Source: Escherichia phage kaset
Length of the DNA: 64,000 nucleotides
Strand: one strand, 5' to 3'
Sequence record: PV245935.1
Shown: piece by piece, positions 1 through 64,000 of the stretch
Position numbering within the stretch: the first letter of the stretch is position 1
Layout of the letters: each line of letters starts with the position of its first letter
Made by a program: the position numbers and the translations under genes
The notes under the pieces: model-generated
Seen by the model: the letters and a program-made list of their open reading frames with translations, nothing else
Told to the model about the DNA's origin: nothing
The model's database searches: none

Positions 1-1461
1 ATGAATAAAATATTAACACATAATTGGAAAGTCATGTACCAGTTGAATCCTGCTTTAAGAGAAGTCTGGAAGACGAAAGCGCGATACAAAGTGATATACG
101 GCGGTCGTGCATCTTCCAAATCGCATGATGCCGCTGGTTTTGCTATTTATTTGGCGGCAAACTTCAAATTAAAATTCCTTTGCGTTCGACAATTCCAGAA
201 CAAGATTTCTGAATCAGTATATACGCTACTAAAAGACAAAATAGAAATTTCTGATTTCAAAGATGAGTTTAACTTATTAAAGAACTCTATTGAACACAAA
301 AGAACAAAATCTGAATTCTTATTTTACGGTATCGCACGCAACGTTGACGAAATCAAATCAACAGAGGGCGTTGATGTTCTTTGGCTTGAGGAAGCGCATG
401 CACTGACTGAAGAGCAATGGGATATTATTGAGCCGACAATTCGTAAGGAAGGGTCCGAAATATGGATCATATTTAACCCTGATGAAGAGGCTGATTTCGT
501 CTACCAGAACTTTGTCATGCGACCGCCGAAGAATGCCATCGTTAAGAAGATTAACTGGCAGGACAATCCATTCTTGTCGCAAACAATGCTTGATGTTATC
601 GCTGGAATGTATGATCGTGACCCGAAAAAGGCAGAACACGTTTATGGCGGAGTACCGAAGACTGGCGGCGACAAGTCGGTAATCAACCGTGCATTTGTCA
701 AGGCCGCGCTAAACCTCCACAAACACCCTACGCTGGGATGGAGCTTGTCAGGGTCTAACCGTATAGGCTTTGACGTGGCGGACGACGGCGACGACTTAAA
801 CGCCACAGCATTTGTCACTGGCAACGTATTGCGCGGCATCAAGACATGGGAAGGTCTTGAAGATGAGTTGCTTAAGTCCGCAAGCGGAGTCTGGAAAGAT
901 GCATTGACATTCGGCGCATCAATTACCTATGACGCCATCGGTGTTGGTGCATTTGCTGGTTCAAAATTTGATGAGCTTAATGAGTATGCAATCCATGAAA
1001 ATCCAACATTCCCAAGAATCGAATTTAATGCGTTCAACGCGCAAGGTGCTGTTGATGATCCTGATGACGTCTTCCTTGAGTTACCACACGTTGAAATACT
1101 CAATAAAGACCATTTCGCAAACATAAAAGCGCAAAAATGGACTGAGATTGCCGAACGATTCAGGAAGACATATGAGTATGCGACAGGGCAGGCCGTATAT
1201 CCGACTGATGAGTTGATTTCCATCGACACGGACGGCATTCCAGAACTTGGTATTCCTGCTTGGACTGCGGAAGAGATTGAGACGTTTCTTTTTGAGATGT
1301 CAGCGCCGCGCAAAGACACGTCTGTTCTTGGTAAGTTCAAAGTTGAATCGAAAAAAGATATGGCAAAGCGTGGAGTCAAATCGCCTAACAAAGCGGACGC
1401 CGCAATTATGGCATTGATGAAACCAATTGTTGCAGCATCCGGCTTCTTCTCTAACCTTTAA
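1..1461 (+). CDS. terL: terminase large subunit (ATPase + nuclease)
   Basis: 486 aa ORF starting at window position 1; P-loop-like YGGRASSKS, Walker B-like LWLEEAH, acidic C-terminal nuclease-like half; heads the morphogenesis block. Confidence 0.8.
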   Translation: MNKILTHNWKVMYQLNPALREVWKTKARYKVIYGGRASSKSHDAAGFAIYLAANFKLKFLCVRQFQNKISESVYTLLKDKIEISDFKDEFNLLKNSIEHKRTKSEFLFYGIARNVDEIKSTEGVDVLWLEEAHALTEEQWDIIEPTIRKEGSEIWIIFNPDEEADFVYQNFVMRPPKNAIVKKINWQDNPFLSQTMLDVIAGMYDRDPKKAEHVYGGVPKTGGDKSVINRAFVKAALNLHKHPTLGWSLSGSNRIGFDVADDGDDLNATAFVTGNVLRGIKTWEGLEDELLKSASGVWKDALTFGASITYDAIGVGAFAGSKFDELNEYAIHENPTFPRIEFNAFNAQGAVDDPDDVFLELPHVEILNKDHFANIKAQKWTEIAERFRKTYEYATGQAVYPTDELISIDTDGIPELGIPAWTAEEIETFLFEMSAPRKDTSVLGKFKVESKKDMAKRGVKSPNKADAAIMALMKPIVAASGFFSNL

Positions 1462-1464
1462 CAA

Positions 1465-1704
1465 TTAAAGCATTCCGTGCTGAAGGTCGAGCTTTCTTGC
1501 GGCAAACGACCTGGCACGGAATCGCTTACCCGCTCTTACTGCCTGTCGAATCTTCTTTTGCAAACACTTACGGTCAAAATCGTTGCGGTCGACGGCTTCG
1601 AGTAAATCGCGACGCAGCGCACCCAGTGTCGACTTATCGGAGACTTCAACGCCCAGCGCGGCTGCAACGTCTTTCAAAACATCGAGTTCGGTTAAAGTTC
1701 TCAT
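1465..1704 (-). CDS. hypothetical protein with HeH/Rho-N-like helix-hairpin motif
   Basis: 79 aa ORF; N-terminal LTELDVLKDVAAALGV resembles HeH/SAP DNA-binding motif; start overlaps stop of upstream minus gene (ATGA). Confidence 0.4.
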   Translation of the reverse strand: MRTLTELDVLKDVAAALGVEVSDKSTLGALRRDLLEAVDRNDFDRKCLQKKIRQAVRAGKRFRARSFAARKLDLQHGML

Positions 1705-2117
1705 TTGATAATCCCCTTGATGTCTGATTCTGCCATAAAAATTGGAGTGCCGCCGCCAGGAACAATCGAGCGCGTAACTTTGTCAAACATATCGTTTTCT
1801 TCAACTTGAATACGATAAAATTTATTTTTGGATGAAGATGGGCACAATCCCATAAATTTGCCGATGCCGCGAACGCATTCATCTTCAAAATATACTGTTT
1901 CACCTTGAATCGAGTCGATGTCTTCTACTGGATAGACCTTGCGACCCAACAACCACTCATCCAAAGTCGCCTGCAAGACGTTGCGCGCATCTAAAATCCA
2001 CGGGTCAATAGTAGCACCTTCGTATCGCGCAGCAGTAGCATTTGCCAGTTCTTCATATTCGCATACGTTGACGACTTCGCCTTTGTGCAAGACGACAAAT
2101 ACAATTGTTGTGCTCAT
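1701..2117 (-). CDS. hypothetical protein
   Basis: 138 aa ORF, opposite strand to the flanking terL and portal genes, preceded by AT-rich divergent promoter region. Confidence 0.5.
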   Translation of the reverse strand: MSTTIVFVVLHKGEVVNVCEYEELANATAARYEGATIDPWILDARNVLQATLDEWLLGRKVYPVEDIDSIQGETVYFEDECVRGIGKFMGLCPSSSKNKFYRIQVEENDMFDKVTRSIVPGGGTPIFMAESDIKGIIK

Positions 2118-2212
2118 TTCAATCTCCTTTCGTTTGGTTAACTAAAATATAACTCAAAATGATACAAAAGCAAAATATTTTATGAACTATTTATGATCAC
2201 CATACATATCAT

Positions 2213-2241
2213 TTGCTTACAAACACATGAATATTTATAAT
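2213..2241 (+). promoter_or_regulatory. sigma70-like promoter upstream of portal gene
   Basis: TTGCTT-N17-TATAAT in AT-rich intergenic region 2118-2279. Confidence 0.35.
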
Positions 2242-2279
2242 ATAGATTGATTCCCTTTCACTGTCAGGTGGCGTTAACA

Positions 2280-4655
2280 ATGAAAATTCTTGGCATAAAA
2301 CTCTGGGAGAAGACGCAACCAGAAGCCGAACCAGCGGAGATGCCGCCAGGCGACCCATTGGCACCGTTTGAACGCCTTGAAAGGCGCGGCAGCGGTCAAC
2401 GCTGGGACAAGACCGAAAGCAATCGACCGACCTTTAAAACGGTTGATGACTTCCCTTTATATGAGCCTGATATTAATGGCGACGGTGTTGCGATCATAAA
2501 AGGTCGCTCAGTCGATTCTGCAACAGTATCCAAAAAGGTCATGGACAATGCCTTAAAGAACATTAGTTCAGAAGGGCAGGTCAACCCATACACAGTACCT
2601 ATTCAACTTCAAAACTGGTATTTGTCACAGTCATTCATCGGCTATCAAGCTTGTGCCATTATCGCACAGCATTGGCTGGTGAACAAGGCGTGTTCCATGG
2701 TAGGACGCGATGCTGTCCGTAAAGGCTGGGAAGTTAAATCCAGTTCTGAGTCAGAATTGTCAGTACAGGCGAGCGAACGCCTAAAGCAAATTGATAAAGA
2801 ATTTAATATCAAAGAGCACTTAGTTGAAGCCGAACGATTCAAAAATATTTTTGGTATCCGCGTCATCATATTTGATGTGCGTAGCGATGACCCAGAATAC
2901 TACAGCAAGCCTTTTAACATTGATGGCGTGACAAAGGGGTCTTATAAGGGAATCATTCAGGTTGACCCTTATTGGATGATGCCATTTCTTACGTCTGAAA
3001 ACACCGCCGACCCTGCATCACAGCACTTCTATGATCCAGAATACTGGGTGATAAGCGGCCAGCGTTATCATCGCAGCCATCTAATCATCTTGCGCAATGA
3101 TGAACCAGCTGATATTCTCAAGCCGACTTATATCTATGGCGGCATTCCTTTGACTCAGCAGATTTATGAACGCATCTATGCCGCTGAACGTACCGCTAAC
3201 GAAGCCCCATTGCTGGCGATGTCCAAGCGTACGACCACGCTGCGGACCGACGTTGACAAAGCTATTGCCAATGAGCGTTCTTTCGCAGAGCGTTTGATGA
3301 TGTGGATTAAGTACCGCGACAACTATGCAGTCAAAGTGCTTGGTCAAAAAGAAGAGATGGACCAGTTCGACATAAACTTGTCAGACTTCGATAGCATCAT
3401 CATGAACCAGTACCAGCTGGTGGCCGCAATCGCAAAAGTTCCGTCAACCAAACTGCTTGGGACTTCGCCAAAAGGCTTTAACGCCACTGGTGAATTTGAG
3501 ATGGTCAGCTATCACGAAGAGTTGGAAACTTGCCAGCAGCATGACCTGACAAAAATTCTCGACCGCCATTACAAAATCCTTCTCAAATCAGAAGGGGTGG
3601 AAGTCGATGTTAAGGTTGCATGGGAACCAGTTGGCTCACTTACTGCCACTCAACTTGCGGAAATCAACGACAAGAGAGCTAACACTGGCAAAACTCTTAT
3701 TGATGCTGGCGTCATTTCTCCTGATGAAGAGCGCGACCGCATCAAAGACGACAAAAACAGCGGCTACAACCGCTTGCCGGAAGATGCAGCAGAAGAAACC
3801 CCAGGGATGTCTCCAGAGAATATGGCATTGCTTGGCAAGTCTGCTGGTGAAGTCCTGCAAGGTAAAGCCGATATTGAACAGGCGAAGGCTGATGTCGTTA
3901 AGATGGGCGGCCAGTTCTACAGCGAAACAGGTATTATGCCAGAAGGTGCCGCGCGTGGTGAGTTGGCGGAAAACCCTGACAGAGCGCCTGTCGAAATCAA
4001 CATGGACGATACCGATGATGAATCAAGCCATCAGGTTGATGTTCTAACGCAGCTGAAGGAAGGTCTGGAGGGTATTGCGGATTACTACCTGAAAGAAGGT
4101 CAGGATGTGGATTTTGACCCTCAAAAAGATTCACGGTCGGTGCAACCGTCTACCCTTCCAAGCGTCAAAGGTAATGTCGTTAACTTACGACACAACGTTG
4201 GAAAGATGGACGCAGCATCGTTACCTAAGATGAAGTTGCACGGGCTGATTCTTGGGATTGAGAATCCTCGCAACAGCATCCGTAGAGGGAACAGCCTTGA
4301 CGGTGAATGGGCAGTCAAGATGCCGCATCACTACGGATTCATCAAGGGCACTAAGGGCGCGGACGGCGATGAAGTCGACTGCTTTGTTGGTCCAAATATG
4401 AAGTCGCCGAAGGTCTTTATCGTTAACCAGAACGATAATTACTCTGGCGAGTTTGATGAACACAAGTGTATGCTTGGATTCGATTCAGCAGAAGAAGCGA
4501 AAGAAGCTTATCAAGCATCATTTGGTAACGGTTGGAATGGATTCGACTCAATCCACGAATTAGATGTGAACTCATTCAAGGAGTGGTTGAAGGGTGATTG
4601 CTCTCAAGCATACGGAGCACTCAATAATCCTACTAATTCACCGAAGCAAGGTTGA
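2280..4655 (+). CDS. portal protein with C-terminal extension
   Basis: 792 aa from ATG 2280 (RBS AGGTGG upstream; ORF track TTG 2247); position directly after terL, size and central region typical of portal proteins; C-terminal ~180 aa of unknown function. Confidence 0.6.
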   Translation: MKILGIKLWEKTQPEAEPAEMPPGDPLAPFERLERRGSGQRWDKTESNRPTFKTVDDFPLYEPDINGDGVAIIKGRSVDSATVSKKVMDNALKNISSEGQVNPYTVPIQLQNWYLSQSFIGYQACAIIAQHWLVNKACSMVGRDAVRKGWEVKSSSESELSVQASERLKQIDKEFNIKEHLVEAERFKNIFGIRVIIFDVRSDDPEYYSKPFNIDGVTKGSYKGIIQVDPYWMMPFLTSENTADPASQHFYDPEYWVISGQRYHRSHLIILRNDEPADILKPTYIYGGIPLTQQIYERIYAAERTANEAPLLAMSKRTTTLRTDVDKAIANERSFAERLMMWIKYRDNYAVKVLGQKEEMDQFDINLSDFDSIIMNQYQLVAAIAKVPSTKLLGTSPKGFNATGEFEMVSYHEELETCQQHDLTKILDRHYKILLKSEGVEVDVKVAWEPVGSLTATQLAEINDKRANTGKTLIDAGVISPDEERDRIKDDKNSGYNRLPEDAAEETPGMSPENMALLGKSAGEVLQGKADIEQAKADVVKMGGQFYSETGIMPEGAARGELAENPDRAPVEINMDDTDDESSHQVDVLTQLKEGLEGIADYYLKEGQDVDFDPQKDSRSVQPSTLPSVKGNVVNLRHNVGKMDAASLPKMKLHGLILGIENPRNSIRRGNSLDGEWAVKMPHHYGFIKGTKGADGDEVDCFVGPNMKSPKVFIVNQNDNYSGEFDEHKCMLGFDSAEEAKEAYQASFGNGWNGFDSIHELDVNSFKEWLKGDCSQAYGALNNPTNSPKQG

Positions 4656-4656
4656 T

Positions 4657-5508
4657 ATGGCTTTTAAAGCTTCGAAAAAACGTGAGCGCCGCTCACCCGA
4701 TAGAATCGGGCGCGGCAGTCCGATAATCCCATCAAACGCTATTGCGATGGCCTACCGTCGTGAGATGAAAGGTCTTTGCTATGCGATGATTGATGACTAT
4801 CAGGAAGGCATTTCAGAATGGCTTGACAAGAAGCAGGTGCAGAAGTTTTTTGCGCAAGACTCTGCTGATTCGACATTCCAGACCCTTATGAAACGGCTGC
4901 AGCTGAAATGGGCAAAGGCGTTTGCACGTGTTGGGTCGAAGATTGCTGCTGATTTTGTCAAATCGGTCGAAAAGGGTGCCACTTCTGCTACATTCGCCAG
5001 CCTTAAGTCCGCAGGCATAGAAGCGCCAAAGGCCACGTACAACAAATTCGTTGAGAACACTCTTAGAACAAGCGAGACATTTAACACGACTCTAGTGACC
5101 AAGGTCGGCGAGGATATTCACAACAGAGTGTACGAAGCAGTAATGCTTTCACTGACTTCGCCCGACCCAGCCAAACAAGGCACGTCAGGCATTCAGGCGG
5201 CGCTGCGAAACGTCAAACACTTTTCTGCAAAGAGAGTCGATTTAATCGCTAAAGATCAAACAAGTAAATTGTATTGCGTTCTAAGCGATGAAAGAATGCG
5301 CCAGAATGGAGTTGAAGAATTTGAGTGGGCGCACTCAGGAGCAGGAAAGGAGCCGCGAATCTCTCATGAACACGTCGACGGAATGAGATTCAAACTTGAT
5401 GACAAGCGTCTATGGGAAGTTGGCGGAGAATTGAAGTTCAAAAAGGGCGACATCGGTCCTCCTGGATGGGCGATACACTGCAAGTGCAGGAAAATACCAA
5501 TCATTTGA
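4657..5508 (+). CDS. minor head / head morphogenesis protein (Mu F / SPP1 gp7-like)
   Basis: 284 aa; starts 2 nt after portal stop; typical gene order portal then MuF-like protein. Confidence 0.5.
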   Translation: MAFKASKKRERRSPDRIGRGSPIIPSNAIAMAYRREMKGLCYAMIDDYQEGISEWLDKKQVQKFFAQDSADSTFQTLMKRLQLKWAKAFARVGSKIAADFVKSVEKGATSATFASLKSAGIEAPKATYNKFVENTLRTSETFNTTLVTKVGEDIHNRVYEAVMLSLTSPDPAKQGTSGIQAALRNVKHFSAKRVDLIAKDQTSKLYCVLSDERMRQNGVEEFEWAHSGAGKEPRISHEHVDGMRFKLDDKRLWEVGGELKFKKGDIGPPGWAIHCKCRKIPII

Positions 5509-5515
5509 GGTCATT

Positions 5516-6436
5516 ATGACGATACCAATCAGCACGTTTCCTCTATCTGGACAAACGCCAGTATTACCTGCTGTATATGCGAACGGTTTGGCGATTGTTT
5601 CAGAATTTACATCCGATAAAAATTTGATTGTTCCATTGAGTCCGCCATTGGCATCTGGATACAATTCAGTCGGACAATTCTTTATGATCGGTAATGATGG
5701 AGATTCTACCAGCAAACCGAATCTGACCCTTTCAGTCCCCAAAATGAACATAACAGACGTGCAGACTGGTTTGACTGCATCTACAATCACCATCGCTTTT
5801 GGAGAAGCAGTGATTATAGGCATGGAGTCTGGAGGGTCCAAGAATGCTGTCGCCGTTAAAGTAGTCAAATCCAGCGGCAACCAATACACATTACCAGCAG
5901 CAACGGCTTCTGTTCTTGGCGGAGTCAAAATAGGGAGTGGCATAAGCGTTGCAGGTGACGGTACAATTAGCGTGACTCAATACTCATTACCGATTGCATC
6001 AGCATCAACCTTGGGTGGCATAAAGGTAGGTACGACACTATCAATTGATGGTTCTGGAGTTCTCAATGCTGCTGCAAGCACTGTGCAGAACGCAAGCAAC
6101 AGCGTAAGCAATCCTCCGACAACTCTGGTGAATCTGGCAACCTTAAACCTGCCTGCAGGGAAATGGCTTGTGACAGCAAGTCAGTTGACTGTTGCGACAG
6201 AAGGAGTTCAAGCGAATACCGGAATTACAGTCAAACTGTCAACAAGTAATTCAGATATTACGGATGATGCATTTACGATGTCAGCTGGCATTCGGGCTGC
6301 AGGTCGTTTCGGCGGCAATATTCCAACAAAAATAATTACTCTTGCCGCGCCTGGCAACGTGTATCTAAACTATCAATGCACAGACGCATTGACATCTACC
6401 GTTTACGGACAGATCACCGCAATTAAGTTGAACTAA
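5516..6436 (+). CDS. hypothetical virion protein with internal Gly/Ser/Thr-rich repeats
   Basis: 306 aa; repeated segments ASVLGGVKIGSGISVAGDGTISV and ASTLGGIKVGTTLSIDGSGVL. Confidence 0.5.
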   Translation: MTIPISTFPLSGQTPVLPAVYANGLAIVSEFTSDKNLIVPLSPPLASGYNSVGQFFMIGNDGDSTSKPNLTLSVPKMNITDVQTGLTASTITIAFGEAVIIGMESGGSKNAVAVKVVKSSGNQYTLPAATASVLGGVKIGSGISVAGDGTISVTQYSLPIASASTLGGIKVGTTLSIDGSGVLNAAASTVQNASNSVSNPPTTLVNLATLNLPAGKWLVTASQLTVATEGVQANTGITVKLSTSNSDITDDAFTMSAGIRAAGRFGGNIPTKIITLAAPGNVYLNYQCTDALTSTVYGQITAIKLN

Positions 6437-6446
6437 AGAGGAAGTT

Positions 6447-6584
6447 ATGCAAAAGATTATTCAGTCACGTTACGTTAAAGTGCGAAATATTAATTGCAAC
6501 TCTTTGCTTTCTTGGAAATGGGCTGTTTACGACTCGATGCTGATTGGCGTTTTAGTTGCTGGAGTGCTTTTTAATATTCACTGA
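6447..6584 (+). CDS. small hypothetical protein (45 aa, hydrophobic C-terminus)
   Basis: ATG 6447 preceded by AGAGGAAG RBS; not in ORF track (under 60 aa); C-terminal MLIGVLVAGVLF hydrophobic stretch. Confidence 0.35.
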   Translation: MQKIIQSRYVKVRNINCNSLLSWKWAVYDSMLIGVLVAGVLFNIH

Positions 6585-6589
6585 ATCGC

Positions 6590-6960
6590 CTGGCAGTGGA
6601 TTGCCGCAGGATTTTACGCGTATAATGACGTATCATCCGTATCAAGTAAGTAGTTGTTTTCAAAAGAATCTTACGGATGATACGGATGATACGCGTTGCC
6701 GCGATACTTTATAGGAATTCAAATAAATTAATTTAAAATTATATATCTAATTTAATTTTATTTTTTTATAAACTCTTATATATGAAAAGTATCCGTATCA
6801 TCCGTATCATCCGTAGCACACCAGTGATAGCGCGGCTTATACACCGATACGGATAAAAATACGCCTCATTTTATCCGTATCATCCGTATCACACTAATTA
6901 AGGCGCGGCTATATCGGTTGTTATACATATTCAAACCATAATTATTGTTTGCCTAAGTTT
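6590..6960. repeat. noncoding region with 9-bp ATCATCCGT/ACGGATGAT repeats in both orientations plus CGTATAATGACGTA box (copy A)
   Basis: tandem copies at 6631-6644, 6672-6695 (inverted), 6791-6816, 6872-6890; a ~45 bp core is nearly identical to 58758-58800. Confidence 0.7.
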
Positions 6961-6977
6961 TTTTCATTAGATATAAT
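6949..6977 (+). promoter_or_regulatory. sigma70-like promoter upstream of protease/scaffold gene
   Basis: TTGCCT-N17-TATAAT, 24 bp upstream of ATG 7001. Confidence 0.4.
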
Positions 6978-7000
6978 ACACAATACTTATTTGAGGGTGG

Positions 7001-8422
7001 ATGCGAATGCAAACGGCACGCGAAATTGACAAAAATGGATTCTTGACGATTGTGGGTTGTCCCATTTCGTCATTTGGCATTTTTGATTATTCTGCAGGTC
7101 AGGTTGGACTTGATGGTGATCCGAATCGCATCGTAAAAGTTTATCGCCCAGAGTCAGCGGTGAAAGACCCCGAAGCGATAGATTCATTCAAAAATATCCC
7201 TTTCATCGACAATCACGAAATGCTTTCTGGATTCGAAGGTGATGAGGATAACACGGCACCCGAAGAGTATGGCGTTGATGGAGTTCTAACTGGCAATGTT
7301 TATTATGACAAGCCATGGATGCGCGGCGACCTTAAAGTTTTTAGCCGTCGTCTGAAGAAAGCCATCGATTCTGGAAAGGTTGACTTGTCTTTGGGCTATG
7401 ACTGTGAATTCATCATACAGTCTGGAGAGTTTGACGGGCAGCCGTATGAAGTGGTACAGACAACTCTTCGCGGCAACCACATTGCTCTCGTGGACGTTGG
7501 TCGAGTACCAGGTGCACGGGTGCTGGATGGTCGTTGCTTTGACCATCTTTGTTTGACGACTGTAACACCATCCAACGAGGATTTAGATATGCCAAAACCG
7601 TTAAAAGGTAAAGCGCGTGATAATGCTGTTGAACAGCTGAAATCACTGATCCCTGCGCTCGAACAATTTCTGAATGAAGAGAGCACCGAAGCTGCTCATC
7701 AGGATGAAGTTGAAGTGAAAGCAGAAGAGAAGGATTCAACCGAAGAACGTGAAGAAGTGATGGTTGATCCAGAAGTCAAAGCAGAAGCTGAAGAGACTCC
7801 AGAAGGTGAAGAGAAGTTTGAAGTTGAAACTGAATCTCACGCTGGTGGCGAGCTTCCGCAACTGATCAGCCAAATCGAAGCACTTATTGCAAAACTGAAA
7901 GGTGGCGCGGTAGGTGATGAAGAAGAAGTTGAAGCCGAAGTCAAAGACGAAGAAGAAGTTGAAGTCAAGGCTGAAGATGTATCACCTTGCGACAAAGCTG
8001 AAGATGTGGTTAGCGGCCTGCAAAACAGCAACGTAAAGGGGGCTTCGGTCGAAAAAGATGACAAACCGACAAAAGCGGCGAAAGCGTCGCCAGGTCCAGC
8101 AAAAGGGGAACACTCAATGGCATCTGATTCAGCAGTTGCTGCTTTCTACGCTGATTCTGCTCGTAAGAATAGCCTCTACCAGCGCCTGTCTAAAGTTGTT
8201 GGTGCCTTTGATCATGCAACTATGGACTCCAAGTCCGTAGCGAAATATGGCGCTAAAAAGTTAGGCTTGAAGTGCGTTGATGGCGCTGAGTTTGACGTTG
8301 TGGATAACTATCTGCGCGGCGTTGAACACGGTCAAAAACAGCGTGTAGTCGCAAAACAAAAGGCCGCTGCGGATTCTGCAGCAACTGACGAAGCATTTGA
8401 AGCTTGGTTGAAAGGGGAATAA
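7001..8422 (+). CDS. prohead protease / scaffolding fusion protein
   Basis: 473 aa; globular N-terminal domain followed by highly acidic Glu/Val/Lys-rich coiled-coil region (EEVEAEVKDEEEVEVKAED) typical of scaffolds; lies before the capsid gene. Confidence 0.5.
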   Translation: MRMQTAREIDKNGFLTIVGCPISSFGIFDYSAGQVGLDGDPNRIVKVYRPESAVKDPEAIDSFKNIPFIDNHEMLSGFEGDEDNTAPEEYGVDGVLTGNVYYDKPWMRGDLKVFSRRLKKAIDSGKVDLSLGYDCEFIIQSGEFDGQPYEVVQTTLRGNHIALVDVGRVPGARVLDGRCFDHLCLTTVTPSNEDLDMPKPLKGKARDNAVEQLKSLIPALEQFLNEESTEAAHQDEVEVKAEEKDSTEEREEVMVDPEVKAEAEETPEGEEKFEVETESHAGGELPQLISQIEALIAKLKGGAVGDEEEVEAEVKDEEEVEVKAEDVSPCDKAEDVVSGLQNSNVKGASVEKDDKPTKAAKASPGPAKGEHSMASDSAVAAFYADSARKNSLYQRLSKVVGAFDHATMDSKSVAKYGAKKLGLKCVDGAEFDVVDNYLRGVEHGQKQRVVAKQKAAADSAATDEAFEAWLKGE

Positions 8423-8424
8423 AC

Positions 8425-9042
8425 ATGACTTTCCAAACTAGTGTAGGCCGTCAATATACAACTGGCTTTCCTGGCGACATCGTTCGCGACGGCCCACAGC
8501 GTGGGAAGCCAGGCCGAATTGCCAACGCTAACGAAGGCGCAAACGTAAACGCCATCAGCCGTGTGTTCGGTTTTAAGACTGACGTATCCTTAATGGGTAC
8601 TGGTCAAACCAAAACTTTGGGCGCGCAGGACTTTGAAGTTGAGCTGGGCGGCACTAACTACTACGGCATCCTCGGTAATAGCAAGCGTTACGCGCTGTAT
8701 GGCAACTCTACTGGTCCTTTAGGTGCCAGCATGGTTCTGCCTCAATATAGCGAAGGCGAGTTTTACGATATGTGCACGGGCCTTGTAGTTGAAGTATTCA
8801 ACCCAAGCACCAGCCCGCAGACGCTTAACTATGGCGACCTGCTCGCTTATGTACCTAAAGGCATTTCCGGCGCGAACAACCCGAACAACTTGCCTATTGG
8901 CGCAATTATCGCCTATACTGGCTCACTGCCAACTGGCATGGTTGCCATCCCAGGCGGTATTGTGATTGACCCGACTGCTATTGCCCTTTCCGGTCCAAGC
9001 GTCCAGTCTTCCACTTATACCATTGTACAATTGACTCGTTAA
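8425..9042 (+). CDS. hypothetical head protein (possible decoration protein)
   Basis: 205 aa between scaffold and major capsid genes; Gly-rich. Confidence 0.4.
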   Translation: MTFQTSVGRQYTTGFPGDIVRDGPQRGKPGRIANANEGANVNAISRVFGFKTDVSLMGTGQTKTLGAQDFEVELGGTNYYGILGNSKRYALYGNSTGPLGASMVLPQYSEGEFYDMCTGLVVEVFNPSTSPQTLNYGDLLAYVPKGISGANNPNNLPIGAIIAYTGSLPTGMVAIPGGIVIDPTAIALSGPSVQSSTYTIVQLTR

Positions 9043-9056
9043 TAGGCAGGTGAATA

Positions 9057-10196
9057 ATGACTCGCATTAGCCAAACACACTCTCGCCTCCCAGCGAGCAA
9101 GGTGCGCCCTTTTGATATGCAATCCGTTACCGACGCGGCTGTTTCCCAGCTTGCTCGTATCGGTATTGTGTTTGATTCCGCGATTGTGCGTGATCAGATT
9201 GAGCACTTAAACCGTGCAGGCGCTTTCCGCGTAGGTGACGCCGCGTTTACTGCACCGCAGACCACGCCATCAATCCCGACCCCGCTGCAGTTCCTGCAAC
9301 AGTGGCTGCCTGGCTTCGTCAAAATCATGACCGCTGCTCGTAAAATTGACGAGCTGGTTGGTATTGACACCGTTGGCCAGTGGGAAGATGCAGAAATCGT
9401 TCAGGGCATTGTTGAACCAGCTGGCACCGCAGTTGAATATGGTGATTTCACCGCCATTCCTCTGGCAAGCTGGAACGTAAACTTTGAACGCCGTTCCATC
9501 GTTCGCGGTGAAATGGGCATGGCAGTCGGCATGCTGGAAGAAGGTCGCGCGTCTGCGATGCGTCTGAACTCCGCAGAAACCAAGCGCCAGCAGGCTGCTG
9601 TATCTCTGGAAATCATGCGTAACGCAATCGGCTTCTATGGTTGGTACAACGGGAACAACCGCACGTTCGGCTTCCTGAATGATCCAAACCTGCCAGCGGC
9701 GATGACTTCAAACACCACTTCCGGCTGGGCTACTGCGACCTTCCAACAGGTGACTGCAGACATCCGTTTGATGGTTCGTCAAATTCGTGTAAACTCTCAG
9801 GACCAGATTGATCCAGAGAAGGTTGACATGACTCTGGCGCTGCCGACCAACTCTATTGATTGGCTGTCAAACACCACCGACTTCGGTATTTCTGTACGTG
9901 ACTGGATCACCCAGACTTATCCGAAGATGAAGATCAAATCTGCACCGGAACTCAACGGCGCACTTGGCAGTGACCCGACTTTCCTGAACGTGGCATATCT
10001 GTACGCTGATCACATCGATTCCTCAATTGATGGCTCAAGCGATGATGGTTCCGTATTCAGTCAGCTGGTCCAGACTAAGTTTATGACTCTGGGCGTTGAG
10101 AAACGTGCTAAGAGCTACGTTGAAGACTACGCAAACGCAACAGCAGGCGTTCTGCTCAAGCGTCCTTTCGCAGTCGTCCGTATGACTGGTATCTAA
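9057..10196 (+). CDS. major capsid protein
   Basis: 379 aa; follows scaffold; host-preferred codons (CTG, CGT, GGT, GAA) consistent with high expression; size typical of HK97-fold capsid proteins. Confidence 0.65.
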
Positions 10197-10311
10197 TTGC
10201 TGTGATTACACAGTAAAACACATGGGGCGTGGTCGAAAGGCTTCGCCCCATATCAATAGACCTCAAGGGCTGTAGGGGCTTATCTGAGGCTTATATAAAT
10301 AGGACTACAAA

Positions 10312-10776
10312 ATGCCAAAATATATCGTTTCAACTATGTCTATGTCAGTCAACTACACTTTCTATACTGAAGTGAAAGAAAACCCGAACGCAAAAGCTGG
10401 TTCAGGCGCTCTTCCAAATATTCGCAAACAGATTCTGATTAAGGGCGGCGCTGGCCTTACTTCGGCAACCTCCGGCTTTGGTGAAATGGCAAAAGGCGCT
10501 GATGGTGCACCTTTGTGGACTCCTGAAGGAATCGTCACCGTTGTAAGCGATGCTGATTTTGAACATCTAAAAGATCATCACGTATTCAAGCAACACCTTG
10601 AAAAAGGTCTGGTTAAAGTCGTAAATCACGACATTGTTGGCAATCACAAAGCTGTCGCTAAAGAAGTGCGCGGCATGTCAGATGACCCGTTCGCACCTAT
10701 GACGCGTGAGACGGCTGACAAGCGCATCAAGGTTAAATTGAGCGGCGACCAAGAAGATGATTTGTTCCGCGTTTAA
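10312..10776 (+). CDS. hypothetical structural protein
   Basis: 154 aa ORF downstream of capsid gene. Confidence 0.45.
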   Translation: MPKYIVSTMSMSVNYTFYTEVKENPNAKAGSGALPNIRKQILIKGGAGLTSATSGFGEMAKGADGAPLWTPEGIVTVVSDADFEHLKDHHVFKQHLEKGLVKVVNHDIVGNHKAVAKEVRGMSDDPFAPMTRETADKRIKVKLSGDQEDDLFRV

Positions 10777-10790
10777 ATAAGGTGAATGCC

Positions 10791-11246
10791 ATGTCATTAG
10801 ATTACGAAAAGTTCAGAATAAAATTTCCACAGTTTGCTGATCAGGTCAAATTCCCTGACACAACGCTTCAAGTATTCTATGACATGGCATGTGAATTTAT
10901 TGAATCACAAGACAGTCCTTGTCGTGTTTTAAATGGCAGTAAATTGGAGCTGGCATTGGAATATATGACGGCTCATCTTTTATGCATAGCCGCAGACCAA
11001 CAGGTGTCTGTGTCTTCTGGTGACGGAGTTGAACAAGGCGGTTTCGTGACTGGTGCAACAATCGGTGACATCACCGTGAATAAAGTAGCGCCGCCTGCGA
11101 GTGATGGTTGGGAATACTGGCTGTCAAGCACTCCTTATGGCATGGCGTTGTGGGCGCTTCTTCAAGCACTGGCCGTTGGCGGCTTGTCATTCGGTGGGCT
11201 TCCAGAGCGCGAAGGATTTCGTAAAATTGGTGGGGTATTCTGGTGA
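10791..11246 (+). CDS. hypothetical head-tail connector region protein
   Basis: ORF with AAGGTGA RBS; in head-tail joining gene block. Confidence 0.45.
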   Translation: MSLDYEKFRIKFPQFADQVKFPDTTLQVFYDMACEFIESQDSPCRVLNGSKLELALEYMTAHLLCIAADQQVSVSSGDGVEQGGFVTGATIGDITVNKVAPPASDGWEYWLSSTPYGMALWALLQALAVGGLSFGGLPEREGFRKIGGVFW

Positions 11247-11629
11247 GGATTCCTGGCGTAAACTTATATCGAGTTGCGACAAAGGTCATCGGTCGCCAAC
11301 CGATTCAATATTACATGTACAAGGGGCGCACTCTTGATAAAATGCGCAACTACGTTACAACTTATGAAGAACCAATCACGCTACTTGCTTCGGTGCAGGC
11401 TGTTCTTCGAAATCAATACGTCGAGCTTGGATTAGAGCTTCAAAAGAACTATGTCAAAATCTGGGTAGACAAAGACATTGTTGACCTTGACCGCGATGCT
11501 TCCGGCGACTATTTTGTGTTTGGTGGGAAAAAGTATAAAATGGAAGATGAAACGACATGGTTTGACCAAGATGGTTGGACGTCTTGCCTTGCCGTGGAAG
11601 TAAAACAAAGCTTTCCAGTGTCTACTTGA
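11243..11629 (+). CDS. hypothetical head-tail connector region protein
   Basis: 128 aa; GTG start overlapping upstream stop. Confidence 0.4.
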   Translation: MRIPGVNLYRVATKVIGRQPIQYYMYKGRTLDKMRNYVTTYEEPITLLASVQAVLRNQYVELGLELQKNYVKIWVDKDIVDLDRDASGDYFVFGGKKYKMEDETTWFDQDGWTSCLAVEVKQSFPVST

Positions 11630-11636
11630 GGTGTAT

Positions 11637-12212
11637 ATGACAGATGTCGACCTGATTGACATGCTGGCAACGCGAATTGAAGAAGGTCTGGCGGCGTATA
11701 GTCGTGCAGACCTTTCTGCTGTTCCGGTCCAGAAAAAGTATCAACCGACTCAACAGGGCATTCCGACTGGTGATCAAATTTGGTTTAACCTTTTATTCTC
11801 AGTTCCTTTTGGATGGTCCATGAGGAAAAGTGAATTTGCCAATGATGAGTCTCAATTCGTAAACGGCAAATTTAAAGATATTGAAGATCAGATATACGCA
11901 ACACGTTTTCAAATCAGCGGCTTATTTCCAGAAGTTCCTGGCAATCCAGAAAAGCCTACTGCTAATGACGTGTTGACTTATTTGGCAAGATTCATAACTC
12001 ATAAAGCTAATCTGAGAGATTGGTTCAAAAAGCATCAGGCATCAGTATATCGAATCGACATGAATAATAATGAAAAGTTTTATGATGACATGTCACAATT
12101 CGAATCATTCCCTTCTTTTGATTTAGTAATACTTCACAGAAACGCAATTTCAATTGATACTCCTGCAGTGGCAAGAGCTGTTAATAATGATTTGGGTGAC
12201 GTTCCGGTGTAA
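11637..12212 (+). CDS. hypothetical protein
   Basis: ATG 11637 after GAGGTG RBS (ORF track GTG 11631). Confidence 0.4.
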   Translation: MTDVDLIDMLATRIEEGLAAYSRADLSAVPVQKKYQPTQQGIPTGDQIWFNLLFSVPFGWSMRKSEFANDESQFVNGKFKDIEDQIYATRFQISGLFPEVPGNPEKPTANDVLTYLARFITHKANLRDWFKKHQASVYRIDMNNNEKFYDDMSQFESFPSFDLVILHRNAISIDTPAVARAVNNDLGDVPV

Positions 12213-12213
12213 T

Positions 12214-12699
12214 ATGACAAAATCAAAAATGATAGAAAAACAGATTAAGGCACTTCAATCTATGAAGGGTCTTACTGTTGAGGCAGGATGGTTTGATTCT
12301 ACCAGATACCCTTCAGAAACTGGTGGAGAAGGCATGCTGGTGTCAGAAGTCGCGCGGCTTAACGAGTTTGGTCACATAGCCGTTTTGAACTTTGGACAAG
12401 GCCCAGTCAGGGTAGAAGTGCCACCCAGACCATTCATGAGATATGCCTATGAATTATTCGTTAGTGAGCGCAGTGAAATAGAGAATAAAATTGCTAAAAA
12501 GATTTTTTCCGGTAAAATAGACGCTAGACAGGCATTGGGTCAAATTGGGCTTGCGATGGAAGCAAAGATTGTCGAATCAATTAAAAACGGACCGTGGCAA
12601 CCAAACGCCAGATATACTGTACGTGTGAAGGGATTCGACAAGCCTTTGATTCACACTAGCCTCATGTGGCAATCTGTCAGCAGCCAAGTCATTAAATAA
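12214..12699 (+). CDS. hypothetical protein (possible virion morphogenesis / tail completion)
   Basis: internal ATG of ORF 12154-12699 right after upstream stop; position before putative sheath. Confidence 0.4.
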   Translation: MTKSKMIEKQIKALQSMKGLTVEAGWFDSTRYPSETGGEGMLVSEVARLNEFGHIAVLNFGQGPVRVEVPPRPFMRYAYELFVSERSEIENKIAKKIFSGKIDARQALGQIGLAMEAKIVESIKNGPWQPNARYTVRVKGFDKPLIHTSLMWQSVSSQVIK

Positions 12700-12711
12700 G
12701 AGGACACCGAC

Positions 12712-14250
12712 GTGATCAGTCAATCTCGTTATATTAAAATTGTATCAGGGGTCGGAGCAGGCGCGGCTGTTGCAGTTCGCAAACTGTCGCTTCGCGTCAT
12801 GACTTCTAATACAGTTCTGCCGCCAGGCATTGTAGCAGAATTTTCAACGGCTGATGCTGTTGGATCATATTTCGGTTATTCTTCCGAAGAATATAAGCGC
12901 GCAGCATTATATTTTGGATTCATCAGCAAGCAAATTAACTCGCCTGATTCAATCAGCTTCTCGCGTATTGTTTCAACTGCGATCCCAGCAATGGTCATCG
13001 GTGATACTGAGCCTAAAGTGCTTGCTACGTTTCAAGCATTCACTGGCGCTATCTTAAGCATCACTTATGATGGCACAGACTACCTGACTGACGCAATTAA
13101 CCTTTCAGCGGCAACAAGCCTGGCAAATGTGGCTGAACTTCTGGAAACGGCAATCAATACTAAATTTGCAGCAGAAGGTGGCACGTCGGTGCCTGCACTT
13201 GCTGATGCAGAAGTGTATTGGAACGCTAATACTCAGCAGTTCACGCTGGAAGCAGCGCCGTCGACCGCTGGTGCAGGCAATCTGTCTATCAACGTCACAG
13301 GCCAACCGACCGACCCGTCTCAGGCATTGGGTTGGACCACCACTGGCACCGTAACCGTTGCAGGCCAGGGCGTTTCAAGTCCGGTAGAAGCCATCGCGGC
13401 ATCTGTGGAAATCTCCAACAACTTTGGCTCATTCCTTTTTGCTGGGGCTGACCGAACTCTGGAAGAAATTACCGCTGTGGCAGCGTGGACTCATTCGCAG
13501 AATAATATGTACATGTATTTATTCTCGACTTCGTTCGCTAATATCGGGTCATACTACACCGCTCTGAAAGGGTACTCAGGCGTTGGCATGATGATTCGCG
13601 CAACTAACCTTGCCAACGATTACATCGACCAAGCACCTGCTGAAATCCTCGCGGCAACAAACTATAATACTGTGAATGCGACTCAAAACTACATGTATTA
13701 TCAGTTTGATACTCGCAACGTGACTGTTTCAACTGACTCTCGCGCAGATACTGCTGATCAAAACCGTGCGAACTACATCGGTGCTACTCAGCAGGCCGGA
13801 CAAACCTTGGCATTCTTCCAGCGCGGCGTATTGATGGGCGGGTCAACAGCAGCAGTTGATATGAACACTTATGCCAACGAAATGTGGCTCAAGTCTGCTA
13901 TTACATCTCAGCTGTTCAGCATGTTCTTGAATCTTGGTCGCGTCCCTGCTAACGAAGAAGGGAAAGCGACTGTGCAAGCCATGATTCAGGTTGCTGTGGA
14001 TAACGCAAAAGTGAACGGCACCATCTCTGTTGGCAAGGCGCTGACTGAGATTCAGAAACAATACATCACGCAAACTTCCGGTGACAACACTGCTTGGCGG
14101 CAGGTTGAAACTATCGGTTACTGGCTGACTGTAGATTTTGATACTGAAACCACTTCCGATGGGCGCACCGAATACTATGCAACATACACGCTAATCTACT
14201 CTAAAGATGATGCTGTGCGTCGCGTTGAAGGTCGTGACGTTCTTATCTAA
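12712..14250 (+). CDS. putative tail sheath protein
   Basis: 512 aa, GTG start with AGAGGA RBS; followed by small tube-like paralogs and a short tape measure, consistent with a contractile tail. Confidence 0.4.
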   Translation: MISQSRYIKIVSGVGAGAAVAVRKLSLRVMTSNTVLPPGIVAEFSTADAVGSYFGYSSEEYKRAALYFGFISKQINSPDSISFSRIVSTAIPAMVIGDTEPKVLATFQAFTGAILSITYDGTDYLTDAINLSAATSLANVAELLETAINTKFAAEGGTSVPALADAEVYWNANTQQFTLEAAPSTAGAGNLSINVTGQPTDPSQALGWTTTGTVTVAGQGVSSPVEAIAASVEISNNFGSFLFAGADRTLEEITAVAAWTHSQNNMYMYLFSTSFANIGSYYTALKGYSGVGMMIRATNLANDYIDQAPAEILAATNYNTVNATQNYMYYQFDTRNVTVSTDSRADTADQNRANYIGATQQAGQTLAFFQRGVLMGGSTAAVDMNTYANEMWLKSAITSQLFSMFLNLGRVPANEEGKATVQAMIQVAVDNAKVNGTISVGKALTEIQKQYITQTSGDNTAWRQVETIGYWLTVDFDTETTSDGRTEYYATYTLIYSKDDAVRRVEGRDVLI

Positions 14251-14256
14251 ATAATT

Positions 14257-14274
14257 GCCGCCGTAACTGGCGGC
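14257..14274 (+). other. stem-loop between putative sheath and tube genes
   Basis: GCCGCC-gtaact-GGCGGC perfect 6-bp stem; no T-tract, so attenuator or RNA-stability element rather than a classical terminator. Confidence 0.3.
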
Positions 14275-14297
14275 CATCTCTCTGAGAGGAATCTGTA

Positions 14298-14765
14298 ATG
14301 ATTAACGTTTCCGGTTTTGGCGCTTCGATTCGTTTAGTGGCATCAAACACTTTTCCAAATGGTGTAACTCTTTCTGATTTCGCAGATGATGCTGATCCGA
14401 TTGACGCGCCTGATCTTCAAATCTCTGAAGCAGCAATGGGATTGAACGGTGACCTGGTAGTATGGAACCGTGCCAACCCTCTTGAAGTAGGCGTCAACAT
14501 CATCCCTACTTCTGAAAGCGATGTGAACTTAGATGTTCTGGCAGCGGCTAACCGTGTAGGCAAGCGAAAGAACTCTGCGAAAGACGTGATCACCCTTATT
14601 CTGACCTACCCTTCTGGCATGGTCATTACACTGAACAAGGGCACTTTGACGACTGGCTCAGTAATTCCTGGCATCCAGTCTCAGGGTCGTGTAAAAACAC
14701 GTCAATATCGCTTTAAGTTTGAGAACGTAGTCAAAACTGGCGTGAGCAACCAAGAGATTTTATAA
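14298..14765 (+). CDS. putative tail tube protein
   Basis: 155 aa; N-terminus MINVSGFGASIRLVA paralogous to MVNISGFGTSIRIVA of ORF 15716-16213. Confidence 0.45.
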   Translation: MINVSGFGASIRLVASNTFPNGVTLSDFADDADPIDAPDLQISEAAMGLNGDLVVWNRANPLEVGVNIIPTSESDVNLDVLAAANRVGKRKNSAKDVITLILTYPSGMVITLNKGTLTTGSVIPGIQSQGRVKTRQYRFKFENVVKTGVSNQEIL

Positions 14766-15094
14766 TGTATCAAATACCACTTGACAGCGTACCTAACCAG
14801 AATATCAGCTTTAACGTTGACGGTGCTTATTGGCAGCTGCACATATTCGCCGCAATTGAGCACATGTGCGCAGATGTTTACCGCAATGGCGAATTGTTGA
14901 TTCAGGGGGTACGTTGTTTTGGTGGTATACCAATGGTGCCTTATAAATATCTCATGATTGGGTACGGCAATTTTATTTTTGACAGCACACCCGATTATGA
15001 GAATTTTAACTCTGGCGGCTGTAATTTATATTACATGTCAGAATCTGAGTTGGCTGAATTCCAGAAAACTGCTGAAGCGGAGTTTGCAATTTGA
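14765..15094 (+). CDS. hypothetical protein
   Basis: 109 aa; ATG overlaps upstream TAA. Confidence 0.4.
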   Translation: MYQIPLDSVPNQNISFNVDGAYWQLHIFAAIEHMCADVYRNGELLIQGVRCFGGIPMVPYKYLMIGYGNFIFDSTPDYENFNSGGCNLYYMSESELAEFQKTAEAEFAI

Positions 15095-15447
15095 CAACTC
15101 TAACGATTGAAGTTAATGATAACAACGACCTGTTTCTGCCTGATGGAAGAAATTTGAATATTCTGTCAGGAGAAAAGGCCATGGTACAAGTTATCAAGGC
15201 GGCGCATCAAATGCGACTTGGTGAAGACTTGTACGATGTTGAAAACGGAGTCGATTATTTAGGCACTGTTTTCAAATCGCCCGTTGATGAAGACGGTGCG
15301 AGAAAGTCGATTGCAGATGCTATTCTGAAGAAAGCAGACGTTGCCGGAATCGACTCATTGACTGTCACCATCCAAAACGGTATTCTTGGATTCACCGCTG
15401 AAGTGGTGACTATTTATGGCGAACGTATAAAGGTGAGTAATCAATAA
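15091..15447 (+). CDS. hypothetical protein
   Basis: 118 aa; non-ATG (TTG) start per ORF track. Confidence 0.35.
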   Translation: MTTLTIEVNDNNDLFLPDGRNLNILSGEKAMVQVIKAAHQMRLGEDLYDVENGVDYLGTVFKSPVDEDGARKSIADAILKKADVAGIDSLTVTIQNGILGFTAEVVTIYGERIKVSNQ

Positions 15448-15713
15448 TGGCACAAGTAATTCATTTTGCTAATGGCGTCATGAAATTTGGCGAAAAATTT
15501 GAAGACGCATCTGAATTATTTAACAAGACTTCAAAGCCTGTTGCGGAGAAGAAAGAACAGGTCGAAGAGAAGACATTAGAGTCGAAAGTTGATTTTGATT
15601 CAATGAGTGTCTCTGAATTGAAGGCTTATGCAAAGGAACATGAGATTGACATCAAAGGTCTTTCTTATAAGGATGAAATTCTTGCGGCAGTTAAATCTGC
15701 ATCTGCGGAGTAA
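15447..15713 (+). CDS. hypothetical protein with HeH-like motif
   Basis: 88 aa; C-terminal SVSELKAYAKEHEIDIKGL resembles Rho-N/HeH motif. Confidence 0.4.
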   Translation: MAQVIHFANGVMKFGEKFEDASELFNKTSKPVAEKKEQVEEKTLESKVDFDSMSVSELKAYAKEHEIDIKGLSYKDEILAAVKSASAE

Positions 15714-15715
15714 AC

Positions 15716-16213
15716 ATGGTCAATATTAGTGGATTTGGCACAAGCATTAGAATTGTCGCTCTCCAATCTTTTCCTGTTGGGCTGAACATCAGTTCTTTGT
15801 CTGATGACCAGGATTCGCTAATTATTGAGGAAGTTGAATCAGTAGGCTATCAACTTACTTATGACGGCGGCATTTGTATTTACGACAAGGCCGCCGTCGT
15901 TCGCGTATCCATTTCGGTGATCCCAAACACTGAAGACGACATAAACCTAAAGCTTTTGCTTTCCGCTCGTAAAGGCGGATTCAAGTGGCTTCCTATACAG
16001 GATGTCACGTCAATGCTTATTACATATCCTGATGGCGGCAGAGTGGCATTTTCAAACGGAACCATCATCAGCGGTCCGCTTGGCGACTCCATTGAGCAAT
16101 CCGGTCGTCGTAAGACAAACAGATACACATTCGTGTTTGCCAGCTACGGCGGCGCACAGAGCACATCGCAAATTGCAAAAGGCGTGGTGCAGAGCATATT
16201 GGGGTCAATTTAA
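15716..16213 (+). CDS. putative tail tube protein (paralog of 14298-14765)
   Basis: 165 aa; shared N-terminal motif and similar length. Confidence 0.45.
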   Translation: MVNISGFGTSIRIVALQSFPVGLNISSLSDDQDSLIIEEVESVGYQLTYDGGICIYDKAAVVRVSISVIPNTEDDINLKLLLSARKGGFKWLPIQDVTSMLITYPDGGRVAFSNGTIISGPLGDSIEQSGRRKTNRYTFVFASYGGAQSTSQIAKGVVQSILGSI

Positions 16214-16746
16214 TGGCTATCGATTTATTGTCATATAGTCTTTCCAACAGAAGCTTCACAATAAGAAGCTTCAACCTTGGGGAAGTGTCAACGCTTGGTT
16301 GGGCAATTGTTAACGTTAAAATAAGACTCCAAGCAAAGATATTCAAGAACCAAAGGGAAGATGGAAGCTATATTGTCGATGGCAGAGTCAAAATGCCTAG
16401 AATATTGACTGTGACTGTAATAGCACAGACAAAAAGCGCATCCGACGCAATCGCAAAGATGTTGCAGAACAGGTCCACGATATACACAATAAATTCTCGT
16501 GGGCTAATATTTGAACGTATGGTGCTGCAAAATAACAATTTCAGCCAAGACGCTGACAATATAACTTCACAACCCATACAACTGGTCTTCCATGAGATAT
16601 TAACACAGCAGGACGTGTCTATTCAAACAGCGCAAGCAGCCGACTCCACTGTCATTGAGCGCGGCATCGCTTATATAAAAGAGACTACTGCCAGCGTCAC
16701 TGGCGTTGCAACAAAGGTGATGAATGGCATCAAGGGGATGTTCTGA
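16213..16746 (+). CDS. hypothetical tail protein
   Basis: 177 aa; stop-start overlap with neighbours. Confidence 0.4.
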   Translation: MAIDLLSYSLSNRSFTIRSFNLGEVSTLGWAIVNVKIRLQAKIFKNQREDGSYIVDGRVKMPRILTVTVIAQTKSASDAIAKMLQNRSTIYTINSRGLIFERMVLQNNNFSQDADNITSQPIQLVFHEILTQQDVSIQTAQAADSTVIERGIAYIKETTASVTGVATKVMNGIKGMF

Positions 16747-17306
16747 TGGACTTTGTTTCGATTCTGCTTTCTGGTCAATCTCTGACCATAACGAATGAGT
16801 CGACAGGGCTTCCTGTCTGGACAAGGCTTTCTCCAGTGTCTGCAGAAATAACATCACCAGCAGAAACTACTCAATTTCCACTTGCTGGAACGGCGATGCA
16901 GGTGGTGGAAGTATCAAGCACATCCTCAGTAAGCAATTTACAGGCGGCAAAAGTAATAATGCCAGCGCACATGGCGCTAAACGTAATTTGCAACGACCAA
17001 TCGACTATTGAAAACATAATTAATACATTCGACAATGATGAAGTCACATTTTCGATAACTTCTCGAAGCATAATTGCAAGCAAAATGTCGATGTCTGATG
17101 TCGAAATAACTCAGTCAGAAGAAAACCTGAATGGAGTCTCAATTGTAATAACATTTGAACAGACGTCATTTAGTATTCAAGGAAGCTTTGACCCTAAACA
17201 GTCCGCAGATGAATCGTCAAATGGCGTGGCTATTAAAGAGCCAGTCAGTTTGACTACAACTGTGAGTTCGTTATATAATAAAATAAAATCAACAGTAGGA
17301 ATATAA
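16746..17306 (+). CDS. hypothetical tail protein
   Basis: 186 aa, Ser/Thr-rich. Confidence 0.4.
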   Translation: MDFVSILLSGQSLTITNESTGLPVWTRLSPVSAEITSPAETTQFPLAGTAMQVVEVSSTSSVSNLQAAKVIMPAHMALNVICNDQSTIENIINTFDNDEVTFSITSRSIIASKMSMSDVEITQSEENLNGVSIVITFEQTSFSIQGSFDPKQSADESSNGVAIKEPVSLTTTVSSLYNKIKSTVGI

Positions 17307-17307
17307 A

Positions 17308-17724
17308 ATGAAGATCACCAATAAACAAACTGGTCGCAAAGTAGAAATTAAAATCAGCAAAATGACTGCGATGGAAGGTTGGAACATACAGCGACGATTC
17401 ATCGAATTTGCGATGTCAAAAGACCCTGCCTTTCGTTCAGAATATACAATGGAAGTATTAAGCTTTGCGAAGGTTGAACTTGATGTCGGGCAAGAAATTC
17501 CTCTGAGCACTGGCGCACTTATTGACAACCATCTTGGCGACTGGGAAAACTTGAAATTGGTTTTCGAAGCGGTGTTGATGGAAAACGGAATCAACCCAGA
17601 GACTCACGCTGAACGTGAAGGATACTGGGAACAAGCTGGCGGCGAAATGGCTGCAGCATTTATTGGCGAATCGATGCGATTAATCGCGCCATTCCTCAGC
17701 GGCGAGACTCCAAACAAGGGGTAA
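17308..17724 (+). CDS. putative tail assembly chaperone
   Basis: 138 aa acidic protein immediately upstream of tape measure gene. Confidence 0.35.
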   Translation: MKITNKQTGRKVEIKISKMTAMEGWNIQRRFIEFAMSKDPAFRSEYTMEVLSFAKVELDVGQEIPLSTGALIDNHLGDWENLKLVFEAVLMENGINPETHAEREGYWEQAGGEMAAAFIGESMRLIAPFLSGETPNKG

Positions 17725-17727
17725 ACT

Positions 17728-19908
17728 GTGTCTGACTCATTAGAAAAATTTGTTCTTCAATATACGGTGGACTTGAAAGAGTCCATCAATCGTCTTGAGC
17801 AATTGCAAGATAAGGTTGATCAGACAAACAAAAAGGCAAAGTCCGCTGGTAAAGACTTCACCGGAGCATTCAAAGATGTATTTGGTGAGTTGAAGCCTCT
17901 CACAGCTGAACTGGGGTCTATTGACGGAATCCTTGCGCGGCTTACTTATCGCTTTGCCGCGCTCGTTCCTGTTGTCGCAGGATTGGCTGTTGTAGTTAAA
18001 TCAATCGTTGATGTTCGAAAAGAATATGAAGCGCAAAGGAAGCTTGGATTTGAAGCAGGACTTTCACCAATCGGAGTGGAGCAACTACAGCGACAATTGA
18101 ATGAAAGTTCAGGCGGCATCCTTGGTGCGCAGGGATCAAGGGATTTGATCAGCAAGGCTTCTAATCTCGCATTCAACGCATACACCAACCCCGATGTGAT
18201 GAACAAGGACAACTTGCTGCTGAACAAGATGGGGACCAGTCCTTTCAACAGTAACGGCGGCATCAAAGACACAAACCAGCTGCTTGATGAAATTGGCACA
18301 AAGCTGAGAAGTGTGAATGAGCAGACCGCTCGTGCTATTGGTGCTCTGGCAGGTTTTACCGCCGATGAAGTCCGTGCGCTTCGTGAGCGAAATCAATCAG
18401 TCAAAGAAAGTACCCGTATAAGCGACGAAGAAACCGCGAAGCTGCAAAGACAGCAGGCCGCGCTTGAAACGATACGAAACAGCATGGGCCAAATTCAAGA
18501 AGACTGGCGACGCATTGAACTGGTAATCGGTGAAAACGTGATGCCTGCATTCTCGACGCTTGTCAGCAAAACCGCCGATACAGTCGAAGGATTCCAGATG
18601 ATGTTCCAAAGAATGTCTGATGGATGGTCCGAATTTGTCGACAATTTCATTGCTGACTTGAAGCACCCGTTTGATAAACAGGCGGCTGTCAACGAGCGCC
18701 ACGAGCGTGCCGTTGATAGATGGATCACACAGATGGCAGACGGTGATGTGAAACGTCAGAGGAACCAGGAGCAAAACGCGGCTGAACAACGTTCTGCGCA
18801 AGCACTTTTCACTCGCGATATAAACCTGTTTTCAAGCGCCGTTTCAACCTTTGCTGGTGTTATTGATGAGCGACAAGCGTGGGCTGCATGGGCTGGTGAG
18901 ATAGGACGAAGCGCAGGTCAATCCGCAATGCCTGGCACGCCAGCACTAAGCACTGGTGCGACCGTAGGCAACAACTTGGGGTCAGGCAATCCGACTGCAT
19001 ATGACTCAATCTATGAGGAAGCCTCCAAGCGTTATGGAATCCCTGTTGCGATGATGAAGGCCGTCACAGAAGTTGAATCCGGATTCAACCCTAATGCTGT
19101 GAGCGGAGCAGGCGCAACCGGATTGATGCAAATAATGCCTTCCAACTTCAAAGGTCTTGGAATCACGGACGGTAACGACCCAAGACAAAACATTATGGGA
19201 GGCGCTCAACTTCTCAAGGAATATTTAACTGCTGCCAATGGCGATTGGAATCTTGCTCTGACGATGTATCACGGCGGATACGACCGCAGCGGATGGGGGA
19301 AGAACACACGTGCATATCCTGGCAAGGTCATGGCTGCTCTCGACCGACAGGCGAATGGAGAATACGCCACAGGAGCGCCGCAAGGTGCACCAGTAACTCC
19401 AGTCCTTAGCGGTAGCGGAGCAGAAGCGCCGAAAGGCAGTTACGCACCAGTACAAGGCCAATCCCGCCAAACGGTGCAATACAGACAGTTGCAAGAAGCC
19501 ATTGCAGGATACCTAAATGTGCCAGTTGAGCAGTTGATGCAAGGGCAAGTTAACAAAGGCGATATTGACTTTGCTCAAACTTACCTTAAACTTGGAACGC
19601 AAAGGGATTATATTAAAAACATGCAGCTGGCTTCAACTCCAGGCGTAAGACCGAACATTCAGGCCGAAGCGATGAAGAATGCTCGTCTTGCGGCATTCCA
19701 GCTTGAGGCATTCCAGAAATACGGCAGCGACCTTTCCGCTAATAGTCGACCTGGTGGGCGTGATATTACTATGGGTCAGAAAAACGTTGTCATCAACGTC
19801 AACGGCGCTCAAGACCCAAGAAGCACGGCATTCGAAACAAAACGAGTGCTTGAACAAGATGATATCAATGACATAAACAACCTTACTGCTACACCTTTGA
19901 AGTGGTGA
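17728..19908 (+). CDS. tail tape measure protein with C-terminal lytic transglycosylase (SLT) domain
   Basis: 726 aa, GTG start; coiled-coil N-terminal part; C-terminal motif MMKAVTEVESGFNPNAVSGAGATGLMQIMPSNF matches the SLT catalytic region. Confidence 0.75.
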   Translation: MSDSLEKFVLQYTVDLKESINRLEQLQDKVDQTNKKAKSAGKDFTGAFKDVFGELKPLTAELGSIDGILARLTYRFAALVPVVAGLAVVVKSIVDVRKEYEAQRKLGFEAGLSPIGVEQLQRQLNESSGGILGAQGSRDLISKASNLAFNAYTNPDVMNKDNLLLNKMGTSPFNSNGGIKDTNQLLDEIGTKLRSVNEQTARAIGALAGFTADEVRALRERNQSVKESTRISDEETAKLQRQQAALETIRNSMGQIQEDWRRIELVIGENVMPAFSTLVSKTADTVEGFQMMFQRMSDGWSEFVDNFIADLKHPFDKQAAVNERHERAVDRWITQMADGDVKRQRNQEQNAAEQRSAQALFTRDINLFSSAVSTFAGVIDERQAWAAWAGEIGRSAGQSAMPGTPALSTGATVGNNLGSGNPTAYDSIYEEASKRYGIPVAMMKAVTEVESGFNPNAVSGAGATGLMQIMPSNFKGLGITDGNDPRQNIMGGAQLLKEYLTAANGDWNLALTMYHGGYDRSGWGKNTRAYPGKVMAALDRQANGEYATGAPQGAPVTPVLSGSGAEAPKGSYAPVQGQSRQTVQYRQLQEAIAGYLNVPVEQLMQGQVNKGDIDFAQTYLKLGTQRDYIKNMQLASTPGVRPNIQAEAMKNARLAAFQLEAFQKYGSDLSANSRPGGRDITMGQKNVVINVNGAQDPRSTAFETKRVLEQDDINDINNLTATPLKW

Positions 19909-19912
19909 TAAT

Positions 19913-20785
19913 TTGAAAAAGAGAATCCTTAAAGTCACCTTATCCATGCCGGATGGCACAAGCCAAGTGCTTGATGAAGGGTTGATGCTTAGATGCCGAA
20001 TCAAAAAGGCAGCACTTTCCGTTCAGAATAAGGCCACGATTGAAGTTGCAGGATTGACAGGGTACTTGAGAGAGTACCTGCTTTCTAACTTCACGGCATT
20101 CAACAAACGTCTGCGCGACCAAGGCCAGCTGGCGGCGAACTACGTCAACGTGACTATTGAAGCTGGATACAGAGAGGGGAGCGTAATCAGCAGCAACTTG
20201 GTATACAAGGGACAGGTGACGACGGTGGAGATAACAGCGCCGCCGCCGAATATCGTCATCAGAATCACGTGTTATACAAACCAAATAAACAGAACTAAGT
20301 TCATAACTCAAGCCGCGCCATCCAACCCGACTTTCAAAGAGTTTGTGGAATGGTCTGCAAAACAAATGGACATCGACACTGTTATTTGCGACACGTCGAT
20401 TAATAATCAGCGCCTTGTGAATCCAGGAAGAACGACATATGTTGCTGCTGCGCTGCTGCTTGAGATCCAGAACTATCAACGCAACTCAATCGCGGCATAC
20501 ATTGATGACGATACGTTAATTGTTAAGGATAAAGACAAAATTCTAAATCCAGACCAGATTACAGTCATTGAGGAATTTGTCGGAATACCGATGTGGAACG
20601 AGTGGGGTGCAGACTTCACTTGTATGTATAACGCAGATTTGAAGCTTGCACAAGGTGTTAAATTCAAATCAGTCTTAAACCCAAGCTTGAACGACACCAC
20701 ATTTGTCATCATGCAACTTGAATATGATTTAGCGAGTCGTGATGATATATTTACGGTGACGGGCGGCGTTGCACCATCGGCATAA
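19913..20785 (+). CDS. putative baseplate / distal tail protein
   Basis: 290 aa, immediately after tape measure. Confidence 0.4.
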   Translation: MKKRILKVTLSMPDGTSQVLDEGLMLRCRIKKAALSVQNKATIEVAGLTGYLREYLLSNFTAFNKRLRDQGQLAANYVNVTIEAGYREGSVISSNLVYKGQVTTVEITAPPPNIVIRITCYTNQINRTKFITQAAPSNPTFKEFVEWSAKQMDIDTVICDTSINNQRLVNPGRTTYVAAALLLEIQNYQRNSIAAYIDDDTLIVKDKDKILNPDQITVIEEFVGIPMWNEWGADFTCMYNADLKLAQGVKFKSVLNPSLNDTTFVIMQLEYDLASRDDIFTVTGGVAPSA

Positions 20786-20787
20786 AT

Positions 20788-21309
20788 ATGAGAAAGAATA
20801 AAATAATCGACTTGTTTGGCGTAACTTATGAAATTCATCAATTCAGCGCAATAGATGCATTTGAAATGGTCGATGACATAAGTATATTAACCCCACTTGA
20901 ATTATTGAGTGAATGTTATGTAATCAAATACGACGGGTCCAAAGTAAGGCTTAATTCTGAAAAAGTAATTAGCGAGGAAGTGAAAAGTATTCCTAATCAC
21001 TTGCCGCCTAATCTTGTGTTGAAAGTATTGATGGAAGCCGTTAAAAAGCACAACTTTGGATTCCTTAGCGATTGGAAAAGCACCAAAATTCCAAATAGAT
21101 TCTTGGCTGATGCACCGACAGTAGAGCCTAATTATCTTGAGCCAATGGTTGCAAGTCTAATAAATAACGGCCTTGCATCTTTAAAGGAGTTGGAAGAATA
21201 CTATTCACTGCGTGATGCATTTGCCATGTTTGATGGTTTAATAGCAAAATCACTTAATGAAGCCTACTCAAACGAAGCTGCCATTAAAGAATCAAAGTCA
21301 AATCGCTAA
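20788..21309 (+). CDS. hypothetical protein
   Basis: 173 aa, AT-rich codon usage within tail module. Confidence 0.4.
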   Translation: MRKNKIIDLFGVTYEIHQFSAIDAFEMVDDISILTPLELLSECYVIKYDGSKVRLNSEKVISEEVKSIPNHLPPNLVLKVLMEAVKKHNFGFLSDWKSTKIPNRFLADAPTVEPNYLEPMVASLINNGLASLKELEEYYSLRDAFAMFDGLIAKSLNEAYSNEAAIKESKSNR

Positions 21310-21366
21310 AATATTGCTTATAGACTCCTTATAGATTATAATTTGTTGATCAGATATAAGGAGTCT

Positions 21367-22095
21367 ATGATGGCAGAAAAGTTAACCCAACTTACAAGCC
21401 CCAACCAAACTGACAAATCAAGTATGTTTGCCGCGCTTCAGGGAATGCTGGACCGTGGCAAGTATACCACTGACGGCATGATTCCTGCGCAAGTAATATC
21501 TTATGACCGCGCTAAAAATTTAGCAGTCATAAAACCTGTAATTCATTTCGTAAGTCTTGATGATAAACCAGTGGAGCGTCAACCTTTGGTGTCAATTCCG
21601 GTATTGGCAATCGGCGGCGGCGGCTTCGTGATTAACTTCCCTTTGAAGGAAGGGGACTTGGGCTGGATATTCGCTGGCGACCGCGAGTTGTCGACATTCC
21701 TTGAAGAATTGAAGCCGACTGCGCCTACCAATGGCCGTGTAAAAACTTTCGCTGATGGACTGTTCATACCGGATGTATTCCGAAAATACACCATAAGCGG
21801 AGAGGATGCAGGGTCAATGGTAATTCAATCCCTCAGCGGCGCTGTGAGAATTGCACTAAGCGATGACTCAATAAACATAACTGCGTCTGCTGGAGTAAAC
21901 GTCAAGACCCCGATAACCACTATCGATCAACAATTGATAGTAAATGGAAAGGCAACATTCAATGGTGGGATAGAAGGCAAAGAAGGAACGACGGCAACGC
22001 TTCCGACTGGCACAACGGTCGGCGGCATTGATGTATCCACTCACGGGCATATCGGTAACGGGCCTGGAAACAGAACTGGGAATATGATAGAATGA
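21367..22095 (+). CDS. putative baseplate central spike / hub protein
   Basis: ATG 21367 after AAGGAG RBS; Gly-rich C-terminus with STHGHIGNGPG. Confidence 0.4.
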   Translation: MMAEKLTQLTSPNQTDKSSMFAALQGMLDRGKYTTDGMIPAQVISYDRAKNLAVIKPVIHFVSLDDKPVERQPLVSIPVLAIGGGGFVINFPLKEGDLGWIFAGDRELSTFLEELKPTAPTNGRVKTFADGLFIPDVFRKYTISGEDAGSMVIQSLSGAVRIALSDDSINITASAGVNVKTPITTIDQQLIVNGKATFNGGIEGKEGTTATLPTGTTVGGIDVSTHGHIGNGPGNRTGNMIE

Positions 22096-23363
22096 GTGCA
22101 CAATATTCTTACATAGTAAGCACTGGTGTGATCACCATTGACACGGCAGATTTATTGGCTGATGTTCAAGGTGAATGGATTGAGTCTTTAGGGGTCGGGC
22201 TTGATGTTGATGCTTCGACGCCGCAAGGCACGCTAATCGCAACAGAGACATTGGCAAGAACTTCAGTGATGAAGAACAATGCCGAATTGGGAAGTCTCAT
22301 CAACCCTAACTACTCATATGGAGTATATCTTGATGCAATCGCGGCGCTTCTTGGTATCGAGCGAACAAAGAACGTAAGCACGATGTTGAAAGGTGTGACT
22401 GCAGAGGGAACGCCGCTGCTGGAAATTCCTGCTGGAAGTCTTCTTACTGATTCAAATGGTACATACTGGTATGTTCTGGAAGACGTTCAAATCACTTCGA
22501 CTGGCAAGACAAGCAATATGACTCTTGCGTCAAAAGATTATGGATCATTCACTGTTGCGCCTGATGAAGAGTTTACAGTGGTGCAAGGTTATGACGTCAT
22601 CGGATGGTCAAGAACTTATTCAACGTCGGCAACAACGACCGTGCCAGGAACACAATACATGAGCGACGGAGCATTAAAGGCCGCTCGTGTTAAGCGTCTT
22701 TACCAGCAGGGCATTGCATCGCTTGGTGCCATTCGCGCTCGCGCCATGTCGGTCGACGGTGTAGAATCTGTGATGGTCGTGGAGAACGACACAGGAGCGC
22801 CTGGAACGGTGCGCGGCATCACCTTCTCAACGCCTAACGGTGTTTGGGTGTGCGCAAGCGGAACATTTGACAAGCAAGTGTTTGCGGAGACGATATTCAA
22901 GGCGAAGATGGGCGGTCAACCTTGGGACTTTGGCGCTGCTAATCAAGGTGATCCGGTAAACTCGCCTGATGGAATCGAAGTGGTCGATGCAGAATCACAG
23001 CTGTCTTATTTCGTCAAATTCAACACTGCAGTGATATATGATTTGTATGTTGATATAACCGTTTCAAGAGGAACGGCTACCGCTGATGCTGAGTCTATCA
23101 TTGCCGCTGTGCTGAATTACGGCAATGGCAATTTTAACGGTGAGCAGGGATATACAGTAGGCCAATCTCAATCTTCTTTTGAAATTGCTTCAGCAGTATC
23201 CTGTGAATATCCAGGACTTTATATCAAAGATTGCAAAATTGCAGCAGTCAAAAGCGGACAGGCAGCGCCAACTTATCCTTCCGATTATGGCAGCGAGTGG
23301 ATTGCCAATCCATGGGATAAGGCCAATACTATGCGCGGCTTCATCAACGTTAAATTTGTGTGA
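22092..23363 (+). CDS. putative baseplate wedge protein (gpJ-like)
   Basis: 423 aa; position between spike and fibre genes. Confidence 0.4.
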   Translation: MSAQYSYIVSTGVITIDTADLLADVQGEWIESLGVGLDVDASTPQGTLIATETLARTSVMKNNAELGSLINPNYSYGVYLDAIAALLGIERTKNVSTMLKGVTAEGTPLLEIPAGSLLTDSNGTYWYVLEDVQITSTGKTSNMTLASKDYGSFTVAPDEEFTVVQGYDVIGWSRTYSTSATTTVPGTQYMSDGALKAARVKRLYQQGIASLGAIRARAMSVDGVESVMVVENDTGAPGTVRGITFSTPNGVWVCASGTFDKQVFAETIFKAKMGGQPWDFGAANQGDPVNSPDGIEVVDAESQLSYFVKFNTAVIYDLYVDITVSRGTATADAESIIAAVLNYGNGNFNGEQGYTVGQSQSSFEIASAVSCEYPGLYIKDCKIAAVKSGQAAPTYPSDYGSEWIANPWDKANTMRGFINVKFV

Positions 23364-23369
23364 GGAACT

Positions 23370-26108
23370 ATGCAAAAGTTTGACACAAACCTGTTGCAAA
23401 ACCTTAAGTGGATGCAGAACAACGCGCCAAACATCACATCTTTGGTTCAGAAGAAGAGTGACTGGTATGAGCGATATCAAGATCAGTTTTGGATTGACTG
23501 GTACAAGAACATATTCAACATTGATACTTGTGATGCAATGGGCATCTATATTTGGTGTGACATCCTATGCATACCAAGGGATTTTGTTGACTTAAGCAAC
23601 TATGAGCACAACTGGGCGTTTGGACCCACACGCGACAACTTCGAAGGGCCGGACAATATCGGCGGCAACTTCTTTGGTGCTGGCGGAAAGGTTGTGAAAA
23701 ACATCGAAGAAGCCCGCATCCTTCTGAAGCTTCGTTATCTGACGCTTACAAGTGATGGCCGCATAGAAAGCATCAACCGTATGCTTAAGTGGATTTTCAA
23801 CCGTGGAGAAGATTGGGATTACTCTTCATCGCGCTACGCATATGTGACAGATAATACTCAAGGCGCGGTGTCTTCTTCTGAAGCAACAAACGGCTCATTC
23901 CTTCTGTACGACTGGCAGGGGTCAACTGAGATTCAGCACGATTATAAACAAGTCCTTTTGAGCCACGGCAACAACGCAGGACTTACCATAAGTGGGGTGG
24001 CAGGGACCGTTTCGCGAATGGCACACCCAGACTGGTATTCATGGGGTAATGGTTCCGGCGCTGGTATTGTCGGCGGCGATACACGACAATATGGCGGCCC
24101 TGACTATTACGGCCAACTGTGCGGTGACTACCCAGGAGAGGCCATAGAGAATTTCGCCAACGCAGTACGGGTCATCAAGACCGCTTCCAGCGGCGAGCCT
24201 GTGTATTCTTTGGCCAATAATCCAAGCGCCCAATCTATTGCGCTTCCTTCTCAGGCTGGTGTCAACGTTTGCTATAGCTTCTACATAAAAGTGCTTTCTG
24301 AAAACGTGGCTTCTGTTTCCGTAACAGAGAACAGTGATGCATCGAGTAATGGAAAACTTTTCGACCCAGTGACTGGTCAGTTCAATCTTGACTCTTCTTT
24401 GAGTTATTTCATCACAGGCAAGTTCGATGGTGTGAGAAGGGAATCAAACCGTGGTGGCATCAAGGCAATCGGCGGCGATTGGTACAGAATCTGGATTGTA
24501 GAGCAAACTGCAAACGCGACGGCTGGGGTGAAAACAAGCTTTTCAATTGAGTTGAAAGCAACTGCCGCTGGATCAACCCAGACTCGCGAATTGCCTGAAG
24601 GGTCTGATGCGCTTCTTTTTGGATACTCCATTTGCGTTTGCGACCCTGTTCAAAATCCTAATGGGCCTGAGCCTTATTTCTATGGGACTCAAAATCCTCC
24701 TGCAGATGGAACGGCAATCCTGTCTGTTACGGCAGGAACGCTCAACAACATATCTTGCGCAAACGGTCCGTTGACCACAAGGGATGGCGTGGTAGGTGAA
24801 TCATTCATGCAGCCTGGTTCATCGCTTGCATACTCTGGTTCAATCGGCGGCTACCCGTACCCAGGAAACGCAACATTGATTGCAGAGACAGATGGAATCA
24901 GACGCTCATGGAACGTTAGCCGACTGGACGGAGTACCGCCGCCGCCGACCGCTGACTATTACATGGAATATGTCATCGGACCTTATTTCGCCAACAACTT
25001 GTCTGATAACTTTAAGACGCTAGTTGGCGACAGGAATGAAGGATTCTTGCCAGCAAATGCCGGAATACGTTGGCAGCTTTACCAAGAAGTCGCAGACTTA
25101 TCTGATATTGATTTGACTGTCAGCAACATAACAGACACGCGAGTAGGATTTGAAACGGAAGGTGTCGCATGGATTAACACTGACGGCATCATCAGAGTTG
25201 GCGGCATAAACGAGTGGCCGTTGAACAACTTCAAAGGTGTTATACGACAGCTTGAATCTTTGAAAGGTGTGAACCAAGTTATCGACGGCGCACTTGTCAA
25301 CGACTATTCAATCTCAAAAGCATCAAGAGATGACTTTGGTCGTGAAATCCCACGTGCCGCGATCACAAACTACTGGCGATACACACAACCCAATGACGGC
25401 ACATCTTTTGGAAATATCGTCAAGGACGGAGATAACACGGTAACGGCGACGCCAATCAGCGGTGTTCCCAACCAGTTCCCATCATTCAAGCTTTCCGCTA
25501 CAATAGGGACTGTGCCAGCGTCCGGCTATGCACGTGCTGTACTTGCTACTAAATACACTGGCAACCTGACTGGTCCTTTGTCATTTATCGCAATAGTTAA
25601 AAACAACACGGCAAACGGTCAAAAACTTTTCGTAACCGTACCGGATGGTATGGGCGGCTATATCCCTAAATTCTACAGCATAGGCGCAGGTGATTTGCAA
25701 CGCATCGAAATTGACCTTGCCGCTGAGATTGTTGCAGGAACGACTTGGGATGGTTCGACAGGTGGAATCAGCATTGGTTTGATATCAGGGAAAGACTTGC
25801 CGACCGAAGTCGGTACGACTCTTGAACTTGATATTTTAAGCTTGATGCTTGTTTCTGGTAATACGATGAATGCGCTTGCGATTTCAACAAGCGAAGACTT
25901 TGCAAAGAAAACTGCAACTTCCATATACATCAAAAACCCAGGGTCACTGGCGACTGGAGTTCAATTGATAGCTTCGAATGGGGATGTTGTAGCGACAGTA
26001 AACTTTCCAAGAAGTGCTGCTGGCGGTTATGTTTCAAGCATGAATATAACTGACTTAACTGGTGATTGGGCATCGACCCTTTTATCAAAAATTAAATACA
26101 TCGTGTAG
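23370..26108 (+). CDS. tail fiber / baseplate-associated fibre protein
   Basis: 912 aa, Gly/Ser/Thr/Asn-rich, RBS GAGGAA. Confidence 0.5.
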   Translation: MQKFDTNLLQNLKWMQNNAPNITSLVQKKSDWYERYQDQFWIDWYKNIFNIDTCDAMGIYIWCDILCIPRDFVDLSNYEHNWAFGPTRDNFEGPDNIGGNFFGAGGKVVKNIEEARILLKLRYLTLTSDGRIESINRMLKWIFNRGEDWDYSSSRYAYVTDNTQGAVSSSEATNGSFLLYDWQGSTEIQHDYKQVLLSHGNNAGLTISGVAGTVSRMAHPDWYSWGNGSGAGIVGGDTRQYGGPDYYGQLCGDYPGEAIENFANAVRVIKTASSGEPVYSLANNPSAQSIALPSQAGVNVCYSFYIKVLSENVASVSVTENSDASSNGKLFDPVTGQFNLDSSLSYFITGKFDGVRRESNRGGIKAIGGDWYRIWIVEQTANATAGVKTSFSIELKATAAGSTQTRELPEGSDALLFGYSICVCDPVQNPNGPEPYFYGTQNPPADGTAILSVTAGTLNNISCANGPLTTRDGVVGESFMQPGSSLAYSGSIGGYPYPGNATLIAETDGIRRSWNVSRLDGVPPPPTADYYMEYVIGPYFANNLSDNFKTLVGDRNEGFLPANAGIRWQLYQEVADLSDIDLTVSNITDTRVGFETEGVAWINTDGIIRVGGINEWPLNNFKGVIRQLESLKGVNQVIDGALVNDYSISKASRDDFGREIPRAAITNYWRYTQPNDGTSFGNIVKDGDNTVTATPISGVPNQFPSFKLSATIGTVPASGYARAVLATKYTGNLTGPLSFIAIVKNNTANGQKLFVTVPDGMGGYIPKFYSIGAGDLQRIEIDLAAEIVAGTTWDGSTGGISIGLISGKDLPTEVGTTLELDILSLMLVSGNTMNALAISTSEDFAKKTATSIYIKNPGSLATGVQLIASNGDVVATVNFPRSAAGGYVSSMNITDLTGDWASTLLSKIKYIV

Positions 26109-26118
26109 AGGAACGGCA

Positions 26119-27906
26119 ATGCCAACACTTATTAACAGACCTTTCGCGCAAAGCGGTGATGTATCCGTGGTGCCGGATGCAAGCCCAAGCGGTTATGTGA
26201 ACTTCCAGCGCGGCTACACTCCTGACTATGCGCTTGCGCTGGAGGCCGGAAACGTCGCCGCGAAAGCTGTTGAGCGCGAATCGATGAACTGGTTGCTGAA
26301 TTTGATTACAGACAACCTTATGTTTATTCAAGATCATGGCGCTCAACAATATTTCTCTTCTGACTTGAAGCCGGATGGATACCCGAAAAACGCCATTGTT
26401 GTCAGCAACTCTGGAACGCCTTCAGCACCTGAGTGGCGCATCTTTCAAAGTGTGGTTGACGGCAACACAAGCGCAGTACCAGCTAACGGAGAAACGGAAT
26501 CTTGGCAGGAATTAACACTGCCCAGCGAAGCGCGAAAATACATTCCTATGCCTGCTGGCGGCGATGCGCAAAACCCGTATTTTGTTCGCGGATTGATTTC
26601 AAGCGTTGTCGACTTTGACAATATTACGACTTCCACAACTATTGTCATCCAATCCGATGCCGTTGCCGCTCTGTGCTCTAATATTCCGAATGCTGTTGGC
26701 GCGACGAAGGTTGCAGGTCGCCTTCAGGTTTGCGCTTGGCAGGTCGATGCGCAAACGTTTGCGCTGCAACAATACACGTCAATGAACGGATATGTTTTTA
26801 CCCGCTCTTATACGTCTGGTGCTTGGAGTGCTTGGATTCAAAATGCCACCGTTCAAGATGTGCAAATTGGAACGCCGAATCTTGCATCAGGTAAAGGCGC
26901 GCAAGATATAATCCTCACCGTTCCAGCAGGGTATTCATGGCCTCCGTCAGCAGGTAGTCGTTTGACAATCGTCAATGATGTAACGACTACCGGACCTGTC
27001 ACCGTGACCATTGGTGTAAACAAAGTTGCCGTTCTTGGATTCGACGGCGGCGAGCTGCCAGCTGGCGCTATCGTAGGCTTGTTGCCATTCACCATAATTT
27101 ATGACGGCACTGTTTGGCGTCTCCTTCAGGCGTTTGGCGCGGCGCAAATCGGCGTTGATGCTACTGAGCCGCAACAGTTTGTTACAAAGCGCCAACTCGA
27201 TGCTTTGGCTGCGAAATTGATCACTATGGGCGACGTATTCGAAGTCGGTGAGACTCGATTCCTCACCAACGGAACAGACCCGAATACTAAACTGGGCGCT
27301 TACGGCCAGGTATGGACACGACTTCCTGATAACATGGTCATCAGAACATCTGGCACGGCGCGAAACGGTCTTGCCACTGGCGGCGCGGACTCTGTTACTC
27401 TCACCGCTGCAATGCTTCCTCTCCACAATCACAGCGTGAACATTACCACGCGACAAAGTGGTCCATGGTCTAATACCACTGGAGATGCTGGAAATCACAA
27501 CCACACAGGTGATACAAGTCAAAACGGTGCTCACGTGCATGGAATGGATACGGCAGGCAACCATCACCATGACAGCAGCTGGGGTGAAGCCAATACTAGC
27601 GATGCGCGGTACGGCGTTTATGATGGGACACACAACAACTTCGGAAGTCGCAAAGGCGGCGACTGGGATAACTACAAATACAACACTTCGACTAACGGCA
27701 ACCACGTCCATAATATTCAATCTTCTGGATCACACACCCATGGATTGAATATAAATTACGCTGGCAATCACAGCCACAGTTATACCCTTCCCGCTCACAC
27801 TCACGATGTGGTCGGTAACACTGGCAACGCAGGGCAGTCGGTGCCAACGGCTGTTGCGACTTTGCCGCGATACGTTGTCTTGAATGGCTGGTACAGAAGC
27901 GCATAA
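26119..27906 (+). CDS. tail fiber protein with collar-like domain and His-rich repeats
   Basis: 595 aa from ATG 26119; C-terminal region has repeated HxH motifs (NHNHTGD, AHVHG, NHHHD, NHVHN, SHTHG, NHSHS, AHTHD). Confidence 0.6.
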   Translation: MPTLINRPFAQSGDVSVVPDASPSGYVNFQRGYTPDYALALEAGNVAAKAVERESMNWLLNLITDNLMFIQDHGAQQYFSSDLKPDGYPKNAIVVSNSGTPSAPEWRIFQSVVDGNTSAVPANGETESWQELTLPSEARKYIPMPAGGDAQNPYFVRGLISSVVDFDNITTSTTIVIQSDAVAALCSNIPNAVGATKVAGRLQVCAWQVDAQTFALQQYTSMNGYVFTRSYTSGAWSAWIQNATVQDVQIGTPNLASGKGAQDIILTVPAGYSWPPSAGSRLTIVNDVTTTGPVTVTIGVNKVAVLGFDGGELPAGAIVGLLPFTIIYDGTVWRLLQAFGAAQIGVDATEPQQFVTKRQLDALAAKLITMGDVFEVGETRFLTNGTDPNTKLGAYGQVWTRLPDNMVIRTSGTARNGLATGGADSVTLTAAMLPLHNHSVNITTRQSGPWSNTTGDAGNHNHTGDTSQNGAHVHGMDTAGNHHHDSSWGEANTSDARYGVYDGTHNNFGSRKGGDWDNYKYNTSTNGNHVHNIQSSGSHTHGLNINYAGNHSHSYTLPAHTHDVVGNTGNAGQSVPTAVATLPRYVVLNGWYRSA

Positions 27907-27914
27907 GGTGATTT

Positions 27915-28559
27915 ATGATTAATGCAAACGTAATATCTAAAGGGACCGGATGCAGCATGGATGTTGCAGAGAAATGGGTGGACCCTTTCAAGCAGGCTTG
28001 TGAGCACTACGGAATCAAAAGCAAGAATGCCATCGCGGCATTCCTTGCAAACGTAGGAGTAGAGACGGGCAGCTTGAAAACCTTTGTGGAAAATCTCAAC
28101 TACTCTGCTCAAGGTCTTGCCAATACATGGCCTAGTCGTTACAGCGTCAACGGTCGTTTCGGCGGCGCACCCAACTCCTTGGCATTGTCGATTGCCCGTA
28201 AACCAATGGAAATCGCCAATAATACATACGCAAACCGCATGGGCAACGGTTCAGTATCATCTGGCGACGGTTGGAAGTACCGTGGCCGTGGTGCCATTCA
28301 GCTAACCGGAAAGGCTAACTATGCTGAATATACGCGTCAATCAGGCTATGATGCATTGAACAATCCTGATATTCTGACTGAACCAAAATACATTGCTGAC
28401 AGCGCGGCGTGGTTCTTCAAGAACAGCGGTTGCATTCCACTTGCTGATGCAGGCGCATTTGATTCGACTGTGAAGAGGATTAACGGGGCCGCGCCGAATA
28501 CGGCTAACCATGGGGATTTGCGACGGAAGCGTTACAAGGATGCACTAGCAGTTATGTAA
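27915..28559 (+). CDS. endolysin, glycoside hydrolase family 19-like
   Basis: 214 aa; motifs FLANVGVETG and YRGRGAIQLTGKANY match GH19 catalytic signatures; AAGGTGA RBS. Confidence 0.8.
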   Translation: MINANVISKGTGCSMDVAEKWVDPFKQACEHYGIKSKNAIAAFLANVGVETGSLKTFVENLNYSAQGLANTWPSRYSVNGRFGGAPNSLALSIARKPMEIANNTYANRMGNGSVSSGDGWKYRGRGAIQLTGKANYAEYTRQSGYDALNNPDILTEPKYIADSAAWFFKNSGCIPLADAGAFDSTVKRINGAAPNTANHGDLRRKRYKDALAVM

Positions 28560-28560
28560 G

Positions 28561-28591
28561 AAAAAGGCCCATATGGGCCTTTGTTTATTTT
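28561..28591. terminator. bidirectional Rho-independent terminator
   Basis: AAAAAGGCCCatatGGGCCTTTGTTTATTTT; hairpin flanked by A-run and T-run; between convergent genes. Confidence 0.6.
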
Positions 28592-28815
28592 ACGGCTTCA
28601 ACTTGGACGGGCGGAGCGGAACTTGTATCAATGTCTGGCAAGTCGAAGTAATACCCCGCCATACCAATCACACCTACAATCGCGGCCCGTGCCACCTTGT
28701 TGCTAATTGACTCCCCAATAAGCTTTACCAACAGGGATAAGATTTGAGACGTCAAAGCCTTTTTCAGCCTTTTGTTTTCTTCCAAATCTTTCTGCATAAC
28801 TACCACCCATGTCAA
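28585..28815 (-). CDS. small membrane protein
   Basis: 76 aa; hydrophobic segment VARAAIVGVIGMAGYYF. Confidence 0.45.
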   Translation of the reverse strand: MTWVVVMQKDLEENKRLKKALTSQILSLLVKLIGESISNKVARAAIVGVIGMAGYYFDLPDIDTSSAPPVQVEAVK

Positions 28816-29354
28816 CGCACTTCCTGTGTCTTAACATTACCTGAAGCATCTCTCAAGGGCAGTGGATAGTAGGCCATTTGGTAGTCTGATACGCCTTCAA
28901 TGTGATAAAACACGATTACGTCTTTGCTGTTGATGAGCATGTTAACGACATCTGATTTATCTTCTGGAGTGAGTATTAGTGCGCCGCCTGTCCTGCTGTC
29001 TACTGCAACAGGGTATGTCTTGTCGACAAGGCCGCTGTCCAATGTATTATACCTGACAACGATTTCAGGGGCATCAACTTTTGCCATCGACATTCCGAAC
29101 ACAAACGACACGACCTGCCGACCGCGATCATTCATTACGCACATCTTTTCTTTGTCAAATCTTTCTTTTATTACGTCGTATTTATTCCAGCAAAACTCAA
29201 ATGACTGCCCATTGTTGAAATATCTTGTCAAAACTTTTGCACTTCCATTCGGCGGCGTAAACATATTTTCAGCCGATGCAGTCTTGGTGAAGAATATAAC
29301 TGTCAGCATAGCCATGATGATGATCAAAACAATCTTTAATTTGTTCGCTTTCAT
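28812..29354 (-). CDS. secreted / periplasmic protein
   Basis: 180 aa; N-terminal signal peptide MKANKLKIVLIIIMAMLTVIFFTKTASA. Confidence 0.5.
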   Translation of the reverse strand: MKANKLKIVLIIIMAMLTVIFFTKTASAENMFTPPNGSAKVLTRYFNNGQSFEFCWNKYDVIKERFDKEKMCVMNDRGRQVVSFVFGMSMAKVDAPEIVVRYNTLDSGLVDKTYPVAVDSRTGGALILTPEDKSDVVNMLINSKDVIVFYHIEGVSDYQMAYYPLPLRDASGNVKTQEVR

Positions 29355-29370
29355 TATAATTCACCTTTTG

Positions 29371-29398
29371 ATTATGAATATTAATAGTATAGGCTCAA
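29371..29398 (-). promoter_or_regulatory. sigma70-like promoter for the 29354-28585 two-gene unit
   Basis: on minus strand TTGAGC-N16-CATAAT followed by AAAAGGTGA RBS. Confidence 0.35.
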
Positions 29399-29419
29399 GG
29401 TTTTGAAAGTAAATACGCC

Positions 29420-29458
29420 GAAAGTAAATAAAAGAAAAGCCGGAAATTTCCGGCTTTA
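29420..29458 (-). terminator. Rho-independent terminator downstream of ligase gene
   Basis: perfect hairpin AGCCGGAAA/TTTCCGGCT followed on minus strand by TTTCTTTTATTT. Confidence 0.5.
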
Positions 29459-29529
29459 TGTATACACTGTATATTAAATTCTAGAAAACGGCGCGATAGA
29501 TTATACGCACCAATTATTTATCCAGTGTG

Positions 29530-30504
29530 TTAAAAATACTCCATATCGGTAATATCACGGAAGCATTTATACAAGGCAGAGCGCGGCACGTCAACGATGC
29601 CAAAGTTGAAGAATTTATATGTCAGATACTTGTTGCGATAATTCTCGCGATTCTCCCAAAGCATTTTTCTCTCTGCCATAGGCATTGAACCAGCGGAGAC
29701 GCGGAAAGGAATCATTTCACCTTTCTCATCAACATATTTTGGATTGACAACCACAAATGATCCAAGGTATCCTTTTGCAACTAAGCCTTCAGCCTCTTTC
29801 GAACGCTTAGTGCGACCCAACTCATCAATGAATGCTTCGTTGTTGTTCTCCATCATCTCAACGAAGTCTATGATCAGTCCTTCTTCATCGGTCCACGGCT
29901 TGTCCTTCCACACATCACGTGACTTTGGCGTCGCGCGACCATGCTTGTATTTGCCCGTCCAAGACTTGCCATACAAGCCTTCATAGCCAAGTTGGTCTGC
30001 TTCGATTTGCATTGCCGCGTACTGTTCCATATTTTCGATGTTGCGATATTCGAGAGCGCGAAGGAATGGACGTCGGCCATGGTCAATGAGATATTGATTG
30101 ACCTCAGCAACGCGTCGATTATACTGCTCATAACGTGCCGAGAAAGGCAAATCAGGTTCGCTAAAGTCATCAAACACCCACCATGTGAAGTTTGTTATAG
30201 CATCGGTATTCATGCAGGCGGTATAGGCTTGCTGCATTACGTTCTTATCATTCGGATTGCCGTCAATAAGCTCTCCATCAAGGCCGTGAATCAATTCACC
30301 CAAAAAGAGGAACTCTTTTTTAATCTGGACGTTTCGAAGCGCCATGCCGGACGTACCCATTGGCAAGTTGTCATACGCCATCGCGCGTATGCCATCGACC
30401 TTGAAGGACAACCCGCAAGGCAGCGGCACATCTTCGCCACGCTCGATAATTTGTTTACGCTGGCAACCTTTCATTGGTTTTAATGCTTTGATTTCCCCTG
30501 CCAT
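29530..30504 (-). CDS. ATP-dependent DNA ligase
   Basis: 324 aa; adenylation motif KVDGIR (KxDGxR). Confidence 0.8.
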   Translation of the reverse strand: MAGEIKALKPMKGCQRKQIIERGEDVPLPCGLSFKVDGIRAMAYDNLPMGTSGMALRNVQIKKEFLFLGELIHGLDGELIDGNPNDKNVMQQAYTACMNTDAITNFTWWVFDDFSEPDLPFSARYEQYNRRVAEVNQYLIDHGRRPFLRALEYRNIENMEQYAAMQIEADQLGYEGLYGKSWTGKYKHGRATPKSRDVWKDKPWTDEEGLIIDFVEMMENNNEAFIDELGRTKRSKEAEGLVAKGYLGSFVVVNPKYVDEKGEMIPFRVSAGSMPMAERKMLWENRENYRNKYLTYKFFNFGIVDVPRSALYKCFRDITDMEYF

Positions 30505-31097
30505 TACTCGCGACCCTCATTCATTACTTGTTCCATTGCGTAGGCATAAGCCTGATCAGTCGATTTGATAAACGTGCCGTTGTACATCACCCCTTTACGG
30601 TCCTTGATGTCTTCATAGGCGGCTTGAGCGCAATCAGACAGTCGAAGTCCATAATCATGCGCTACGCCGGAAAGATAATCGACTGCGGCCATGATAGTGA
30701 CATCAATATCCATGCTTTGATTTTTAGCAATGGCGTCACCAAGCCGTCCGAGAGTCTTCGCCAAGCGAAGGATAAAGGAATGAGGGTGAGCGCCTTTGTC
30801 AGCGCAACCGCCGCCGATGATGTCTTCGATTTTTGCACCATTTTGCGCGGCAAGAATAGTTAACACAACAAGGCAATCACCGATGTCGTCCTTGATTGCG
30901 GCTTGCAAATCACAAATGGCCTGCTCTGTATATCCGATTTCAGGGTCAAAGAACACAAGGTCATGGAGTTGATCCACGTGGTCGGTCAACTCCCCAAACT
31001 CGCTAATAAGCTTCGGGTATTGGTCTTTAAGGTCGCAACCTTTGATGATGTTACGGTCAGAAGCCCATTGGCGAATGTTTGCATAAATCTGGTTCAT
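30504..31097 (-). CDS. MazG-like nucleotide pyrophosphohydrolase (putative)
   Basis: 197 aa; all-alpha pattern KLISEFGEL ... IGDCLVVLTILAAQNG resembling MazG/NTP-PPase motifs. Confidence 0.4.
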   Translation of the reverse strand: MNQIYANIRQWASDRNIIKGCDLKDQYPKLISEFGELTDHVDQLHDLVFFDPEIGYTEQAICDLQAAIKDDIGDCLVVLTILAAQNGAKIEDIIGGGCADKGAHPHSFILRLAKTLGRLGDAIAKNQSMDIDVTIMAAVDYLSGVAHDYGLRLSDCAQAAYEDIKDRKGVMYNGTFIKSTDQAYAYAMEQVMNEGRE

Positions 31098-31612
31098 TTA
31101 TTTTCCTTTGATGCGTTGAATTGGTCGATTTTAATTTTAGCCTGATTATAAGTATCAATCAAGCTATTAACTTTCTCTTTTAATCGGTTCGTTTCTGCGG
31201 CGAACTGAACAAGAAATCGGACATCCTCTTCTGATAGTCCACAGTTTCCTTCTGGGATAGAGAGGCGTCCAGTGGTCGCAGAGTAGGGCACACTCCTGAG
31301 TAATTCACGGGAACAGCTGAGTTGCTCGCGCAGCTTGATATTCCCAGACTTGTAACGAGCAATAGTGTCATCAGCAACCAGTTGCGCTTCCTGGCGACCC
31401 TTCTCATATGCCGATGCCGATTCAACCTGTAAAGATGCAATTTGCTCTTCGAGTGCATTTATCTTGTCCTTACGCTCATTAAGCGATGTCAGATATTGAT
31501 TGTCCTTGGCCAGTGATGCGTTGGTTTGCTGAAGGTCTTCAACGTATGATCCAGCGGCGAACGCGCCAACAAGGGCCAGAATCTTCAGTAGCGGTACAAT
31601 TCTTTCTATCAT
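31094..31612 (-). CDS. Rz: i-spanin (Rz-like)
   Basis: 172 aa; N-terminal TM segment, coiled coils, C-terminal LREQLSCSRELLR region resembling lambda Rz; contains embedded lipoprotein ORF in another frame. Confidence 0.55.
   Translation of the reverse strand: MIERIVPLLKILALVGAFAAGSYVEDLQQTNASLAKDNQYLTSLNERKDKINALEEQIASLQVESASAYEKGRQEAQLVADDTIARYKSGNIKLREQLSCSRELLRSVPYSATTGRLSIPEGNCGLSEEDVRFLVQFAAETNRLKEKVNSLIDTYNQAKIKIDQFNASKENK
31180..31407 (-). CDS. Rz1: o-spanin (Rz1-like lipoprotein) embedded within Rz
   Basis: internal start of ORF 31180-31458; signal MRRVARKRNWLLMTLLLVTSLGISSC with lipobox ISSC; Pro-containing mature part. Confidence 0.5.
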   Translation of the reverse strand: MRRVARKRNWLLMTLLLVTSLGISSCASNSAVPVNYSGVCPTLRPLDASLSQKETVDYQKRMSDFLFSSPQKRTD

Positions 31613-31669
31613 GATGCACCAGATAAATAAAAGGCCGCCAATCGGCAGCCTTGTTGATTTGATTGTCGA

Positions 31670-32530
31670 TTAAAACTCTTCTGCGTCGGTCGGAGTTTCA
31701 TTGACAGGACCAGCGGCACCACTTGCTTCTTCCTGCTTGCTGCGGTCAATGTTAACGTTGCCGCCAACTACGTCGTTGTGGAACGCTTTGGCGACTTCGT
31801 ACAGGCCTTTGTCCTGCACCAGACCTTCCAGCTCAAACTTCAGGACGGACCAGGTGTTGCCGTCTTTGGACTGAGACGCAGTACCCATGCGAACGATGTT
31901 CATGAAGGTCGGCGGCATTTTCAGGCCCTGCGGAGTCTGAACTTTCTTCTGCTGCAGCGCGGTCATCAGCATGCGAGACGGCTTGATCATGGAAGAAGTC
32001 AGAGACAGCATTGCGCTACCAAATTCACCAGTTTCTTCGTTCAACAGGATCACAAAGTGGTTACGTGTATCTGCGTAGTAAGGTGATTTCTTCTCGTGCA
32101 CCTTGCCGTTTTCGTCTGGAACAAACACCTTACCGTTGATCTCAACAGCGCGGCCTGCCGCGACTTCTGCATCAACGTGCTCTTTGGTAAATTCACCTTT
32201 AAAGCCTTTATCGTCGGACTCGCGACCGCCCCAAAGGATGAAGGTGCGTTTGAATGCACAAGGGATGATCTGCACGCCTTTCTTGCCGTCATACAATTCA
32301 CCAGTAACGGTATTGTACAACATACCAGCTTTTGCGCCAGGAACGTGTTTTGGATCATCTTCGTCGACCATCGGAGACATCTTTTGCAGTACGACGATAA
32401 AAGGAATGGCATAAGCGTCGGCATCGGCACCTTCAAAACCAGCGCCAAAATCGGTCATATCGACAAAATCAGCCATAGCGGACATCTGGGTGTTTTTCAC
32501 TGCAACTTCGGTAGTTTCTTTCTTAGACAT
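31670..32530 (-). CDS. putative ssDNA-binding protein (acidic C-terminal tail)
   Basis: 286 aa ending in acidic tail ...ETPTDAEEF, as in T7 gp2.5-type SSBs; within replication module. Confidence 0.35.
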   Translation of the reverse strand: MSKKETTEVAVKNTQMSAMADFVDMTDFGAGFEGADADAYAIPFIVVLQKMSPMVDEDDPKHVPGAKAGMLYNTVTGELYDGKKGVQIIPCAFKRTFILWGGRESDDKGFKGEFTKEHVDAEVAAGRAVEINGKVFVPDENGKVHEKKSPYYADTRNHFVILLNEETGEFGSAMLSLTSSMIKPSRMLMTALQQKKVQTPQGLKMPPTFMNIVRMGTASQSKDGNTWSVLKFELEGLVQDKGLYEVAKAFHNDVVGGNVNIDRSKQEEASGAAGPVNETPTDAEEF

Positions 32531-32589
32531 TTGATGTTTTCCTATAGTATCAAGTTTCGTGGCAACCTGATTTCAAGATAAAGGTTAAA

Positions 32590-33147
32590 TTACTTTTTGC
32601 TTTTAGGCAAGGTTATTTTAGCTTCTTTATACTCAAAGACGCTAATATCTTCACTGACTGGATTACCCGCTTCCAGCTGTTCTTTTACGAATGACTTCAG
32701 TGTAGCAGAATGAACGCCTTGTTTCAACGTGGCTTCAATACCGTCTTCACGCAGCGCGGCAACAATCTCTTGCGCTTGCTCGATTTCTTCGCGACCGAAC
32801 TCAGCCGTGACGCTGGACTTGATCAAGCCGCCGTAACCGTTGTTGACAAGCCAATCGAATACTTTCAATTCATTTTCTTTCTTAATTGAAGCATTGACTT
32901 TTGACTCGACCTTGATTTTGGTCTTGTCTTCAAGCTTGATTTCGGACACGCCAAGCTCATCCATAACGCCAGGAAGCAGAACAGTTTTGATTTCACTGAT
33001 GCGCTGCTTTTGCATATCAGCTTCATCTTCAAGCTCTGTCAAAGCTTCTTGGCGTTCTGCCAATTCCGATACTAAGCGCGCAAGGCGCTCTTGGATGCTC
33101 TCAGGAGCGACCTGCGGCAAATCATCTTCCCAATTAATATTGCTCAT
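32590..33147 (-). CDS. hypothetical replication/recombination-associated protein
   Basis: 185 aa, coiled-coil N-terminus; start lies in copy 1 of a 52-bp tandem duplication. Confidence 0.45.
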   Translation of the reverse strand: MSNINWEDDLPQVAPESIQERLARLVSELAERQEALTELEDEADMQKQRISEIKTVLLPGVMDELGVSEIKLEDKTKIKVESKVNASIKKENELKVFDWLVNNGYGGLIKSSVTAEFGREEIEQAQEIVAALREDGIEATLKQGVHSATLKSFVKEQLEAGNPVSEDISVFEYKEAKITLPKSKK

Positions 33148-33240
33148 ATTTTACCTTCTTGCATTAGCCCTTCAACACGGGTCATTTGATATTGCTCATA
33201 TTTTACCTTCTTGCATTAGCCCTTCAACACGGGTCATTTG
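33137..33240. repeat. perfect tandem duplication, 2 x 52 bp
   Basis: 33137-33188 and 33189-33240 are identical (atattgctcatattttaccttcttgcattagcccttcaacacgggtcatttg). Confidence 0.85.
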
Positions 33241-33459
33241 ATAACGTTCAGGTTTCCAAGCCGCCAAAGCCTTCTCAGCGCCTTTTAAAGTTTTATATGC
33301 CTTGATGCCAGGCATAATGACGGTATTCACCCCAGCACCGTTGCCATAATCAAACTCTTTTACAACGCGGAACATGCCGTCAATTTCTTTGACCAAAAGA
33401 CGTTTGAACGCGATTGCGCCAGTAGCTTCATTTTTGTAACGTTCAAGGATGCGTACCAT
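33196..33459 (-). CDS. hypothetical protein
   Basis: 87 aa; stop lies in copy 2 of the 52-bp duplication. Confidence 0.45.
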   Translation of the reverse strand: MVRILERYKNEATGAIAFKRLLVKEIDGMFRVVKEFDYGNGAGVNTVIMPGIKAYKTLKGAEKALAAWKPERYQMTRVEGLMQEGKI

Positions 33460-33533
33460 TTTGTATTCTTCTATTTCGTTTCGATGAAGTAATTATGACT
33501 CATCTTCCGTGACAAGTCAAATTATTTTTGATA

Positions 33534-35057
33534 TTAATTCATCTTTTTGCCGTCGAGGATGTGATCAGCAAGCATAGACTTCATACTTAGTGAACGCTGA
33601 ATTTCTTCATCGATGGTGTCAACACCAATAAAATCAACATACAACACGCTTGATTTGGTGCCGATGCGGTGATTTCGGTCTTCGGATTGCTTGCGCAACT
33701 CGTTGTCGTAGTTGCAAGAATAATAAATTGCCAAGTCAGCGGCTGTAAGCGTGATGCCGATGCCTGCCGCAGCAGCGTGGCAGACCAATACTTGTGTTCC
33801 ACCATTCTCGACTGTGTTTTTCTGGAAGTCATCAATCAAGAACTCACGCTGCTCTTTTGACGTTTCACCGTTGTATACACCCGTGACCACGCCTTCAGAC
33901 TCAAGCCAATCCTTAATCTGGTTCATCTCTTCCTTAAAGATGGCCCAAACAATGAACTTGCGCTCTGGGTCGTCTTCCAGCACCCCTTCCACATAATCCT
34001 TAAAGGCCGTGAATCGTGGGTTGTCTTCCATGTAGACCATCTCATCATACACCTTAACAAAACCGGATGTCACCTGCTTCATCTTAGTGCGCGACGCGAT
34101 CATCTCAAACTTGACGTTTTCTTCTTCGCCCTTGTATTCCATCAAATAGTTGTACTCATTCTTGAGTTCATCGTAAACATCGCGTTGTTTAGGCGACAAC
34201 TCGAAGTCAATAAACTTGTACACCTTCTCTGGAAGGTCAGGCAAGTATTCTGCTTTTGTTGCACGAAAATAGTGCGGTTCCATCAGCCGGATAAGCTTGT
34301 CAAGGTTCTTGTACATCGGTCGGCCAAACTGGTCTTTGCGCGGCACTTGCGGAATCCCATAGCCATTGCCGCCGATTTTCTTGAGGATGGCTTGCATCTC
34401 TGGGTCGTGCGCTTCAAGCAGCACAGTGAATTCAGAGTTGAAGGCGCGGAAAGATTTGGTGCCGAGCAATCCTGCTTCAAGGAAGTGATATTGCATGTAA
34501 ATATCAGCAGGCGAGCGCGGCAACGGCGTGCCAGAAAGGATTCGACGGGCCTTTGCCAGCCGTCCCAATTCCACAACCTTGATGGAGCGTTTGGCTGTGT
34601 TATTCTTGATGCGCGTTGATTCGTCGATGATCATCAGGCAGCGGTACTTCTTCAAGACCGACTCGATGTGTTGATAACCGACTGGTGTGTTGACAGTATC
34701 GATGTTGAATGAGAAGATGCGCGCAGGCACTTCGCCTTCGGGGTAGTGATCAGCAAACATCTTCTCCCAAAGCGCCTTGCCCTTTTTAGTTTTCATCTTA
34801 TCATTGCCGCGCCAGTAGTGCCCAATCCACTTGATGGAAAGGTGTTCTGGTGCTTCACGACGAATCCAGTTTGAGTGGACGCCGTTTGGAGCGATGACGA
34901 CCATGGCATCGAACGCGCCAGCGGTGAAGTGCTTTTCAAACTCTGCCAAAGCGGTCCAAGTTTTACCAAGACCCTGTTCCATAAAATAGGCAAAGTATTT
35001 TCTGCGGCCTGCTTTATCAAGCGCCAATAGTTGGTGGCGCATTCCTTGTGTTTTCAT
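33534..35057 (-). CDS. SNF2-family (DEAD/DEAH-like) helicase
   Basis: 507 aa; GLGKT Walker A, IIDESTRIKN DExx box, LSGTPLPRSP motif, C-terminal QSEDRNHRIG. Confidence 0.75.
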   Translation of the reverse strand: MKTQGMRHQLLALDKAGRRKYFAYFMEQGLGKTWTALAEFEKHFTAGAFDAMVVIAPNGVHSNWIRREAPEHLSIKWIGHYWRGNDKMKTKKGKALWEKMFADHYPEGEVPARIFSFNIDTVNTPVGYQHIESVLKKYRCLMIIDESTRIKNNTAKRSIKVVELGRLAKARRILSGTPLPRSPADIYMQYHFLEAGLLGTKSFRAFNSEFTVLLEAHDPEMQAILKKIGGNGYGIPQVPRKDQFGRPMYKNLDKLIRLMEPHYFRATKAEYLPDLPEKVYKFIDFELSPKQRDVYDELKNEYNYLMEYKGEEENVKFEMIASRTKMKQVTSGFVKVYDEMVYMEDNPRFTAFKDYVEGVLEDDPERKFIVWAIFKEEMNQIKDWLESEGVVTGVYNGETSKEQREFLIDDFQKNTVENGGTQVLVCHAAAAGIGITLTAADLAIYYSCNYDNELRKQSEDRNHRIGTKSSVLYVDFIGVDTIDEEIQRSLSMKSMLADHILDGKKMN

Positions 35058-35476
35058 GACAATTCCTCTAAATACTTAATGATGTGATGAATAGTTCCCT
35101 TCACGATTATCTCACGTTGAACGTCTGCAATATTATAACGCTTTAATTCAATCGAAGGGTGGACTAAATAAAACATCTTCTCAGAATCGACTTTAAGCAA
35201 AACAAATGATGGGTATTTCCAATCATTCCACGAAGAAAGAAAGCTGCACTGACCTTTCTCAAATGCATTTCTGAAAGGTGCAGTGGTAGCCCTTGCAGGC
35301 CACGATTCAAAGAACTTCATTTCAAGCCAAAAGCCGCGCCCTTTCCGGTTGGTGCCGATTACATCCGGCACACCATCACCCGTCATGGATTCGATTCTTT
35401 GAAGCTTCAATACTGATTCCGAATGCTTCTTCAAAGGTACGAATATGTATTTCTGTTCACGGTTGTTTGTTGCCAT
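35054..35476 (-). CDS. VRR-NUC domain nuclease (putative)
   Basis: about 140 aa; GVPDVIG...GFWLEMKF pattern of PD-(D/E)xK VRR-NUC; 5' end overlaps DnaE-like gene so an internal start was chosen. Confidence 0.45.
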   Translation of the reverse strand: MATNNREQKYIFVPLKKHSESVLKLQRIESMTGDGVPDVIGTNRKGRGFWLEMKFFESWPARATTAPFRNAFEKGQCSFLSSWNDWKYPSFVLLKVDSEKMFYLVHPSIELKRYNIADVQREIIVKGTIHHIIKYLEELS

Positions 35477-38360
35477 CTGGATACACCTGTTTGATAACGT
35501 CGACGATGAACATGTCAATGCCTTCAAGTTTGCGACCTTTCATCAGGAAGAATGCACCGTTCCCGACGTTCTCTGCAATGTACTTCCCGTACTTCTGGAA
35601 CTTCTCTGGGCGAATCCTGAAACGCATTGGCGAATCGGTCGAATCGTCTTTGCACATAAGGTCGATGAACTGAGTTTCAAGCTTGTTTCCATACTGGTCA
35701 AACTCTGCGTAGCGGCCATCGGCCTGAAGACCCTTTTTAAGTTTGCCGTGCTTTGTATAAATGCCGCGCTCAAGACGTTTACGGATTCGTGTTGCTTCGT
35801 TCTCGTCTGCCAGCACTTTCTTGGTCAACTTGCCGATTACTATTGCACGCTCATCATCGCCTACTTCCTTCATCTGGCGTATTGAAGCACCGGAAGTAAC
35901 GCCAATCAGATAGGGGTCATTATACGCCCAGCCGAACTTGGTGTGCATCTCTGTAAGGTCGCCGTATTTGACTTCAGCATTGGCCAATGCATCCTTTTGC
36001 TTTTGCGTTAAGGTTCCGGCTTCACGTGCTTCGATATACTTCATCGCCTTCACCATTCCGTACCCTTTAGCGTTCATGATGCCGCCGATTAGCTTTCCGT
36101 TAGCGATGGTCCAGTTCATTGAAGAGTGATCAGGGTCGATTGGCACATAATCCACGCCTTCCTTCGCAAGTTCACGTAATATCGCAATCGTCTGGTCTTC
36201 GTCCTTAGCAGCGCGTAAGCAGGCAGCGGCAAATTCCAACGGGTAGTGTCGTTTAAGCCACAAGGTCCAGTAGGTCACGACCGCGTATGATACGGAGTGT
36301 GACTTGTTAAAGCCCCATGACCCGAACGTCGCCATCGCTTGCCAAAGCTTTCTTGCATCCGCTTCCGGTACGCCGTTATTTATTGCGCCTGCAACGAAGT
36401 CTTCGCCAAGCTTGTTAAAGTATTCCTCACCCTTACGGCCTGACATCGCCTTACGTACAGCGGATGTCTTCGCCCAGTCAAATGAACCAATCTCTTTCAC
36501 CACGGCCATGATTTGCTCTTGGTAAAGAAACACGCCGTAAGTCTCTTTTAAGTACGGCTCAAGCTGCGGCACGTCGTACTCAATCGGCGCACGTCCTGCC
36601 GCGCGTTCAATGTATTTCTGGGCCATACCGGATGACAACGGGCCAGGTCGACCAAGTGCTGTCAGGTTATCGATTTTGTTAAAGTTATCAACGTGCACAA
36701 AGTTGGTTACTGAGCGTACAGCATCGCCTTCGAACTGGAAGATGCCTGACATCTTATTTTCGTTAAGGATGTCAAGGACGCTTTGATCATTGAGCTTGAT
36801 TCCGTACAGCGTTTCAGCATCTATCACGCCAGTATCGGAAATTATTCCGAGTGTGCGGAGGCCCAGCGCATCAAGCTTCAAAAGGTTAAGGTATTCGCTG
36901 TCAGGCTTATCAATTTGCGCAATCCCTTCCGCCGTTACCGTACAGTAATCAGAGATTGGATCATTACACACGATGATTCCCGCTGCGTGAACGCCAGTGT
37001 GGGAAGGGTGAATCTCAAGGTCACCCATGCATCGCGCGGCGTCAGGATATTTCGCCACGAACTCTTGGCCCGTGGTCGTGGTTGCAAAGGTATCCTCCAG
37101 GCCGTGACCATAACGGGCGTCACCGGATGAGTATTCAAGCAATGCGTTTTTAATGTTGGCCGTTTCGTGATAGCCGATGTTGAACTTCTTACCAACCTGA
37201 GCCATTACTGAGTTGGCCTTAAGCGTGTTGATGTTGCCAAGTTTTGCAACGTTCATTTCGCCGTATTTTTCTTTAAGGTAATCAAACACCATATAGCGTT
37301 TGGTATCCTCAAAGTCAATATCAATATCAGGAAGGTCGGCGCGGCTTACGTCGATGAATCGGGCAAACAACAGCTTATACGGGATTGGGTCAACTTCCGT
37401 GATGCCGAGACAATAGCAAACCAGTGAACCAGCCGATGAGCCGCGAGCGGGTCCGACGAGCATTTTTGTCTTTGCGAATCGTACAAGGTCTGCTACCACC
37501 AGAAAGTATGAGTCGAAATCTTTCAGCTGAATCTGGTGAATCTCTTCGTTGAATCGGTCCTCATATTCCTGAGTCCATTCTTTGATGTGGCCTGCCTTGA
37601 GGCGGTACTCCATCCCCTCACGAGCAAGTTTAACCATGTCACCAGCAAGGTGAATAATCGGTGCCTTGCGCAACTTCAGGCCAAGCCCCACGATTCCGTT
37701 TGCGATATCAACAGCATTGGACGTTGCTTGATTCAACTCATCTTCGGTAAGGATTCCTTCAAGCTGTTTTCGCAAGTCTTCCGCGTCAACGATGCAATGC
37801 GGCTTAACTGTGTCGCGAACTTCCCACGCATAAGCAAAGTCGACGTGCTCAGGTGAAGGCATATGGTTGTATCCGGTTAAAACCAGCGGCCTTCCGTTGC
37901 TGCGGTGAGCCAATGCCTGGCGCTTAGCCAAAAGGAACGATGATGGGTTGACGTCTATATAATCGTAGTCCTCTGGCAGCAGCAACTCCACGGCACCGCC
38001 ACAGAATTTAACGACTCCATCGAGCGCCCCGAACTCTGCACGGGTCAGTCCGCCGCGCTGTGTTGCAAGTGTCGTAGCGTTGTAAAAAGATTTCAGGTCA
38101 AGGGCCAATATCCAAGCCTTCGGTTTGAATCCCTTTTTCGGGTCCGCATCAGGGTCAATGATTGGAATCTCCATGCCGAACATAGGCTTGATATCATTCT
38201 TCTGACATTCCTTTTCCCAGCGAACGTGACCCCATGTATTGTTGTCAACTAATGCCGCGACTTCGCAGCCCAACTCTTTGAGCCGTGCTATAATTTCAGG
38301 ATGCCGTCCATATACTTCTTTGAACGTGTAACCGCTGCGAACTCTCAATTGTGGAAACAT
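35457..38360 (-). CDS. dnaE: DNA polymerase III alpha subunit-like replicative polymerase (DnaE family)
   Basis: 967 aa; N-terminal PHP-like region; palm motif GPARGSSAGSLVCYCLGITEVDP. Confidence 0.85.
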   Translation of the reverse strand: MFPQLRVRSGYTFKEVYGRHPEIIARLKELGCEVAALVDNNTWGHVRWEKECQKNDIKPMFGMEIPIIDPDADPKKGFKPKAWILALDLKSFYNATTLATQRGGLTRAEFGALDGVVKFCGGAVELLLPEDYDYIDVNPSSFLLAKRQALAHRSNGRPLVLTGYNHMPSPEHVDFAYAWEVRDTVKPHCIVDAEDLRKQLEGILTEDELNQATSNAVDIANGIVGLGLKLRKAPIIHLAGDMVKLAREGMEYRLKAGHIKEWTQEYEDRFNEEIHQIQLKDFDSYFLVVADLVRFAKTKMLVGPARGSSAGSLVCYCLGITEVDPIPYKLLFARFIDVSRADLPDIDIDFEDTKRYMVFDYLKEKYGEMNVAKLGNINTLKANSVMAQVGKKFNIGYHETANIKNALLEYSSGDARYGHGLEDTFATTTTGQEFVAKYPDAARCMGDLEIHPSHTGVHAAGIIVCNDPISDYCTVTAEGIAQIDKPDSEYLNLLKLDALGLRTLGIISDTGVIDAETLYGIKLNDQSVLDILNENKMSGIFQFEGDAVRSVTNFVHVDNFNKIDNLTALGRPGPLSSGMAQKYIERAAGRAPIEYDVPQLEPYLKETYGVFLYQEQIMAVVKEIGSFDWAKTSAVRKAMSGRKGEEYFNKLGEDFVAGAINNGVPEADARKLWQAMATFGSWGFNKSHSVSYAVVTYWTLWLKRHYPLEFAAACLRAAKDEDQTIAILRELAKEGVDYVPIDPDHSSMNWTIANGKLIGGIMNAKGYGMVKAMKYIEAREAGTLTQKQKDALANAEVKYGDLTEMHTKFGWAYNDPYLIGVTSGASIRQMKEVGDDERAIVIGKLTKKVLADENEATRIRKRLERGIYTKHGKLKKGLQADGRYAEFDQYGNKLETQFIDLMCKDDSTDSPMRFRIRPEKFQKYGKYIAENVGNGAFFLMKGRKLEGIDMFIVDVIKQVYPDGNKQP

Positions 38361-38902
38361 TATTTACTCCATATGTCATATACGCCAATTTGTTGGCAGA
38401 CTTTGTGCAGTAATATTACGTCGTCTAATGCACGGTGCTTCTGTTCATATTTTCCGAAATATAATTCATACAACTCTTGAAGCTTAACTCTTCGGCCAAA
38501 AATAGGCAAGGTTTGCTCGACTGTACAAATGTTTATTTCTGGAAAATTAACATCACCAAGTGTAAGACCTTCGCGCTGTAATGCATAGTCAAGAATGTTT
38601 TTATCAAACGCATGGTTGTGCGCGATAGTTGCATCCGTCTTCTTGAATATTTCTTTTAGCTGCGGAACGAAATGAATAAATGGTGGATTGCACTCAAGGT
38701 CTTCGTTGGTTAATCCGGTAATCTTCGTGATGATTTCTTCAATCACAATTTCAGGATTAATTATGAACTCGAACGTTTCAAGAATCTCTTTGCCGTCCGT
38801 CAACAGGCCTGCAAATTCAATAGGGCGCGGCTGCATTCCAAGCGGCGCTTTCGGGTGCACGGTTAATCCGGTTGTTTCGAAGTCATAAGGGAGAAATAAC
38901 AC
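38360..38902 (-). CDS. DnaQ-like 3'-5' exonuclease (DEDDh)
   Basis: 180 aa; Exo I YDFETTG, Exo II IAHNHAFD, Exo III HRALDDV; 1-nt overlap with DnaE-like gene start. Confidence 0.8.
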   Translation of the reverse strand: MLFLPYDFETTGLTVHPKAPLGMQPRPIEFAGLLTDGKEILETFEFIINPEIVIEEIITKITGLTNEDLECNPPFIHFVPQLKEIFKKTDATIAHNHAFDKNILDYALQREGLTLGDVNFPEINICTVEQTLPIFGRRVKLQELYELYFGKYEQKHRALDDVILLHKVCQQIGVYDIWSK

Positions 38903-38913
38903 ATTGGCCTCCT

Positions 38914-38940
38914 ACAAAAAGGCCGCCCATTAGGACGGCC
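38914..38940 (-). terminator. hairpin plus U-tract (attenuator/terminator) upstream of exonuclease gene
   Basis: on minus strand GGCCGUCC-UAAU-GGGCGGCC then UUUUUG, then AGGAGG RBS. Confidence 0.35.
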
Positions 38941-38956
38941 ACAGATTCAAGATTCG

Positions 38957-39508
38957 TTATGCAGTGTACGGAGTGCCGTCTTGATTCAACCGCACGATGA
39001 ATTTAAGGTCTACACCGATGATTTCACGCGTATCAAAGATCACATAGTTGTAACGACGCTGACCAGCAATATTTGGGTTGGTGTGAGAGTCAGTTACGAC
39101 TTCCTGCGCAACCTGAATGCCTTCTTCTTTAAAGAACTTACGCCATTCAGCAAGTTCAGCGACAGTCACGTGCATACCAAGATGGCTGACCTGATTATCG
39201 TGCGCATCGAGCATGTCGATGTTTTCGTTGATCCAGTTGCAACCTTTTGTGTAGTCAAGAATTTCAAGTTCAAGAGGCTTGCCAGCGCCGCCATCGGTGC
39301 CGTTGCCAGCCTGATAGTTGAAGCGCAAGTCAGCTTCATTGGTGCAATCGTCGCGACGACCTTTAAATTCATCAGCTTCAAATACGCGACCAGTAGCAAC
39401 AACATGATCATGGAACCATTCTGTCAGGCCGATTTTGGCCAGAAAATCCTGTGCACGCTGAGCATCTGGAATTGACAGGGCGATTTGTTCAATTTTAAAG
39501 TGTGGCAT
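38957..39508 (-). CDS. hypothetical protein (possible VOC/glyoxalase-like fold)
   Basis: 183 aa; tentative fold assignment from His/Glu spacing only. Confidence 0.3.
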   Translation of the reverse strand: MPHFKIEQIALSIPDAQRAQDFLAKIGLTEWFHDHVVATGRVFEADEFKGRRDDCTNEADLRFNYQAGNGTDGGAGKPLELEILDYTKGCNWINENIDMLDAHDNQVSHLGMHVTVAELAEWRKFFKEEGIQVAQEVVTDSHTNPNIAGQRRYNYVIFDTREIIGVDLKFIVRLNQDGTPYTA

Positions 39509-39528
39509 TTTGTTTCCTTAATTAAATA

Positions 39529-39744
39529 TTATTGATTAATTACTGTGTTGTCTTCGTCCTGTTTCTTTTCAGGAGCGGGTGTGACAACTTCAAATTTAGG
39601 TTTGGGCAATTCACCTTTAGCACCTGGGACTTCAACGACAATCTTTTTGTCAGGCTCAACAGGATTTGGAACTTCAAATTTGATCGTGTATCCTAATACA
39701 ACAAGAAGCACTAAACCGATTACCGCTACCCAGGCTTTGTTCAT
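39529..39744 (-). CDS. small membrane-anchored protein
   Basis: 71 aa; N-terminal TM helix AWVAVIGLVLLVVLGY then Pro/Lys/Glu-rich tail. Confidence 0.4.
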   Translation of the reverse strand: MNKAWVAVIGLVLLVVLGYTIKFEVPNPVEPDKKIVVEVPGAKGELPKPKFEVVTPAPEKKQDEDNTVINQ

Positions 39745-39747
39745 GAT

Positions 39748-40431
39748 TTATTTCCCAAATGGAATATCAGTACCAGACATAAAGCGCCATGCGCCCGTAA
39801 TTAAGATATGGCGAATGAAGTCAGCAATTACTTGCGGCTCAGTCTCCAATCCATTCATCAACGCCTTTTTCTGGTATTCAGCAGCATACTCAGGAGTCCA
39901 GCCGCGAGTCGCGCAAACAGCATCTTCAATCTGTTTAGACATACCAGTGCCGCGCAACTTGTTAGGACTAATAGAGAATACCGTGATCCCGTATTTAGGC
40001 GTAAGTTCGTGGGCCATCTGCTTACTGATCATAAGCGCAGCGGCCTTGGAAGCATTATAACACAAGCTGGACGTCATAGGAATATGCGCAGCGTTGGAAA
40101 CGATATTGATCACAAAACCTTTGTTGTCGATAAGACTTTTCAGTGTCGCCTGAGTCGTGTTAACGAAAGAGAAAGCGTTGGTATGCATAACGCGGTTAAA
40201 TTCTTCGTAGTTGACATCTTCAAACCAGTTGTTGGAGTTTACGCCAGCACAGTTGATCAAGCCTTCTACATCATATGGGCTTAAAATTTCTTTCATCTGT
40301 TTAGCGTCGCGGACGTCATATCCGTATGCTGAATCGATGCCAAGCACGTTATGACCGTAAGCGCCAAGGGTGTCAAAAATAGATTTACCAAGACCAGAAT
40401 TGGAACCTGTTACAACAATTACTTTTTTCAT
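39748..40431 (-). CDS. short-chain dehydrogenase/reductase (SDR)
   Basis: 227 aa; Rossmann motif VVTGSNSGLGKS, NCAGV, catalytic YNASK (YxxxK). Confidence 0.75.
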   Translation of the reverse strand: MKKVIVVTGSNSGLGKSIFDTLGAYGHNVLGIDSAYGYDVRDAKQMKEILSPYDVEGLINCAGVNSNNWFEDVNYEEFNRVMHTNAFSFVNTTQATLKSLIDNKGFVINIVSNAAHIPMTSSLCYNASKAAALMISKQMAHELTPKYGITVFSISPNKLRGTGMSKQIEDAVCATRGWTPEYAAEYQKKALMNGLETEPQVIADFIRHILITGAWRFMSGTDIPFGK

Positions 40432-40452
40432 TTATTTATCCTTTTTGGACTT

Positions 40453-40486
40453 CGTTTCGATGAGATAAATATAACTCATCGAAACG
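40453..40486. promoter_or_regulatory. perfect 12-bp inverted repeat with AT-rich loop
   Basis: CGTTTCGATGAG-ataaatataa-CTCATCGAAACG between HAD and SDR genes. Confidence 0.5.
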
Positions 40487-40496
40487 CACAAGTAAA

Positions 40497-41369
40497 CTAT
40501 TTATTGAAATTAATATTGTGGGTGTTGACGAGACGTTCACACATGGCGCTGTAAACACCATCATCGTGTATAGAGTCTTCGTGCTTCAGGCCGCTGATTG
40601 CGAAGCGTGTAAGCTTGACAATCTTAAGCTCGAACAGATGCCACATGTGGTAGTCTTCCGGCGTTTTCAACGTTACGCCATTAGGGAAAAGCACCTGCAT
40701 AACCTGGCCAACCATCACGGCGTTATCGCCATAGACAGCGTTGCGCTCACGGAAGGTTGCCGCCATTGCATCAAGAATATCGGCGGCAGTGGCCGGAGAT
40801 TGTTCAATTTCCACAGCCTTAGTCTCTTCTTGCCCTGTTGCGCTTGGATCAATTGCTAATTGTTGCACCACTTCACCTGCCTTGCAAAGATTAAATGTAA
40901 AAGCGATTTTATTTTGAGCAACGGAATTATAATACAATGCTTCATCTTGCATCCGCGCGAGCACGTCTTGTCGGTCGTCGAATACATTGATGATTCGATA
41001 ATCGCCGTGCCGCAATGCGTGCGATAGCCATGCAGATTTCATAATAGTTGATGGACGTTTGTCGCCATAGTCTCTCATCTTGATTGTAAATTCATCAAAA
41101 GGAAAAACATTGTCCAGACGTTCAAAAGTCACTTGTCTGTATTTTTCTGGCCTTGCAGTCCAATATTCAACCGCCTCACCGCGAAGAGATGCCGACTCTA
41201 CTGCTGATGCAATGTGAGGATAGAACTGATCATAACCAATACCGCTGTGATAGTCATCATAGTCTGACAACGGACCTGCCACCTTGATGCGGTCTAAGCG
41301 CCAACGGTCATCAAACAGCGTTCCGTCAAGGTCGAATACGTTTAAGATTTCGCTGTTTTTAATGCTCAT
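40497..41369 (-). CDS. HAD-superfamily phosphatase-like protein with C-terminal extension
   Basis: 290 aa; motif I FDLDGTLFDD, later VFDDRQDV; C-terminal ~130 aa of unknown function. Confidence 0.5.
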   Translation of the reverse strand: MSIKNSEILNVFDLDGTLFDDRWRLDRIKVAGPLSDYDDYHSGIGYDQFYPHIASAVESASLRGEAVEYWTARPEKYRQVTFERLDNVFPFDEFTIKMRDYGDKRPSTIMKSAWLSHALRHGDYRIINVFDDRQDVLARMQDEALYYNSVAQNKIAFTFNLCKAGEVVQQLAIDPSATGQEETKAVEIEQSPATAADILDAMAATFRERNAVYGDNAVMVGQVMQVLFPNGVTLKTPEDYHMWHLFELKIVKLTRFAISGLKHEDSIHDDGVYSAMCERLVNTHNINFNK

Positions 41370-42211
41370 CCTTTTGATACTCCATCTTTAGCGACTGGAT
41401 TGTTGGTGATTGGCATCGCACTCCAAAACTGGATGCGCAACTCTTCTTGCTGTGCCGTGGTATCCATCCAATCACGATACCAAGGGCAATGTGCTTTACC
41501 GTGACGGGGAAATGCGCACTTACCCATACCGATGCATTGCGGCTGTAGTAAAGGATTAGCCCAAGGGTGCACCTTGAGGACTTCCGCAACCATTGCACGA
41601 AATACTTCTTGATACTCGCCTTGAGTGCGCGTGCACAAGCGGTTTGACGCCATCTGCTGCAGCGTGCGCAAGTTGAACTTTGCCATGATATGCGTTTGCA
41701 TATTAGAAGGCAACACGGCACGTGCATCCTGAATCTCTGCGCCAGCCGCGCGAAGTTCTTGGTATAGGGCGTCAATGGTTGCCATTGCATCATCCCACTT
41801 CTCTGCCAGCACACTTCTTTTTTCAGAGTCCCAGTATCCTTCTTCATCCTGGTCGAAAAAGTCTTTTTTACCAAGATCATCTAAACTATCAAAATCACCA
41901 TCCCTTTCAAATGCCTTCGGACGAATTGCATCAAACGCAGACGACTCCTGAGCGCGGCTAGTGCGTTCTTGATATGCGCCTGTGCGTGTGCGCACCATCT
42001 GATGGGTCATGTTCTTTGAAACATCAGTGATGTCAAAGATATAGTCCACAAAGTCAAAGGGCGACTTGATTGTATCAAGCATGTAGCGCCAGTGCTCTTG
42101 CTTCTCTGATTCTGTCATCTCAGAGACAGGCTTGCCAGTCATGCGCGTGTTCTTTGTTTCCAGCAAAAGGTCAAGTGCATCTTGGGTGTATCGAATTAAT
42201 TCAACTTTCAT
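41366..42211 (-). CDS. thyX: ThyX-like flavin-dependent thymidylate synthase (variant RTR motif)
   Basis: 281 aa; VRTRTGAYQERTSR aligns with the ThyX signature RHR-x7/8-S but with His replaced by Thr. Confidence 0.55.
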   Translation of the reverse strand: MKVELIRYTQDALDLLLETKNTRMTGKPVSEMTESEKQEHWRYMLDTIKSPFDFVDYIFDITDVSKNMTHQMVRTRTGAYQERTSRAQESSAFDAIRPKAFERDGDFDSLDDLGKKDFFDQDEEGYWDSEKRSVLAEKWDDAMATIDALYQELRAAGAEIQDARAVLPSNMQTHIMAKFNLRTLQQMASNRLCTRTQGEYQEVFRAMVAEVLKVHPWANPLLQPQCIGMGKCAFPRHGKAHCPWYRDWMDTTAQQEELRIQFWSAMPITNNPVAKDGVSKG

Positions 42212-42225
42212 TTTAATTATTCCTA

Positions 42226-42672
42226 TTAACGGTAATTCACTAATTGCTGATCACCAGAGAAGGTGCAATGATAAACGAATTGTGCGTTGTAAAGCAACTG
42301 AAAACTTTTCTTTGGTTCACTATTAGCACTCATCGATGTGAATACTTCTGCACCGGAACGGTTTTCACCAATCAGATTGATAAAGCCGCCAGTTGAACGA
42401 GGTTGAACGAAAGTGAAACGTTGCATCCACGGAGTCCGGTTGGCACCTTTACCCGTGAATCCTTGAATCTGAATATTCAGACCTTCTTGCTCATTCACAC
42501 CGATGTAAGTGGTAATCTTCGCACCAGTCGTTGCTGCGGTCTTGCCGTCCATCGCTTCGCAATCGTAAACAGCGATTGAATCGGAAGTACGGATGGCAGC
42601 TTCAGTCGCTTCCATATACATGGTGCCGAGAATAGCAGTTGCGGCAAGCGCGATTCCAGTGATTCGTTTCAT
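42226..42672 (-). CDS. secreted protein of unknown function
   Basis: 148 aa; signal peptide MKRITGIALAATAILGTMYMEATEAA. Confidence 0.5.
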   Translation of the reverse strand: MKRITGIALAATAILGTMYMEATEAAIRTSDSIAVYDCEAMDGKTAATTGAKITTYIGVNEQEGLNIQIQGFTGKGANRTPWMQRFTFVQPRSTGGFINLIGENRSGAEVFTSMSANSEPKKSFQLLYNAQFVYHCTFSGDQQLVNYR

Positions 42673-42689
42673 TTCGTTTCCTCTATGAG

Positions 42690-42730
42690 TTCTGCTTCAA
42701 TGATTAAAGTATACGCCCATTGAAGCAGAA
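42690..42730. promoter_or_regulatory. perfect 13-bp inverted repeat
   Basis: TTCTGCTTCAATG-N15-CATTGAAGCAGAA; loop contains TATACT; directly upstream of secreted-protein gene. Confidence 0.5.
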
Positions 42731-42736
42731 AGCAAA

Positions 42737-43732
42737 TTATTTATTGGCAATATAAGCAAATTTTTGATAGTTATTTGCTTTGATGAGTTTTTCAACTTCA
42801 ACAAGGTCATGAGCGACGTCATCAAGCAAAATGTTGCGCCAGGTAGCGAATCGACCAACACTAAACACGTTCAAATCCATAGTCAGCTGCAGGAGTAGGG
42901 CGTGTCGCAAGTCTTTCGGAATGTCGACAATCTTGCCATATTTCTGGTCGACCTTTTCAACTTCTTCAAGAGCAATGTCACTCCATGAAAGGCCAAAGGC
43001 CGTCAACACTTCGTCGACTTCTGCGCGAAGCTTTATGTCACGGTAACGAGTGATGCCGCCAGCGGCTTCAACTGCAGCTTCACTTACGCTGACCAAAGGA
43101 ATTGTTTCAATGATAAGCGTGTCACCAGTAATTGATGCGCGGTAAGTTCTGACTGAGTAGTCAGGGAAGTAAATTGTTTGATACAACTCACACTTACGTT
43201 TAATCTTAAAGCGGTAAACACGAATGTTTGCTTTATCAAATGAGAAATCAAGCTTTTGATCAATCCCAGCAAGCTTCAGCATGACTGGCAGCGGCGATGT
43301 GTTGATGATTGGCGTCTCGCTATAGCCGCAAAGAGTATCAACCGGAGTATTAAAGAATATGCGGTCACCCAGTTTGTCGACAAGCTGATCATAAAAGTCA
43401 TCAGGCGCAATATAACGCGTTGCAGTTTTAAGCTTCATGATTGAACGGCTGCCAAACTGATTGGTGACCTTCATGGAATACATATTGGCAAGGTTAATTG
43501 GGCAATGGTCGTGGTAGTAGTTGCCGCGAAAATACACAGCCTTGTCAACTGTCACGGCCTTAAAGGGGATTCCGGTAATACGGCTTACTTCTTCGCCACG
43601 GAAGCGTAGCAACGCCTTGTGCTGTTGCGCCCGTTCCCCTGCTTCGTACACAATAGAGTTCGGGAAGTGACACGCTGTGATAAGTCCTGCCAGTCCGCCG
43701 CCGATAATCATTACAGGTTGTTTCATGTTCAT
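42737..43732 (-). CDS. FAD/NAD(P)-binding oxidoreductase
   Basis: 331 aa; N-terminal dinucleotide-binding motif VMIIGGGLAGL. Confidence 0.5.
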   Translation of the reverse strand: MNMKQPVMIIGGGLAGLITACHFPNSIVYEAGERAQQHKALLRFRGEEVSRITGIPFKAVTVDKAVYFRGNYYHDHCPINLANMYSMKVTNQFGSRSIMKLKTATRYIAPDDFYDQLVDKLGDRIFFNTPVDTLCGYSETPIINTSPLPVMLKLAGIDQKLDFSFDKANIRVYRFKIKRKCELYQTIYFPDYSVRTYRASITGDTLIIETIPLVSVSEAAVEAAGGITRYRDIKLRAEVDEVLTAFGLSWSDIALEEVEKVDQKYGKIVDIPKDLRHALLLQLTMDLNVFSVGRFATWRNILLDDVAHDLVEVEKLIKANNYQKFAYIANK

Positions 43733-43810
43733 TTGTCCTTTGTGGGTGATATGAGAAGTATAATAGCTAAATTATTTTACAGCAACAAGTCATTTTATTT
43801 AGTACAGATG

Positions 43811-43837
43811 AAAAAAGACCCACAACAAGTGTGGGTC
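43811..43837 (-). terminator. Rho-independent terminator after KAE-rich protein gene
   Basis: minus strand GACCCACAcuugUUGUGGGUC then UUUUUUC. Confidence 0.55.
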
Positions 43838-43864
43838 AATTACCGCTGCATAACCGTCCTAAGG

Positions 43865-44710
43865 TTATTCCGCTTGATCACCGTCTTCGGCATCGTCGTT
43901 GGATTCAACATCGACAAACTCGATGTGGCCCATCTCTTCCAGCTTGCTCAGGTAGGAGCGAACGGAAGCGCCAAACAGTTGATCTTTAACTTTTTCGCCC
44001 AGCTCATCGATAGACTGCGCCACGCCAACTTCGCCTTCTTTGATCGCCGCTAGAACGCGTCCACGGGTGGAATGCTCTTGCGGCTGGCTCAGGCCATTGC
44101 CAGTGTAGATGAAGTGGGTTGCTTTTGCACGACGCTGACCGTTTGCCTTTTTAGCAGCCTTACGTTCTGCGATGGCTTTGCGACGTTCTTCAGCTTCTTG
44201 CTTACGCTGTTCTTTCTGCTGTTCTGCAGCTTCTTTTGCCGCAATCTTAGCAGCTTCACGCTCTGCCTTGCGTTTCGCTTTAGCTTCTTCTTTGGCCTTC
44301 TCTTTTTCGGCCTTCGCTGCAGCACGGGCTTGATCACGCTCTGCTTTCTTAGCAGCAGCTTGTTCAGCTTTCAGGCGCTTGGCTTCTTCTTTAGCCTTTG
44401 CCTTTTCGATTTCTTTCGCTGCTTTAGCGGCTTCACGCTCTGCTTTCTTAGCAGCAGCCTTTTCTGCGCGCTCTTTGGCCTTCTTAGCTGCTTCTTCAGC
44501 ACGCTTCTGAGCCTTCTCATCAGCAGCCTGCTTGCGTTTCAGTGCAGCTTCTTCACGCTTGGCTTGTTTTTCCTGCTCACGCTTCTGGCGTTTTTCTTCG
44601 GCTTCTTTCTTTTTAGCCAGGCGTTTTTCTTCAGCCACGCGACGACGTTCTGCTGCAGCTGCTTGTTTTTCTTCTTTAGATAATACTTTGATTGCTTCGG
44701 CCATGTTCAC
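43865..44710 (-). CDS. Lys/Ala/Glu-rich helical-repeat protein with C-terminal winged-helix-like domain
   Basis: 281 aa; ~200 aa of KAE/R-rich low-complexity helix (TolA domain II-like) then ~80 aa globular C-terminus. Confidence 0.55.
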   Translation of the reverse strand: MNMAEAIKVLSKEEKQAAAAERRRVAEEKRLAKKKEAEEKRQKREQEKQAKREEAALKRKQAADEKAQKRAEEAAKKAKERAEKAAAKKAEREAAKAAKEIEKAKAKEEAKRLKAEQAAAKKAERDQARAAAKAEKEKAKEEAKAKRKAEREAAKIAAKEAAEQQKEQRKQEAEERRKAIAERKAAKKANGQRRAKATHFIYTGNGLSQPQEHSTRGRVLAAIKEGEVGVAQSIDELGEKVKDQLFGASVRSYLSKLEEMGHIEFVDVESNDDAEDGDQAE

Positions 44711-44863
44711 AGTCCTTAAATAAATTAGTTTATTTTATATTCCCCGTTTGGGATAACTTAATTATGCCTTCAGTCGCCGCCAGTAGCAACTAAAAACTCT
44801 GGCGGCAATGCCACTTTAATTAAACTGATTTTCAGTTTTATTTTTCGTAAATTTACGTCAACA

Positions 44864-46048
44864 TTAACGCGCTTTCAAATCACGGTACACGGTCAGATTC
44901 TTTTTAGCGCGGGTGATGGCGGTGTACATCATCTTGGAGTACGGAACGCCGCGCAAGATTTCTTCCAGCACGCACACATTGTCCCACTCGCTGCCTTGCG
45001 ATTTGTGCACCGTTATGACATAGCCATAGTCCATGCCTCCAACAGCGCGTTGGGCCTCTTTGCGCACTTCCTGATCAGTAGAGAAGGAAAGAGGATTTAT
45101 CTTCACCTTTATATCTTTGCCATCGGTAAGCGAGCGCAAATTGACATACATTATTTCATTGGACTCGTCTTCATCCCTTTCAAAGTCCGGTACTGGCTCA
45201 TAACTAATAACAATCCCTTGCTCGCCATTACAGAATCCTGGACCGTGTTGGTTGAATGTGCAAATAACTTTCTCGCCGATTCCTGGCATTGGCGTTATAC
45301 GTCCGCTCACTTGGCGCAATAATGAATTCCATTTATCTTTGGTGCTATTATATGAGCAAATAATTTGATCATCTTCGCCCATGAATTTCTTCAACGCAGT
45401 AACGCGCGGCGATTCAGCCAAAACCTTGACGTCATCGTATTCACGCGGAGGAAGTCGGTTGCCCTGTCGCACGAAGAAGGAAGCGCGGATTATGTTTGAC
45501 TCTTTTCCTTGCCGCATGATTTCGGTTAACAGTACGTCAACGGCATCTTCAGTAAAGTAGGCGGCGGCTTTTACCGGAGGGACTTGTCCAATGTCGCCTA
45601 ATGCCAGAACAGGGATGCGGTGATCAAGAAGGCGCTCTGTGTCCCACTCGCCAACCATTGAAGCTTCATCAAGGACGACAAGATGCGGCCTTTCATCAAG
45701 CGTTGACTTCCTTGCAAAGATTGGTTCATTGTCATCGTTAACGCCGCGCACGTTATAGATGAACTGATGAAGGGTCTTAGCGCCACGACACCCTTTCTGC
45801 TTCAATCGGCTGGCGGCCTTTCCGGTCGGCGCAATATAAATGGCACCGTACTCACCGACACAACGGCGCACAATCTCACGCGCAATAGATGTTTTACCTG
45901 TTCCTGCATAGCCAGCGATGAAAAACACGCGCTTCGTTGTTTTACCGTCCTGCAATCGCTTGTACCATGCAACGGCCTTTTCGATGGCATCAATTTGTTG
46001 CGCGTTGAACTGAATCACTGGCTCATTATTAAATTCTGGAATGTTCAT
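44864..46048 (-). CDS. dda: Dda/RecD-like SF1 DNA helicase
   Basis: 394 aa; Walker A GYAGTGKTS, HLVVLDEASM, TVHKSQGSEWDNV, YTAITRAKKNL. Confidence 0.8.
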   Translation of the reverse strand: MNIPEFNNEPVIQFNAQQIDAIEKAVAWYKRLQDGKTTKRVFFIAGYAGTGKTSIAREIVRRCVGEYGAIYIAPTGKAASRLKQKGCRGAKTLHQFIYNVRGVNDDNEPIFARKSTLDERPHLVVLDEASMVGEWDTERLLDHRIPVLALGDIGQVPPVKAAAYFTEDAVDVLLTEIMRQGKESNIIRASFFVRQGNRLPPREYDDVKVLAESPRVTALKKFMGEDDQIICSYNSTKDKWNSLLRQVSGRITPMPGIGEKVICTFNQHGPGFCNGEQGIVISYEPVPDFERDEDESNEIMYVNLRSLTDGKDIKVKINPLSFSTDQEVRKEAQRAVGGMDYGYVITVHKSQGSEWDNVCVLEEILRGVPYSKMMYTAITRAKKNLTVYRDLKAR

Positions 46049-46374
46049 TATAACTCCACTACGCTTTCAAGGTCCAGATATACTGGAATAAAATGGCAAT
46101 CTTCTTTTCGTTCAAACATCTCGCCGTCAACGTGACTGAAGAAGACAGTTGTGTTTGGTATCTTCCACCCTTTCTCGTCGCGCACCAGGTACGCCATGGA
46201 TTCAACAGGGATGTAAAGCGATACCGGATTCGCGGCAAAGATGAATTTGATTCTGTCTGGTTGACCCAGGAATCGCATAATTGTAAGACTTGAATTCAGT
46301 CTTGTATTAAGGAAGGACTCAACAATGCCGACGTGTGTTGCACGTTCGCGTTGCTTCGTATCTTTTTCGTTCAT
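46048..46374 (-). CDS. hypothetical protein (first gene of leftward operon)
   Basis: 108 aa; start faces divergent promoter region 46375-46534. Confidence 0.45.
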   Translation of the reverse strand: MNEKDTKQRERATHVGIVESFLNTRLNSSLTIMRFLGQPDRIKFIFAANPVSLYIPVESMAYLVRDEKGWKIPNTTVFFSHVDGEMFERKEDCHFIPVYLDLESVVEL

Positions 46375-46477
46375 TTCAGGCGACCTTTGTTAGTGCGGAA
46401 ATATTTTCTGATAGTATAATTGCAGATATAGTATAAAGCAAAGTAAATCGAAATTGTGAACTAAATGGTAAATATTG

Positions 46478-46505
46478 TTGACTTTGTATCACTCAATATT
46501 ATACT
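46478..46505 (+). promoter_or_regulatory. sigma70-like promoter for rightward early operon
   Basis: TTGACT-N16-TATACT, 30 bp upstream of ATG 46535. Confidence 0.45.
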
Positions 46506-46534
46506 GCAGGTATTGATCACCGAAGGAAAGAAAG

Positions 46535-47617
46535 ATGGCTAGTTTAAGAGAAGAAGCAAAAATAATCGAAGAGTTTTTGACGGAACTCCAAAGAGGCATT
46601 CCAGAAGATGAACGCGTCATGACTGTGTTTGCGCCTGAAGCAACGGTGCAGACCGACGAGCGCGGCAAAAAGATTAACAGCAGCTTCTGGCCTAAGCCTT
46701 GGAAGCTTGGCAAGCCGCTGATGCAACATCAGAACGGTTACGCCTGCATAAGTTCAATGCGCAAGTCTCCCAACCCAAAGACAGGCGAGATGCGATACTG
46801 GCGCACGGAATCGGCTTTCGGTCATGGCATGGCAATGATGGTCGACGACATCGGACACGGTAAAGGGTCAAAGGGCGATTTAGATTTGGAGTTCTTTTTC
46901 GAGCGTCTGAAGCCAACCGTTATCGTTGAGACTTCACCGAACAACCATCAGCTGTGGTACTTCTTTAAAGAACCGATTGACCATCTTATTCAGTTCAAAG
47001 CATTCCTTGGGTCTTTCGTAAACATGGTACTCAAGAAGGGCGGCGACAACACGATTAAAGACGTGACGCGCGTGGGCCGTGTTCCTGGGTGCATCAACAA
47101 TAAGCGTGTGACTCACGACGGCCCCTATAAATATGTCGATGAGAACGGCGACCCGTTCCGCTGCCGACTTGTTCATGCAGACTATTCTTTGCGCTACACA
47201 ATCGAAGAGATTTGCCAAGCATTCGGTTTCCACGTCGTTATGCCGCAAAAGCGTGAAATTCAAATCGACGTTGACGAATACAAATATGACGCTGTTTGGT
47301 ATAAGATAGCCCAGCAAATCCTTGCGCGCAATAAGATGGGCGAAGGGTCCGATGGCGATGTGGTTGAAAACATGTCAGGTAAATGCCGCATCATCTGTCC
47401 TTGGGGTGAAGAGCACACCAACGGCGACCCATACGGCGCTTATTTTCGCGGCCCAATCCCTGGCGCTGAACATGAATTCGTTTTCGGTTGCGCTCACGAC
47501 TGTCACCGGAAAGGGGAAGGCAAGAAAGGCTGGACCGCTTTTGTTGAAGCAGTAGTCATGCCTTATATTGAGAATCAACTTGATATGATAAATCGTCGCG
47601 CAGGTGGCATAAAATAG
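46535..47617 (+). CDS. primase-polymerase-like protein (AEP family) with C-terminal zinc-binding region
   Basis: 360 aa; MVDDIGHG (DxD-like), NHQLWYF (His motif), Cys/His cluster CRIICPWGEEH...CAHDCH. Confidence 0.5.
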   Translation: MASLREEAKIIEEFLTELQRGIPEDERVMTVFAPEATVQTDERGKKINSSFWPKPWKLGKPLMQHQNGYACISSMRKSPNPKTGEMRYWRTESAFGHGMAMMVDDIGHGKGSKGDLDLEFFFERLKPTVIVETSPNNHQLWYFFKEPIDHLIQFKAFLGSFVNMVLKKGGDNTIKDVTRVGRVPGCINNKRVTHDGPYKYVDENGDPFRCRLVHADYSLRYTIEEICQAFGFHVVMPQKREIQIDVDEYKYDAVWYKIAQQILARNKMGEGSDGDVVENMSGKCRIICPWGEEHTNGDPYGAYFRGPIPGAEHEFVFGCAHDCHRKGEGKKGWTAFVEAVVMPYIENQLDMINRRAGGIK

Positions 47618-47664
47618 TTTGCTTTTATTTTTCTAGCAACTATAATCATTTTATGAACTGAAGC

Positions 47665-47822
47665 AGAGGTGATTTATGAAAAGCGAAGAATTGAATATCG
47701 AGCTTGAAGGTCTGTTAAAGTCGTTAGAACCTAAGCCCGTAGAGCTTCCCACCCTTGAAGGTGTCATGGCTCACCACCAATCGGCTGCGGCCAAACACTA
47801 CTATGAATTTGTTAAGGAATAA
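47665..47822 (+). CDS. small hypothetical protein (52 aa)
   Basis: ATG 47665 with AGAGGTG RBS; below ORF-track size cutoff. Confidence 0.3.
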
Positions 47823-47824
47823 AA

Positions 47825-48115
47825 ATGAACGAACCAAAAATGATGACTCCTGAAGAAGCGCAAAAACTTCGCGTGGAGAACGAGCTTAAGCTTGTCAATG
47901 AAATCCTTCCTCTGTTTAAAGGCTATGCGGTTGAAGAAGTCGTTGGCGCAATCCTTAATGTGTCGACGCACGTGGCGATGAATCTGAATGCAGAGCGTTT
48001 CAATACTTTGCTGACGATTAACAACTTTACTGTCAGTGCAACGTTTACCGTTGAGCCAGTGAATTTTGAAGAAGCTGCAGCCGCGATTCAACAACAGCGA
48101 GATCAAGAGGTGTAG
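47825..48115 (+). CDS. hypothetical protein
   Basis: 96 aa; AAGGAA RBS. Confidence 0.4.
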   Translation: MNEPKMMTPEEAQKLRVENELKLVNEILPLFKGYAVEEVVGAILNVSTHVAMNLNAERFNTLLTINNFTVSATFTVEPVNFEEAAAAIQQQRDQEV

Positions 48116-48116
48116 C

Positions 48117-48380
48117 ATGGGTGCTTTCCGCAACGAGTTCGTTTGGAACGTCACAAGCAGTCTTTCGACTTGTCCTAACTGTGCAAGTGATGTGATCAAG
48201 GTGCGGCAGCATCGCAATGCAGAGGAAGGTGCCTGGGAGGACGGCGACCTTGTAGAGTGCCAGTGTTGCTCTCACGAAGGCGTGGTGGAGCTTTACGCCG
48301 GAGAAGGTTGTCCACCAGCAGAACGTACAGCACGCGTTGAATGGGATGCGACAGACTCCATTGGTGATCCTCAACAGTAA
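48117..48380 (+). CDS. small zinc-ribbon protein
   Basis: 88 aa from ATG 48117 (RBS AGAGGTG); CPNC ... CQCC. Confidence 0.4.
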   Translation: MGAFRNEFVWNVTSSLSTCPNCASDVIKVRQHRNAEEGAWEDGDLVECQCCSHEGVVELYAGEGCPPAERTARVEWDATDSIGDPQQ

Positions 48381-48398
48381 ATTTAGGTATAGATACAT

Positions 48399-48503
48399 AT
48401 GAAAGCCGTAAAGAAATACACATTAATCATTTCCCTTGTTATCATCCTGGGGCTATTATATGTATTGGATATGGCATATTATTTGGCAGGGGTGAGTAAA
48501 TGA
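48399..48503 (+). CDS. small hydrophobic peptide (34 aa)
   Basis: MKAVKKYTLIISLVIILGLLYVLDMAYYLAGVSK; stop overlaps next ATG (ATGA); weak RBS. Confidence 0.3.
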   Translation: MKAVKKYTLIISLVIILGLLYVLDMAYYLAGVSK

Positions 48504-48790
48504 ATATTGTAATTCTTTATGGTGAGAATATCAGCGATGACGACATCGAAGTTGCCGTTGATGTTTACGGTATCGATGAGGTGAAACGTGTTGAAGAAAT
48601 TAATGGCGCAAATCTTAACGAGATTGTCAAAGAAGCTGGTTGCCCTTCGGAAGAGATTCTGGTGGTTACTAACGATGACCTGTCTTCTATGGATTGTTTG
48701 CGCCGCATCTTCACCGATTGCCAATACCTTCATGCTGTTCAGTCAGTAAACAAATTGAGAAAGACATACGCTGACCAATTTCCTTGCTGA
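48500..48790 (+). CDS. hypothetical protein
   Basis: 96 aa acidic protein. Confidence 0.4.
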   Translation: MNIVILYGENISDDDIEVAVDVYGIDEVKRVEEINGANLNEIVKEAGCPSEEILVVTNDDLSSMDCLRRIFTDCQYLHAVQSVNKLRKTYADQFPC

Positions 48791-48840
48791 TAGTTCACCA
48801 GTTATATTGCTTTAAACTGAGTTTTACTATATTAATATAC

Positions 48841-48866
48841 AACGCCAGATTTCTGGCGTTTATTTA
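48841..48866 (+). terminator. Rho-independent terminator
   Basis: AACGCCAGAtttcTGGCGTT followed by TATTTA. Confidence 0.5.
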
Positions 48867-48926
48867 CCGCACCCTGAAAGGATATATCCATGCAACAATA
48901 TAACAAAGCCGTATCAGGAGGATTAA

Positions 48927-50597
48927 ATGTCAATTGAACATGACAATCTTCCAGAGGATACAGGTGATGAATTTGGTGCAATCTTTGACGAAATTCAAGA
49001 TGCTGGTGTTTCAGAAGAAATGCAAGCGGCAGAGCAGCAAGGCACCAGAGCTAAAATAAGCCTTCAGCACAAGGCTGTTGAGAAAGATGCAGAGCGCATG
49101 GAATGCTACGGTGAAGAAGACTTGGTTGAAAGAGCACGTTTGCTCGCCTCACTTCAGGTAATCAAGTTCCCTCACTACAAACCGACGAAAGATGATTTTG
49201 TTCTTCAGGCGGACCGGACGAGTGACATGAACCGTTATGCGGTTTTCGACGCGTTGTTTGATAAGGGAAGCGGCATCGTCCCATTCCCTCACAAAGATAC
49301 TTTTCGTGGACGCTTAGTCGACCATCGCGGCGAAACATTCACCGACCGGACATTGGAAGTCACAGAGATAGTTGCCGCTGTCGACGCAGCAGGTCTGTCC
49401 AACCCAAACTCACGTCAGGTCGCTCAATCCTATAAGGAATGGGCCATGCGTTATCAGCGCGACGACCTGATGGACTTCTTCTACAAGAAGCTGCCTGAAT
49501 GGGACGGTACTGCGCGCATTGAAAAATACCTTATCGAGCTATTCCGACCGTTCGATACAGAGTTAAACCGACAAATCGGTGTGTATTTTTGGCTATCGCT
49601 CTATAACCGCCTGACCAATCCTGGCTGTCAAGCGCCAATCTCCATTGCGCTCATCGGCGGCCAGAACGCAGGGAAGAGTTATTTTAGTAAGCTGCTTTGC
49701 GAAGCTATTATGAACGACCGCCACGCAACACCGATTCCGTTGAACTTGGCCGCGCAAAACTTCAACCCGTTCTTGCGAGCTATTACGGGTCGCTCAATTA
49801 TCGCGAACGTTGGCGAGATGACAGGCTTTAAAAAGGCTGACATCGAAAACATGAAAGCATTCCTGACTAAGACGGAAGATGACCTGGACTTCAAATTTGA
49901 AGATACGCAGGTTAAACCACGCCAGTGGATTGCTATCATGGACGGCAACGAATACGCAGGCATGCAGCGTGACGATACGGGCAACCGTCGTGTGTATCCT
50001 ATCTTTGTTGGCCAACTCGCCGACAAGGACGGGCAACCGAACTGGTCTAAAGACTTCCAAGCTGACCTTTCCACTTTGAAAGAAGACGTTTGGCAGCTGA
50101 TGGCTGAGTGCGCTGCGTGGATGGAGAAGCACGGCGAAGCAGGTTACAACGCCTTTGTTGGTGAAACATCTCGTATGCTTACTGAGTTCAGTAAGAACGA
50201 AATGGAACGTGCGCGCGGCGTTATCCGTGATGAGATGGTCGACAACGACCTTGTTGAAGTCATCATCACCGCGCCTTATGACCGACATCACAGCGGACGC
50301 TGGCACATCACCAGTGGGGCAATCGCTATGGGATTCAGAGCTAAGTGCGGCAAGTCGCCTTTCTCACGTACCCTTGCGCCGCACATGTCGAAGCTTGGAT
50401 TTGAGCCTGCAACCTATCGCAACCAGCGTGGCTACTTTACGCCGCTGATTAAGAATGAAGCAGGGGAATACATTTCTGACTTGATGACCATCTTAGCGTA
50501 TCTTATTCGCGACGAGTCTGACCCTGAAGATATTGAATTCTTGAAGAAGGTTATTGAACGCAAACGTTCTTTAGGAAGAGATAAGGATGAATTCTGA
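48927..50597 (+). CDS. VirE/D5-like primase-associated P-loop NTPase (putative replicative helicase)
   Basis: 556 aa; Walker A IALIGGQNAGKSY; follows primase gene. Confidence 0.55.
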   Translation: MSIEHDNLPEDTGDEFGAIFDEIQDAGVSEEMQAAEQQGTRAKISLQHKAVEKDAERMECYGEEDLVERARLLASLQVIKFPHYKPTKDDFVLQADRTSDMNRYAVFDALFDKGSGIVPFPHKDTFRGRLVDHRGETFTDRTLEVTEIVAAVDAAGLSNPNSRQVAQSYKEWAMRYQRDDLMDFFYKKLPEWDGTARIEKYLIELFRPFDTELNRQIGVYFWLSLYNRLTNPGCQAPISIALIGGQNAGKSYFSKLLCEAIMNDRHATPIPLNLAAQNFNPFLRAITGRSIIANVGEMTGFKKADIENMKAFLTKTEDDLDFKFEDTQVKPRQWIAIMDGNEYAGMQRDDTGNRRVYPIFVGQLADKDGQPNWSKDFQADLSTLKEDVWQLMAECAAWMEKHGEAGYNAFVGETSRMLTEFSKNEMERARGVIRDEMVDNDLVEVIITAPYDRHHSGRWHITSGAIAMGFRAKCGKSPFSRTLAPHMSKLGFEPATYRNQRGYFTPLIKNEAGEYISDLMTILAYLIRDESDPEDIEFLKKVIERKRSLGRDKDEF

Positions 50598-51244
50598 TGA
50601 ATAAAGCAATCAACATCGCTAAATTCTTTCAACATCTCGGTGAACTGAACAAAGAGAGTGACGTTCACGGAGAAGAAATGAACCGGATGATTTCAACCGT
50701 GTTGCGTGGTTTTGGGTACGATAAGGACTCCATCACCTGTAAACGCACGAAGCTTGTCGATGAGACATACCTTTACTACGTTGAATTGCGCGTAGGCAAG
50801 GATTTGATGATCATCGACCCTAAATTGGAAGGGGCGCACTGTTTTGGCGCTCACCCTCGTGCGAGTGAATTCAAGGGGCGCGGTCGCAACCGACTCCAGA
50901 AGCTTGATGATGCAGGCGACCTGAACATCTCGATGTTCCTCAAAGAGTTCCTTGCTCTGCCGAAGGTTGCATCCTCAACAGGTCGTGATGACCTGTGCAA
51001 GATTGGATTCAGAACTAAAGATTTGCGCAATGCGCTACGCAAGAAGGGATTTGTGCCTTCTTATGATAACGTCGCCGCGCTGATGGCTTCCATGGAGGAA
51101 GCTGAAGCAATGGATAAAGTGCGCGGCTATTTCCTGAATACAGGCTACACAATGTATGAGTGGCACACCAAAGGATTGACTGTCGCCGACTTCATCTATT
51201 CATTAGAGCAGAAGTATGTACGCAATATGCAGGCCACAGGATAA
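50597..51244 (+). CDS. hypothetical protein
   Basis: 215 aa; ATGA overlap with upstream stop. Confidence 0.45.
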   Translation: MNKAINIAKFFQHLGELNKESDVHGEEMNRMISTVLRGFGYDKDSITCKRTKLVDETYLYYVELRVGKDLMIIDPKLEGAHCFGAHPRASEFKGRGRNRLQKLDDAGDLNISMFLKEFLALPKVASSTGRDDLCKIGFRTKDLRNALRKKGFVPSYDNVAALMASMEEAEAMDKVRGYFLNTGYTMYEWHTKGLTVADFIYSLEQKYVRNMQATG

Positions 51245-51283
51245 TTATCATCAAAATATTTGCTTTTCTGACGAGGTGATATT

Positions 51284-51508
51284 ATGATTAATTTAGACAG
51301 GATTGAGTTAGCACTTAGTACCTTAATCAAATATTACCAGTTTGCTTTTAAGGCTAGTTTGTTTGGCTTGTTCAATCCTCATCAAGCAGCAAAGGCTCGA
51401 AGCAATGCCAACCGCCTGCGCTGCACTGGTATAGTCATCCACGACCGGATATTGACAGAGGGTAGATTCAGCCATGAATACACAAGGGAGAATAACAAAG
51501 CAACGTAG
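51284..51508 (+). CDS. hypothetical protein
   Basis: 74 aa; GAGGTGA RBS. Confidence 0.35.
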   Translation: MINLDRIELALSTLIKYYQFAFKASLFGLFNPHQAAKARSNANRLRCTGIVIHDRILTEGRFSHEYTRENNKAT

Positions 51509-51683
51509 GGCTTTACAAGTCCTCATCTACTACCTGACACGCCTTTATCCAACGGCGCACGAGCAGAATCCATCAACGGGTCACCTGTTTAAGCGCCGTA
51601 ACCTTTCGTTGAAAACATTCGCTTTAATCCAATACGACCGCTACCTGGACGGGCGCTACTGCGGCCCGAAGGACTCACTATGA
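51474..51683 (+). CDS. hypothetical protein
   Basis: 69 aa; stop overlaps next start (ATGA); overlaps previous ORF by 35 nt, so true start uncertain. Confidence 0.3.
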   Translation: MNTQGRITKQRRALQVLIYYLTRLYPTAHEQNPSTGHLFKRRNLSLKTFALIQYDRYLDGRYCGPKDSL

Positions 51684-51958
51684 TTACTACATACAAAGTA
51701 TTCTTTGTCAAATGCACATCATCGATTGATGACCAGTTTACTGCTGGAAAGAATTATCCCGTGATTTCTGAGTCAATACTAGATATAATCTTGAACGATC
51801 ATGAAATCTATGAGCCGATGCCAGCGACTGCGTTTGATGTTATCGGTCACGTTCGGATTAAGACGAATGTTGAAACGATGCATGACCCGTTGTTCAAGAA
51901 GCAAATTAAGAATGCCATGCAAGACTTTTGCGCGGCTATGTTCAAATACTATAAGTGA
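51680..51958 (+). CDS. hypothetical protein
   Basis: 92 aa. Confidence 0.4.
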   Translation: MITTYKVFFVKCTSSIDDQFTAGKNYPVISESILDIILNDHEIYEPMPATAFDVIGHVRIKTNVETMHDPLFKKQIKNAMQDFCAAMFKYYK

Positions 51959-51965
51959 GTTGAAG

Positions 51966-52187
51966 ATGAGCAAGAAAACTCTTAAGGCTGGCGACCGTAT
52001 CCGTTGGATGTCAGGGCAGAATATGCGCGCAGGCACCATCCTTGAGCTGGACCAATACCTTACTGATTCACGCGGTCGCAATCATTACCGCGTTCGAATC
52101 GATACGGTAAAAGAAGATGACAAGTCACTTGTTGGTGAAGTGGTCATCGTTACTCCACGTCAAATTAAGGCGGCTTGTGAAGCATGA
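51966..52187 (+). CDS. hypothetical protein
   Basis: 73 aa from internal ATG of ORF 51801-52187. Confidence 0.4.
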   Translation: MSKKTLKAGDRIRWMSGQNMRAGTILELDQYLTDSRGRNHYRVRIDTVKEDDKSLVGEVVIVTPRQIKAACEA

Positions 52188-52339
52188 ATAAATTTCAGTT
52201 TAACGATAACAAGGTTAGTAAAGCAGACGCAATCAAGCAGCTTCGCCGCGTGCTTGAAGCCAGCGGCCACACGAAAGAGCGCGCACGCGTCTTAGCCAAA
52301 GAACATTATAAACGTTTCGTGTCACAAATCAGAGGTTGA
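52184..52339 (+). CDS. small hypothetical protein (51 aa)
   Basis: ATGA overlap with upstream stop; below ORF-track cutoff. Confidence 0.3.
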   Translation: MNKFQFNDNKVSKADAIKQLRRVLEASGHTKERARVLAKEHYKRFVSQIRG

Positions 52340-52341
52340 CC

Positions 52342-52689
52342 ATGGCTCATGTTAAAGACGAAGTGCTGTTTGGCGCAGAGATTAAGAAGCGTGTCAGAGA
52401 AATGGCAGGAGAAGAAAGAATGAAGCCACTGCGAAAAGGTTTTGATCACATCAATGGCGTATCCGGCACGAAGGAGATGGGTGTGTTGGTAAAAGACATT
52501 CGCGTTGGCGATGTCATGGTCATCGACCGACAAGCGCGAGTCGTTATCCAGGTGCAACCGAACGATGATGAAGGATGTGTCCTATTGAAGCTGAAGAAGC
52601 TTTCATCCAGCCCAGCAAAGGCCGTCATCAAGAAGGTCTGGCCAGAAGGATTACGCAAACTCATTCGTCGACCCGTGGAGAATGTGTGA
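52342..52689 (+). CDS. hypothetical protein
   Basis: ATG 52342 after AGAGGT RBS. Confidence 0.4.
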   Translation: MAHVKDEVLFGAEIKKRVREMAGEERMKPLRKGFDHINGVSGTKEMGVLVKDIRVGDVMVIDRQARVVIQVQPNDDEGCVLLKLKKLSSSPAKAVIKKVWPEGLRKLIRRPVENV

Positions 52690-52925
52690 TGGAAGATTAT
52701 ATCAATTCTATGTACATGGCATTCTATGTCGTACAACTTCCCAATGGCGCGGTATTTTATGGCGAGTATACCTTTGACGTTCAATATGACGTCTCAGAGC
52801 GTACAGTGTTAACAAGGGAGTTGATTGCGGACCTTAAGGACGACATCAAGCGCGTCGCGCGGCAGCAGTTCAATTTGGATGACACCGTCATCGTTCGAAT
52901 TACCGGAATAACAGAGGTGCAGTGA
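52689..52925 (+). CDS. hypothetical protein
   Basis: 78 aa; start overlaps upstream stop. Confidence 0.4.
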   Translation: MEDYINSMYMAFYVVQLPNGAVFYGEYTFDVQYDVSERTVLTRELIADLKDDIKRVARQQFNLDDTVIVRITGITEVQ

Positions 52926-53254
52926 TGACCCGTGATCAGATACTCGCCGCGCATGAGCGTGAAAAGGCGAAAGAAATCTGGAAAAGACACAACGCCTTTG
53001 CCGAGTCCTATTACTTCTTAAAGAGGTGCATAAAAGAGAATGTGAGGATGGGTGATACCGTTTTGACATTTAACATTTTGTCTTATGGTAATAAGCTTAA
53101 TGCAATATATGCTTGTCGACTAGCCAACATGAAGTTCGATAGAGGAGGTGACGGAGAGTTGACCATCTATCGATTCTCTCACCGGACGGGTGATACAAAG
53201 ATAACAAGGACACGTGAACAGATAGAGATTGACTTACTTCACTATGTAAAATGA
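52922..53254 (+). CDS. hypothetical protein
   Basis: 110 aa; ATGA overlap. Confidence 0.4.
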   Translation: MMTRDQILAAHEREKAKEIWKRHNAFAESYYFLKRCIKENVRMGDTVLTFNILSYGNKLNAIYACRLANMKFDRGGDGELTIYRFSHRTGDTKITRTREQIEIDLLHYVK

Positions 53255-53259
53255 ATATC

Positions 53260-53292
53260 AAAAAGGTGAGCTAAATGCTTGCCTTTTCTTTT
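53260..53292 (+). terminator. hairpin + T-tract (copy 1 of repeated terminator-promoter cassette)
   Basis: AAAAAGGTGAGCtaaatGCTTGCCTTTT then CTTTTAT; same element at 54522-54553. Confidence 0.5.
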
Positions 53293-53339
53293 ATCAATAC
53301 TTATACTCTTTTCATCAAGACTAACAAGCGAGGTGAATT

Positions 53340-53657
53340 ATGATTTACTTAGGCATCGACCAGGAACAAGATGAGCAGTTAGGAAGCGTGTTAAACGTAG
53401 AATTAAACACAGCTGTACACGTCAAGCCTTGGCCAGAGGCGCACCCCGACGTAGTTGTACCCGTTGCACCTTGGACGCGTTACGTTGCCATTGACGATAA
53501 CGGCCTTGTCCATTGTTACTCAGAAAAGCCGACATACTTCGAAAAGTATCACCAATGGCTTATGACTGGTTGGGCAAAGGTGCGCTGTTGCGGCGAAGTC
53601 GGCCTGGAAGGATGGGGCTTCAAGGCTAGTGAATCATGCGTCGAGGTGCAATTATGA
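53340..53657 (+). CDS. hypothetical protein
   Basis: 105 aa; RBS GAGGTGA. Confidence 0.4.
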   Translation: MIYLGIDQEQDEQLGSVLNVELNTAVHVKPWPEAHPDVVVPVAPWTRYVAIDDNGLVHCYSEKPTYFEKYHQWLMTGWAKVRCCGEVGLEGWGFKASESCVEVQL

Positions 53658-53872
53658 ATGCCGCGCTGGGTAAGCTGTCTTTCAACAAACGCAATGAGCT
53701 GCGCATGGTATCGCTCTTTCAACAAACGCATTTATCACTAATCAAGATTGCAAACAAGGCCTACTCTCTAAATTGTCCTGAAGAAGAATGGAAAGAATTG
53801 AATGAGCGTCGTAAACAATTACAAAAGGCTGCATTCAAGCTGCAGCAATATGCCATGGAGTATGCAAAATGA
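53654..53872 (+). CDS. hypothetical protein
   Basis: 72 aa; ATGA overlap. Confidence 0.4.
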   Translation: MNAALGKLSFNKRNELRMVSLFQQTHLSLIKIANKAYSLNCPEEEWKELNERRKQLQKAAFKLQQYAMEYAK

Positions 53873-54261
53873 GAATGAAACGTTGCCCGTATTGCCACGA
53901 TGTGATGCATCTTCCACATGAAGAGTTTGTGCAGCACATGACTCATTGTGATAAGAATCCTAAAAGCGAGAGTCAACTTGAAGAAAGAATGTTTCTGGTT
54001 TCGTTCAAGTATTCAGCTTATGACGCGCAACTGGCTTACGGTGCGAGCGGTGCACCAAATGCTATTTACCGACCAACAACATTGAGAAGCGACATAGACT
54101 CAATACAGCTTGTGGCCTGGATTAACGTTAAGGAAGGAATCACGGCGCACTTTATCGCGCGCATCCAATCCGAGATTCTACGAATCAAGCGCGAATACAA
54201 CCGTGACATTACTGAAGTGAAGGTGCTGACCATCACACCGATGAATAAGGAGTTGCTGTGA
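53869..54261 (+). CDS. hypothetical Cys/His-rich protein
   Basis: 130 aa; N-terminal CPYCHDVMHLPHEEFVQHMTHC. Confidence 0.4.
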   Translation: MRMKRCPYCHDVMHLPHEEFVQHMTHCDKNPKSESQLEERMFLVSFKYSAYDAQLAYGASGAPNAIYRPTTLRSDIDSIQLVAWINVKEGITAHFIARIQSEILRIKREYNRDITEVKVLTITPMNKELL

Positions 54262-54518
54262 ACAAGGGTCCGATGACTAAGCTGGCCGTTGCCGCGCGGA
54301 AGCTTCGACAAGCTGTTAATGGGTCGCGGCCCGTGGTGTTAACACTCGACGACGCGAAGGCGCTGGTAGAGCTGCTCGACGAGCACAACCGACGAAAGAA
54401 TCTGGAGAACACATTACGCTGGCGCGTCACCCCAGCCGGGCGGGAGAGCGAGAAGAAAGCTTACTTGCGACGCAAACTAAGGTCAGTCGGCCTTCACGAA
54501 GAGGCGAAGAATATTTAA
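54258..54518 (+). CDS. hypothetical protein
   Basis: 86 aa basic protein. Confidence 0.4.
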   Translation: MNKGPMTKLAVAARKLRQAVNGSRPVVLTLDDAKALVELLDEHNRRKNLENTLRWRVTPAGRESEKKAYLRRKLRSVGLHEEAKNI

Positions 54519-54521
54519 TTC

Positions 54522-54553
54522 AAAAAGGTGAGCTAAATGCTTGCCTTTTTATT
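54522..54553 (+). terminator. hairpin + T-tract (copy 2 of repeated terminator-promoter cassette)
   Basis: CAAAAAGGTGAGCtaaatGCTTGCCTTTTTATTT; followed by TATACT and AAGGAG RBS. Confidence 0.5.
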
Positions 54554-54596
54554 TGCCTGTATTATACTTAGTTCATCAAGCAAAGGAGAATTGATT

Positions 54597-54893
54597 ATGA
54601 GTTACGACGAAAGGTTTGGCAGAAGCGGGCTGTTTCATGATGCTGTATACAAAGACAGCCAAGATGTCGTCTGCGTATTGAGAAATGATTCTTACGGCGT
54701 GCTCAAGCCGTTTAAGGTCGGTGAGACATACGAATTGTTTCACGGATGGATTACGCAACCAAACAACCTTCCTGATATGGAAGTCTGGTGGATAGAATAC
54801 AAGGGCCAGGCGCATCGTTGCAAGGTCGTAGAAATACGCGGCGTGACACACTATCAATCTATTATCAGCGGATTTGTTTTTAAGGAGATTTGA
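54597..54893 (+). CDS. hypothetical protein
   Basis: 98 aa; FKVGETYELF motif shared with ORF 56345-56686. Confidence 0.4.
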   Translation: MSYDERFGRSGLFHDAVYKDSQDVVCVLRNDSYGVLKPFKVGETYELFHGWITQPNNLPDMEVWWIEYKGQAHRCKVVEIRGVTHYQSIISGFVFKEI

Positions 54894-54895
54894 TT

Positions 54896-55198
54896 ATGAG
54901 TACCGAAGCGATGAAGAAAAAGGTTTTGAACGCTTTGCAAGAAGCCGTGAACTGTGGTGCCATTAAAGTATTTCATGAATTGCAATTTGGTGAAGGTGAC
55001 GCGGTAGAATTTTACAGCAATAAAGACGGTCTTGCGACAATTTTCTTTTCAGAGCAAAGGGTTGGTGAGTGCATCCTGCAAATTGGTGGATATAGGCTTG
55101 TCGTCGACGATGCATTTATCACCTGCGCTGATGGCCTTAATCCGATGTTGACGTTTGAGCGTCGCGGCATCCGTGTTGCAACATTTGGAGGACAGTGA
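54896..55198 (+). CDS. hypothetical protein
   Basis: ATG 54896 after TAAGGAGA RBS. Confidence 0.4.
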   Translation: MSTEAMKKKVLNALQEAVNCGAIKVFHELQFGEGDAVEFYSNKDGLATIFFSEQRVGECILQIGGYRLVVDDAFITCADGLNPMLTFERRGIRVATFGGQ

Positions 55199-55383
55199 TG
55201 AGCACCGAAGTACACAACGCATCAGCCTTGGTAAGCTTTTACCGTAACAAAGGCGTGTCGCTCGTTAAAACGCCGCAAGGGATGTTGTTCTTTGGCACGC
55301 GATTCCTTAAAGCATCGGAGCGTGAAACGCTGTCCAAGTTCGACCAGAAAACATTACACGCAGTTTGGAGAAGACAACAATGA
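55198..55383 (+). CDS. hypothetical protein
   Basis: 61 aa; RBS GGAGG. Confidence 0.35.
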   Translation: MSTEVHNASALVSFYRNKGVSLVKTPQGMLFFGTRFLKASERETLSKFDQKTLHAVWRRQQ

Positions 55384-55673
55384 GACTAAGCCTAGCGCAA
55401 ATTCAAACATTATACCGAATGGAAGACGGCACGCCATACATGCTGCGCGGCGACCGCAAGAAGGCTTATGAAAAGCGGCCATCACTATTTCACGACATCA
55501 ATGCGCCATCAATACCTGTCTTATTCCGGCTTGGTCTTGTTGATTGGGCGGTGCCAGGAGAGAAAGACCCGACGCGTTATTCATCCGTGGTGATGACAAA
55601 AGCAGGTCGCGCGGCATTAAAAGAAATTAAAGAGAATATGGCTGGAGGTAAATATTATGACATCAAATCTTAA
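55380..55673 (+). CDS. hypothetical protein
   Basis: 97 aa; ATGA overlap. Confidence 0.4.
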   Translation: MRLSLAQIQTLYRMEDGTPYMLRGDRKKAYEKRPSLFHDINAPSIPVLFRLGLVDWAVPGEKDPTRYSSVVMTKAGRAALKEIKENMAGGKYYDIKS

Positions 55674-55839
55674 GGCCCGTTTATTATTCATCAATCCGCA
55701 TGTGCCGTATAAGATTAGCAAGCGCACCTGGCTTAATATTTACAACCGCAGCGGCGACCGTTGCTTGTACAAGGCGAAGCGACGCAATAAAAGATACTTT
55801 CGTGTAGCGCAACCAAGTTTTCTCGGAGTAAAGAAATGA
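55657..55839 (+). CDS. small basic protein
   Basis: 60 aa; GGAGG RBS; stop overlaps next ATG; overlaps previous gene by 17 nt. Confidence 0.35.
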   Translation: MTSNLKARLLFINPHVPYKISKRTWLNIYNRSGDRCLYKAKRRNKRYFRVAQPSFLGVKK

Positions 55840-56345
55840 AAATCGAACAACTCGAAGCAGTACTGGAAATGGCTGTAAAGGCAGGCGCAATCAAAAGCTA
55901 TCGTCGCGAGAAGTCTGAGGATTCTGCACACTTTTGTCGCAACTTCTATATCGTCGGCAACCTTAACGACCACTACACCATCGAGTGGTATATTAACATA
56001 ATGACCCTTAAGTCGCGCAGCATGGAGCTTTGGTGTGATGACATCTGTCTTTCGAATACTCACCCAAGCTATGATGTCGCCCTGGCGTTCTATCACGGAA
56101 GCCGTCAACCTGTCGCCCACATCGGTGAGAAGCATGAGCAATTGAAGGAGAAACCAACGGCAGCTGACGGCTGGGTTGATTGGGACGGCGGCGACTTGAA
56201 TCCAGTACCAGGAAAGAAGGTGCTTTACATTCTGCGCGACGGTGCTACAGCTACAAAGCCGATTGCATCAAATGAATTGCGCTGGGAAAAGATTGAGCGC
56301 CACCGCGATGGCGATGTCATCAAATACAAAGTCGTGGAGGAATAA
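55836..56345 (+). CDS. hypothetical protein with W-x-W-GG-NPVPGK C-terminal module
   Basis: 169 aa; C-terminal WVDWDGGDLNPVPGKKV paralogous to C-terminus of ORF 57229-57897. Confidence 0.45.
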   Translation: MKIEQLEAVLEMAVKAGAIKSYRREKSEDSAHFCRNFYIVGNLNDHYTIEWYINIMTLKSRSMELWCDDICLSNTHPSYDVALAFYHGSRQPVAHIGEKHEQLKEKPTAADGWVDWDGGDLNPVPGKKVLYILRDGATATKPIASNELRWEKIERHRDGDVIKYKVVEE

Positions 56346-56686
56346 TGGAAGAGCAAGAAGGCCGTGAGCTAACGTTCGACGAGCAAATGAAAGAGCTTCA
56401 GCGCACATCGCCGCTGCGCGGTAAGGTTGTTGACATTGAGGCGAGCGAATCCAATCTCACCAAGTGGCGAATCAAGTGCACCAGCACAAGCAAGGATATG
56501 TTAAGCTTCAAAGTCGGTCAGACTTATTTGCTTTATGAGGCAAAAGGACTTATTATTGATGGAAGGCAAATTGTCTTCACGGTAGTCAACGGCATGCGTT
56601 GGTTCGTGAAGCGTGATGTAGAGGGTCGTGACATGTTTGTCGCAGGCTTCCCAGAAACAAGATTCAAATTGGAGAAGGTTAAATGA
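56345..56686 (+). CDS. hypothetical protein
   Basis: 113 aa; RBS GGAGGA. Confidence 0.4.
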   Translation: MEEQEGRELTFDEQMKELQRTSPLRGKVVDIEASESNLTKWRIKCTSTSKDMLSFKVGQTYLLYEAKGLIIDGRQIVFTVVNGMRWFVKRDVEGRDMFVAGFPETRFKLEKVK

Positions 56687-57012
56687 AATTGAAATGGTAC
56701 GTGGACCCTGAGCCAACAGGCCAATACAGGTCATTCCAACGTCGCGGCTGGCCGACTTGTTACAGCGGTAATCCCGATAAAGAAGATTGCGAGCTGCTTG
56801 CCGCTATCGTAAGCCTCGACCGTCACGGCTATGAAGGCCACTACGCGAGAGCAACCAACCTTCGGCTTAAGGTGCGCATCCATTTCAAGGTCGCAGGCGA
56901 GGACCGCACCGGACTCTCCAAGGAAGAGTTCAGCAGCATCGCTGAAGCAAAGGCATGGCTCAAGGCGTTCTATAAGAACAACCCTAAATTCTATCCAACT
57001 AAGGATGCATAA
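56683..57012 (+). CDS. hypothetical protein
   Basis: 109 aa; ATGA overlap. Confidence 0.4.
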   Translation: MKLKWYVDPEPTGQYRSFQRRGWPTCYSGNPDKEDCELLAAIVSLDRHGYEGHYARATNLRLKVRIHFKVAGEDRTGLSKEEFSSIAEAKAWLKAFYKNNPKFYPTKDA

Positions 57013-57245
57013 TGACCGATAAACAATACGCAGTCGGGCAACGTGACATCGAGCAACTCGACGAGGGCGGCTATTATACGCGCCACATCTATGCCATGAC
57101 GCATGAAGGACTTTACAGCAAGTCGGACATCGCCGCTGAACTGGCCCATCGTGACTTGCAAATTGACGTGTTGCGTCTCGCGCTTGAGAAGCAAACGCAA
57201 ATCGCTATTGAAATTTTGGAGAAGTTAAATGATACAACGTTATGA
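57012..57245 (+). CDS. hypothetical protein
   Basis: 77 aa. Confidence 0.4.
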   Translation: MTDKQYAVGQRDIEQLDEGGYYTRHIYAMTHEGLYSKSDIAAELAHRDLQIDVLRLALEKQTQIAIEILEKLNDTTL

Positions 57246-57897
57246 TGTTGATTATTGCACGCAGCACGCTTGTACATGCGAAGTTGTAAAGGATGATGAA
57301 GGCGGCTACGTTGAATATGAGGACTATGCCGCGCTGGAAGCGAAATATAGTTCTCTTACGTACATTGACAGCGAACCGTTTGCATACATCATTCAGGACA
57401 AGTATGAAAGGGAGAAAGGATTAGATGGTCATCTCAGTCGCAGTCATGTATCCAAATATGTTAGCCAGGAAGACATCAACGAGCATGAAATAACTTGCAT
57501 CCCGCTCTATCGCCAAGCACAGTTGGCGATAGCAATAAAACCGTTGGCAAAAACCGATGATGAGGACTACGCCGCGCTGGAAGCGAAATATGGTGAAGCG
57601 CAACGCGAGTTGGTTGCATTACGCTCACAGGTCCGTGATGCGTCGGCGCTCGTTAAGCAGTTGCACGACGTTGTTGCTACTATAGGCGTGGATGTTGATG
57701 CTTGCGAAAAGCAGGAAGAAGCGTGGACCGCGTGGTTTGGTGGAGAGAATCCGGTGCCTGGGAAGATGGTTGTGTTTGAGTTGTTAAACGGTTACAAATC
57801 AAAAGAGGCTGTGCCTTCGGATAATTTGAACTGGGGTGCAGTGGCAAGCCCTTTTGGCGAAGACATTGTTGCTTATCGGGTCGTTAAGGAGGGGTGA
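57229..57897 (+). CDS. hypothetical protein with internal repeat and W-x-W-GG-NPVPGK C-terminal module
   Basis: 222 aa; EDYAALEAKY occurs twice; C-terminal WTAWFGGENPVPGKMV. Confidence 0.45.
   Translation: MIQRYDVDYCTQHACTCEVVKDDEGGYVEYEDYAALEAKYSSLTYIDSEPFAYIIQDKYEREKGLDGHLSRSHVSKYVSQEDINEHEITCIPLYRQAQLAIAIKPLAKTDDEDYAALEAKYGEAQRELVALRSQVRDASALVKQLHDVVATIGVDVDACEKQEEAWTAWFGGENPVPGKMVVFELLNGYKSKEAVPSDNLNWGAVASPFGEDIVAYRVVKEG

Positions 57898-64000: not shown

Follow-up and report, generated by a model that had tools for sequence, protein, structure and literature searches.

A DnaE-type polymerase and a DEDDh exonuclease as the probable replicase of a Wifcevirus-type phage

RESULTS

The Locus and Its Relatives

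Two adjacent genes of Escherichia phage kaset, encoding a DnaE-type polymerase and a DEDDh exonuclease that would act as its proofreader, very probably form a coupled pair that serves as the replicase of a Wifcevirus-type phage. The window, by which we mean the whole stretch of 64,000 nucleotides analyzed here (sequence record PV245935.1), is 96–97% identical in DNA sequence to the Wifcevirus phages Mansfield (96.8%), FEC19, and ECML-117, and is assigned on this similarity to a Wifcevirus-type Escherichia coli myophage. About 4 kb of the genome lie outside the window, the Mansfield counterpart of which holds a tail fiber gene and small open reading frames. At the exonuclease-polymerase locus, nucleotide identity to WFH, WFC, Mansfield, FEC19, and ECML-117 is 94–97%; over its full 3446 bp, the figure for Mansfield, FEC19, ECML-117, WFH, and Bas99 is 95–97%. 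The order of the neighboring genes matches that of Bas99 and Mansfield. The same open reading frames, GTG start, ribosome-binding site, and upstream terminator are found in Mansfield (CPT_Mansfield_064/065), FEC19, ECML-117, WFH, and Bas99, and the differences from the Wifcevirus relatives are only trivial. The Mansfield polymerase is annotated with 965 residues rather than the 967 of the window, and in Ro157lw a duplication of ~130 bp splits the polymerase. The Bas99 exonuclease is annotated from an internal Met-23, a start that would remove Exo I.

The initial annotation, which had read the pair as a bacterial-type polymerase with a separately encoded proofreader, was correct, yet the finding is already known: the Mansfield GenBank record names the genes "DNA polymerase III alpha" and "DNA polymerase III epsilon," a 2025 paper on the sister genus Pbunavirus describes the same replication gene set, and the Pbunavirus pair is interpreted there as homologues of polymerase III alpha and epsilon (PMC12390725).

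Table 1. Positions in the window of the exonuclease-polymerase genes, their domains and signals, and the other replication genes
Feature	Position	Strand	Basis or remark
Terminator-like GC-rich hairpin	38921..38940	-	GGCCGTCC-TAAT-GGGCGGCC then TTTTT
Shine-Dalgarno AGGAGG	38908..38913	-	5 nt before exonuclease GTG start at 38902
DEDDh 3'-5' exonuclease, DnaQ/epsilon-like, 180 aa	38360..38902	-	Pfam RNase_T, phrog_192, alignment
C-family DnaE-type DNA polymerase, 967 aa	35457..38360	-	Pfam, phrog_405, TIGR00594, PDB matches, AlphaFold2/Foldseek
PHP-fold domain, polymerase aa 1–~235	37656..38360	-	Pfam, Foldseek, alignment to E. coli DnaE
Pol3 core (palm, thumb, fingers), polymerase aa 243–663	36372..37634	-	Pfam DNA_pol3_alpha 243–500, finger 519–663
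C-terminal OB fold, polymerase aa 838–959	35484..35849	-	DSSP of AlphaFold2 model
PD-(D/E)xK nuclease, Holliday-junction-resolvase-like, 140 aa	35054..35476	-	ATG at 35476; fold and profile matches
SNF2-family ATPase/translocase, 507 aa, closing gene of the coupled operon	33534..35057	-	Pfam SNF2-rel_dom 8.6e-22, Helicase_C 5.8e-11; phrog_62 2e-106
ATP-dependent DNA ligase, KVDG adenylation motif	29530..30504	-	phrog_114 3.7e-41; weak Pfam ligase domains
Dda-like SF1B helicase	44864..46048	-	Pfam AAA_30 2.5e-22, UvrD_C_2 6e-13; phrog_325 4e-99
RepB'-type (AEP-fold) primase	46535..47617	+	Pfam RepB_primase 1.6e-36; phrog_4861 2e-198
VapE/VirE-like P-loop NTPase, Walker A GGQNAGKS	48927..50597	+	Pfam VapE-like_dom 1.6e-28; phrog_4630

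Operon Layout

The open reading frames of the 967-residue polymerase and the 180-residue exonuclease both lie exactly where they had first been placed, on the minus strand. The exonuclease had, however, been described as following the polymerase, whereas on the coding strand it is upstream, the order being exonuclease, polymerase, Holliday-junction-resolvase-like nuclease, and SNF2 ATPase. The stop codon of the exonuclease and the start codon of the polymerase have one base in common (TAATG), the 3' end of the polymerase overlaps the nuclease by 20 nt, and the nuclease meets the SNF2 start in an ATGA. A hairpin with an 8-bp stem containing 7 GC pairs immediately precedes the exonuclease ribosome-binding site; the Mansfield equivalent of the hairpin is annotated as a terminator, and a ribosome-binding site is annotated in that phage at the position of the AGGAGG. 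Pbunavirus KTN6 has the same exonuclease-polymerase-nuclease-helicase order with ~58% protein identity. With this layout the four genes make up a translationally coupled operon, which has been kept in Pbunavirus.

The third gene, originally called a VRR-NUC nuclease, encodes a PD-(D/E)xK nuclease for which VRR-NUC is one candidate family. The open reading frame first given for it (35054–35527) has no Pfam match even at E ≤ 1, and only 2 of 60 homologues match Pfam VRR_NUC (PF08774), weakly. The family invariants are Asp-38, Glu-52, Lys-54, and Gln-76. A profile search against the PDB returned VRR-NUC 4qbo (E = 0.013, with the E...PD...ExK...Q motifs aligned) and RecU (E = 0.016), and in a Foldseek search with the AlphaFold2 model (pLDDT 95) Hjc (2wiw, 1.5e-4) and RecU were best, with VRR-NUC (4qbn, 3e-3) at rank 15. 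The modeled protein thus resembles a resolvase, Hjc and RecU being structurally the closest.

The Polymerase Belongs to the C Family and Has DnaE Topology

The proposed C-family, DnaE assignment of the large protein was borne out by Pfam, NCBIfam, PDB, and Foldseek comparisons, none of which gave another polymerase family. Pfam DNA_pol3_alpha (PF07733) and DNA_pol3_finger (PF17657) match at 3.1e-63 and 1.7e-37, phrog_405 ("DNA polymerase") matches at 5.3e-270, and among PDB sequences the DnaE proteins of Taq, E. coli, and Mycobacterium tuberculosis match at ~1e-84. The NCBIfam superfamily model TIGR00594 scores 473.7 bits, above its cutoff of 434.35, and is the only one passed; the top models are all of DnaE type, but the polymerase falls under every DnaE equivalog cutoff, the best model, PRK05673, giving 493.8 bits against a cutoff of 1002 and the DnaE2 subfamily model 330.5 bits against 939. 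With the AlphaFold2 model (pLDDT 84, pTM 0.76), Foldseek matched 7pu7, 2hpi, and 2hnh at E values of 1e-47 to 1e-44; M. tuberculosis DnaE1 stood at E = 6e-47 (TM 0.72), and TM was ~0.7 for DnaE of this species, of E. coli, and of Taq. A PolC assignment was rejected, as PolC models score 41–44 bits against cutoffs of 873–1043 and PolC structures appear in Foldseek at only 1e-26, compared with 1e-47 for DnaE. Every test agrees in supporting C-family membership with DnaE topology, and not PolC, A family, or B family.

The polymerase consists of a PHP domain, the Pol3 core, an HhH region, and a C-terminal OB fold. The palm signature that had first suggested DnaE, ARGSSAGSLVCYCLGITEVDP, is present at residues 305–325. 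The catalytic Asp-345 and Asp-347 lie in LPDIDIDF and Asp-497 in KLDALG, aligned to MPDIDTDF of Taq and to MPDFDVDF and KFDFLG of E. coli, and all three are invariant in the 32 polymerase family sequences; DNA synthesis would proceed through this Asp triad.

[quoted passage not shown] In some DnaE enzymes the metal ligands of the PHP domain provide a built-in exonuclease. Alignment to E. coli DnaE shows that the canonical metal-ligand positions are substituted in the phage protein (Arg-6, Arg-8, Asn-40, Trp-83, Gly-121, His-166, and Pro-168), and at canonical His/Cys ligand positions Arg-6, Arg-8, Trp-83, and Gly-121 are invariant and Pro-168 is found in 31 of the 32 family members. The PHP fold has been kept without conservation of its metal ligands, and the site is dead across the family; the replacement of the ligands by family-invariant residues fits a reliance on a separate proofreader.

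The OB fold is made up of three strands, a helix (residues 918–931), and two further strands in the DSSP assignment of the model, and has weak Foldseek matches to RPA, Teb1, and OBody. Of the aligned homologues, only that of Pantoea phage Kyle shares with the window an insertion in the OB fold, at about residues 866–895. The model has the OB fold C-terminal and no insertion in the PHP domain, which is the DnaE order, unlike that of PolC, where the OB fold is N-terminal and an exonuclease is inserted in the PHP domain. The chain ends 8 residues past the last OB strand, with no tau-binding C-terminal domain, and the last ~90 residues of E. coli DnaE are unmatched in the alignment. Three simple clamp-motif regular expressions, whose reach does not extend to non-canonical motifs, found no beta-clamp motif in the polymerase, and in the alignment GKLTKK stands opposite the QADMF of E. 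coli.

The Exonuclease as the Probable Proofreader

The recognition of a DEDDh exonuclease with all three Exo motifs was confirmed by a match to Pfam RNase_T (PF00929) of 1.6e-21 (77.9 bits against a cutoff of 24) and by its catalytic residues. Exo I is DFETTG (Asp-7, Glu-9), Exo II is HNHAFD (His-95, Asn-96, Asp-100), and Exo III is HRALDD (His-156, Asp-161), and none of these seven residues varies across a 26-sequence family alignment, E. coli DnaQ included. The protein matches phrog_192, "DNA polymerase exonuclease subunit," at 1.9e-37. Identity to E. coli DnaQ is 24% by BLASTP over the catalytic domain and 23% over the family alignment, and the scores are far under the DnaQ-specific NCBIfam cutoffs (TIGR01406, 43.6 against 222.7; TIGR00573, 35.3 against 71.5). 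The protein is a catalytic domain only; it ends ~5 residues past the last helix of that domain, with neither an epsilon-type alpha-binding C-terminal tail nor a clamp motif.

Because the PHP metal ligands of the polymerase are lost, the 180-residue exonuclease most likely supplies the 3'-5' proofreading, and it would do so in a complex with the polymerase. In E. coli, epsilon uses its C-terminal peptide to bind the PHP domain; as the phage exonuclease has no such peptide, we infer the complex from adjacency, coupling, and synteny only. The same truncation, which also removes QTSMAF, would suit a free-standing nuclease for TREX-like repair, nucleotide salvage, or anti-defense that is not a polymerase subunit at all. 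Its top NCBIfam matches are to generic DEDD, PolC-exonuclease, and DinG models, all below cutoff, and "three-prime repair exonuclease I" is the name given to the homologue of Luteibacter phage Pluto. Beside the polymerase genes of two distant phages no related exonuclease gene was detected: Gordonia phage Bonum has no exonuclease neighbor by annotation, and in Rhizobium phage B1VFA the upstream open reading frame of the same size is unrelated to the exonuclease. We nevertheless regard this reading as unlikely, as the base shared with the polymerase start codon ties the two genes together, their pairing is kept from Wifcevirus to Pbunavirus, homologues of both co-occur on the same ~67–73-kb contigs, and a PHP site that is dead family-wide creates the need for a separate proofreader.

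Other Replication Genes and the Place of the Polymerase at the Fork

The SNF2 ATPase, Dda-like helicase, ligase, AEP-type primase, and VirE-like NTPase named in the initial annotation were all verified by Pfam and phrog matches, the last two on the opposite strand (Table 1). The Pbunavirus homologue of the NTPase has been read as a SaPI-type self-loading helicase (PMC12390725), and by analogy the phage protein is a candidate for a self-loading replicative helicase and initiator. To call the set a nearly self-sufficient replisome was an overstatement, as Pfam scans of the non-structural open reading frames of the window turned up no SSB, no primer-removal nuclease, and neither a sliding clamp nor a clamp loader, and none of these is listed in the HHpred-assisted annotation of the complete Mansfield genome. 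A clamp may be too diverged for detection by Pfam.

With no tau-binding domain, no recognizable clamp motif, and no clamp or loader genes, the polymerase would depend on phage factors, and not on an assembly like the Pol III holoenzyme, to stay at the fork. The VapE-like helicase, the RepB'-type primase, and the Dda-like helicase are candidates for this tethering, and the host beta clamp and host SSB may be used as well. The literature searched yielded no biochemical data on any phage DnaE.

The missing tau- and clamp-binding elements could also point to a DnaE2-like error-prone or repair enzyme, with bulk synthesis left to host Pol III. PHP, Pol3, HhH, and OB without a C-terminal domain is the architecture of all DnaE2 enzymes according to Timinskas et al. 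(PMC3919608), and the GenBank record of Pbunavirus H30 labels the polymerase homologue "dnaE2: error-prone DNA polymerase." We consider such a role quite improbable. DnaE1-type models outscore the DnaE2 subfamily model (493.8 against 330.5 bits), the polymerase is coupled to a proofreading exonuclease and belongs to a full complement of fork genes (primase, helicases, ligase), it is conserved throughout a clade of strictly lytic phages, no second DNA polymerase was detected, and no ImuA/ImuB partners were seen. These data favor the exonuclease-polymerase pair as what would be the sole replicase of the phage.

That the phage acquired both genes only recently from dnaE and dnaQ of its host, so that they would not be a phage lineage in their own right, can be discounted almost entirely: both families are bacterial-type and among viruses confined to bacteriophages (PMC4889955), and lateral acquisition from bacteria has been put forward as the origin (PMC3919608), but identity is only 29% to E. 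coli DnaE and 23–24% to E. coli DnaQ, the domain composition is unlike that of the host proteins, the closest 120 listed polymerase homologues are ~870–1230 residues long (mostly 930–1040) with many on phage-sized 60–74-kb contigs and the rest on shorter fragments, and any transfer was ancient.

DISCUSSION

Comparison with Known Systems

Among more distant phage enzymes, the actinophage "DnaE-like DNA polymerase III," YorL of Bacillus SPbeta, and the polymerase of 0305phi8-36 have the same Pol3 core, with 26–38% identity over about half of the protein. Kazlauskas and Venclovas (2011) reported that in phage C-family enzymes the region past the fingers is not detectably similar to that of E. coli, and that a polymerase III beta homologue occurs in only one of the analyzed phage genomes that encode a C-family polymerase; 0305phi8-36 has its own beta homologue and a candidate clamp-binding motif (PMC3201878).

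The E. coli Pol III core, made up of DnaE1 alpha and DnaQ epsilon, resembles the phage pair in its Pol3 core and Asp triad, in a PHP fold whose metal site is degenerate, in the DnaE order of its HhH and OB regions, and in having a DEDDh proofreader encoded by a gene of its own. It differs in that the phage polymerase lacks the tau-binding C-terminal domain and a QADMF-type clamp motif, that E. coli epsilon runs ~60 residues further, including QTSMAF, whereas the phage exonuclease stops at residue 180, and that the phage has no theta, beta, or clamp-loader partners and scores below the equivalog cutoffs. The DnaE2 architecture, which is also the presumed ancestral one of the C family, has identical domains (PHP, Pol3, (HhH)2, and OB with no C-terminal domain; Timinskas et al. 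2014, PMC3919608), but the phage sequence is nearer to DnaE1 models, and the gene is paired with that of a proofreader within a replication operon instead of having the ImuA/ImuB mutasome as its setting.

Pbunavirus, the PB1-like phages (Banzai PBanzai_058/059, KTN6 gp55/56), has a longer polymerase of 1035 residues with ~58% identity, the extra OB-fold insertion being a feature of the window and Kyle. Its genes run in the same order, exonuclease, polymerase, small nuclease, and SNF2 ATPase, and are accompanied by the same supporting set of RepB-type primase, VapE-like helicase, Dda-like helicase, and ligase.

Organization and Conservation of the Polymerase-Exonuclease Locus

The initial annotation had placed a DnaE-family polymerase and a DnaQ-like proofreader in the interval 35457-38902, and this core interpretation, a DnaE-type C-family polymerase with a DEDDh proofreader, is correct on the evidence of Pfam, PHROGs, NCBIfam, and Foldseek. 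Two minus-strand ORFs are indeed present with exactly these ends, but the gene order had been reversed, as on the coding strand the exonuclease comes first and the polymerase second. The exonuclease GTG start has a Shine-Dalgarno sequence (AGGAGG) 5 nt ahead of it, with a GC-rich hairpin and T-run just upstream of that sequence. The exonuclease stop and the polymerase ATG have the final A of the stop in common (TAATG), and the downstream 140-aa nuclease ORF shares 20 nt with the polymerase gene and ATGA with the SNF2 ATPase gene that follows. The overlapping stop and start codons, together with the position behind a terminator-like hairpin, suggest a single translationally coupled unit of four genes whose expression would depend on read-through or on a promoter that is not recognisable as such.

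The record of the relative Bas99 begins the exonuclease at the internal Met23 (22904-23380, equivalent to 38360-38836 here), a choice that would cut off D7 and E9 of Exo I. A complete DEDDh exonuclease is obtained from the GTG at 38902, which is preceded by the AGGAGG. Two metabolic genes, encoding a glyoxalase-fold protein and a short-chain dehydrogenase, lie immediately upstream of the operon. Downstream of the SNF2 gene, two ORFs match Pfam families named after proteins of cyanophage Pam3, so that homologs of these function-unknown proteins exist in a cyanophage as well as in these enterobacterial myophages.

Features of the polymerase-exonuclease locus and its surroundings
Feature	Coordinates	Strand	Remarks
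Two ORFs downstream of SNF2 gene	31670-33147	-	Pfam Pam3_Gp34 (4e-86), DUF7307/gp33-like (2e-37)
Exonuclease-polymerase-nuclease-SNF2 ATPase unit	33534-38940	-	TAATG, 20-nt overlap, and ATGA junctions
Small nuclease ORF	35476-35054	-	140 aa
Polymerase ORF	38360-35457	-	967 aa, ATG start
OB-fold insertion in polymerase	~35670-35765	-	aa ~866-895
Exonuclease ORF	38902-38360	-	180 aa, GTG start
Glyoxalase-fold protein	38957-39508	-	Weak Pfam match
Short-chain dehydrogenase	39748-40431	-	FabG-like
331-aa ORF	42737-43732	-	Adjoins ThyX; no Pfam match; Mansfield ortholog UDP-galactopyranose-mutase-like (HHpred 100%)
281-aa ORF	43865-44710	-	~190 K/E/A-rich low-complexity residues, ~80-aa globular C-terminal part, acidic tail
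Divergent intergenic region	46375-46534		Candidate control or origin region
360-aa primase ORF	46535-47617	+	RepB' catalytic domain
96-aa ORF	48500-48790	+	Mansfield ortholog annotated RepB'-like (HHpred to 3H25)

At the DNA level the locus is 94-97% identical to the Wifcevirus phages Mansfield, Ro157lw, FEC19, ECML-117, WFH, and WFC and 60-80% identical to many Pbunavirus (PB1-like) phages. The Mansfield record has the same starts and calls the genes DNA polymerase III alpha and epsilon, and Pbunavirus KTN6 keeps the order exonuclease, polymerase, small nuclease, helicase. In the phage collection 1374 records match the polymerase, the closest protein cluster (161 member sequences) being 99% identical to it. 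A recent capture of the pair from a host is unlikely.

The Polymerase Has a DnaE Core and a Degenerate PHP Domain

Pfam assigns DNA_pol3_alpha (3.1e-63, aa 243-500) and DNA_pol3_finger (1.7e-37, aa 519-663) to the polymerase, with a PHP match barely over threshold (26.7 versus 26.4 bits), and phrog_405 "DNA polymerase" covers its entire length (5.3e-270). The superfamily model TIGR00594 is the only NCBIfam model whose cutoff it passes; the DnaE1-type equivalogs score highest (493.8 bits, around half of their cutoffs), against 330 bits for the DnaE2 model and ~44 bits for the PolC models. The nearest solved structures by sequence are Taq, E. coli, and M. tuberculosis DnaE (~1e-84, in an alignment limited to aa 209-798). 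LPDIDIDF and KLDALG line up with the catalytic motifs of the Taq and E. coli enzymes, and D345, D347, and D497 are invariant in the family alignment of 32 sequences.

An AlphaFold2 model built from this alignment (pLDDT 84, pTM 0.76) matched full-length DnaE in Foldseek (7pu7, E=6e-47, TM 0.72; next 2hpi and 2hnh), PolC being much weaker at 1e-26. The model places an OB fold of five strands and an inter-strand helix at aa 838-959. As the modelled chain stops eight residues past this fold, the tau-binding C-terminal domain is missing and the predicted architecture is PHP, Pol3, HhH, and OB, a composition found in DnaE2 and presumed to be ancestral for the C-family (Timinskas et al., PMC3919608). 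A DnaE2-like repair role for the polymerase is unlikely.

[quoted passage not shown] A sequence search of the N-terminal 241 aa alone against the PDB gave chance matches only, after which the positions of what we take to be the canonical PHP metal ligands were read from the E. coli DnaE alignment, a weak Taq alignment, and the fold match. The HxH pair is replaced by R6 and R8, N40 occupies the next ligand position, and W83, G121, H166, and P168 alter others. R6, R8, W83, and G121 are invariant across the family and P168 is found in 31 of its 32 members, while position 166, His in this protein, is Asp in 28 of 32. Canonical ligand chemistry is thus retained only by E64, plus Asp166 in most relatives. 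With the ligands mostly replaced at the sequence level, an intrinsic PHP exonuclease is very unlikely. The same condition in the DnaE1 of alpha-, beta-, and gamma-proteobacteria accompanies a separate epsilon subunit (PMC3919608).

The window polymerase carries a basic insertion of ~25-30 aa inside the OB fold, where AlphaFold2 confidence is moderate. In a small alignment only Pantoea phage Kyle shares it, and the other aligned relatives (phages of Luteibacter, Xanthomonas, and Burkholderia, and one metagenomic sequence) lack it. Some replication proteins bind partners through acidic tails, and strongly acidic C-terminal tails occur in a subset of the family (P0009, P0103, P0117, and P0082 among them) and are absent from the window polymerase. 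The metagenomic homolog P0115 (1232 aa) contains an intein splicing domain (PF14890); the over-long P0095 (1215 aa) has no intein domain on record, but an insertion is suggested by its best local alignment, which spans only 71% of the query. In Ro157lw, a ~130-bp tandem duplication at the equivalent of 35976-36107 splits the polymerase gene into two annotated ORFs and could be a real frameshifting event or an assembly artefact.

The Exonuclease Consists of a Catalytic Domain

The 180-aa protein matches Pfam RNase_T (1.6e-21), and D7, E9, H95, N96, D100, H156, and D161 are invariant among 24 phage homologs and E. coli DnaQ. It consists of the catalytic domain alone, the phage proteins ending 5-10 residues past the last core helix, whereas E. 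coli epsilon continues for ~60 residues that carry the clamp motif QTSMAF and the alpha-PHP-binding peptide. It scores far under the cutoffs of the DnaQ-specific NCBIfam models. The protein probably acts like epsilon, though it is not necessarily a member of the epsilon orthologous group. Any contact that it makes with the polymerase must differ from that of E. coli alpha-epsilon. Adjacency of the two genes was not seen for the DnaE genes of Gordonia phage Bonum and Rhizobium phage B1VFA; given the overlapping codons here, it is unlikely that the protein is a free-standing nuclease.

Replication Neighbours and the Search for Clamp Functions

Among the neighbours named in the initial annotation, the SNF2-family ATPase next to the small nuclease (Pfam, PHROGs), the ATP-dependent ligase (KVDG motif), and the Dda-like helicase were all verified, the primase proved to be RepB'-type (AEP-fold), and the VirE-like protein is a VapE/VirE-like P-loop NTPase. 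The VRR-NUC label of the 140-aa ORF holds roughly at the level of fold. No Pfam family matched it even at E<=1, and the assignment required a 60-sequence profile (VRR-NUC 4qbo E=0.013, RecU E=0.016, with E...PD...ExK...Q motifs aligned) and a structure model (pLDDT 95), whose best fold matches are the Holliday-junction resolvases Hjc and RecU, with VRR-NUC 4qbn in 15th place.

The primase appears split, ~900 bp and several tiny ORFs separating the 360-aa ORF from the 96-aa RepB'-like one. Cumulative GC skew turns at ~27-28 kb and ~46 kb, at the switches of gene orientation (+ to - near 28.5 kb, - to + at 46.4 kb), and the divergent stretch separating the primase gene from the helicase operon may serve as an origin or control region.

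A Pfam search of all non-structural ORFs gave no sliding clamp, clamp loader, SSB, RNase H, or flap nuclease, and the HHpred-assisted annotation of the near-identical Mansfield lists no clamp or loader; in Mansfield, a tail fibre gene and small ORFs occupy the ~4 kb that fall outside the window. Three clamp-motif regexes found no match in the polymerase, whose family-conserved GKLTKK stands in the alignment where E. coli has QADMF. Two exonuclease segments were rejected as clamp motifs, the C-terminal QIGVY because its Tyr aligns with the last catalytic-domain-helix Tyr of E. coli epsilon, and QPRPIEF because it aligns to strand beta-2. Three ORFs of the replication region were likewise rejected as a hidden SSB or clamp: the low-complexity 281-aa ORF (no Pfam match and only 6 homologs in a word-based search), a 148-aa ORF with a signal peptide, and the 331-aa ORF, whose mutase-like assignment in the Mansfield record is odd within a block for replication and nucleotide metabolism. 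As these replication functions were not found in the phage, the description of a "nearly self-sufficient" replisome was overstated; the phage presumably draws on its host for SSB and primer removal, and possibly for other factors as well.

Discussion

The analysis shows to which family the polymerase belongs, that the active sites of both proteins are intact while the PHP site is dead, how the polymerase is built, and that the genes form a coupled operon with conserved synteny. Beyond these, the two proteins would form the phage replicase, the exonuclease proofreading for a polymerase unable to proofread itself, and the phage helicase and primase, not tau and beta, would tether the polymerase at the fork. 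We consider it possible, though doubtful, that the PB1-like/Wifcevirus alpha-epsilon pair is a minimal C-family replicase needing neither clamp nor tau, in which the dead, invariant PHP surface (R6, R8, and W83) docks the tail-less exonuclease in a manner unlike E. coli alpha-epsilon, and the OB/HhH module, or a coupling to the VapE-like helicase, provides processivity. Wifcevirus replication is reported to be very fast (BASEL paper), and such a replicase, if real, could underlie this speed.

For genome scanning the locus carries little weight, being a recognised, annotated replication module of a described genus. The remaining interest is biochemical, namely how a ~68-kb genome is copied in minutes by a C-family polymerase lacking contacts to clamp and tau. 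The literature searched yielded no enzymology on any phage C-family polymerase, and a compact two-protein C-family replicase could serve as a model system.

The family unites a DnaE core and dead PHP site with a tail-less proofreader, and has neither tau- or clamp-binding elements nor a phage clamp. C-family polymerases were found in 28 of 808 dsDNA virus genomes, with an after-fingers region dissimilar to E. coli, and just one of the phages encoding them has a polIII beta homolog (Kazlauskas and Venclovas, PMC3201878). The replication set of Pbunavirus Banzai, described in 2025, comprises Pol III alpha and epsilon homologs, a primase, a ligase, a SaPI-like self-loading helicase, a Dda-like helicase, an SNF2-like translocase, and a Holliday-junction resolvase (PMC12390725). 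This set matches that of the window, and the alpha-epsilon pair is already annotated in relatives and ordinary for this phage group.

Follow-up and report, generated by a model that had tools for sequence, protein, structure and literature searches.

A widely conserved module with an atypical flavin-dependent thymidylate synthase at its centre is encoded by four of the seven genes clustered at positions 38957–43732 of the window; the four comprise five protein domains. The window is the whole stretch of DNA that was analyzed, 64,000 nucleotides from Escherichia phage kaset (PV245935.1), a Wifcevirus (E. coli myovirus) with 92–96% identity to Wifcevirus genomes. The conserved part consists here of a flavoenzyme, a ThyX-like enzyme and a HAD phosphatase with a DUF6378 domain, plus, in this phage, a short-chain dehydrogenase/reductase (SDR) and a VOC-like protein. 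We assign a probability of about one half to the reading that the module is a biosynthetic pathway for thymidine hypermodification of the phage DNA. The modification would be of the Pbunavirus kind, with a sugar or sugar-alcohol on approximately a quarter of the thymidines in a TG context. The enzyme roles in the module are all ones that we infer.

The seven open reading frames described in the initial annotation all exist, on the minus (leftward) strand, and are bracketed by two terminator-like hairpins; terminators are annotated at the same two places in phage Mansfield. The exonuclease and Pol III alpha genes lie directly downstream. The features are as follows:

43817..43837, minus strand: terminator-like hairpin at the upstream end of the cluster, after a Lys/Ala/Glu-rich gene (8-bp stem, 5 GC pairs, T7 tail)
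42737..43732, minus strand: flavoenzyme, 331 aa, first gene of the conserved module (phrog_4828; homologue of PB1 gp68)
42226..42672, minus strand: protein of 148 aa, hydrophobic and signal-like at its N-terminus, encoded between the flavoenzyme and ThyX genes
41366..42211, minus strand: divergent ThyX-like flavin-dependent dUMP C5 enzyme, 281 aa (Pfam Thy1 3e-30, 106 bits)
40497–41369, minus strand: whole gene for the HAD phosphatase and its C-terminal domain
40845..41369, minus strand: HAD-superfamily phosphatase domain (PNKP phosphatase type), approximately residues 1–175 of the 290-aa protein (phrog_4889)
40497..40820, minus strand: DUF6378 four-helix-bundle domain, approximately residues 184–290 of the HAD protein
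39748..40431, minus strand: classical SDR, 227 aa (adh_short 5.9e-31)
39529..39744, minus strand: protein of 71 aa whose N-terminal part contains a single transmembrane-like helix (Kyte-Doolittle maximum 2.22, residues 5–23)
38957..39508, minus strand: VOC-like (glyoxalase-fold) protein, 183 aa, obligate partner of the SDR (Pfam Glyoxalase_4)
38921..38940, minus strand: terminator-like hairpin at the downstream end, between the VOC-like and exonuclease genes (8-bp stem, 7 GC pairs, T5 tail)
35457..38902, minus strand: exonuclease and Pol III alpha together
38360–38902, minus strand: DnaQ-like 3'-5' exonuclease (RNase_T 1.6e-21)
35457–38360, minus strand: DnaE-type Pol III alpha
30504–31097: MazG-like open reading frame

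The MazG-like frame had also been reported and was found, but its Pfam MazG match (E = 0.004) was below the cut-off. The absence of ThyA, DHFR, RNR and dNMP kinase, likewise reported, agrees with the close relatives, in which none of these is annotated.

The order flavoenzyme, ThyX-like enzyme, HAD phosphatase plus DUF6378, optionally SDR and VOC-like protein, then exonuclease and Pol III alpha was found in all 56 IMG/VR viral contigs in which the flavoenzyme was present and the contig reached the polymerase, and in four of six MAG contigs, namely those four spanning as far as the polymerase. In all six MAG contigs ThyX followed the flavoenzyme, down to 29% flavoenzyme identity. A Cronobacter podovirus has the same module order as the window, and in a Rhizobium jumbo phage the flavoenzyme, ThyX and HAD plus DUF6378 genes lie inside approximately 7 kb with other genes interspersed. 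The module genes are closely packed or overlapping, and the exonuclease and Pol III alpha genes (median gap between the two across loci, 3 bp) come immediately after them in almost every locus reaching that far; in the Rhizobium jumbo phage they are separated. Because every related locus examined shows the identical order, we conclude that the gene grouping is far beyond chance; the genes co-occur, with their order conserved, even in phages that are very distant from one another. Genes for an SDR, a VOC protein, DUF6378, a HAD protein and a non-RHR ThyX adjoin DnaE in Microbacterium phage Ajin and mycobacteriophage Troll4; these loci also encode a small FAD protein, for which homology to the window flavoenzyme was not demonstrated. 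A membrane glycosyltransferase is encoded shortly after DnaE in Ajin.

Outside Wifcevirus, neither the signal-peptide protein nor the small membrane protein was found, and both therefore lie outside the conserved module. The 148-aa protein occurred only in three Wifcevirus loci (L009–L011) and had no match in Pfam, PHROG or NCBIfam; the 71-aa protein, annotated in Mansfield and Bas98, had no homologue in related loci outside Wifcevirus.

The ThyX-like enzyme shares its fold and family (Pfam Thy1) with canonical ThyX (T. maritima TM0449, M. tuberculosis Rv2754c), and its family profile matched PDB ThyX at 7e-21; unlike canonical ThyX, it falls under the cut-off of the NCBIfam equivalog TIGR02170 (75.2; cut-off 87.9) and is always encoded beside a separate flavoenzyme of 300–330 aa. 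Its motif is VRTRTGAYQERTSRA, replacing RHR...S.RY. Comparison of 43 module-linked sequences in T. maritima (Tm) numbering demonstrated the following: The dUMP-binding equivalents R78, R80, R90, R147 and R174, together with Q75, were invariant, so that the phosphate- and uracil-binding residues of canonical ThyX are also invariant in the phage enzyme. In contrast, the RHR histidine was kept in none of the 43, the middle position being T, S, N or Q (R-[T/S/N/Q]-R); the equivalent of Tm-His53 was Phe or Ala (kept in 0/43), and that of Tm-Tyr91 was V, A, F, T or I (again 0/43), so that 43/43 lack both. In T. maritima ThyX, His53 pairs with Tyr91 and makes stacking contacts with flavin or folate, and the Y91A mutant uses the flavin carbinolamine >100-fold more slowly (PMC8316439, PMC11940539). 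His53, Tyr91 and the RHR histidine tune the flavin, folate and methylene chemistry of canonical ThyX; without them, the phage enzyme may yield a product other than dTMP.

The stop of the ThyX-like gene overlaps the start of the HAD gene by 4 bases, and a HAD protein was detected by blastp adjoining ThyX in 47 of the 56 loci. The match to Pfam HAD_PNKP (5e-8, 33.5 bits) exceeded the cut-off of 27.6, and the motifs DLDGT (residues 13–17) and FDDRQD could be read in the domain. DUF6378 is a stand-alone protein of approximately 95–120 aa in many related phages. The flavoenzyme has a FAD Rossmann fold of the UGM/PPOX/amine-oxidase type, and its orthologue in Mansfield is annotated as UDP-galactopyranose mutase (Glf). 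It differs from Glf in that nothing in Pfam matched at E ≤ 0.1, and it is approximately 140 residues shorter than 4dsg; searches of the PDB by sequence and profile gave no match except to the dinucleotide-binding motif. Unlike Glf, the family occurs almost exclusively in phages, is always linked to ThyX and is not located in glycan gene clusters.

The module may be extended by the SDR and VOC-like genes, which are inherited together: the SDR was present in 39 of the 56 loci, each time with the VOC-like gene, which was present in 40; neither was found in 16, and a single one in 1. Pbunavirus shares the core genes and lacks this pair. The SDR contains the motifs TGxxxGxG and YNASK. Its nearest PDB structures were FabG (1.6e-12), and its best matches were of generic FabG, glucose dehydrogenase and DhbA types, with every NCBIfam match below cut-off and no FolM- or PTR1-type family among the best 25 matches listed. 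The only Pfam match of the VOC-like protein, Glyoxalase_4 (E = 0.004, 17.9 bits), was below the cut-off of 27, and its profile had no match in the PDB; its invariant residues are Q8, W31, D34, Y65, E82, N91, H109, Q135, T139, H142 and N144. Homologues of the SDR are Ajin gp57 (34% identity) and Troll4 gp65 (29%), and the VOC-like protein is 31% identical to Ajin gp58 (E 8e-16).

The DNA of the Pbunavirus phages F8 and 14-1 contains new derivatives of thymidine (362 and 390 Da), detected by LC-MS, which carry a sugar or sugar-alcohol, affect about one-quarter of T and occur in a TG motif; the authors found none of the previously known modification genes in either phage (PMC12191111, a 2025 preprint). 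For synthesis of the sugar-decorated thymine in these related Pseudomonas phages, to which no biosynthetic genes have been assigned, the module is the best candidate. The masses correspond arithmetically to 5-hmdU (258) plus tetritol (122) minus water (18), or 362, and to 5-hmdU (258) plus pentose (150) minus water (18), or 390. Because F8 carries a sugar alcohol and Pbunavirus lacks the SDR and VOC genes, the SDR is not required for sugar-alcohol reduction.

Wifcevirus phages resist restriction by no known mechanism (PMC11990801). In the window, 6-bp palindromes containing TG/CA were not avoided (observed/expected 0.90, 0.86–1.11; 0 of 16 absent), whereas those without TG/CA were (0.66–0.70; 16 of 48 absent; Fisher p = 0.0066, MWU p = 0.0013); non-palindromic 6-mers were at approximately 1.0 in both classes. 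Corresponding values for TG/CA and other palindromes were 0.98 and 0.70 in Pbunavirus fragments and 0.90 and 0.63 in 46 related loci (824 kb). There was no TG/CA relief in T7 (0.44 vs. 0.45) or T1 (0.51 vs. 0.72), these two phages, taken as unmodified, being the only negative controls. Palindromes containing GT/AC or AA/TT were likewise little avoided. The EcoKI site (AACN6GTGC) contains TG/CA and the EcoP1 site (AGACC) does not. EcoRI and EcoRV are also resisted by Wifcevirus in vivo (PMC11990801). Because their sites lack TG/CA and are under-represented in the window (EcoRI, 11 vs. ~27 expected; EcoRV, 5 vs. ~20), a TG-only modification does not explain the whole phenotype. Co-occurrence, Pbunavirus hypermodification, Wifcevirus restriction resistance and TG palindrome relief together lend indirect support to base modification, one of two readings offered by the initial annotation, whose interpretation was partly supported overall.

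If the module does direct hypermodification, the ThyX-like enzyme would bind dUMP and add a C5 one-carbon unit, giving 5-hydroxymethyl-dUMP or another activated C5-methylene species instead of, or besides, dTMP. The UGM/PPOX-like flavoenzyme and the HAD phosphatase would prepare or attach a sugar-derived moiety, possibly through a flavin-dependent sugar reaction and dephosphorylation of a sugar phosphate or intermediate. The SDR and VOC-like protein may tailor the sugar by reduction, epimerisation or isomerisation, a step dispensable in lineages such as Pbunavirus, and the product would shield TG-containing sites from restriction. No module protein obviously reads a TG context in DNA, and sequence-context-dependent modification usually requires a DNA-level step. 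The resemblance of the module to nucleotide-pool enzymes counts against hypermodification.

A somewhat unlikely alternative is ordinary nucleotide supply, in which the ThyX-like enzyme is a divergent dTMP synthase feeding the DnaE replicase, the flavoenzyme is its redox or one-carbon partner (a "two-component ThyX"), and the HAD/DUF6378, SDR and VOC proteins condition nucleotide pools, DNA modification being left to other genes. The invariance of every dUMP-binding residue, the strong matches to Pfam Thy1 and of the family profile to PDB ThyX, the lack of any other annotated thymidylate synthase, RNR or DHFR, the adjoining polymerase genes and the lack of a visible DNA-level transferase in the module all fit such a role, and the substituted His53, RHR His and Tyr91 line the flavin/folate/NADPH site, as hand-over to a partner flavoprotein would predict. 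However, ThyX reduces its own FAD with NADPH and works in many phages and cells without such a partner. Translational coupling of a phosphatase to a dTMP synthase would defeat the purpose if dTMP were the phosphatase substrate, and no obvious step of dTMP synthesis calls for the SDR and VOC pair. Also left unexplained are the genes for the Pbunavirus modification, the restriction resistance and the TG palindrome pattern.

Folate or pterin recycling, the other reading offered by the initial annotation, would make the SDR a FolM-like dihydrofolate/pterin reductase and have the flavoproteins regenerate the folate cofactor of ThyX. Several pterin reductases (FolM, PTR1, sepiapterin reductase, DHPR) are indeed SDRs, and the SDR is syntenic with ThyX in 39/56 loci, but we found this reading unsupported and highly improbable. 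In the ThyX reaction NADPH is oxidised by way of FAD and the folate leaves as tetrahydrofolate rather than dihydrofolate, so that no DHFR-like step is needed and nothing is left to re-reduce; moreover, the SDR matches are generic and under family cut-offs, the gene is missing from Pbunavirus and from 16 of the loci that keep ThyX, and its invariable partner is a VOC-fold protein, a class for which we know of no part in recycling folate. Metabolism of sugars or small molecules that does not concern DNA is also improbable, if less so. Envelope or O-antigen remodelling would suit the UGM-like fold, SDR, HAD and VOC as typical sugar-tailoring classes, the signal-peptide and membrane proteins in this cluster and the glycosyltransferase of Ajin; a nucleoside-derived inhibitor would have an analogy in ThyX-like PolB, which acts in polyoxin biosynthesis. 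The secreted and membrane proteins are, however, not conserved with the module, which is fixed beside the replicase across unrelated hosts with different envelopes, including Gram-positive ones, and its obligate link to a ThyX that binds dUMP points to a nucleotide as substrate.

Hypermodification in M6, ViI, PaMx11, SP10 and PhiW-14 uses a ThyA-type dUMP hydroxymethylase, 5-HMUDK kinase, aGPT-Pplase transferases and tailoring enzymes (PMC8989533, PMC5889632). No ThyA-family hydroxymethylase, 5-hmdU DNA kinase, aGPT-Pplase, radical SAM enzyme or PLP decarboxylase was recognisable in the window or annotated in close relatives, nor is a glycosyl/alkyl transferase annotated in the latter. Here the one-carbon enzyme is a member of the ThyX family, which is unrelated to ThyA, and in the related Pbunavirus a sugar or sugar alcohol is appended rather than an amino acid or polyamine. 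The logic of a C5 one-carbon enzyme and tailoring enzymes among replication genes is shared, as probably is the result, a bulky C5-methyl group on part of the thymidines that blocks restriction. Phage DNA glycosylation systems produce arabinosyl-5-hydroxycytosine (RB69, DLP3), galactosyl/glucosyl-5hoC (RL38J1) and base J-like glucosyl-hmU, with HAD phosphatases and true UGM acting in such pathways (PMC13326640). They differ in using ThyA homologues, in targeting cytosine and in encoding recognisable glycosyltransferases, sugar kinases and nucleotidyltransferases, none of which was seen in the window module. They resemble the proposed pathway in placing sugar-decorated pyrimidines in virion DNA, in having the attachment point made by a thymidylate-synthase homologue and in preparing the sugar donor with HAD phosphatases and, in RL38J1, also UDP-galactopyranose mutase.

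The seven open reading frames (ORFs) that the initial annotation had named in the cluster were all found on the minus strand with unchanged coordinates, and most of the labels it had given to their proteins were borne out by family searches. The cluster and its flanking hairpins are arranged as follows:

43837-43817, minus strand: strong terminator-like hairpin on one flank of the seven genes; annotated in Escherichia phage Mansfield too
42737-43732, minus strand: FAD protein (flavoenzyme); GxGxxG at residues 11-16; without a family match
42226-42672, minus strand: 148-aa protein; N-terminal signal-like hydrophobic segment
41366-42211, minus strand: ThyX-like protein; Thy1 2.7e-30
40497-41369, minus strand: HAD protein whose C-terminus carries an additional domain of about 110 residues; HAD_PNKP 5.4e-8; DLDGT at residues 13-17
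39748-40431, minus strand: SDR; adh_short 5.9e-31; TGSNSGLG and YNASK motifs
39529-39744, minus strand: 71-aa protein; N-terminal membrane-like hydrophobic segment
38957-39508, minus strand: VOC-like protein; Glyoxalase_4 E=0.004, below threshold
38940-38921, minus strand: strong terminator-like hairpin on the other flank; annotated in Mansfield too

The other Wifcevirus genomes (Escherichia phages Mansfield, WFH and ECML-117, and Bas98-101 of the BASEL collection) have 92-96% DNA identity to the window. None of the genes for ThyA, DHFR, RNR or dNMP kinase, which the initial annotation had not seen, is listed in the annotated close relatives. The gene described as MazG-like exists as an ORF at 30504-31097, but its match is weak. 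The signal-peptide and small membrane protein genes are likewise present; they proved to be inserts and not conserved members of the module, and no homologue of either the 148-aa or the 71-aa protein was found in loci outside Wifcevirus. In Bas98 (locus L090) an extra 55-aa ORF lies at 39661-39828, between the small membrane protein and SDR genes; because it is missing from the window (at about 39744-39748), the accessory content of the cluster differs within Wifcevirus.

Co-occurrence of the gene set in other phages was checked with 80 IMG/VR loci containing a flavoenzyme homologue (39-99% identity), whose six-frame ORFs were searched with the window proteins. The counts rest on the 56 loci with the flavoenzyme that extend to the exonuclease or polymerase. 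All 56 share strand and order, namely flavoenzyme, ThyX, HAD and its C-terminal domain, SDR and VOC where these occur, exonuclease, and Pol III alpha. ThyX and the C-terminal domain were each found in 56/56; the HAD domain was detected by blastp in 47/56, a count probably limited by the sensitivity of that method. SDR was present in 39 and VOC in 40, with both in 39, VOC alone in one, and neither in 16. Median gaps were 41 bp from ThyX to HAD, −2 bp from the C-terminal domain to SDR, 29 bp from SDR to VOC, and 3 bp from exonuclease to polymerase; the gap between flavoenzyme and ThyX varies (median 361 bp), and small accessory genes insert there. Because about half of the 56 loci are on contigs of 43-57 kb without the Lindbergviridae genes for Dda and the Lys/Ala/Glu-rich protein, the cassette crosses phage groups.

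The Pseudomonas phage PB1 has the order Dda helicase, Lys/Ala/Glu-rich protein, flavoenzyme gp68, six small ORFs, ThyX gp61, a small ORF, HAD plus C-terminal domain gp59, exonuclease, and Pol III alpha. A Rhizobium phage (206 kb) has flavoenzyme, ThyX, and the same fusion of HAD with the C-terminal domain within about 7 kb. A Cronobacter podovirus (42 kb) has overlapping genes for flavoenzyme, ThyX, and a HAD-DUF3310 protein, followed by an HNH gene, exonuclease, and Pol III alpha. Cassette genes are common to Pbunavirus, Wifcevirus, and at least 491 viral contigs with confirmed matches.

Two slots in these loci gather unrelated small genes, as at 42211-42737 in the window, 7948-9172 in L002, 8271-8717 in L006, and 6909-7559 in L007. 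In Wifcevirus the slot between flavoenzyme and ThyX is taken by the signal-peptide protein, in PB1 by the six small ORFs, and in the Rhizobium phage by a Seg-like homing endonuclease; Cronobacter phage Ss1 has an HNH endonuclease downstream of the HAD gene, ahead of the exonuclease.

The flavoenzyme family comprises 1915 protein clusters and 361 phage records, including all PB1-like Pseudomonas phages; PB1 gp68 is 41% identical to the window protein. Among 185,579 species-representative genomes the family was found six times, always on MAG contigs (3-59 kb). A ThyX-like gene lies directly after the flavoenzyme gene in 6/6 of these and phage replication genes are present in 4/6; the full module order is kept in the four loci long enough to show it (flavoenzyme identity 29-38%). 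The flavoenzyme had no Pfam (GLF, NAD_binding_8) or NCBIfam match, and phmmer and family-profile searches of the PDB gave no solved relative by sequence. With 44 homologues as input, an AlphaFold2 model reached a mean pLDDT of 86.7. The Mansfield annotation calls the protein a UDP-galactopyranose mutase (UGM, Glf). Assignment as a true UGM was rejected, as it had no sequence-family support and PPOX was almost equally similar; because there is no solved relative by sequence, the label reflects resemblance of fold and not family membership.

The ThyX-like protein contains a Thy1/ThyX domain (Pfam PF02511, 106 bits, cut-off 24.8), and its family profile matches ThyX structures in the PDB (M. tuberculosis ThyX, 7.3e-21). 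Its score against the NCBIfam equivalog TIGR02170 was 75.2 bits, below the cut-off of 87.9. The window protein departs from the ThyX motif RHRxxxxxxxS with His53 and Tyr91 (T. maritima numbering) and reads VRTRTGAYQERTSRA. A survey of 43 module-linked sequences in the same numbering showed that the middle position of RHR is never His (T in 34, S in 4, N in 3, Q in 2), that the His53 equivalent is Phe in 41 and Ala in 2, that the Tyr91 equivalent is V, A, F, T or I and never Tyr (43/43), and that T, S or A stands in the place of Ser88. The equivalents of the dUMP-binding residues R78, R80, R90, R147, R174 and Q75 were invariant (43/43). In T. maritima ThyX, Ser88 and Tyr91 are described as conserved, and the Y91A change slows the flavin carbinolamine reaction more than 100-fold (PMC8316439); His53, also conserved, stacks on the reduced flavin or folate and hydrogen-bonds Tyr91, holding an 'OFF' state (PMC11940539). 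Judged by the residue survey and these published roles, module ThyX retains the dUMP site, but a residue pair that controls flavin, folate and methylene chemistry is consistently missing from it.

The HAD domain, of the PNKP phosphatase type, was confirmed (PF25109, 33.5 bits versus 27.6) and has the DxDxT nucleophile motif at D13-L-D15-G-T17. Its C-terminal extension is Pfam DUF6378: the search matched 36 of the 44 family members, with a best E of 4.5e-6, and gave no DUF6378 match for the window copy itself. DUF6378 frequently occurs alone, as a protein of 95-120 aa, and the many polar residues that are invariant in it suggest a catalytic or ligand-binding site. Our initial idea that it is an all-alpha NTP pyrophosphohydrolase found no support, as neither sequence nor fold matched MazG, dUTPase_2 or HD. 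An hhalign comparison of DUF6378 with DUF3310, which in Cronobacter phage Ss1 is the domain joined to HAD, gave no match. The literature searched gave no answer on the function of DUF6378, DUF1599 or DUF3310, or on digests of Wifcevirus DNA.

The SDR is a classical one, with TGSNSGLG at residues 8-15 and YNASK as its YxxxK motif. Its closest PDB structures are FabG (1.6e-12), and all 14 PDB matches are FabG or generic SDRs; its best 25 NCBIfam matches, none of which comes near its cut-off, are of the glucose dehydrogenase, DhbA and FabG types. The proposed FolM-like role found no counterpart, as neither FolM nor PTR1-type enzymes occur among those 25 NCBIfam or 14 PDB matches. The VOC-like protein matched Glyoxalase_4 weakly (17.9 bits, cut-off 27); in its family E82 and H109 are invariant and Gln8 occupies the first canonical metal-ligand position. 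Its profile matched no VOC structure and no other solved relative by sequence in the PDB.

Pbunavirus, which shares the conserved genes, has modified DNA. A 2025 preprint on END nucleases reported that F8 DNA is cut by EcoRI, HindIII, XbaI, DraI and BsaI, and that LC-MS revealed novel nucleosides, of 362 Da in F8 and of 390 Da in 14-1, in place of about one quarter of the thymidines, within a TG motif; according to its authors, Pbunavirus is without any previously known modification genes (PMC12191111). In the literature searched we found no genes assigned to this modification. By mass arithmetic, joining 5-hydroxymethyl-dU (258) to a tetritol (122) with loss of water gives 362, and joining it likewise to a pentose (150) gives 390. 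To make sugar-decorated pyrimidines, other phages use a thymidylate-synthase homologue together with HAD phosphatases; one system also has a true UGM (PMC13326640). Known thymidine pathways use ThyA with kinase and transferase pairs, whereas this cluster has ThyX, a phage-restricted flavoenzyme and DUF6378 without those pairs; neither 5-HMUDK nor aGPT-Pplase with a dUMP hydroxymethylase was found among the cluster proteins or in the Mansfield and Bas98 annotations.

Six-base palindromes are strongly avoided in the window, 16/64 being absent; AGCGCT (0 versus about 20 expected), CCGCGG (0 versus 13) and GGCGCC (0 versus 18) are examples. The avoidance depends on whether a palindrome contains TG/CA, as follows:

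Six-base palindromes with and without TG/CA
Window: with TG/CA, O/E 0.90, 0/16 absent; without, 0.66, 16/48 absent
Pbunavirus fragments: with TG/CA, O/E 0.98; without, 0.70
46 related loci (824 kb): with TG/CA, O/E 0.90; without, 0.63; p=0.001
Ajin (Microbacterium phage): with TG/CA, O/E 0.98; without, 0.58
T7 (taken as unmodified): with TG/CA, O/E 0.44; without, 0.45
T1 (taken as unmodified): with TG/CA, O/E 0.51; without, 0.72

The split in the window was significant for absence (Fisher p=0.0066) and by the Mann-Whitney test (p=0.0013), and it stood under Markov orders 1-4 (0.86-1.11 versus 0.66-0.70). Palindromes with two A/T positions gave 0.92 with TG/CA versus 0.44 without, and non-palindromic 6-mers, used as a control, were near 1.0 in both classes. 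T7 and T1 are the only two negative controls of this comparison, and palindromes with GT/AC or AA/TT are also little avoided. An earlier interpretation, in which an AT-content gradient of avoidance like that of T7 indicated unmodified DNA, was overturned by the TG/CA analysis, which the TG motif of Pbunavirus had prompted. Because TG/CA palindromes are spared and others avoided, the window has the Pbunavirus pattern. This is an indirect sequence signature, and it is as expected if T in TG is shielded. Such shielding fits resistance to EcoKI (AACN6GTGC) and sensitivity to EcoP1, whose site AGACC contains no TG/CA. EcoRI and EcoRV sites, which contain no TG, are under-represented in the window, yet Wifcevirus is unrestricted by both enzymes in vivo; TG protection is therefore not the whole story.

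In the window GATC stands at O/E 0.38 and CCGG at 0.55, and of the eight all-G/C palindromes six do not occur; HindIII (50) and TGATCA (46) sites show no depletion. Counts of EcoRI sites conflict: the BASEL S2 table lists 36 for Bas98, and we counted 13 GAATTC in its first 50 kb and 11 in the 64-kb window.

In the reading with the best support, the core (flavoenzyme, non-canonical ThyX, HAD and DUF6378), together with the SDR-VOC pair here, is a biosynthetic module for a sugar-type thymidine hypermodification; we give it a probability of about one half. Its basis is the observed conservation, linkage, residue pattern and palindrome signature, with modification chemistry shown by others in relatives; each enzyme role within the module is one that we infer. 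The suggestion of base modification made in the initial annotation was in this respect apt. Three points weigh against the hypermodification reading: a recognisable DNA-level transferase is missing, nothing accounts for the TG context, and F8 has a sugar alcohol though Pbunavirus is without the SDR. In the chief rival, which we consider possible but rather unlikely, the module serves nucleotide supply, with a two-component ThyX, and the modification is made by other genes. Folate or pterin recycling, on which the initial annotation had laid its emphasis, is highly improbable: ThyX itself yields tetrahydrofolate, the SDR is generic, and the SDR is missing in many lineages that retain ThyX.

If thymidine hypermodification is the function, the module would explain why the Wifcevirus phages in the BASEL collection resist restriction. 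Clusters for DNA hypermodification are already known; ThyX in place of ThyA would be new, and a ThyX-based, flavin-rich route would join the known ThyA-based ones. The combination of flavoenzyme, non-RHR ThyX and DUF6378 would then be a genomic marker predicting modified genomes, useful for sequencing, cloning, phage engineering, and the choice of therapeutic phages against hosts with modification-dependent nucleases. The cluster offers a short, testable list of genes for the Pbunavirus modification and for Wifcevirus restriction resistance. Even if the hypermodification reading fails, the genes form a deeply conserved system that partners a thymidylate synthase.

A similar set of genes lies by DnaE in two actinophages, as follows:

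Ajin (L005/L008), record 37769-41085, and mycobacteriophage Troll4 (L004), 46552-54812: small FAD protein, HAD, SDR, VOC-like, DUF6378-like and non-RHR ThyX by DnaE

In Ajin six consecutive, mostly overlapping genes directly precede a split DnaE. The first is for an FAD-binding oxidoreductase of 287 aa and the second for a HAD phosphatase; next come an SDR and a VOC-like protein, with 34% and 31% identity (the latter at E 8e-16) to their window counterparts, then a protein that shares 51% identity with the window C-terminal domain at its own C-terminus, and a small ORF. The ThyX-like gene of Ajin follows 8 kb beyond the set. Troll4 (cluster D) encodes a related FAD protein, a HAD-type nucleotidase and a methyltransferase, along with a small protein, an SDR, DnaE and a long ThyX. 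Both ThyX proteins have the same non-canonical motif as module ThyX, and these actinophages may have modified DNA too. For Ajin gp55 and Troll4 gp61, homology to the flavoenzyme could not be established, since hhalign and hmmsearch saw the dinucleotide-binding motif only; a BFVD fold search gave weak, unnamed matches only. The FAD proteins would therefore be counterparts by position and size only.

A broader proposal, improbable when taken as a whole, is that the ThyX-like protein represents a new functional class, that of flavin-dependent dUMP C5 transferases. With the obligate UGM/PPOX-like flavoenzyme and HAD/DUF6378, it would make a sugar- or alditol-substituted deoxyuridylate before replication, and the adjoining DnaE/epsilon pair would be specialised to incorporate it, giving the TG context without a DNA-level transferase. 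The cassette would then mark hypermodified DNA in hundreds of uncultured phages, in Wifcevirus, in Serratia, Xanthomonas and Pantoea relatives, and possibly in cluster D mycobacteriophages and Microbacterium phages.

Beyond the hairpin at 43837-43817, a minus-strand gene at 43865-44710 encodes a 281-aa protein whose first 190 or so residues are almost all Lys/Ala/Glu repeats, followed by a conserved C-terminal domain. It is 46% identical to PB1 gp69 over residues 151-273 and matches phrog_4765. It resembles DNA-binding proteins of the histone-H1/AlgP kind and could have a bearing on genome protection or nucleoid handling. Further features in and beside the replication region, among them two proteins that match recently defined Pfam families, are as follows:

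31670-32530, minus strand: Pfam Pam3_Gp34 protein (4e-86)
32590-33147, minus strand: DUF7307 / Pam3 gp33-like protein (2e-37)
31094-31612 and 31180-31458, minus strand: embedded i-spanin / o-spanin pair, annotated from Mansfield and Bas98

The spanin pair lies between the MazG-like and replication genes, distant from the endolysin at 27915-28559.

Follow-up and report, generated by a model that had tools for sequence, protein, structure and literature searches.

The window, as we call the whole 64-kb stretch of Escherichia phage kaset DNA analysed here, encodes a genuine, though highly divergent, Thy1/ThyX-fold protein of a kind confined to viruses (Table 1). On the best reading, which we hold at a probability of about one half, this ThyX-like protein would be a pyrimidine-C5 carbon-transfer enzyme of a sugar-bearing thymidine pathway, and its gene is our leading candidate for the first enzyme on the way to the sugar-bearing thymine of related phages.

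Table 1. The ThyX-like gene, its motifs and its neighbours, by position in the window
Feature	Position	Strand	Basis
ThyX-like protein, 281 aa; Thy1 domain (residues 5-217), then a C-terminal extension with Cys	41366..42211	-	Pfam Thy1, AlphaFold/Foldseek, NCBIfam thyX
Variant ThyX signature R74-T75-R76-T-G-A-Y-Q-E-R-T84-S85-R86	41954..41992	-	Gap-free alignment, codons
Variant first motif I48-K-S50-P-F-D-F54	42050..42070	-	Profile alignment to T. maritima ThyX
Four invariant Cys: C193 (in R191-L-C), C226, C232, C242	41486..41635	-	Clade alignment
P330, 331 aa, upstream partner; N-terminal GxGxxG, FAD-oxidoreductase fold	42737..43732	-	
148-aa ORF between P330 and the ThyX-like gene; hydrophobic, signal-peptide-like N-terminus	42226..42672	-	
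HAD_PNKP phosphatase (about 11-142) fused to DUF6378-like helical domain (about 195-285)	40497..41369	-	
Short-chain dehydrogenase/reductase (FabG-like), frequent module accessory	39748..40431	-	Pfam adh_short, E=6e-31

Departures from canonical ThyX

The predicted product matches Pfam Thy1 (PF02511; gathering cut-off 24.8 bits) at 106 bits (E=2.7e-30, residues 5-217), and the match covers the full length of the profile (positions 2-191 of 191). Its AlphaFold model has a pLDDT of 80, and all 50 listed Foldseek matches of this model in the PDB are ThyX at probability 1.0, with TM scores of about 0.72 and up to 0.74, normalised to the target. A ribosome-binding site (AGGA) lies 9 nt 5' of the ORF. 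Scored with the NCBIfam thyX equivalog TIGR02170 (EC 2.1.1.148; cut-off 87.9 bits), the protein reaches 75.2 bits and so falls under the cut-off; the canonical mycobacteriophage L5 gp48 reaches 175.3 bits in the same search. A preliminary description of this DNA had recognised a ThyX-family protein with Thr for the central His, with which both the significant full-length Pfam match and the gap-free alignment described below agree.

The canonical ThyX signature is RHRxxSxxxxSxR. Its RHR residues form hydrogen bonds to the FAD phosphates and ribityl (PMC6514825). The phage protein has K66-NMTHQMV-R74-T75-R76-TGAYQER-T84-S85-R86-A87 in this region, with RTR encoded by CGC ACA CGC at 41984-41992, and sequence and profile alignments alike set R74-T75-R76 opposite R78-H79-R80 of T. 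maritima (Tm) ThyX, without a gap nearby, and T84-S85-R86 opposite Tm S88-G89-R90. Because every alignment to solved ThyX structures is gap-free around RTR, a shifted His is ruled out and Thr stands at the Tm H79 position. A sequencing error is ruled out by the presence of RTR in 120/120 of the best database homologues, down to about 50% identity, and by the two base changes required to turn ACA into a His codon; nor, with the same RTR in all 120, can the motif be due to chance. The preliminary description's reading of the RHR-x7/8-S motif needs amending in one respect: the counterpart of the canonical Ser (Tm S88, 'x7') is T84, and S85 lies one residue beyond it. Relative to RHRx7S, both His and Ser have thus become Thr in R74-T75-R76...T84.

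RTR does not stand alone: the alignments link it to several other differences from canonical ThyX, a larger pattern of which the preliminary description had picked out one residue. The canonical first motif is H53-x-S/T55-x-x-E58-H59; in its phage counterpart I48, S50 and F54 are invariant in the clade, within a subfamily-wide pattern I/V/L...F. The residues changed from Tm ThyX are H53 (I48), H59 (F54), H79 (T75), N85 (Q81), Y91 (A87) and E144 (Q161), and the Ile48 and Ala87 that take the places of His53 and Tyr91 are both clade-invariant. H53 of T. maritima ThyX, which Y91 and N85 hold, stacks against folate or reduced flavin; mutation of Y91 makes flavin oxidation ~1000-fold slower (PMC11940539). 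Residues kept, as Tm/phage pairs, are T55/S50, Q75/Q71, R78/R74, R80/R76, E86/E82, R90/R86, R147/R164, R165/R182 and R174/R191. The substrate-binding residues, to which the preliminary description had drawn attention, are aligned and conserved in the profile alignment, the dUMP-binding set of Tm Q75, R78, S88, R90, R147 and R174 corresponding to Q71, R74, T84, R86, R164 and R191.

The pattern defines a subfamily: positions 53, 59 and 91 are non-canonical in about 88 of 98 representatives, while T occupies position 79 in 59 of the 98, H in 22, S in 7 and N in 6. We therefore rejected RTR as a clade-defining feature, since position 79 varies (T > H > S > N) among members of the variant subfamily, whose consistent markers are positions 53, 59 and 91. 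RTR also occurs in P0251, an otherwise canonical relative with H53, H59 and Y91 intact.

The four Cys of the C-terminal extension probably form a metal site. They are all-or-none among the 98 representatives (46 with all four, 46 with none), and actinophage and canonical-type relatives show this pattern as well. A cluster specific to the RTR clade or linked to P330 was rejected, given its presence in canonical-type relatives and its absence from many P330-linked members. Domain fusions were likewise discarded as a Rosetta-stone clue, the long homologues holding only inteins or unrecognised extensions.

Gene module and distribution

The phage is a Wifcevirus, an E. coli myovirus and distant kin of Pseudomonas Pbunavirus. 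The Pbunavirus gene labelled 'FAD-dependent thymidylate synthase' (LBL3 gp57, F8 gp59, 14-1 gp60) is an orthologue whose product is about 48% identical and shares the RTR and Cys motifs; the gene order helicase, P330, ThyX-like, HAD/PNK, exonuclease and DNA polymerase is also shared. The Pbunavirus orthologues differ by a long insertion inside the Cys motif, and five small unrelated ORFs separate P330 from the ThyX-like gene where the window has the single 148-aa ORF; this ORF gave no match in family searches and probably lies outside the module.

P330 lies upstream in 72/73 IMG/VR loci, and the DUF6378-like domain lies downstream in 75/75 viral loci, usually with the HAD phosphatase fused to it or preceding it. 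The linkage recurs in 9/9 other loci, among them those of Pbunavirus, a 203-kb Rhizobium phage and unrelated metagenomic phages; neither P330 nor the HAD/DUF6378 partner was found beside L5 gp48 or the checked RHR-type and RQR-type relatives. In the window the start of the HAD/DUF6378 gene overlaps the ThyX-like stop (ATGA at 41366-41369). Its HAD_PNKP domain is recognised by Pfam at E=5e-8, and the DUF6378 matches are weak and come from homologues. The short-chain dehydrogenase accompanies the module in 43/80 viral loci and has homologues in Wifcevirus-like, Serratia and Xanthomonas phages and in Gordonia phages with an RQR-type ThyX-like protein; it was not found among Pseudomonas phages, none of which appears in the organism/host tallies of 89 matching records.

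The best structural match of P330 is UDP-galactopyranose mutase (UGM), a flavoenzyme whose ligand is a uridine nucleotide sugar and whose flavin takes part covalently through N5. P330 has about 130 fewer residues than UGM, is 17% identical to it, has no Pfam GLF or amine-oxidase match, lacks the full three-domain UGM architecture, and is matched nearly as well by the structures of protoporphyrinogen and amine oxidases. Literature searches on DUF6378/DUF1599 and on the enzymology of the ThyX-variant clade returned nothing useful.

In Rhizobium phage RHph_TM61 the module lies within 5 kb of dUTPase and ribonucleotide reductase genes, and the 124 kb examined of its 203 kb hold no second thymidylate synthase. 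No ThyA or canonical ThyX was found in the window or the partner loci, and tblastn with E. coli ThyA (E<=1) returned nothing from the window, the partner loci or the remainder of a Wifcevirus genome. The scanned ORFs, most of which match no family, include no recognised glycosyltransferase or dNMP kinase, and no annotated or recognised 5-hmU DNA kinase or group-transfer enzyme of the 5-hmdU pathway.

The variant pattern marks a large clade known only from phage-like contigs. Clade-specific patterns had no match in 185,579 species genomes, and a broader pattern matched only seven MAG contigs, none a finished chromosome, five of which hold the P330 and HAD/DUF6378 partners. The nucleotide/flavin pocket and the variant residues are strongly conserved over >500 viral homologues, and among cultured phages the record counts for the ThyX-like protein and P330 agree (292/26/9/6 in Pseudomonas/Escherichia/Serratia/Xanthomonas).

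Proposed function and alternatives

According to a 2025 preprint, the DNA of Pbunavirus F8 and 14-1 contains, in TG context, thymidine derivatives with masses of 362 and 390 Da that are described as bearing a sugar alcohol and a cyclic sugar; modification reaches about a quarter of thymines, the other three quarters being canonical, and its authors regard the family as being without known modification genes. Each mass can be composed as dU + aldose - H2O (+2H for 362) and equally as 5-hmdU + polyol or pentose - H2O. Although F8 and 14-1 bear different adducts, their ThyX-like proteins are 94% and their P330 proteins 97% identical; divergence is greatest in HAD/PNK (81%) and the small ORFs, mostly in linkers, and the comparison proved uninformative as a guide to the adduct-determining gene. 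Wifceviruses show restriction resistance. Avoidance of restriction sites was rejected as its cause, EcoRI, EcoRV and EcoKI sites being present. This resistance and the hypermodified thymidine of Pbunavirus lend indirect support to the second alternative of the preliminary description, by which the protein may be a neofunctionalised pyrimidine-modifying enzyme that matters for the DNA chemistry of the phage. The Pbunavirus modification spares EcoRI sites, but Wifceviruses resist EcoRI.

We infer that the ThyX-like protein still takes a uracil mononucleotide, most likely dUMP, as its substrate and binds flavin. It has lost the His53/Tyr91 gate, by which folate and NADPH are kept against the flavin, as well as the central RHR His, a contact to the FAD phosphates. 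Its 5'-phosphate-binding arginines argue for a mononucleotide substrate. It would perform pyrimidine-C5 carbon transfer within the conserved module, together with the UGM-like flavoprotein, the HAD phosphatase, the DUF6378-like domain and often the short-chain reductase, and the product, which would link the module to DNA modification, would be a nucleotide precursor of a sugar-bearing thymidine analogue rather than merely additional dTMP. The enzyme might be a flavin-dependent dUMP hydroxymethylase, which the published masses fit, or might alkylate dUMP directly and reductively with an aldose, which they fit equally well. That the modification is TG-specific and reaches about a quarter of thymines implies that at least one step recognises sequence in DNA itself, and no enzyme for such a step was found. 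The lack of a recognised glycosyltransferase or kinase, the EcoRI difference between the two genera, and the near-identity of the F8 and 14-1 proteins in spite of their different adducts also count against the proposed pathway.

A further reading, which we consider rather unlikely, is that the enzyme does not transfer a folate-derived methylene but bonds the carbonyl carbon of a sugar to C5 of dUMP. The donor would be an aldose phosphate or a flavin-N5 sugar iminium from the UGM-like P330, and the flavin-iminium chemistry would be that of ThyX itself. Hydride transfer would give an open-chain 5-(1-deoxyalditol-1-yl)-dUMP (nucleoside 362 Da) and ring closure a C-glycosyl-dUMP (nucleoside 390 Da), the HAD phosphatase stripping the sugar phosphate.

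Alternatively, the gene may belong to a divergent phage lineage of true flavin-dependent thymidylate synthases (dUMP to dTMP), with hypermodification, if present, left to other genes; we regard this as a serious alternative, though less probable than the best reading. Thr75 would replace His79 as hydrogen-bond donor to the flavin phosphate, and P330 would offset the lost His53/Tyr91 gate by giving reduced flavin, in a two-component system, or a one-carbon unit. All dUMP- and flavin-binding Arg, Ser and Gln residues are conserved, which favours such an enzyme, although Tyr91 loss is strongly deleterious in the canonical one and the score lies under the equivalog cut-off. The gene is the sole thymidylate-synthase-like gene found in these phages, its RHph_TM61 counterpart adjoins dUTPase and ribonucleotide reductase in a classic dTTP-supply context, and some homologues carry inteins, as is usual in important replication and nucleotide enzymes; on the other hand, simple dTMP supply does not explain why the gene is so strictly linked to those for a UGM-like flavoprotein, a phosphatase/DUF6378 protein and, in many cases, a reductase, and we know of no canonical phage or cellular ThyX that needs a partner. 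Absence of the clade from cellular genomes would also be odd for a mere alternative thymidylate synthase. ThyX can reportedly use formaldehyde without folate, which counts in favour of dTMP synthesis, as does the canonical state of most Pbunavirus thymine: with three quarters of it unmodified, a real thymidylate synthase would still be useful.

Action on another substrate, whether a ribonucleotide (as in PolB), a cytosine nucleotide, or uracil or thymine within DNA, seems improbable. ThyX paralogues with a relaxed substrate range exist (PolB, PMC5954106), and the TG-context specificity in Pbunavirus points to some DNA-level enzyme, but conservation of R191 (Tm R174, contacting uracil O4) and of the 5'-phosphate-binding R86, R164 and T84 favours a uracil 5'-mononucleotide, and Arg at the R191 position would be expected to disfavour cytosine.

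The preliminary description had also allowed for a conventional ThyX that tolerates a neutral His to Thr change, with nothing else special. Thr can still form a hydrogen bond to phosphate, and a few otherwise canonical relatives such as P0251 carry RTR; this possibility is nevertheless very slight and already contradicted by co-variation and gene linkage, Thr being invariant in 120/120 close homologues and co-varying with the loss of H53, H59 and Y91 across the subfamily, and the sub-cut-off equivalog score and obligate partner genes speak against it as well. Least credible is a ThyX-fold protein that has lost catalysis and plays a structural or regulatory part. In its favour, it lacks several residues regarded as important for canonical ThyX; against it, the whole pocket and the variant residues are conserved over the >500 viral homologues and the gene is translationally coupled inside an enzyme operon.

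Known systems and significance

The phage variant shares with canonical ThyX (T. maritima TM0449, M. tuberculosis ThyX, L5 gp48) the fold and Pfam domain, a dUMP pocket rich in arginine, and the Ser and Arg residues that contact the flavin. It differs in the replacement of His53, His59, His79 and Tyr91 and of Glu144 by Gln, in the four-Cys C-terminal extension, in its linkage to P330 and the DUF6378-like domain, and in its confinement to phage-like contigs; it also scores under the thyX equivalog cut-off. PolB, a ThyX paralogue of polyoxin biosynthesis, is a UMP/dUMP C5-methylase (PMC5954106) and, by description, resembles the phage protein as a ThyX-fold enzyme recruited for a modified pyrimidine nucleotide; unlike it, PolB is bacterial, belongs to an antibiotic gene cluster and still methylates. 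Phages M6, ViI, PhiW-14 and SP10 hypermodify thymidine from 5-hydroxymethyl-dUMP by pathways that start at the nucleotide level and finish at the DNA level, place complex groups on uracil C5 and replace thymine partially (PMC5889632, PMC8989533). They depend on a hydroxymethylase of the ThyA family and on a 5-hmU DNA kinase, whereas the Wifcevirus module offers a ThyX-fold candidate, no ThyA homologue and no recognised kinase.

Hundreds of phage genes labelled 'thymidylate synthase' should be treated as unverified. The motifs TIxS..EF and THQxVRTR, together with P330 and the DUF6378-like domain, provide a signature for predicting the module in uncultured phages. If the protein is a plain thymidylate synthase after all, it would be a ThyX that dispenses with His53, His79 and Tyr91 and acts alongside a partner flavoprotein, which would bear on the ThyX mechanism and on ThyX-targeted inhibitors. 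Sugar coupling, if true, would establish a new class of nucleotide-modifying flavoenzymes that form C-C bonds; the nucleosides of Pbunavirus would then be accounted for, and the same chemistry would be expected in Wifcevirus, Serratia, Xanthomonas and Rhizobium phages. Pbunaviruses rank with the most widely used phages in therapy against P. aeruginosa, and the ThyX-variant module is a concrete candidate for their hypermodified-thymine pathway.

The variant signature and its wider pattern

The window DNA is ~96% identical to E. coli Wifcevirus phages, such as ECML-117, WFH, FEC19 and BASEL Bas98/99. Its ThyX-like ORF lies exactly where the preliminary description placed it, has an AGGA ribosome-binding site 9 nt upstream of its start and shares an overlapping ATGA stop/start junction with the next gene. 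The protein covers the entire Pfam Thy1 profile (E=2.7e-30), and its AlphaFold model (pLDDT 80, with 30 homologues as input) matched only ThyX structures among the top PDB hits (TM ~0.72 normalised to target). Its score against the NCBIfam thyX equivalog is 75.2 bits, below the cut-off of 87.9, versus 175 for the canonical mycobacteriophage L5 gp48 (RHR, H53, Y91). Genes of this type are labelled “thymidylate synthase” in GenBank records by homology.

In single-sequence and profile alignments with solved ThyX structures, that of Thermotoga maritima among them, the signature R74-T75-R76-TGAYQER-T84-S85-R86-A87 falls gap-free on R78-H79-R80-IASYNEL-S88-G89-R90-Y91 of T. maritima. Two base changes would be needed to turn the T75 codon, ACA, into a His codon, and RTR is present in all 120 best homologues, nearly all from 65-75 kb Pbunavirus-like contigs, at identities down to ~50%. 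These results confirm the earlier claim of a ThyX relative with Thr for the central His; the His is not shifted, and the Thy1 match is clear. The suggestion that this is a conventional ThyX merely tolerating Thr found no support.

RTR is one marker within a larger pattern of change comprising (T. maritima residue first) His53 to Ile48, His59 to Phe54, His79 to Thr75, Asn85 to Gln81, Ser88 to Thr84, Tyr91 to Ala87, Glu144 to Gln161, Asp176 to Cys193 and His178 to Arg195. Profile alignment showed that the nucleotide- and flavin-contacting residues are retained (T55/S50, Q75/Q71, R78/R74, R80/R76, E86/E82, R90/R86, R147/R164, R165/R182 and R174/R191). In ThyX, the RHR residues form hydrogen bonds with the phosphates and ribityl of FAD (PMC6514825). 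His53 stacks against the pterin of folate or against reduced flavin, held by Tyr91 and Asn85, and mutation of Tyr91 slows flavin oxidation ~1000-fold (PMC11940539). Thus the binding sites for dUMP and flavin seem intact, whereas the side of the pocket that serves folate and NADPH has been remodelled.

An exhaustive HMMER search gave 150 representatives (50% clustering). Of the 98 that are full-length, ~88 depart from the canonical residues at positions 53, 59 and 91; at position 79, 59 have T, 22 H, 7 S and 6 N. The subfamily can thus do without the central His, and it is better defined by the I/F/non-Y trio (53/59/91) than by RTR. Some members of the variant clade outside the window (homologues P0167 and P0159) have inteins inside the Thy1 domain. 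Residues ~100-135 (window ~41807-41914) are an indel hotspot of low model confidence, where the window's 281-aa form carries an acidic insert, DGDFDSLDDLGKKDFFDQDEEGYWDSEKR, longer than in most Wifceviruses (whose proteins have 257-276 aa). A closely similar insert in P0038, a homologue with just 66% overall identity, hints at segmental exchange.

Four cysteines (C193, C226, C232 and C242) are invariant across the Pbunavirus/Wifcevirus clade, C193 falling two residues past the uracil-binding Arg. Among representatives they occur all or none (all in 46, none in 46), which suggests an undescribed metal site (Zn or Fe-S) in part of the ThyX family. Actinophage “ThyX-like” proteins whose signature is RQR share this pattern, as do canonical-type relatives, which makes it an older branch feature, independent of RTR.

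A conserved gene module in phages

Features of the ThyX-like gene region and related loci in the window
Feature	Coordinates	Strand	Remarks
MazG-like pyrophosphatase	30504-31097	-	
Pam3 gp34-like	31670-32530	-	
Pam3 gp33-like (DUF7307)	32590-33147	-	
183-aa ORF	38957-39508	-	between reductase and polymerase exonuclease; weak glyoxalase/VOC-fold match (E=0.004)
Short-chain dehydrogenase	39748-40431	-	next after HAD/DUF6378 gene
HAD_PNKP-type phosphatase with fused DUF6378-like helical domain	40497-41369	-	downstream of ThyX-like gene
ThyX-like gene	41366-42211	-	281 aa
Four-Cys motif	41486-41635	-	ThyX-like residues 193-242: R-L-C193, C226-x5-C232-x-F-P-R, C242
148-aa ORF	42226-42672	-	between P330 and ThyX-like gene; hydrophobic, signal-peptide-like N-terminus
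P330	42737-43732	-	331 aa; GxGxxG start; upstream of ThyX-like gene
281-aa Lys/Ala/Glu-rich protein	43865-44710	-	directly upstream of P330; long low-complexity region

P330 is an FAD-fold protein structurally closest to UDP-galactopyranose mutase. It matches no family in Pfam or NCBIfam and falls in a PHROG of unknown function. Its homologues in the database number 1915, and Pfam assigns no family to any of the 120 that were listed. The order P330, ThyX-like, HAD/DUF6378 was found in nine of nine loci with adequate flank, spanning Pbunaviruses LBL3, F8 and 14-1, a 203-kb Rhizobium phage, unrelated metagenomic phages and five MAG contigs. Across 80 IMG/VR loci (38-89% identity), counting those with enough sequence, P330 lies upstream in 72/73 and the DUF6378-like domain downstream in 75/75, with a recognisable HAD domain in 57/75; the short-chain dehydrogenase is present in 43/80. 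Cultured-phage records of the ThyX-like protein and P330 are equal in number (Pseudomonas 292, Escherichia 26, Serratia 9, Xanthomonas 6). P330 and HAD/DUF6378 do not adjoin L5 gp48 or the archaeal-virus RHR-type or actinophage RQR-type genes at the loci examined. We know of no need of a plain thymidylate synthase for partners of the P330, phosphatase or reductase type.

The short-chain dehydrogenase also occurs together with RQR-type ThyX-like genes in Gordonia phages. “FabG-like” matches come from 35 Gordonia and four Microbacterium phage records, actinophages with RQR-type ThyX-like proteins and without P330, and Hawkeye gp73 is so annotated; organism and host tallies of the 89 matching records include no Pseudomonas phage. 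This reductase may tune product chemistry.

The 148-aa ORF has no family match, and Pbunaviruses have five small unrelated ORFs in its place. The MazG-like, gp34-like and gp33-like genes also occur near the module in the distant metagenomic phages L010 and L013. The Lys/Ala/Glu-rich protein is annotated “TolA protein” in relatives, its Pbunavirus counterpart being annotated as a putative structural protein.

Clade-specific patterns had no match in 185,579 bacterial and archaeal species (one genome each), and a broader pattern matched only seven short MAG contigs there, none a finished chromosome and five carrying the P330 and HAD/DUF6378 partners. With at least 539 IMG/VR relatives, the ThyX-like clade was found only on phage-like contigs.

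Thymidine modification and the possible role of the ThyX-like protein

According to a 2025 preprint (PMC12191111), DNA of Pbunaviruses F8 and 14-1, formerly thought unmodified, resists enzymes with TG in their site, and ~1/4 of its thymidine is replaced by novel nucleosides derived from thymidine (362 and 390 Da); genes earlier connected with DNA modification are all missing from the family. By mass arithmetic, 362.3 equals dT + C4H8O4, 5-hmdU + tetritol - H2O or dU + aldopentose - H2O + 2H, and 390.3 equals 5-hmdU + pentose - H2O or dU + hexose - H2O. In the dU forms the stoichiometry is exactly that of a ThyX-type reaction in which an aldose takes the place of formaldehyde.

EcoRI (11), EcoRV (5) and EcoKI (5) sites occur in the window despite the reported resistance of Wifceviruses to those systems. 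GATC is strongly under-represented (106 observed versus 247 expected) and GGATCC absent (0 versus 13); AAGCTT (50 versus 18) and CAGCAG (66 versus 27) are over-represented.

We rank first, at a probability of about one-half, the reading that the ThyX-like protein is the enzyme that transfers carbon to C5 in a thymidine-hypermodification module, because it is the sole pyrimidine-C5 enzyme found in these phage genomes and has as obligate partners a sugar-nucleotide-mutase-like flavoprotein and a phosphatase, often together with a reductase. It would act as a flavin-dependent dUMP hydroxymethylase, or else by direct sugar alkylation. Against this, the DNA-level enzyme required for TG-specificity was not found, no kinase or glycosyltransferase was recognised, and the adducts of F8 and 14-1 differ whereas their ThyX-like and P330 proteins hardly do; that the nucleosides were reported in a preprint, and from Pbunavirus rather than Wifcevirus DNA, weakens it further.

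The main rival reading is a genuine thymidylate synthase whose cofactor handling has been rebuilt, with P330 serving as its reductase or supplying the one-carbon unit. This reading draws on the intact dUMP pocket, the dUTPase and ribonucleotide reductase neighbouring the module in the Rhizobium phage and the majority of Pbunavirus thymine that stays canonical; we consider it possible, though distinctly less probable. A literature search found no paper on the variant signature, the four-Cys motif, the P330 family or the module, and there is a realistic chance that the hypermodification candidate represents a new type of nucleotide-modifying flavoenzyme.

Follow-up and report, generated by a model that had tools for sequence, protein, structure and literature searches.

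A charged-helix, winged-helix-like protein encoded in the replication block of Escherichia phage kaset

A 279-residue protein encoded by Escherichia phage kaset raises the question of what a phage gains from a very long charged helix, and of whether the sequence of that helix has any meaning beyond its composition. The gene lies in the 64,000-nt stretch of sequence record PV245935.1 that was analysed here (the window). The source of the region is a Wifcevirus, an E. coli myophage, and its DNA is 94-98% identical to that of 28 Wifcevirus genomes (E. coli and Shigella myophages such as WFH, ECML-117, Mansfield and Bas98-101). The first-pass annotation had described a Lys/Ala/Glu-rich helix, a winged-helix-like C-terminal domain and an acidic tail; it had likened the helix to TolA domain II and to ER/K single alpha-helices (SAHs), and had proposed a role in genome organisation or as a molecular ruler. 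All three parts are present, as judged from composition and from AlphaFold2 models: the observation stands, and part of the interpretation is supported.

The gene and its expression signals

The features of the locus are collected in Table 1. The open reading frame can be extended to an in-frame GTG at 44710, two codons 5' of the ATG (ORF 43865-44710, minus strand). However, the ATG at 44704 is the likely start: it is preceded, 8 nt upstream, by AAGGA, and the same start is annotated in Mansfield and Bas100, where CPT_Mansfield_073 and Bas100_0052 have a start and a length equal to those given here. The choice of the coding strand is backed by the homologues, by the balance of synonymous and non-synonymous changes and by published peptides; a 203-aa ORF on the opposite strand (44072-44683) was rejected as a mirror artefact of the low-complexity coding strand.

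Table 1. Coordinates of the features of the charged-helix locus and of a translocase gene of the same phage
Feature	Position	Strand	Basis or remark
Charged-helix/winged-helix gene, CDS, 279 aa + stop	43865..44704	minus	ATG at 44704-44702
Helix, residues 10-186 (177 residues, ~26.6 nm), predicted uninterrupted	44147..44677	minus	AlphaFold2
Linker, residues 187-196, conserved basic motif G-x-R-R-x-K-A-T-H	44117..44146	minus	alignments
Winged-helix-like domain, residues 197-264	43913..44116	minus	strand, H1, strand, H2, H3, strand
Acidic tail, residues 265-279, predicted disordered, net charge -8	43868..43912	minus	low pLDDT
Ribosome-binding site, AAGGA	44713..44717	minus	8 nt before ATG; RBS annotated at the same place in Mansfield
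Sigma-70-like promoter candidate, TTGCTA-17 nt-CATAAT	44761..44789	minus	consensus scan, 9/12 matches
Intrinsic terminator, stem GACCCACA / TGTGGGTC	43811..43837	minus	8-bp GC-rich stem, 5-nt loop, six T
SNF2-family translocase	33534-35057		same phage

On the upstream side, the promoter candidate (44761..44789) lies within the 159-nt gap that follows the helicase gene, a gap containing sigma-70-like sites (consensus matches only). On the downstream side, the terminator (43837-43811) lies 28 nt past the stop codon and is annotated as such in Mansfield; the orthologous genes of MTx and XcP1 also have their own annotated terminators. A further promoter-like site (again a consensus match only) is found beyond it. 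With promoter-like sites in the upstream gap, a terminator and then the next promoter-like site, the gene resembles an insulated transcription unit inside the replication block, in line with the earlier description of a gene with a terminator of its own.

Codon usage is marked. The fraction of E. coli-optimal codons, 0.711, is the highest of the 72 ORFs of the window, and all 25 Arg codons are either CGT or CGC. When codon optimisation was corrected for amino-acid composition (z = 5.1), the gene ranked third of 72, after those for the major head protein (7.5) and a Pam3_Gp34-family protein (6.0); the tail sheath gene scored less (4.8). The bias tracks the host: the E217 orthologue uses AAG, GCC and CGY, which fits Pseudomonas, and the optimal-codon fraction of the MTx orthologue is 0.69 versus 0.40-0.54 in neighbouring genes. 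Because strong codon optimisation suggests very high expression, we infer that the gene is very highly expressed, probably at the level of structural proteins.

A basic stripe on an 11-residue repeat

Residues ~10-188 are made up for 93-96% of K, R, E, D, A and Q, with 6% of hydrophobic residues and a net charge of +24. Structure prediction, which the first-pass annotation had proposed as a check, was carried out with AlphaFold2: with 24 full-length sequences, the model consisted of an unbroken helix (residues 10-186) followed by the winged-helix domain. Mean pLDDT per 10-residue block was 54 for residues 11-20 and 71-98 from residue 21 on; single-chain AlphaFold2 also renders coiled-coil proteins as one helix, so that the model is compatible with oligomers as well. 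At ~26 nm, the predicted helix is roughly as long as 78 bp of DNA.

The Lys/Arg residues of this region recur with a period of 3.68 residues, i.e. as an 11-residue repeat, and they remain in phase over ~170 residues (z = 14-17 versus shuffled sequences). A period of 3.68 kept in phase places the basic residues on one face of a helix. When the sequence is written in rows of 11, Lys/Arg occupy positions 2, 5, 6, 9 and 10, and Glu is mostly found at position 1. Six proteins, each from a different genus, were subjected to Fourier analysis (those of Wifcevirus, Pbunavirus E217, Serratia MTx, Burkholderia BcepF1, Xanthomonas XcP1 and Aeromonas Gekk3-15). All gave a single dominant K/R peak at 3.68-3.70 residues (z = 10-14 versus shuffles), with no power at 3.5 residues, the heptad value, or at 3.6; the phase drift was below 100 degrees over ~150 residues. 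The K/R peak near 3.68 was also the strongest in 20 of the 27 cluster representatives having an N-terminal region of at least 50 aa. Of two E. coli K-12 controls examined at 11/3, neither TolA domain II (z = -0.1) nor the IF2 N-domain (z = 0.8) came anywhere near the kaset protein (z = 17.3).

Acidic residues follow the same repeat, since both K/R and D/E carry it in the kaset protein. Like charges are enriched at +7 and +11 (z = +4.4 for K>K pairs at +11) and opposite charges are depleted at +11. The opposite-charge pairs at i/i+3 and i/i+4 are moderately enriched (z = +3.0 for K>E at +4 and +1.9 for E>K at +3), to an extent that varies by genus. On the AlphaFold2 model, the helix would thus be basic along the whole of one face, flanked by a face of acidic residues and Ala. 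A heptad coiled coil was rejected, neither hydrophobic residues nor Ala showing a significant 3.5 periodicity in any of the six genera. The region has the dense K/R/E, the few hydrophobics and the lack of a heptad pattern expected of an SAH, and its basic residues are one-sided along most of the helix, a feature of the KER type of CAF-1.

The pattern appears to have been kept by selection. The protein is 279 aa long in all six Wifcevirus genomes compared. Among them, codons 1-190 include 31 variable codons with synonymous changes only against a single non-synonymous one, and codons 191-279 include 22 against six, which points to purifying selection on the helix region. The E217 and 14-1 orthologues differ by one gap. 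Across genera, the helix region is mostly ~165-190 aa long, with a second class of ~130 aa and a longer class that has an extra N-terminal extension; the lengths cluster in this way although the sequences no longer align. The earlier description had named free length variation coupled to an unconserved C-terminus as the outcome that would speak against it; what was found is a length invariant within the genus and a domain conserved across genera. As to the origin of the 11-residue repeat, a recent DNA duplication was rejected, the gene being devoid of notable DNA tandem repeats (the only one is a weak two-copy 15-nt unit). The helix region is not plain low complexity; it carries a precise selected pattern. 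A sequence written off as low-complexity can therefore hide an exact pattern under selection.

Three kinds of known helices invite comparison. With E. coli TolA domain II, the phage protein has in common a K/A/E(D)-rich composition and a long predicted helix, and several GenBank records would make it a TolA-like envelope protein. The resemblance, also drawn in the first-pass annotation, turned out to be compositional only. There is no hydrophobic segment that could act as the TolA anchor (the maximal 19-residue Kyte-Doolittle mean is 0.61, and it is below 1.0 in all eight homologues). Pfam and NCBIfam gave no match to TolA domain III or to any other family, and the phage C-terminus is predicted to have a winged-helix fold instead. 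BLAST against E. coli TolA returned E values of 0.075 or worse, and nothing after low-complexity masking. The K/R period of TolA domain II is 5.3 residues versus 3.68 in the phage protein, with no TolA power at 3.67. Finally, the phage gene, unlike that of TolA, is without notable tandem repeat and of fixed length in the six Wifcevirus genomes. We therefore give practically no credence to the envelope-protein reading. The ER/K SAHs (of myosin VI/X, caldesmon, INCENP and drebrin) are closer in that they too combine high charge and few hydrophobics in a predicted isolated helix joined to a folded domain. The phage helix is nevertheless not a textbook ER/K helix, since it has 29% Ala, is net positive and arranges like charges in stripes on the 11-residue repeat. 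Helices of 11/3 periodicity, in which one face is kept aligned, are found in group 3 LEA proteins, apolipoproteins, alpha-synuclein and the ATP synthase b subunit. In these, the aligned face is hydrophobic or made of Ala and serves to contact lipids or to build right-handed coiled coils, whereas in the phage protein it is Lys/Arg that recur, and there is no hydrophobic signal.

The C-terminal module, its family and its neighbours

AlphaFold2 applied to eight aligned C-terminal sequences gave a confident winged-helix-like domain (core pLDDT above 90), the same as in the full-length model, and a disordered tail. The modelled domain has the three-helix bundle and beta-strand wing of a winged helix, in the order H1, strand, H2, H3, strand, and the most conserved stretch of the protein, SVRSYLSKLEEMGH, corresponds to its helix H3. 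Foldseek found nothing significant in the PDB (best E value, 0.32) and, among viral structure models, matched only members of the same protein family. The winged-helix fold is thus supported, although it could not be assigned to a particular family of winged-helix proteins. Neither the C-terminal domain nor the helix, used as sequence queries against the PDB, gave a match, and Pfam and NCBIfam searches with the whole protein, the winged-helix domain and the distant homologues were equally negative. In the acidic tail, the last two 10-residue blocks had pLDDT values of 42 and 38 in the domain model and of 79 and 50 in the full-length model; a tail of this sort (net charge from -2 to -18) is present in most homologues.

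Conservation in the C-terminal module is centred on basic residues. R192 is invariant, and R191 and T196 are shared by at least 90% of 24 diverse homologues. The polar residues that vary little or not at all are almost all Arg or Lys: they include R181, R191, R192, R214, R249 and K254, the last two in H3. No acidic residue reaches 90% conservation in that set of 24. Conserved Arg/Lys without conserved acidic residues fit a polyanion-binding surface. The winged-helix domain may accordingly be suspected of binding DNA, a suggestion to be set against the net charge of 0 of the module (residues ~190-264, linker included) and against the fact that many winged-helix domains bind proteins. The positive charge of the helix region is also weaker elsewhere, from +2 to +15 in many homologues, and the charge of the whole protein is near zero or negative in several genera (-4 for E217, -7 for Gekk3-15).

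The protein matches PHROG 4765 (E = 2.7e-84 over residues 1-279; E = 1.7e-37 with the C-terminal 81 aa alone), a family without assigned function, so that membership says nothing about mechanism. A homology search with the C-terminal domain, another check proposed in the first-pass annotation, found it conserved in 356 GenBank phage records: 293 are from Pseudomonas phages (Pbunavirus), 26 from Escherichia phages and the remainder from phages of Serratia, Burkholderia, Xanthomonas, Pantoea, Erwinia and Aeromonas. The gene is a core gene across these records, mostly Pbunavirus, and no oddity of this one phage. An exhaustive profile search of 1.84 billion cluster representatives, on which the size of the family is based (word-indexed protein searches had given 4, then 9 matches), retrieved only 35 clusters, with the domain always C-terminal. 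A search with one peptide pattern in one genome each of 185,579 bacterial and archaeal species revealed no member, and the family was thus not seen in prophages; it is a phage-only family. Its GenBank labels are "hypothetical protein", "TolA protein" and, in many Pbunavirus records, "putative structural protein", a label of which Ceyssens et al. 2009 is the probable source. The "TolA" and "structural protein" labels mislead.

Gene order is conserved across genera: Dda-like helicase, gap, charged-helix gene, terminator, flavoprotein and ThyX, followed by a HAD/PNKP phosphatase, a short-chain reductase, a glyoxalase-like protein, an exonuclease and Pol III alpha. Among the IMG/VR loci, many of which are closely interrelated, the Dda-like helicase gene was directly upstream in 28 out of 28 and the flavoprotein gene downstream in 26 out of 28. 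Distant relatives are still within a RepB-primase/Pol III alpha block. One of them, P0037, has neither the charged helix nor the adjacent helicase and keeps the ThyX-to-polymerase block; another, P0016, keeps the helicase and the polymerase and is without ThyX. What the two have in common is the replication module.

Possible roles of the protein

A precedent for a basic stripe on a lone helix is offered by the KER region of CAF-1, a single helix crystallised at a length of 128 angstroms. Its authors report DNA binding by basic residues concentrated on one side, cooperation with a winged-helix domain carried by the same subunit, and a function as spacer and DNA binder at once; in their account, such a stripe has so far been seen only in KER (PMC10335832). 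Both proteins have a K/E/R-rich single helix with one-sided basic residues, a winged helix and an acidic region on the same polypeptide, a link to DNA replication, and a proposed role that combines DNA binder and spacer. They differ in several respects: there is no detectable sequence relationship; the order in the phage protein is helix, winged helix, acidic tail; the phage helix has 177 residues against 90, roughly double the length, is Ala-rich and is built on a strict 11-residue repeat; and the phage protein has no PCNA-binding motif or histone partners. CAF-1 KER is the closest working analogue with regard to how the protein may act, not to family membership.

By this analogy, the reading that we tentatively prefer, and which we consider quite possible if somewhat short of probable, is that of an abundant, non-enzymatic, cytoplasmic architectural protein of the replication module that binds DNA, or nucleic acids, non-specifically. 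The basic stripe would lie along double-stranded DNA with no sequence preference, as does the single helix of KER. The winged-helix domain would add a second, short DNA contact, or else contact a replisome protein, and the acidic tail would compete with DNA for the basic surfaces or recruit partners, in the manner of SSB and HMGB proteins. A large number of copies might then coat or space the replicating phage DNA, some of them possibly staying with the DNA or with virions. The basic stripe, the conserved Arg/Lys residues, the purifying selection, the codon optimisation, the adjacency to the helicase gene and the CAF-1 precedent all speak for such a DNA binder; the uncharged domain, the mild helix charge of many homologues and their near-zero or negative whole-protein charge speak against it. 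Position in the replication module and conserved helix length are also what a role in genome organisation or as a ruler, as put forward in the first-pass annotation, would lead one to expect, and this part of that proposal is supported.

Published mass spectrometry disagrees on whether the protein is associated with virions. In CsCl-purified vB_Eco4M-7, the orthologue was detected with 7 peptides, 25.8% coverage and a score of 1197.6 (1112 for the portal protein, by comparison), while in the ECML-117 preparation it gave 2 peptides and a score of 3.2, near the threshold; the vB_Eco4M-7 sample also contained a helicase and a glyoxalase-like protein, and that of ECML-117 an oxoacyl reductase (PMC7048862). 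The codon z values of the glyoxalase-like and reductase genes are 3.4 and 2.2, and the helicase gene is outside the twelve most optimised. The presence in the same preparations of non-structural proteins, in part codon-optimised, suggests a carry-over of phage proteins. In DNA-free ghost particles of Pbunavirus SCUT-S1, the orthologue was not among the 31 proteins found (PMC6521218). No reference to gp68 is made in the text of the E217 cryo-EM paper, and that of the Pa193 paper mentions neither gp68/gp69 nor any TolA-like or DNA-binding protein. A function as scaffolding protein of the capsid type was rejected, that role being given in the Pa193 paper to gp24, beside the capsid genes. The detection in CsCl-purified virions points to another, or an additional, role. 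We consider it unlikely that the protein is a virion-associated internal protein, packaged or ejected with the DNA and serving, for example, to protect or organise the incoming genome. Such a protein would account for the strong vB_Eco4M-7 signal and for the Pbunavirus label, and a DNA-bound passenger is expected to be absent from DNA-free ghosts; however, the suspected carry-over, the near-threshold ECML-117 result, the silence of the E217 paper and the location of the gene in the replication block, far from the virion genes, all count against it.

The other readings could each hold alongside one another and alongside the virion passenger. A rather unlikely one is that of an adaptor or spacer, in which the winged-helix domain and the acidic tail would bind a replisome or host protein (candidate partners being the neighbouring Dda-like helicase, the SNF2-like translocase and Pol III alpha) and the helix would set a distance of ~26 nm or act as a leash. 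This would suit a domain of zero net charge, a helix length that is held in most genera while sequences become unalignable and a strict adjacency to the helicase gene, and known SAHs are mostly spacers (PMC10335832). However, a pure spacer has no need of a phase-coherent basic stripe, kept in at least 20 clusters, structural-protein-level expression would be unusual for a replisome adaptor, and P0037 is without the adjacent Dda gene. Alternatively, the acidic stripe that adjoins the basic one could cause the protein to associate with itself: two-faced helices would pair into dimers, sheets, filaments or condensates that organise the replication zone. The occurrence of both K/R and D/E on the 11-residue repeat, the enrichment of same-charge and depletion of opposite-charge pairs at +11 and the probable very high expression agree with this scaffold, which we nonetheless hold to be improbable, as the helix has no hydrophobic seam or heptad signal and its net positive charge would oppose packing. 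Very improbable, lastly, is an RNA- or ribosome-binding protein that would influence translation or transcripts in the infected cell. RNA would be as good a ligand as DNA for a basic stripe, the protein is probably abundant, and the closest structural matches are the insert domains of MetAP2, Ebp1 and Arx1, which are located on ribosomes, and the RNA-binding SelB; these matches are weak, though (Foldseek E above 0.3), and the neighbourhood is one of DNA replication and nucleotide metabolism in every lineage examined.

A bolder version of the DNA-binding reading, and a distinctly unlikely one, is a chromatin-like system. The protein would coat replicating DNA in ~80 bp units set by the length of the helix, the SNF2-family translocase would clear or slide it, with the Dda-like helicase as co-actor, and part of it would travel in the virion and shield the genome from host nucleases or defence. 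Were this true, only one other single-helix DNA-binding domain would be known, and none other from outside eukaryotes. More generally, if the helix binds DNA, the single-helix DNA-binding class, so far limited to CAF-1, would be extended to phages, and with a long and regular natural example (177 residues on an 11-residue repeat); our literature search found no description of a phage single-helix DNA-binding protein.

Linker histone H1 also combines a winged-helix domain with a Lys/Ala-rich extension, its tail being disordered and without Glu. Phi29 p6, T4 gp32 and T7 gp2.5 show very high expression, a position in the replication module and an acidic C-terminus, with other folds. No homology to H1 or to these three phage proteins was found, and the Foldseek match to the globular domain of yeast H1 was insignificant (E = 3). 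Wifceviruses have been reported to replicate unusually fast, and, of the Pseudomonas phages, Pbunaviruses are some of the most widely used in therapy: the gene is conserved across a phage lineage of therapeutic use, in which it is probably expressed at the level of a structural protein.

Replaceable N-terminal region and the neighbouring gene block

The coordinates of the features considered here are collected in the table. In P0036 and P0037, two distant members of the target gene's family, the long charged helix gives way to a different, Pro/Gly-rich N-terminal region, for which no Pfam match was found. Both proteins retain the winged-helix domain and the location ahead of the flavoprotein-ThyX block, so that the charged helix is a module that can be replaced. 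On the strand opposite the target gene, an ORF of Phe/Leu/Ser/Cys-rich composition was rejected as a gene: its reading frame is an artefact that mirrors the K/A/E coding strand.

The block itself consists, in order, of a flavoprotein (phrog_4828, annotated as UGM-like), ThyX, a HAD/PNKP phosphatase, a short-chain reductase (FabG-like) and a glyoxalase-like protein, and is retained even by a distant relative. It looks more like a nucleotide or DNA-modification pathway than like plain dTMP synthesis.

Features discussed in this part, with window coordinates unless a locus is named
Feature	Position	Strand	Size	Details
Distant family members P0036, P0037	locus L017 8001-8594
Conserved flavoprotein-ThyX block	about 38957-43732	-		also loci L003-L009, L017
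Strong promoter-like sites, repeated	46375-46534, 61082-61304, 61608-61713			GCTTTACTT ... TATACT
SNF2-family translocase	33534-35057	-	507 aa	PF00176 (8.6e-22), plus Helicase_C
Non-coding gap	6585-7000		416 nt	dense ATCCGTATCATCCGTATCA-type repeats
Antisense ORF	44072-44683	+	203 aa
Pam3_Gp34-family protein	31670-32530	-	286 aa	PF23977 (4e-86)

A speculative partner protein and a candidate SSB

The SNF2-family translocase, usually annotated just as "DNA helicase", is conserved in a distant relative (L020), where it adjoins Pol III alpha. For its Pbunavirus orthologue, an Ino80- and CHD1L-remodeler-like fold has been predicted (Banzai paper). It is tempting to speculate that a DNA-coating protein could have this translocase as partner.

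The Pam3_Gp34-family protein shows the second-strongest codon optimisation within the window (z 6.0) and agrees in size with vB_Eco4M-7_70 (31.2 kDa), a protein detected by virion mass spectrometry in that related phage. The Wifcevirus phage Bas100 has no annotated SSB in the part examined (about 1-52 kb of 68 kb), which makes the Pam3_Gp34-family protein one candidate for the SSB role.

Promoter-like sites and non-coding repeats

The GCTTTACTT ... TATACT sites are located in divergent intergenic regions. The promoter-like site upstream of the target gene is weaker than these and unlike them, which suggests that the promoters belong to different classes. In the non-coding gap, located upstream of a gene annotated in Bas100 as head maturation protease, the ATCCGTATCATCCGTATCA-type repeats flank an AT-rich core on both sides; they may be iterons, or else make up an origin, a site for packaging or an array with a regulatory function.
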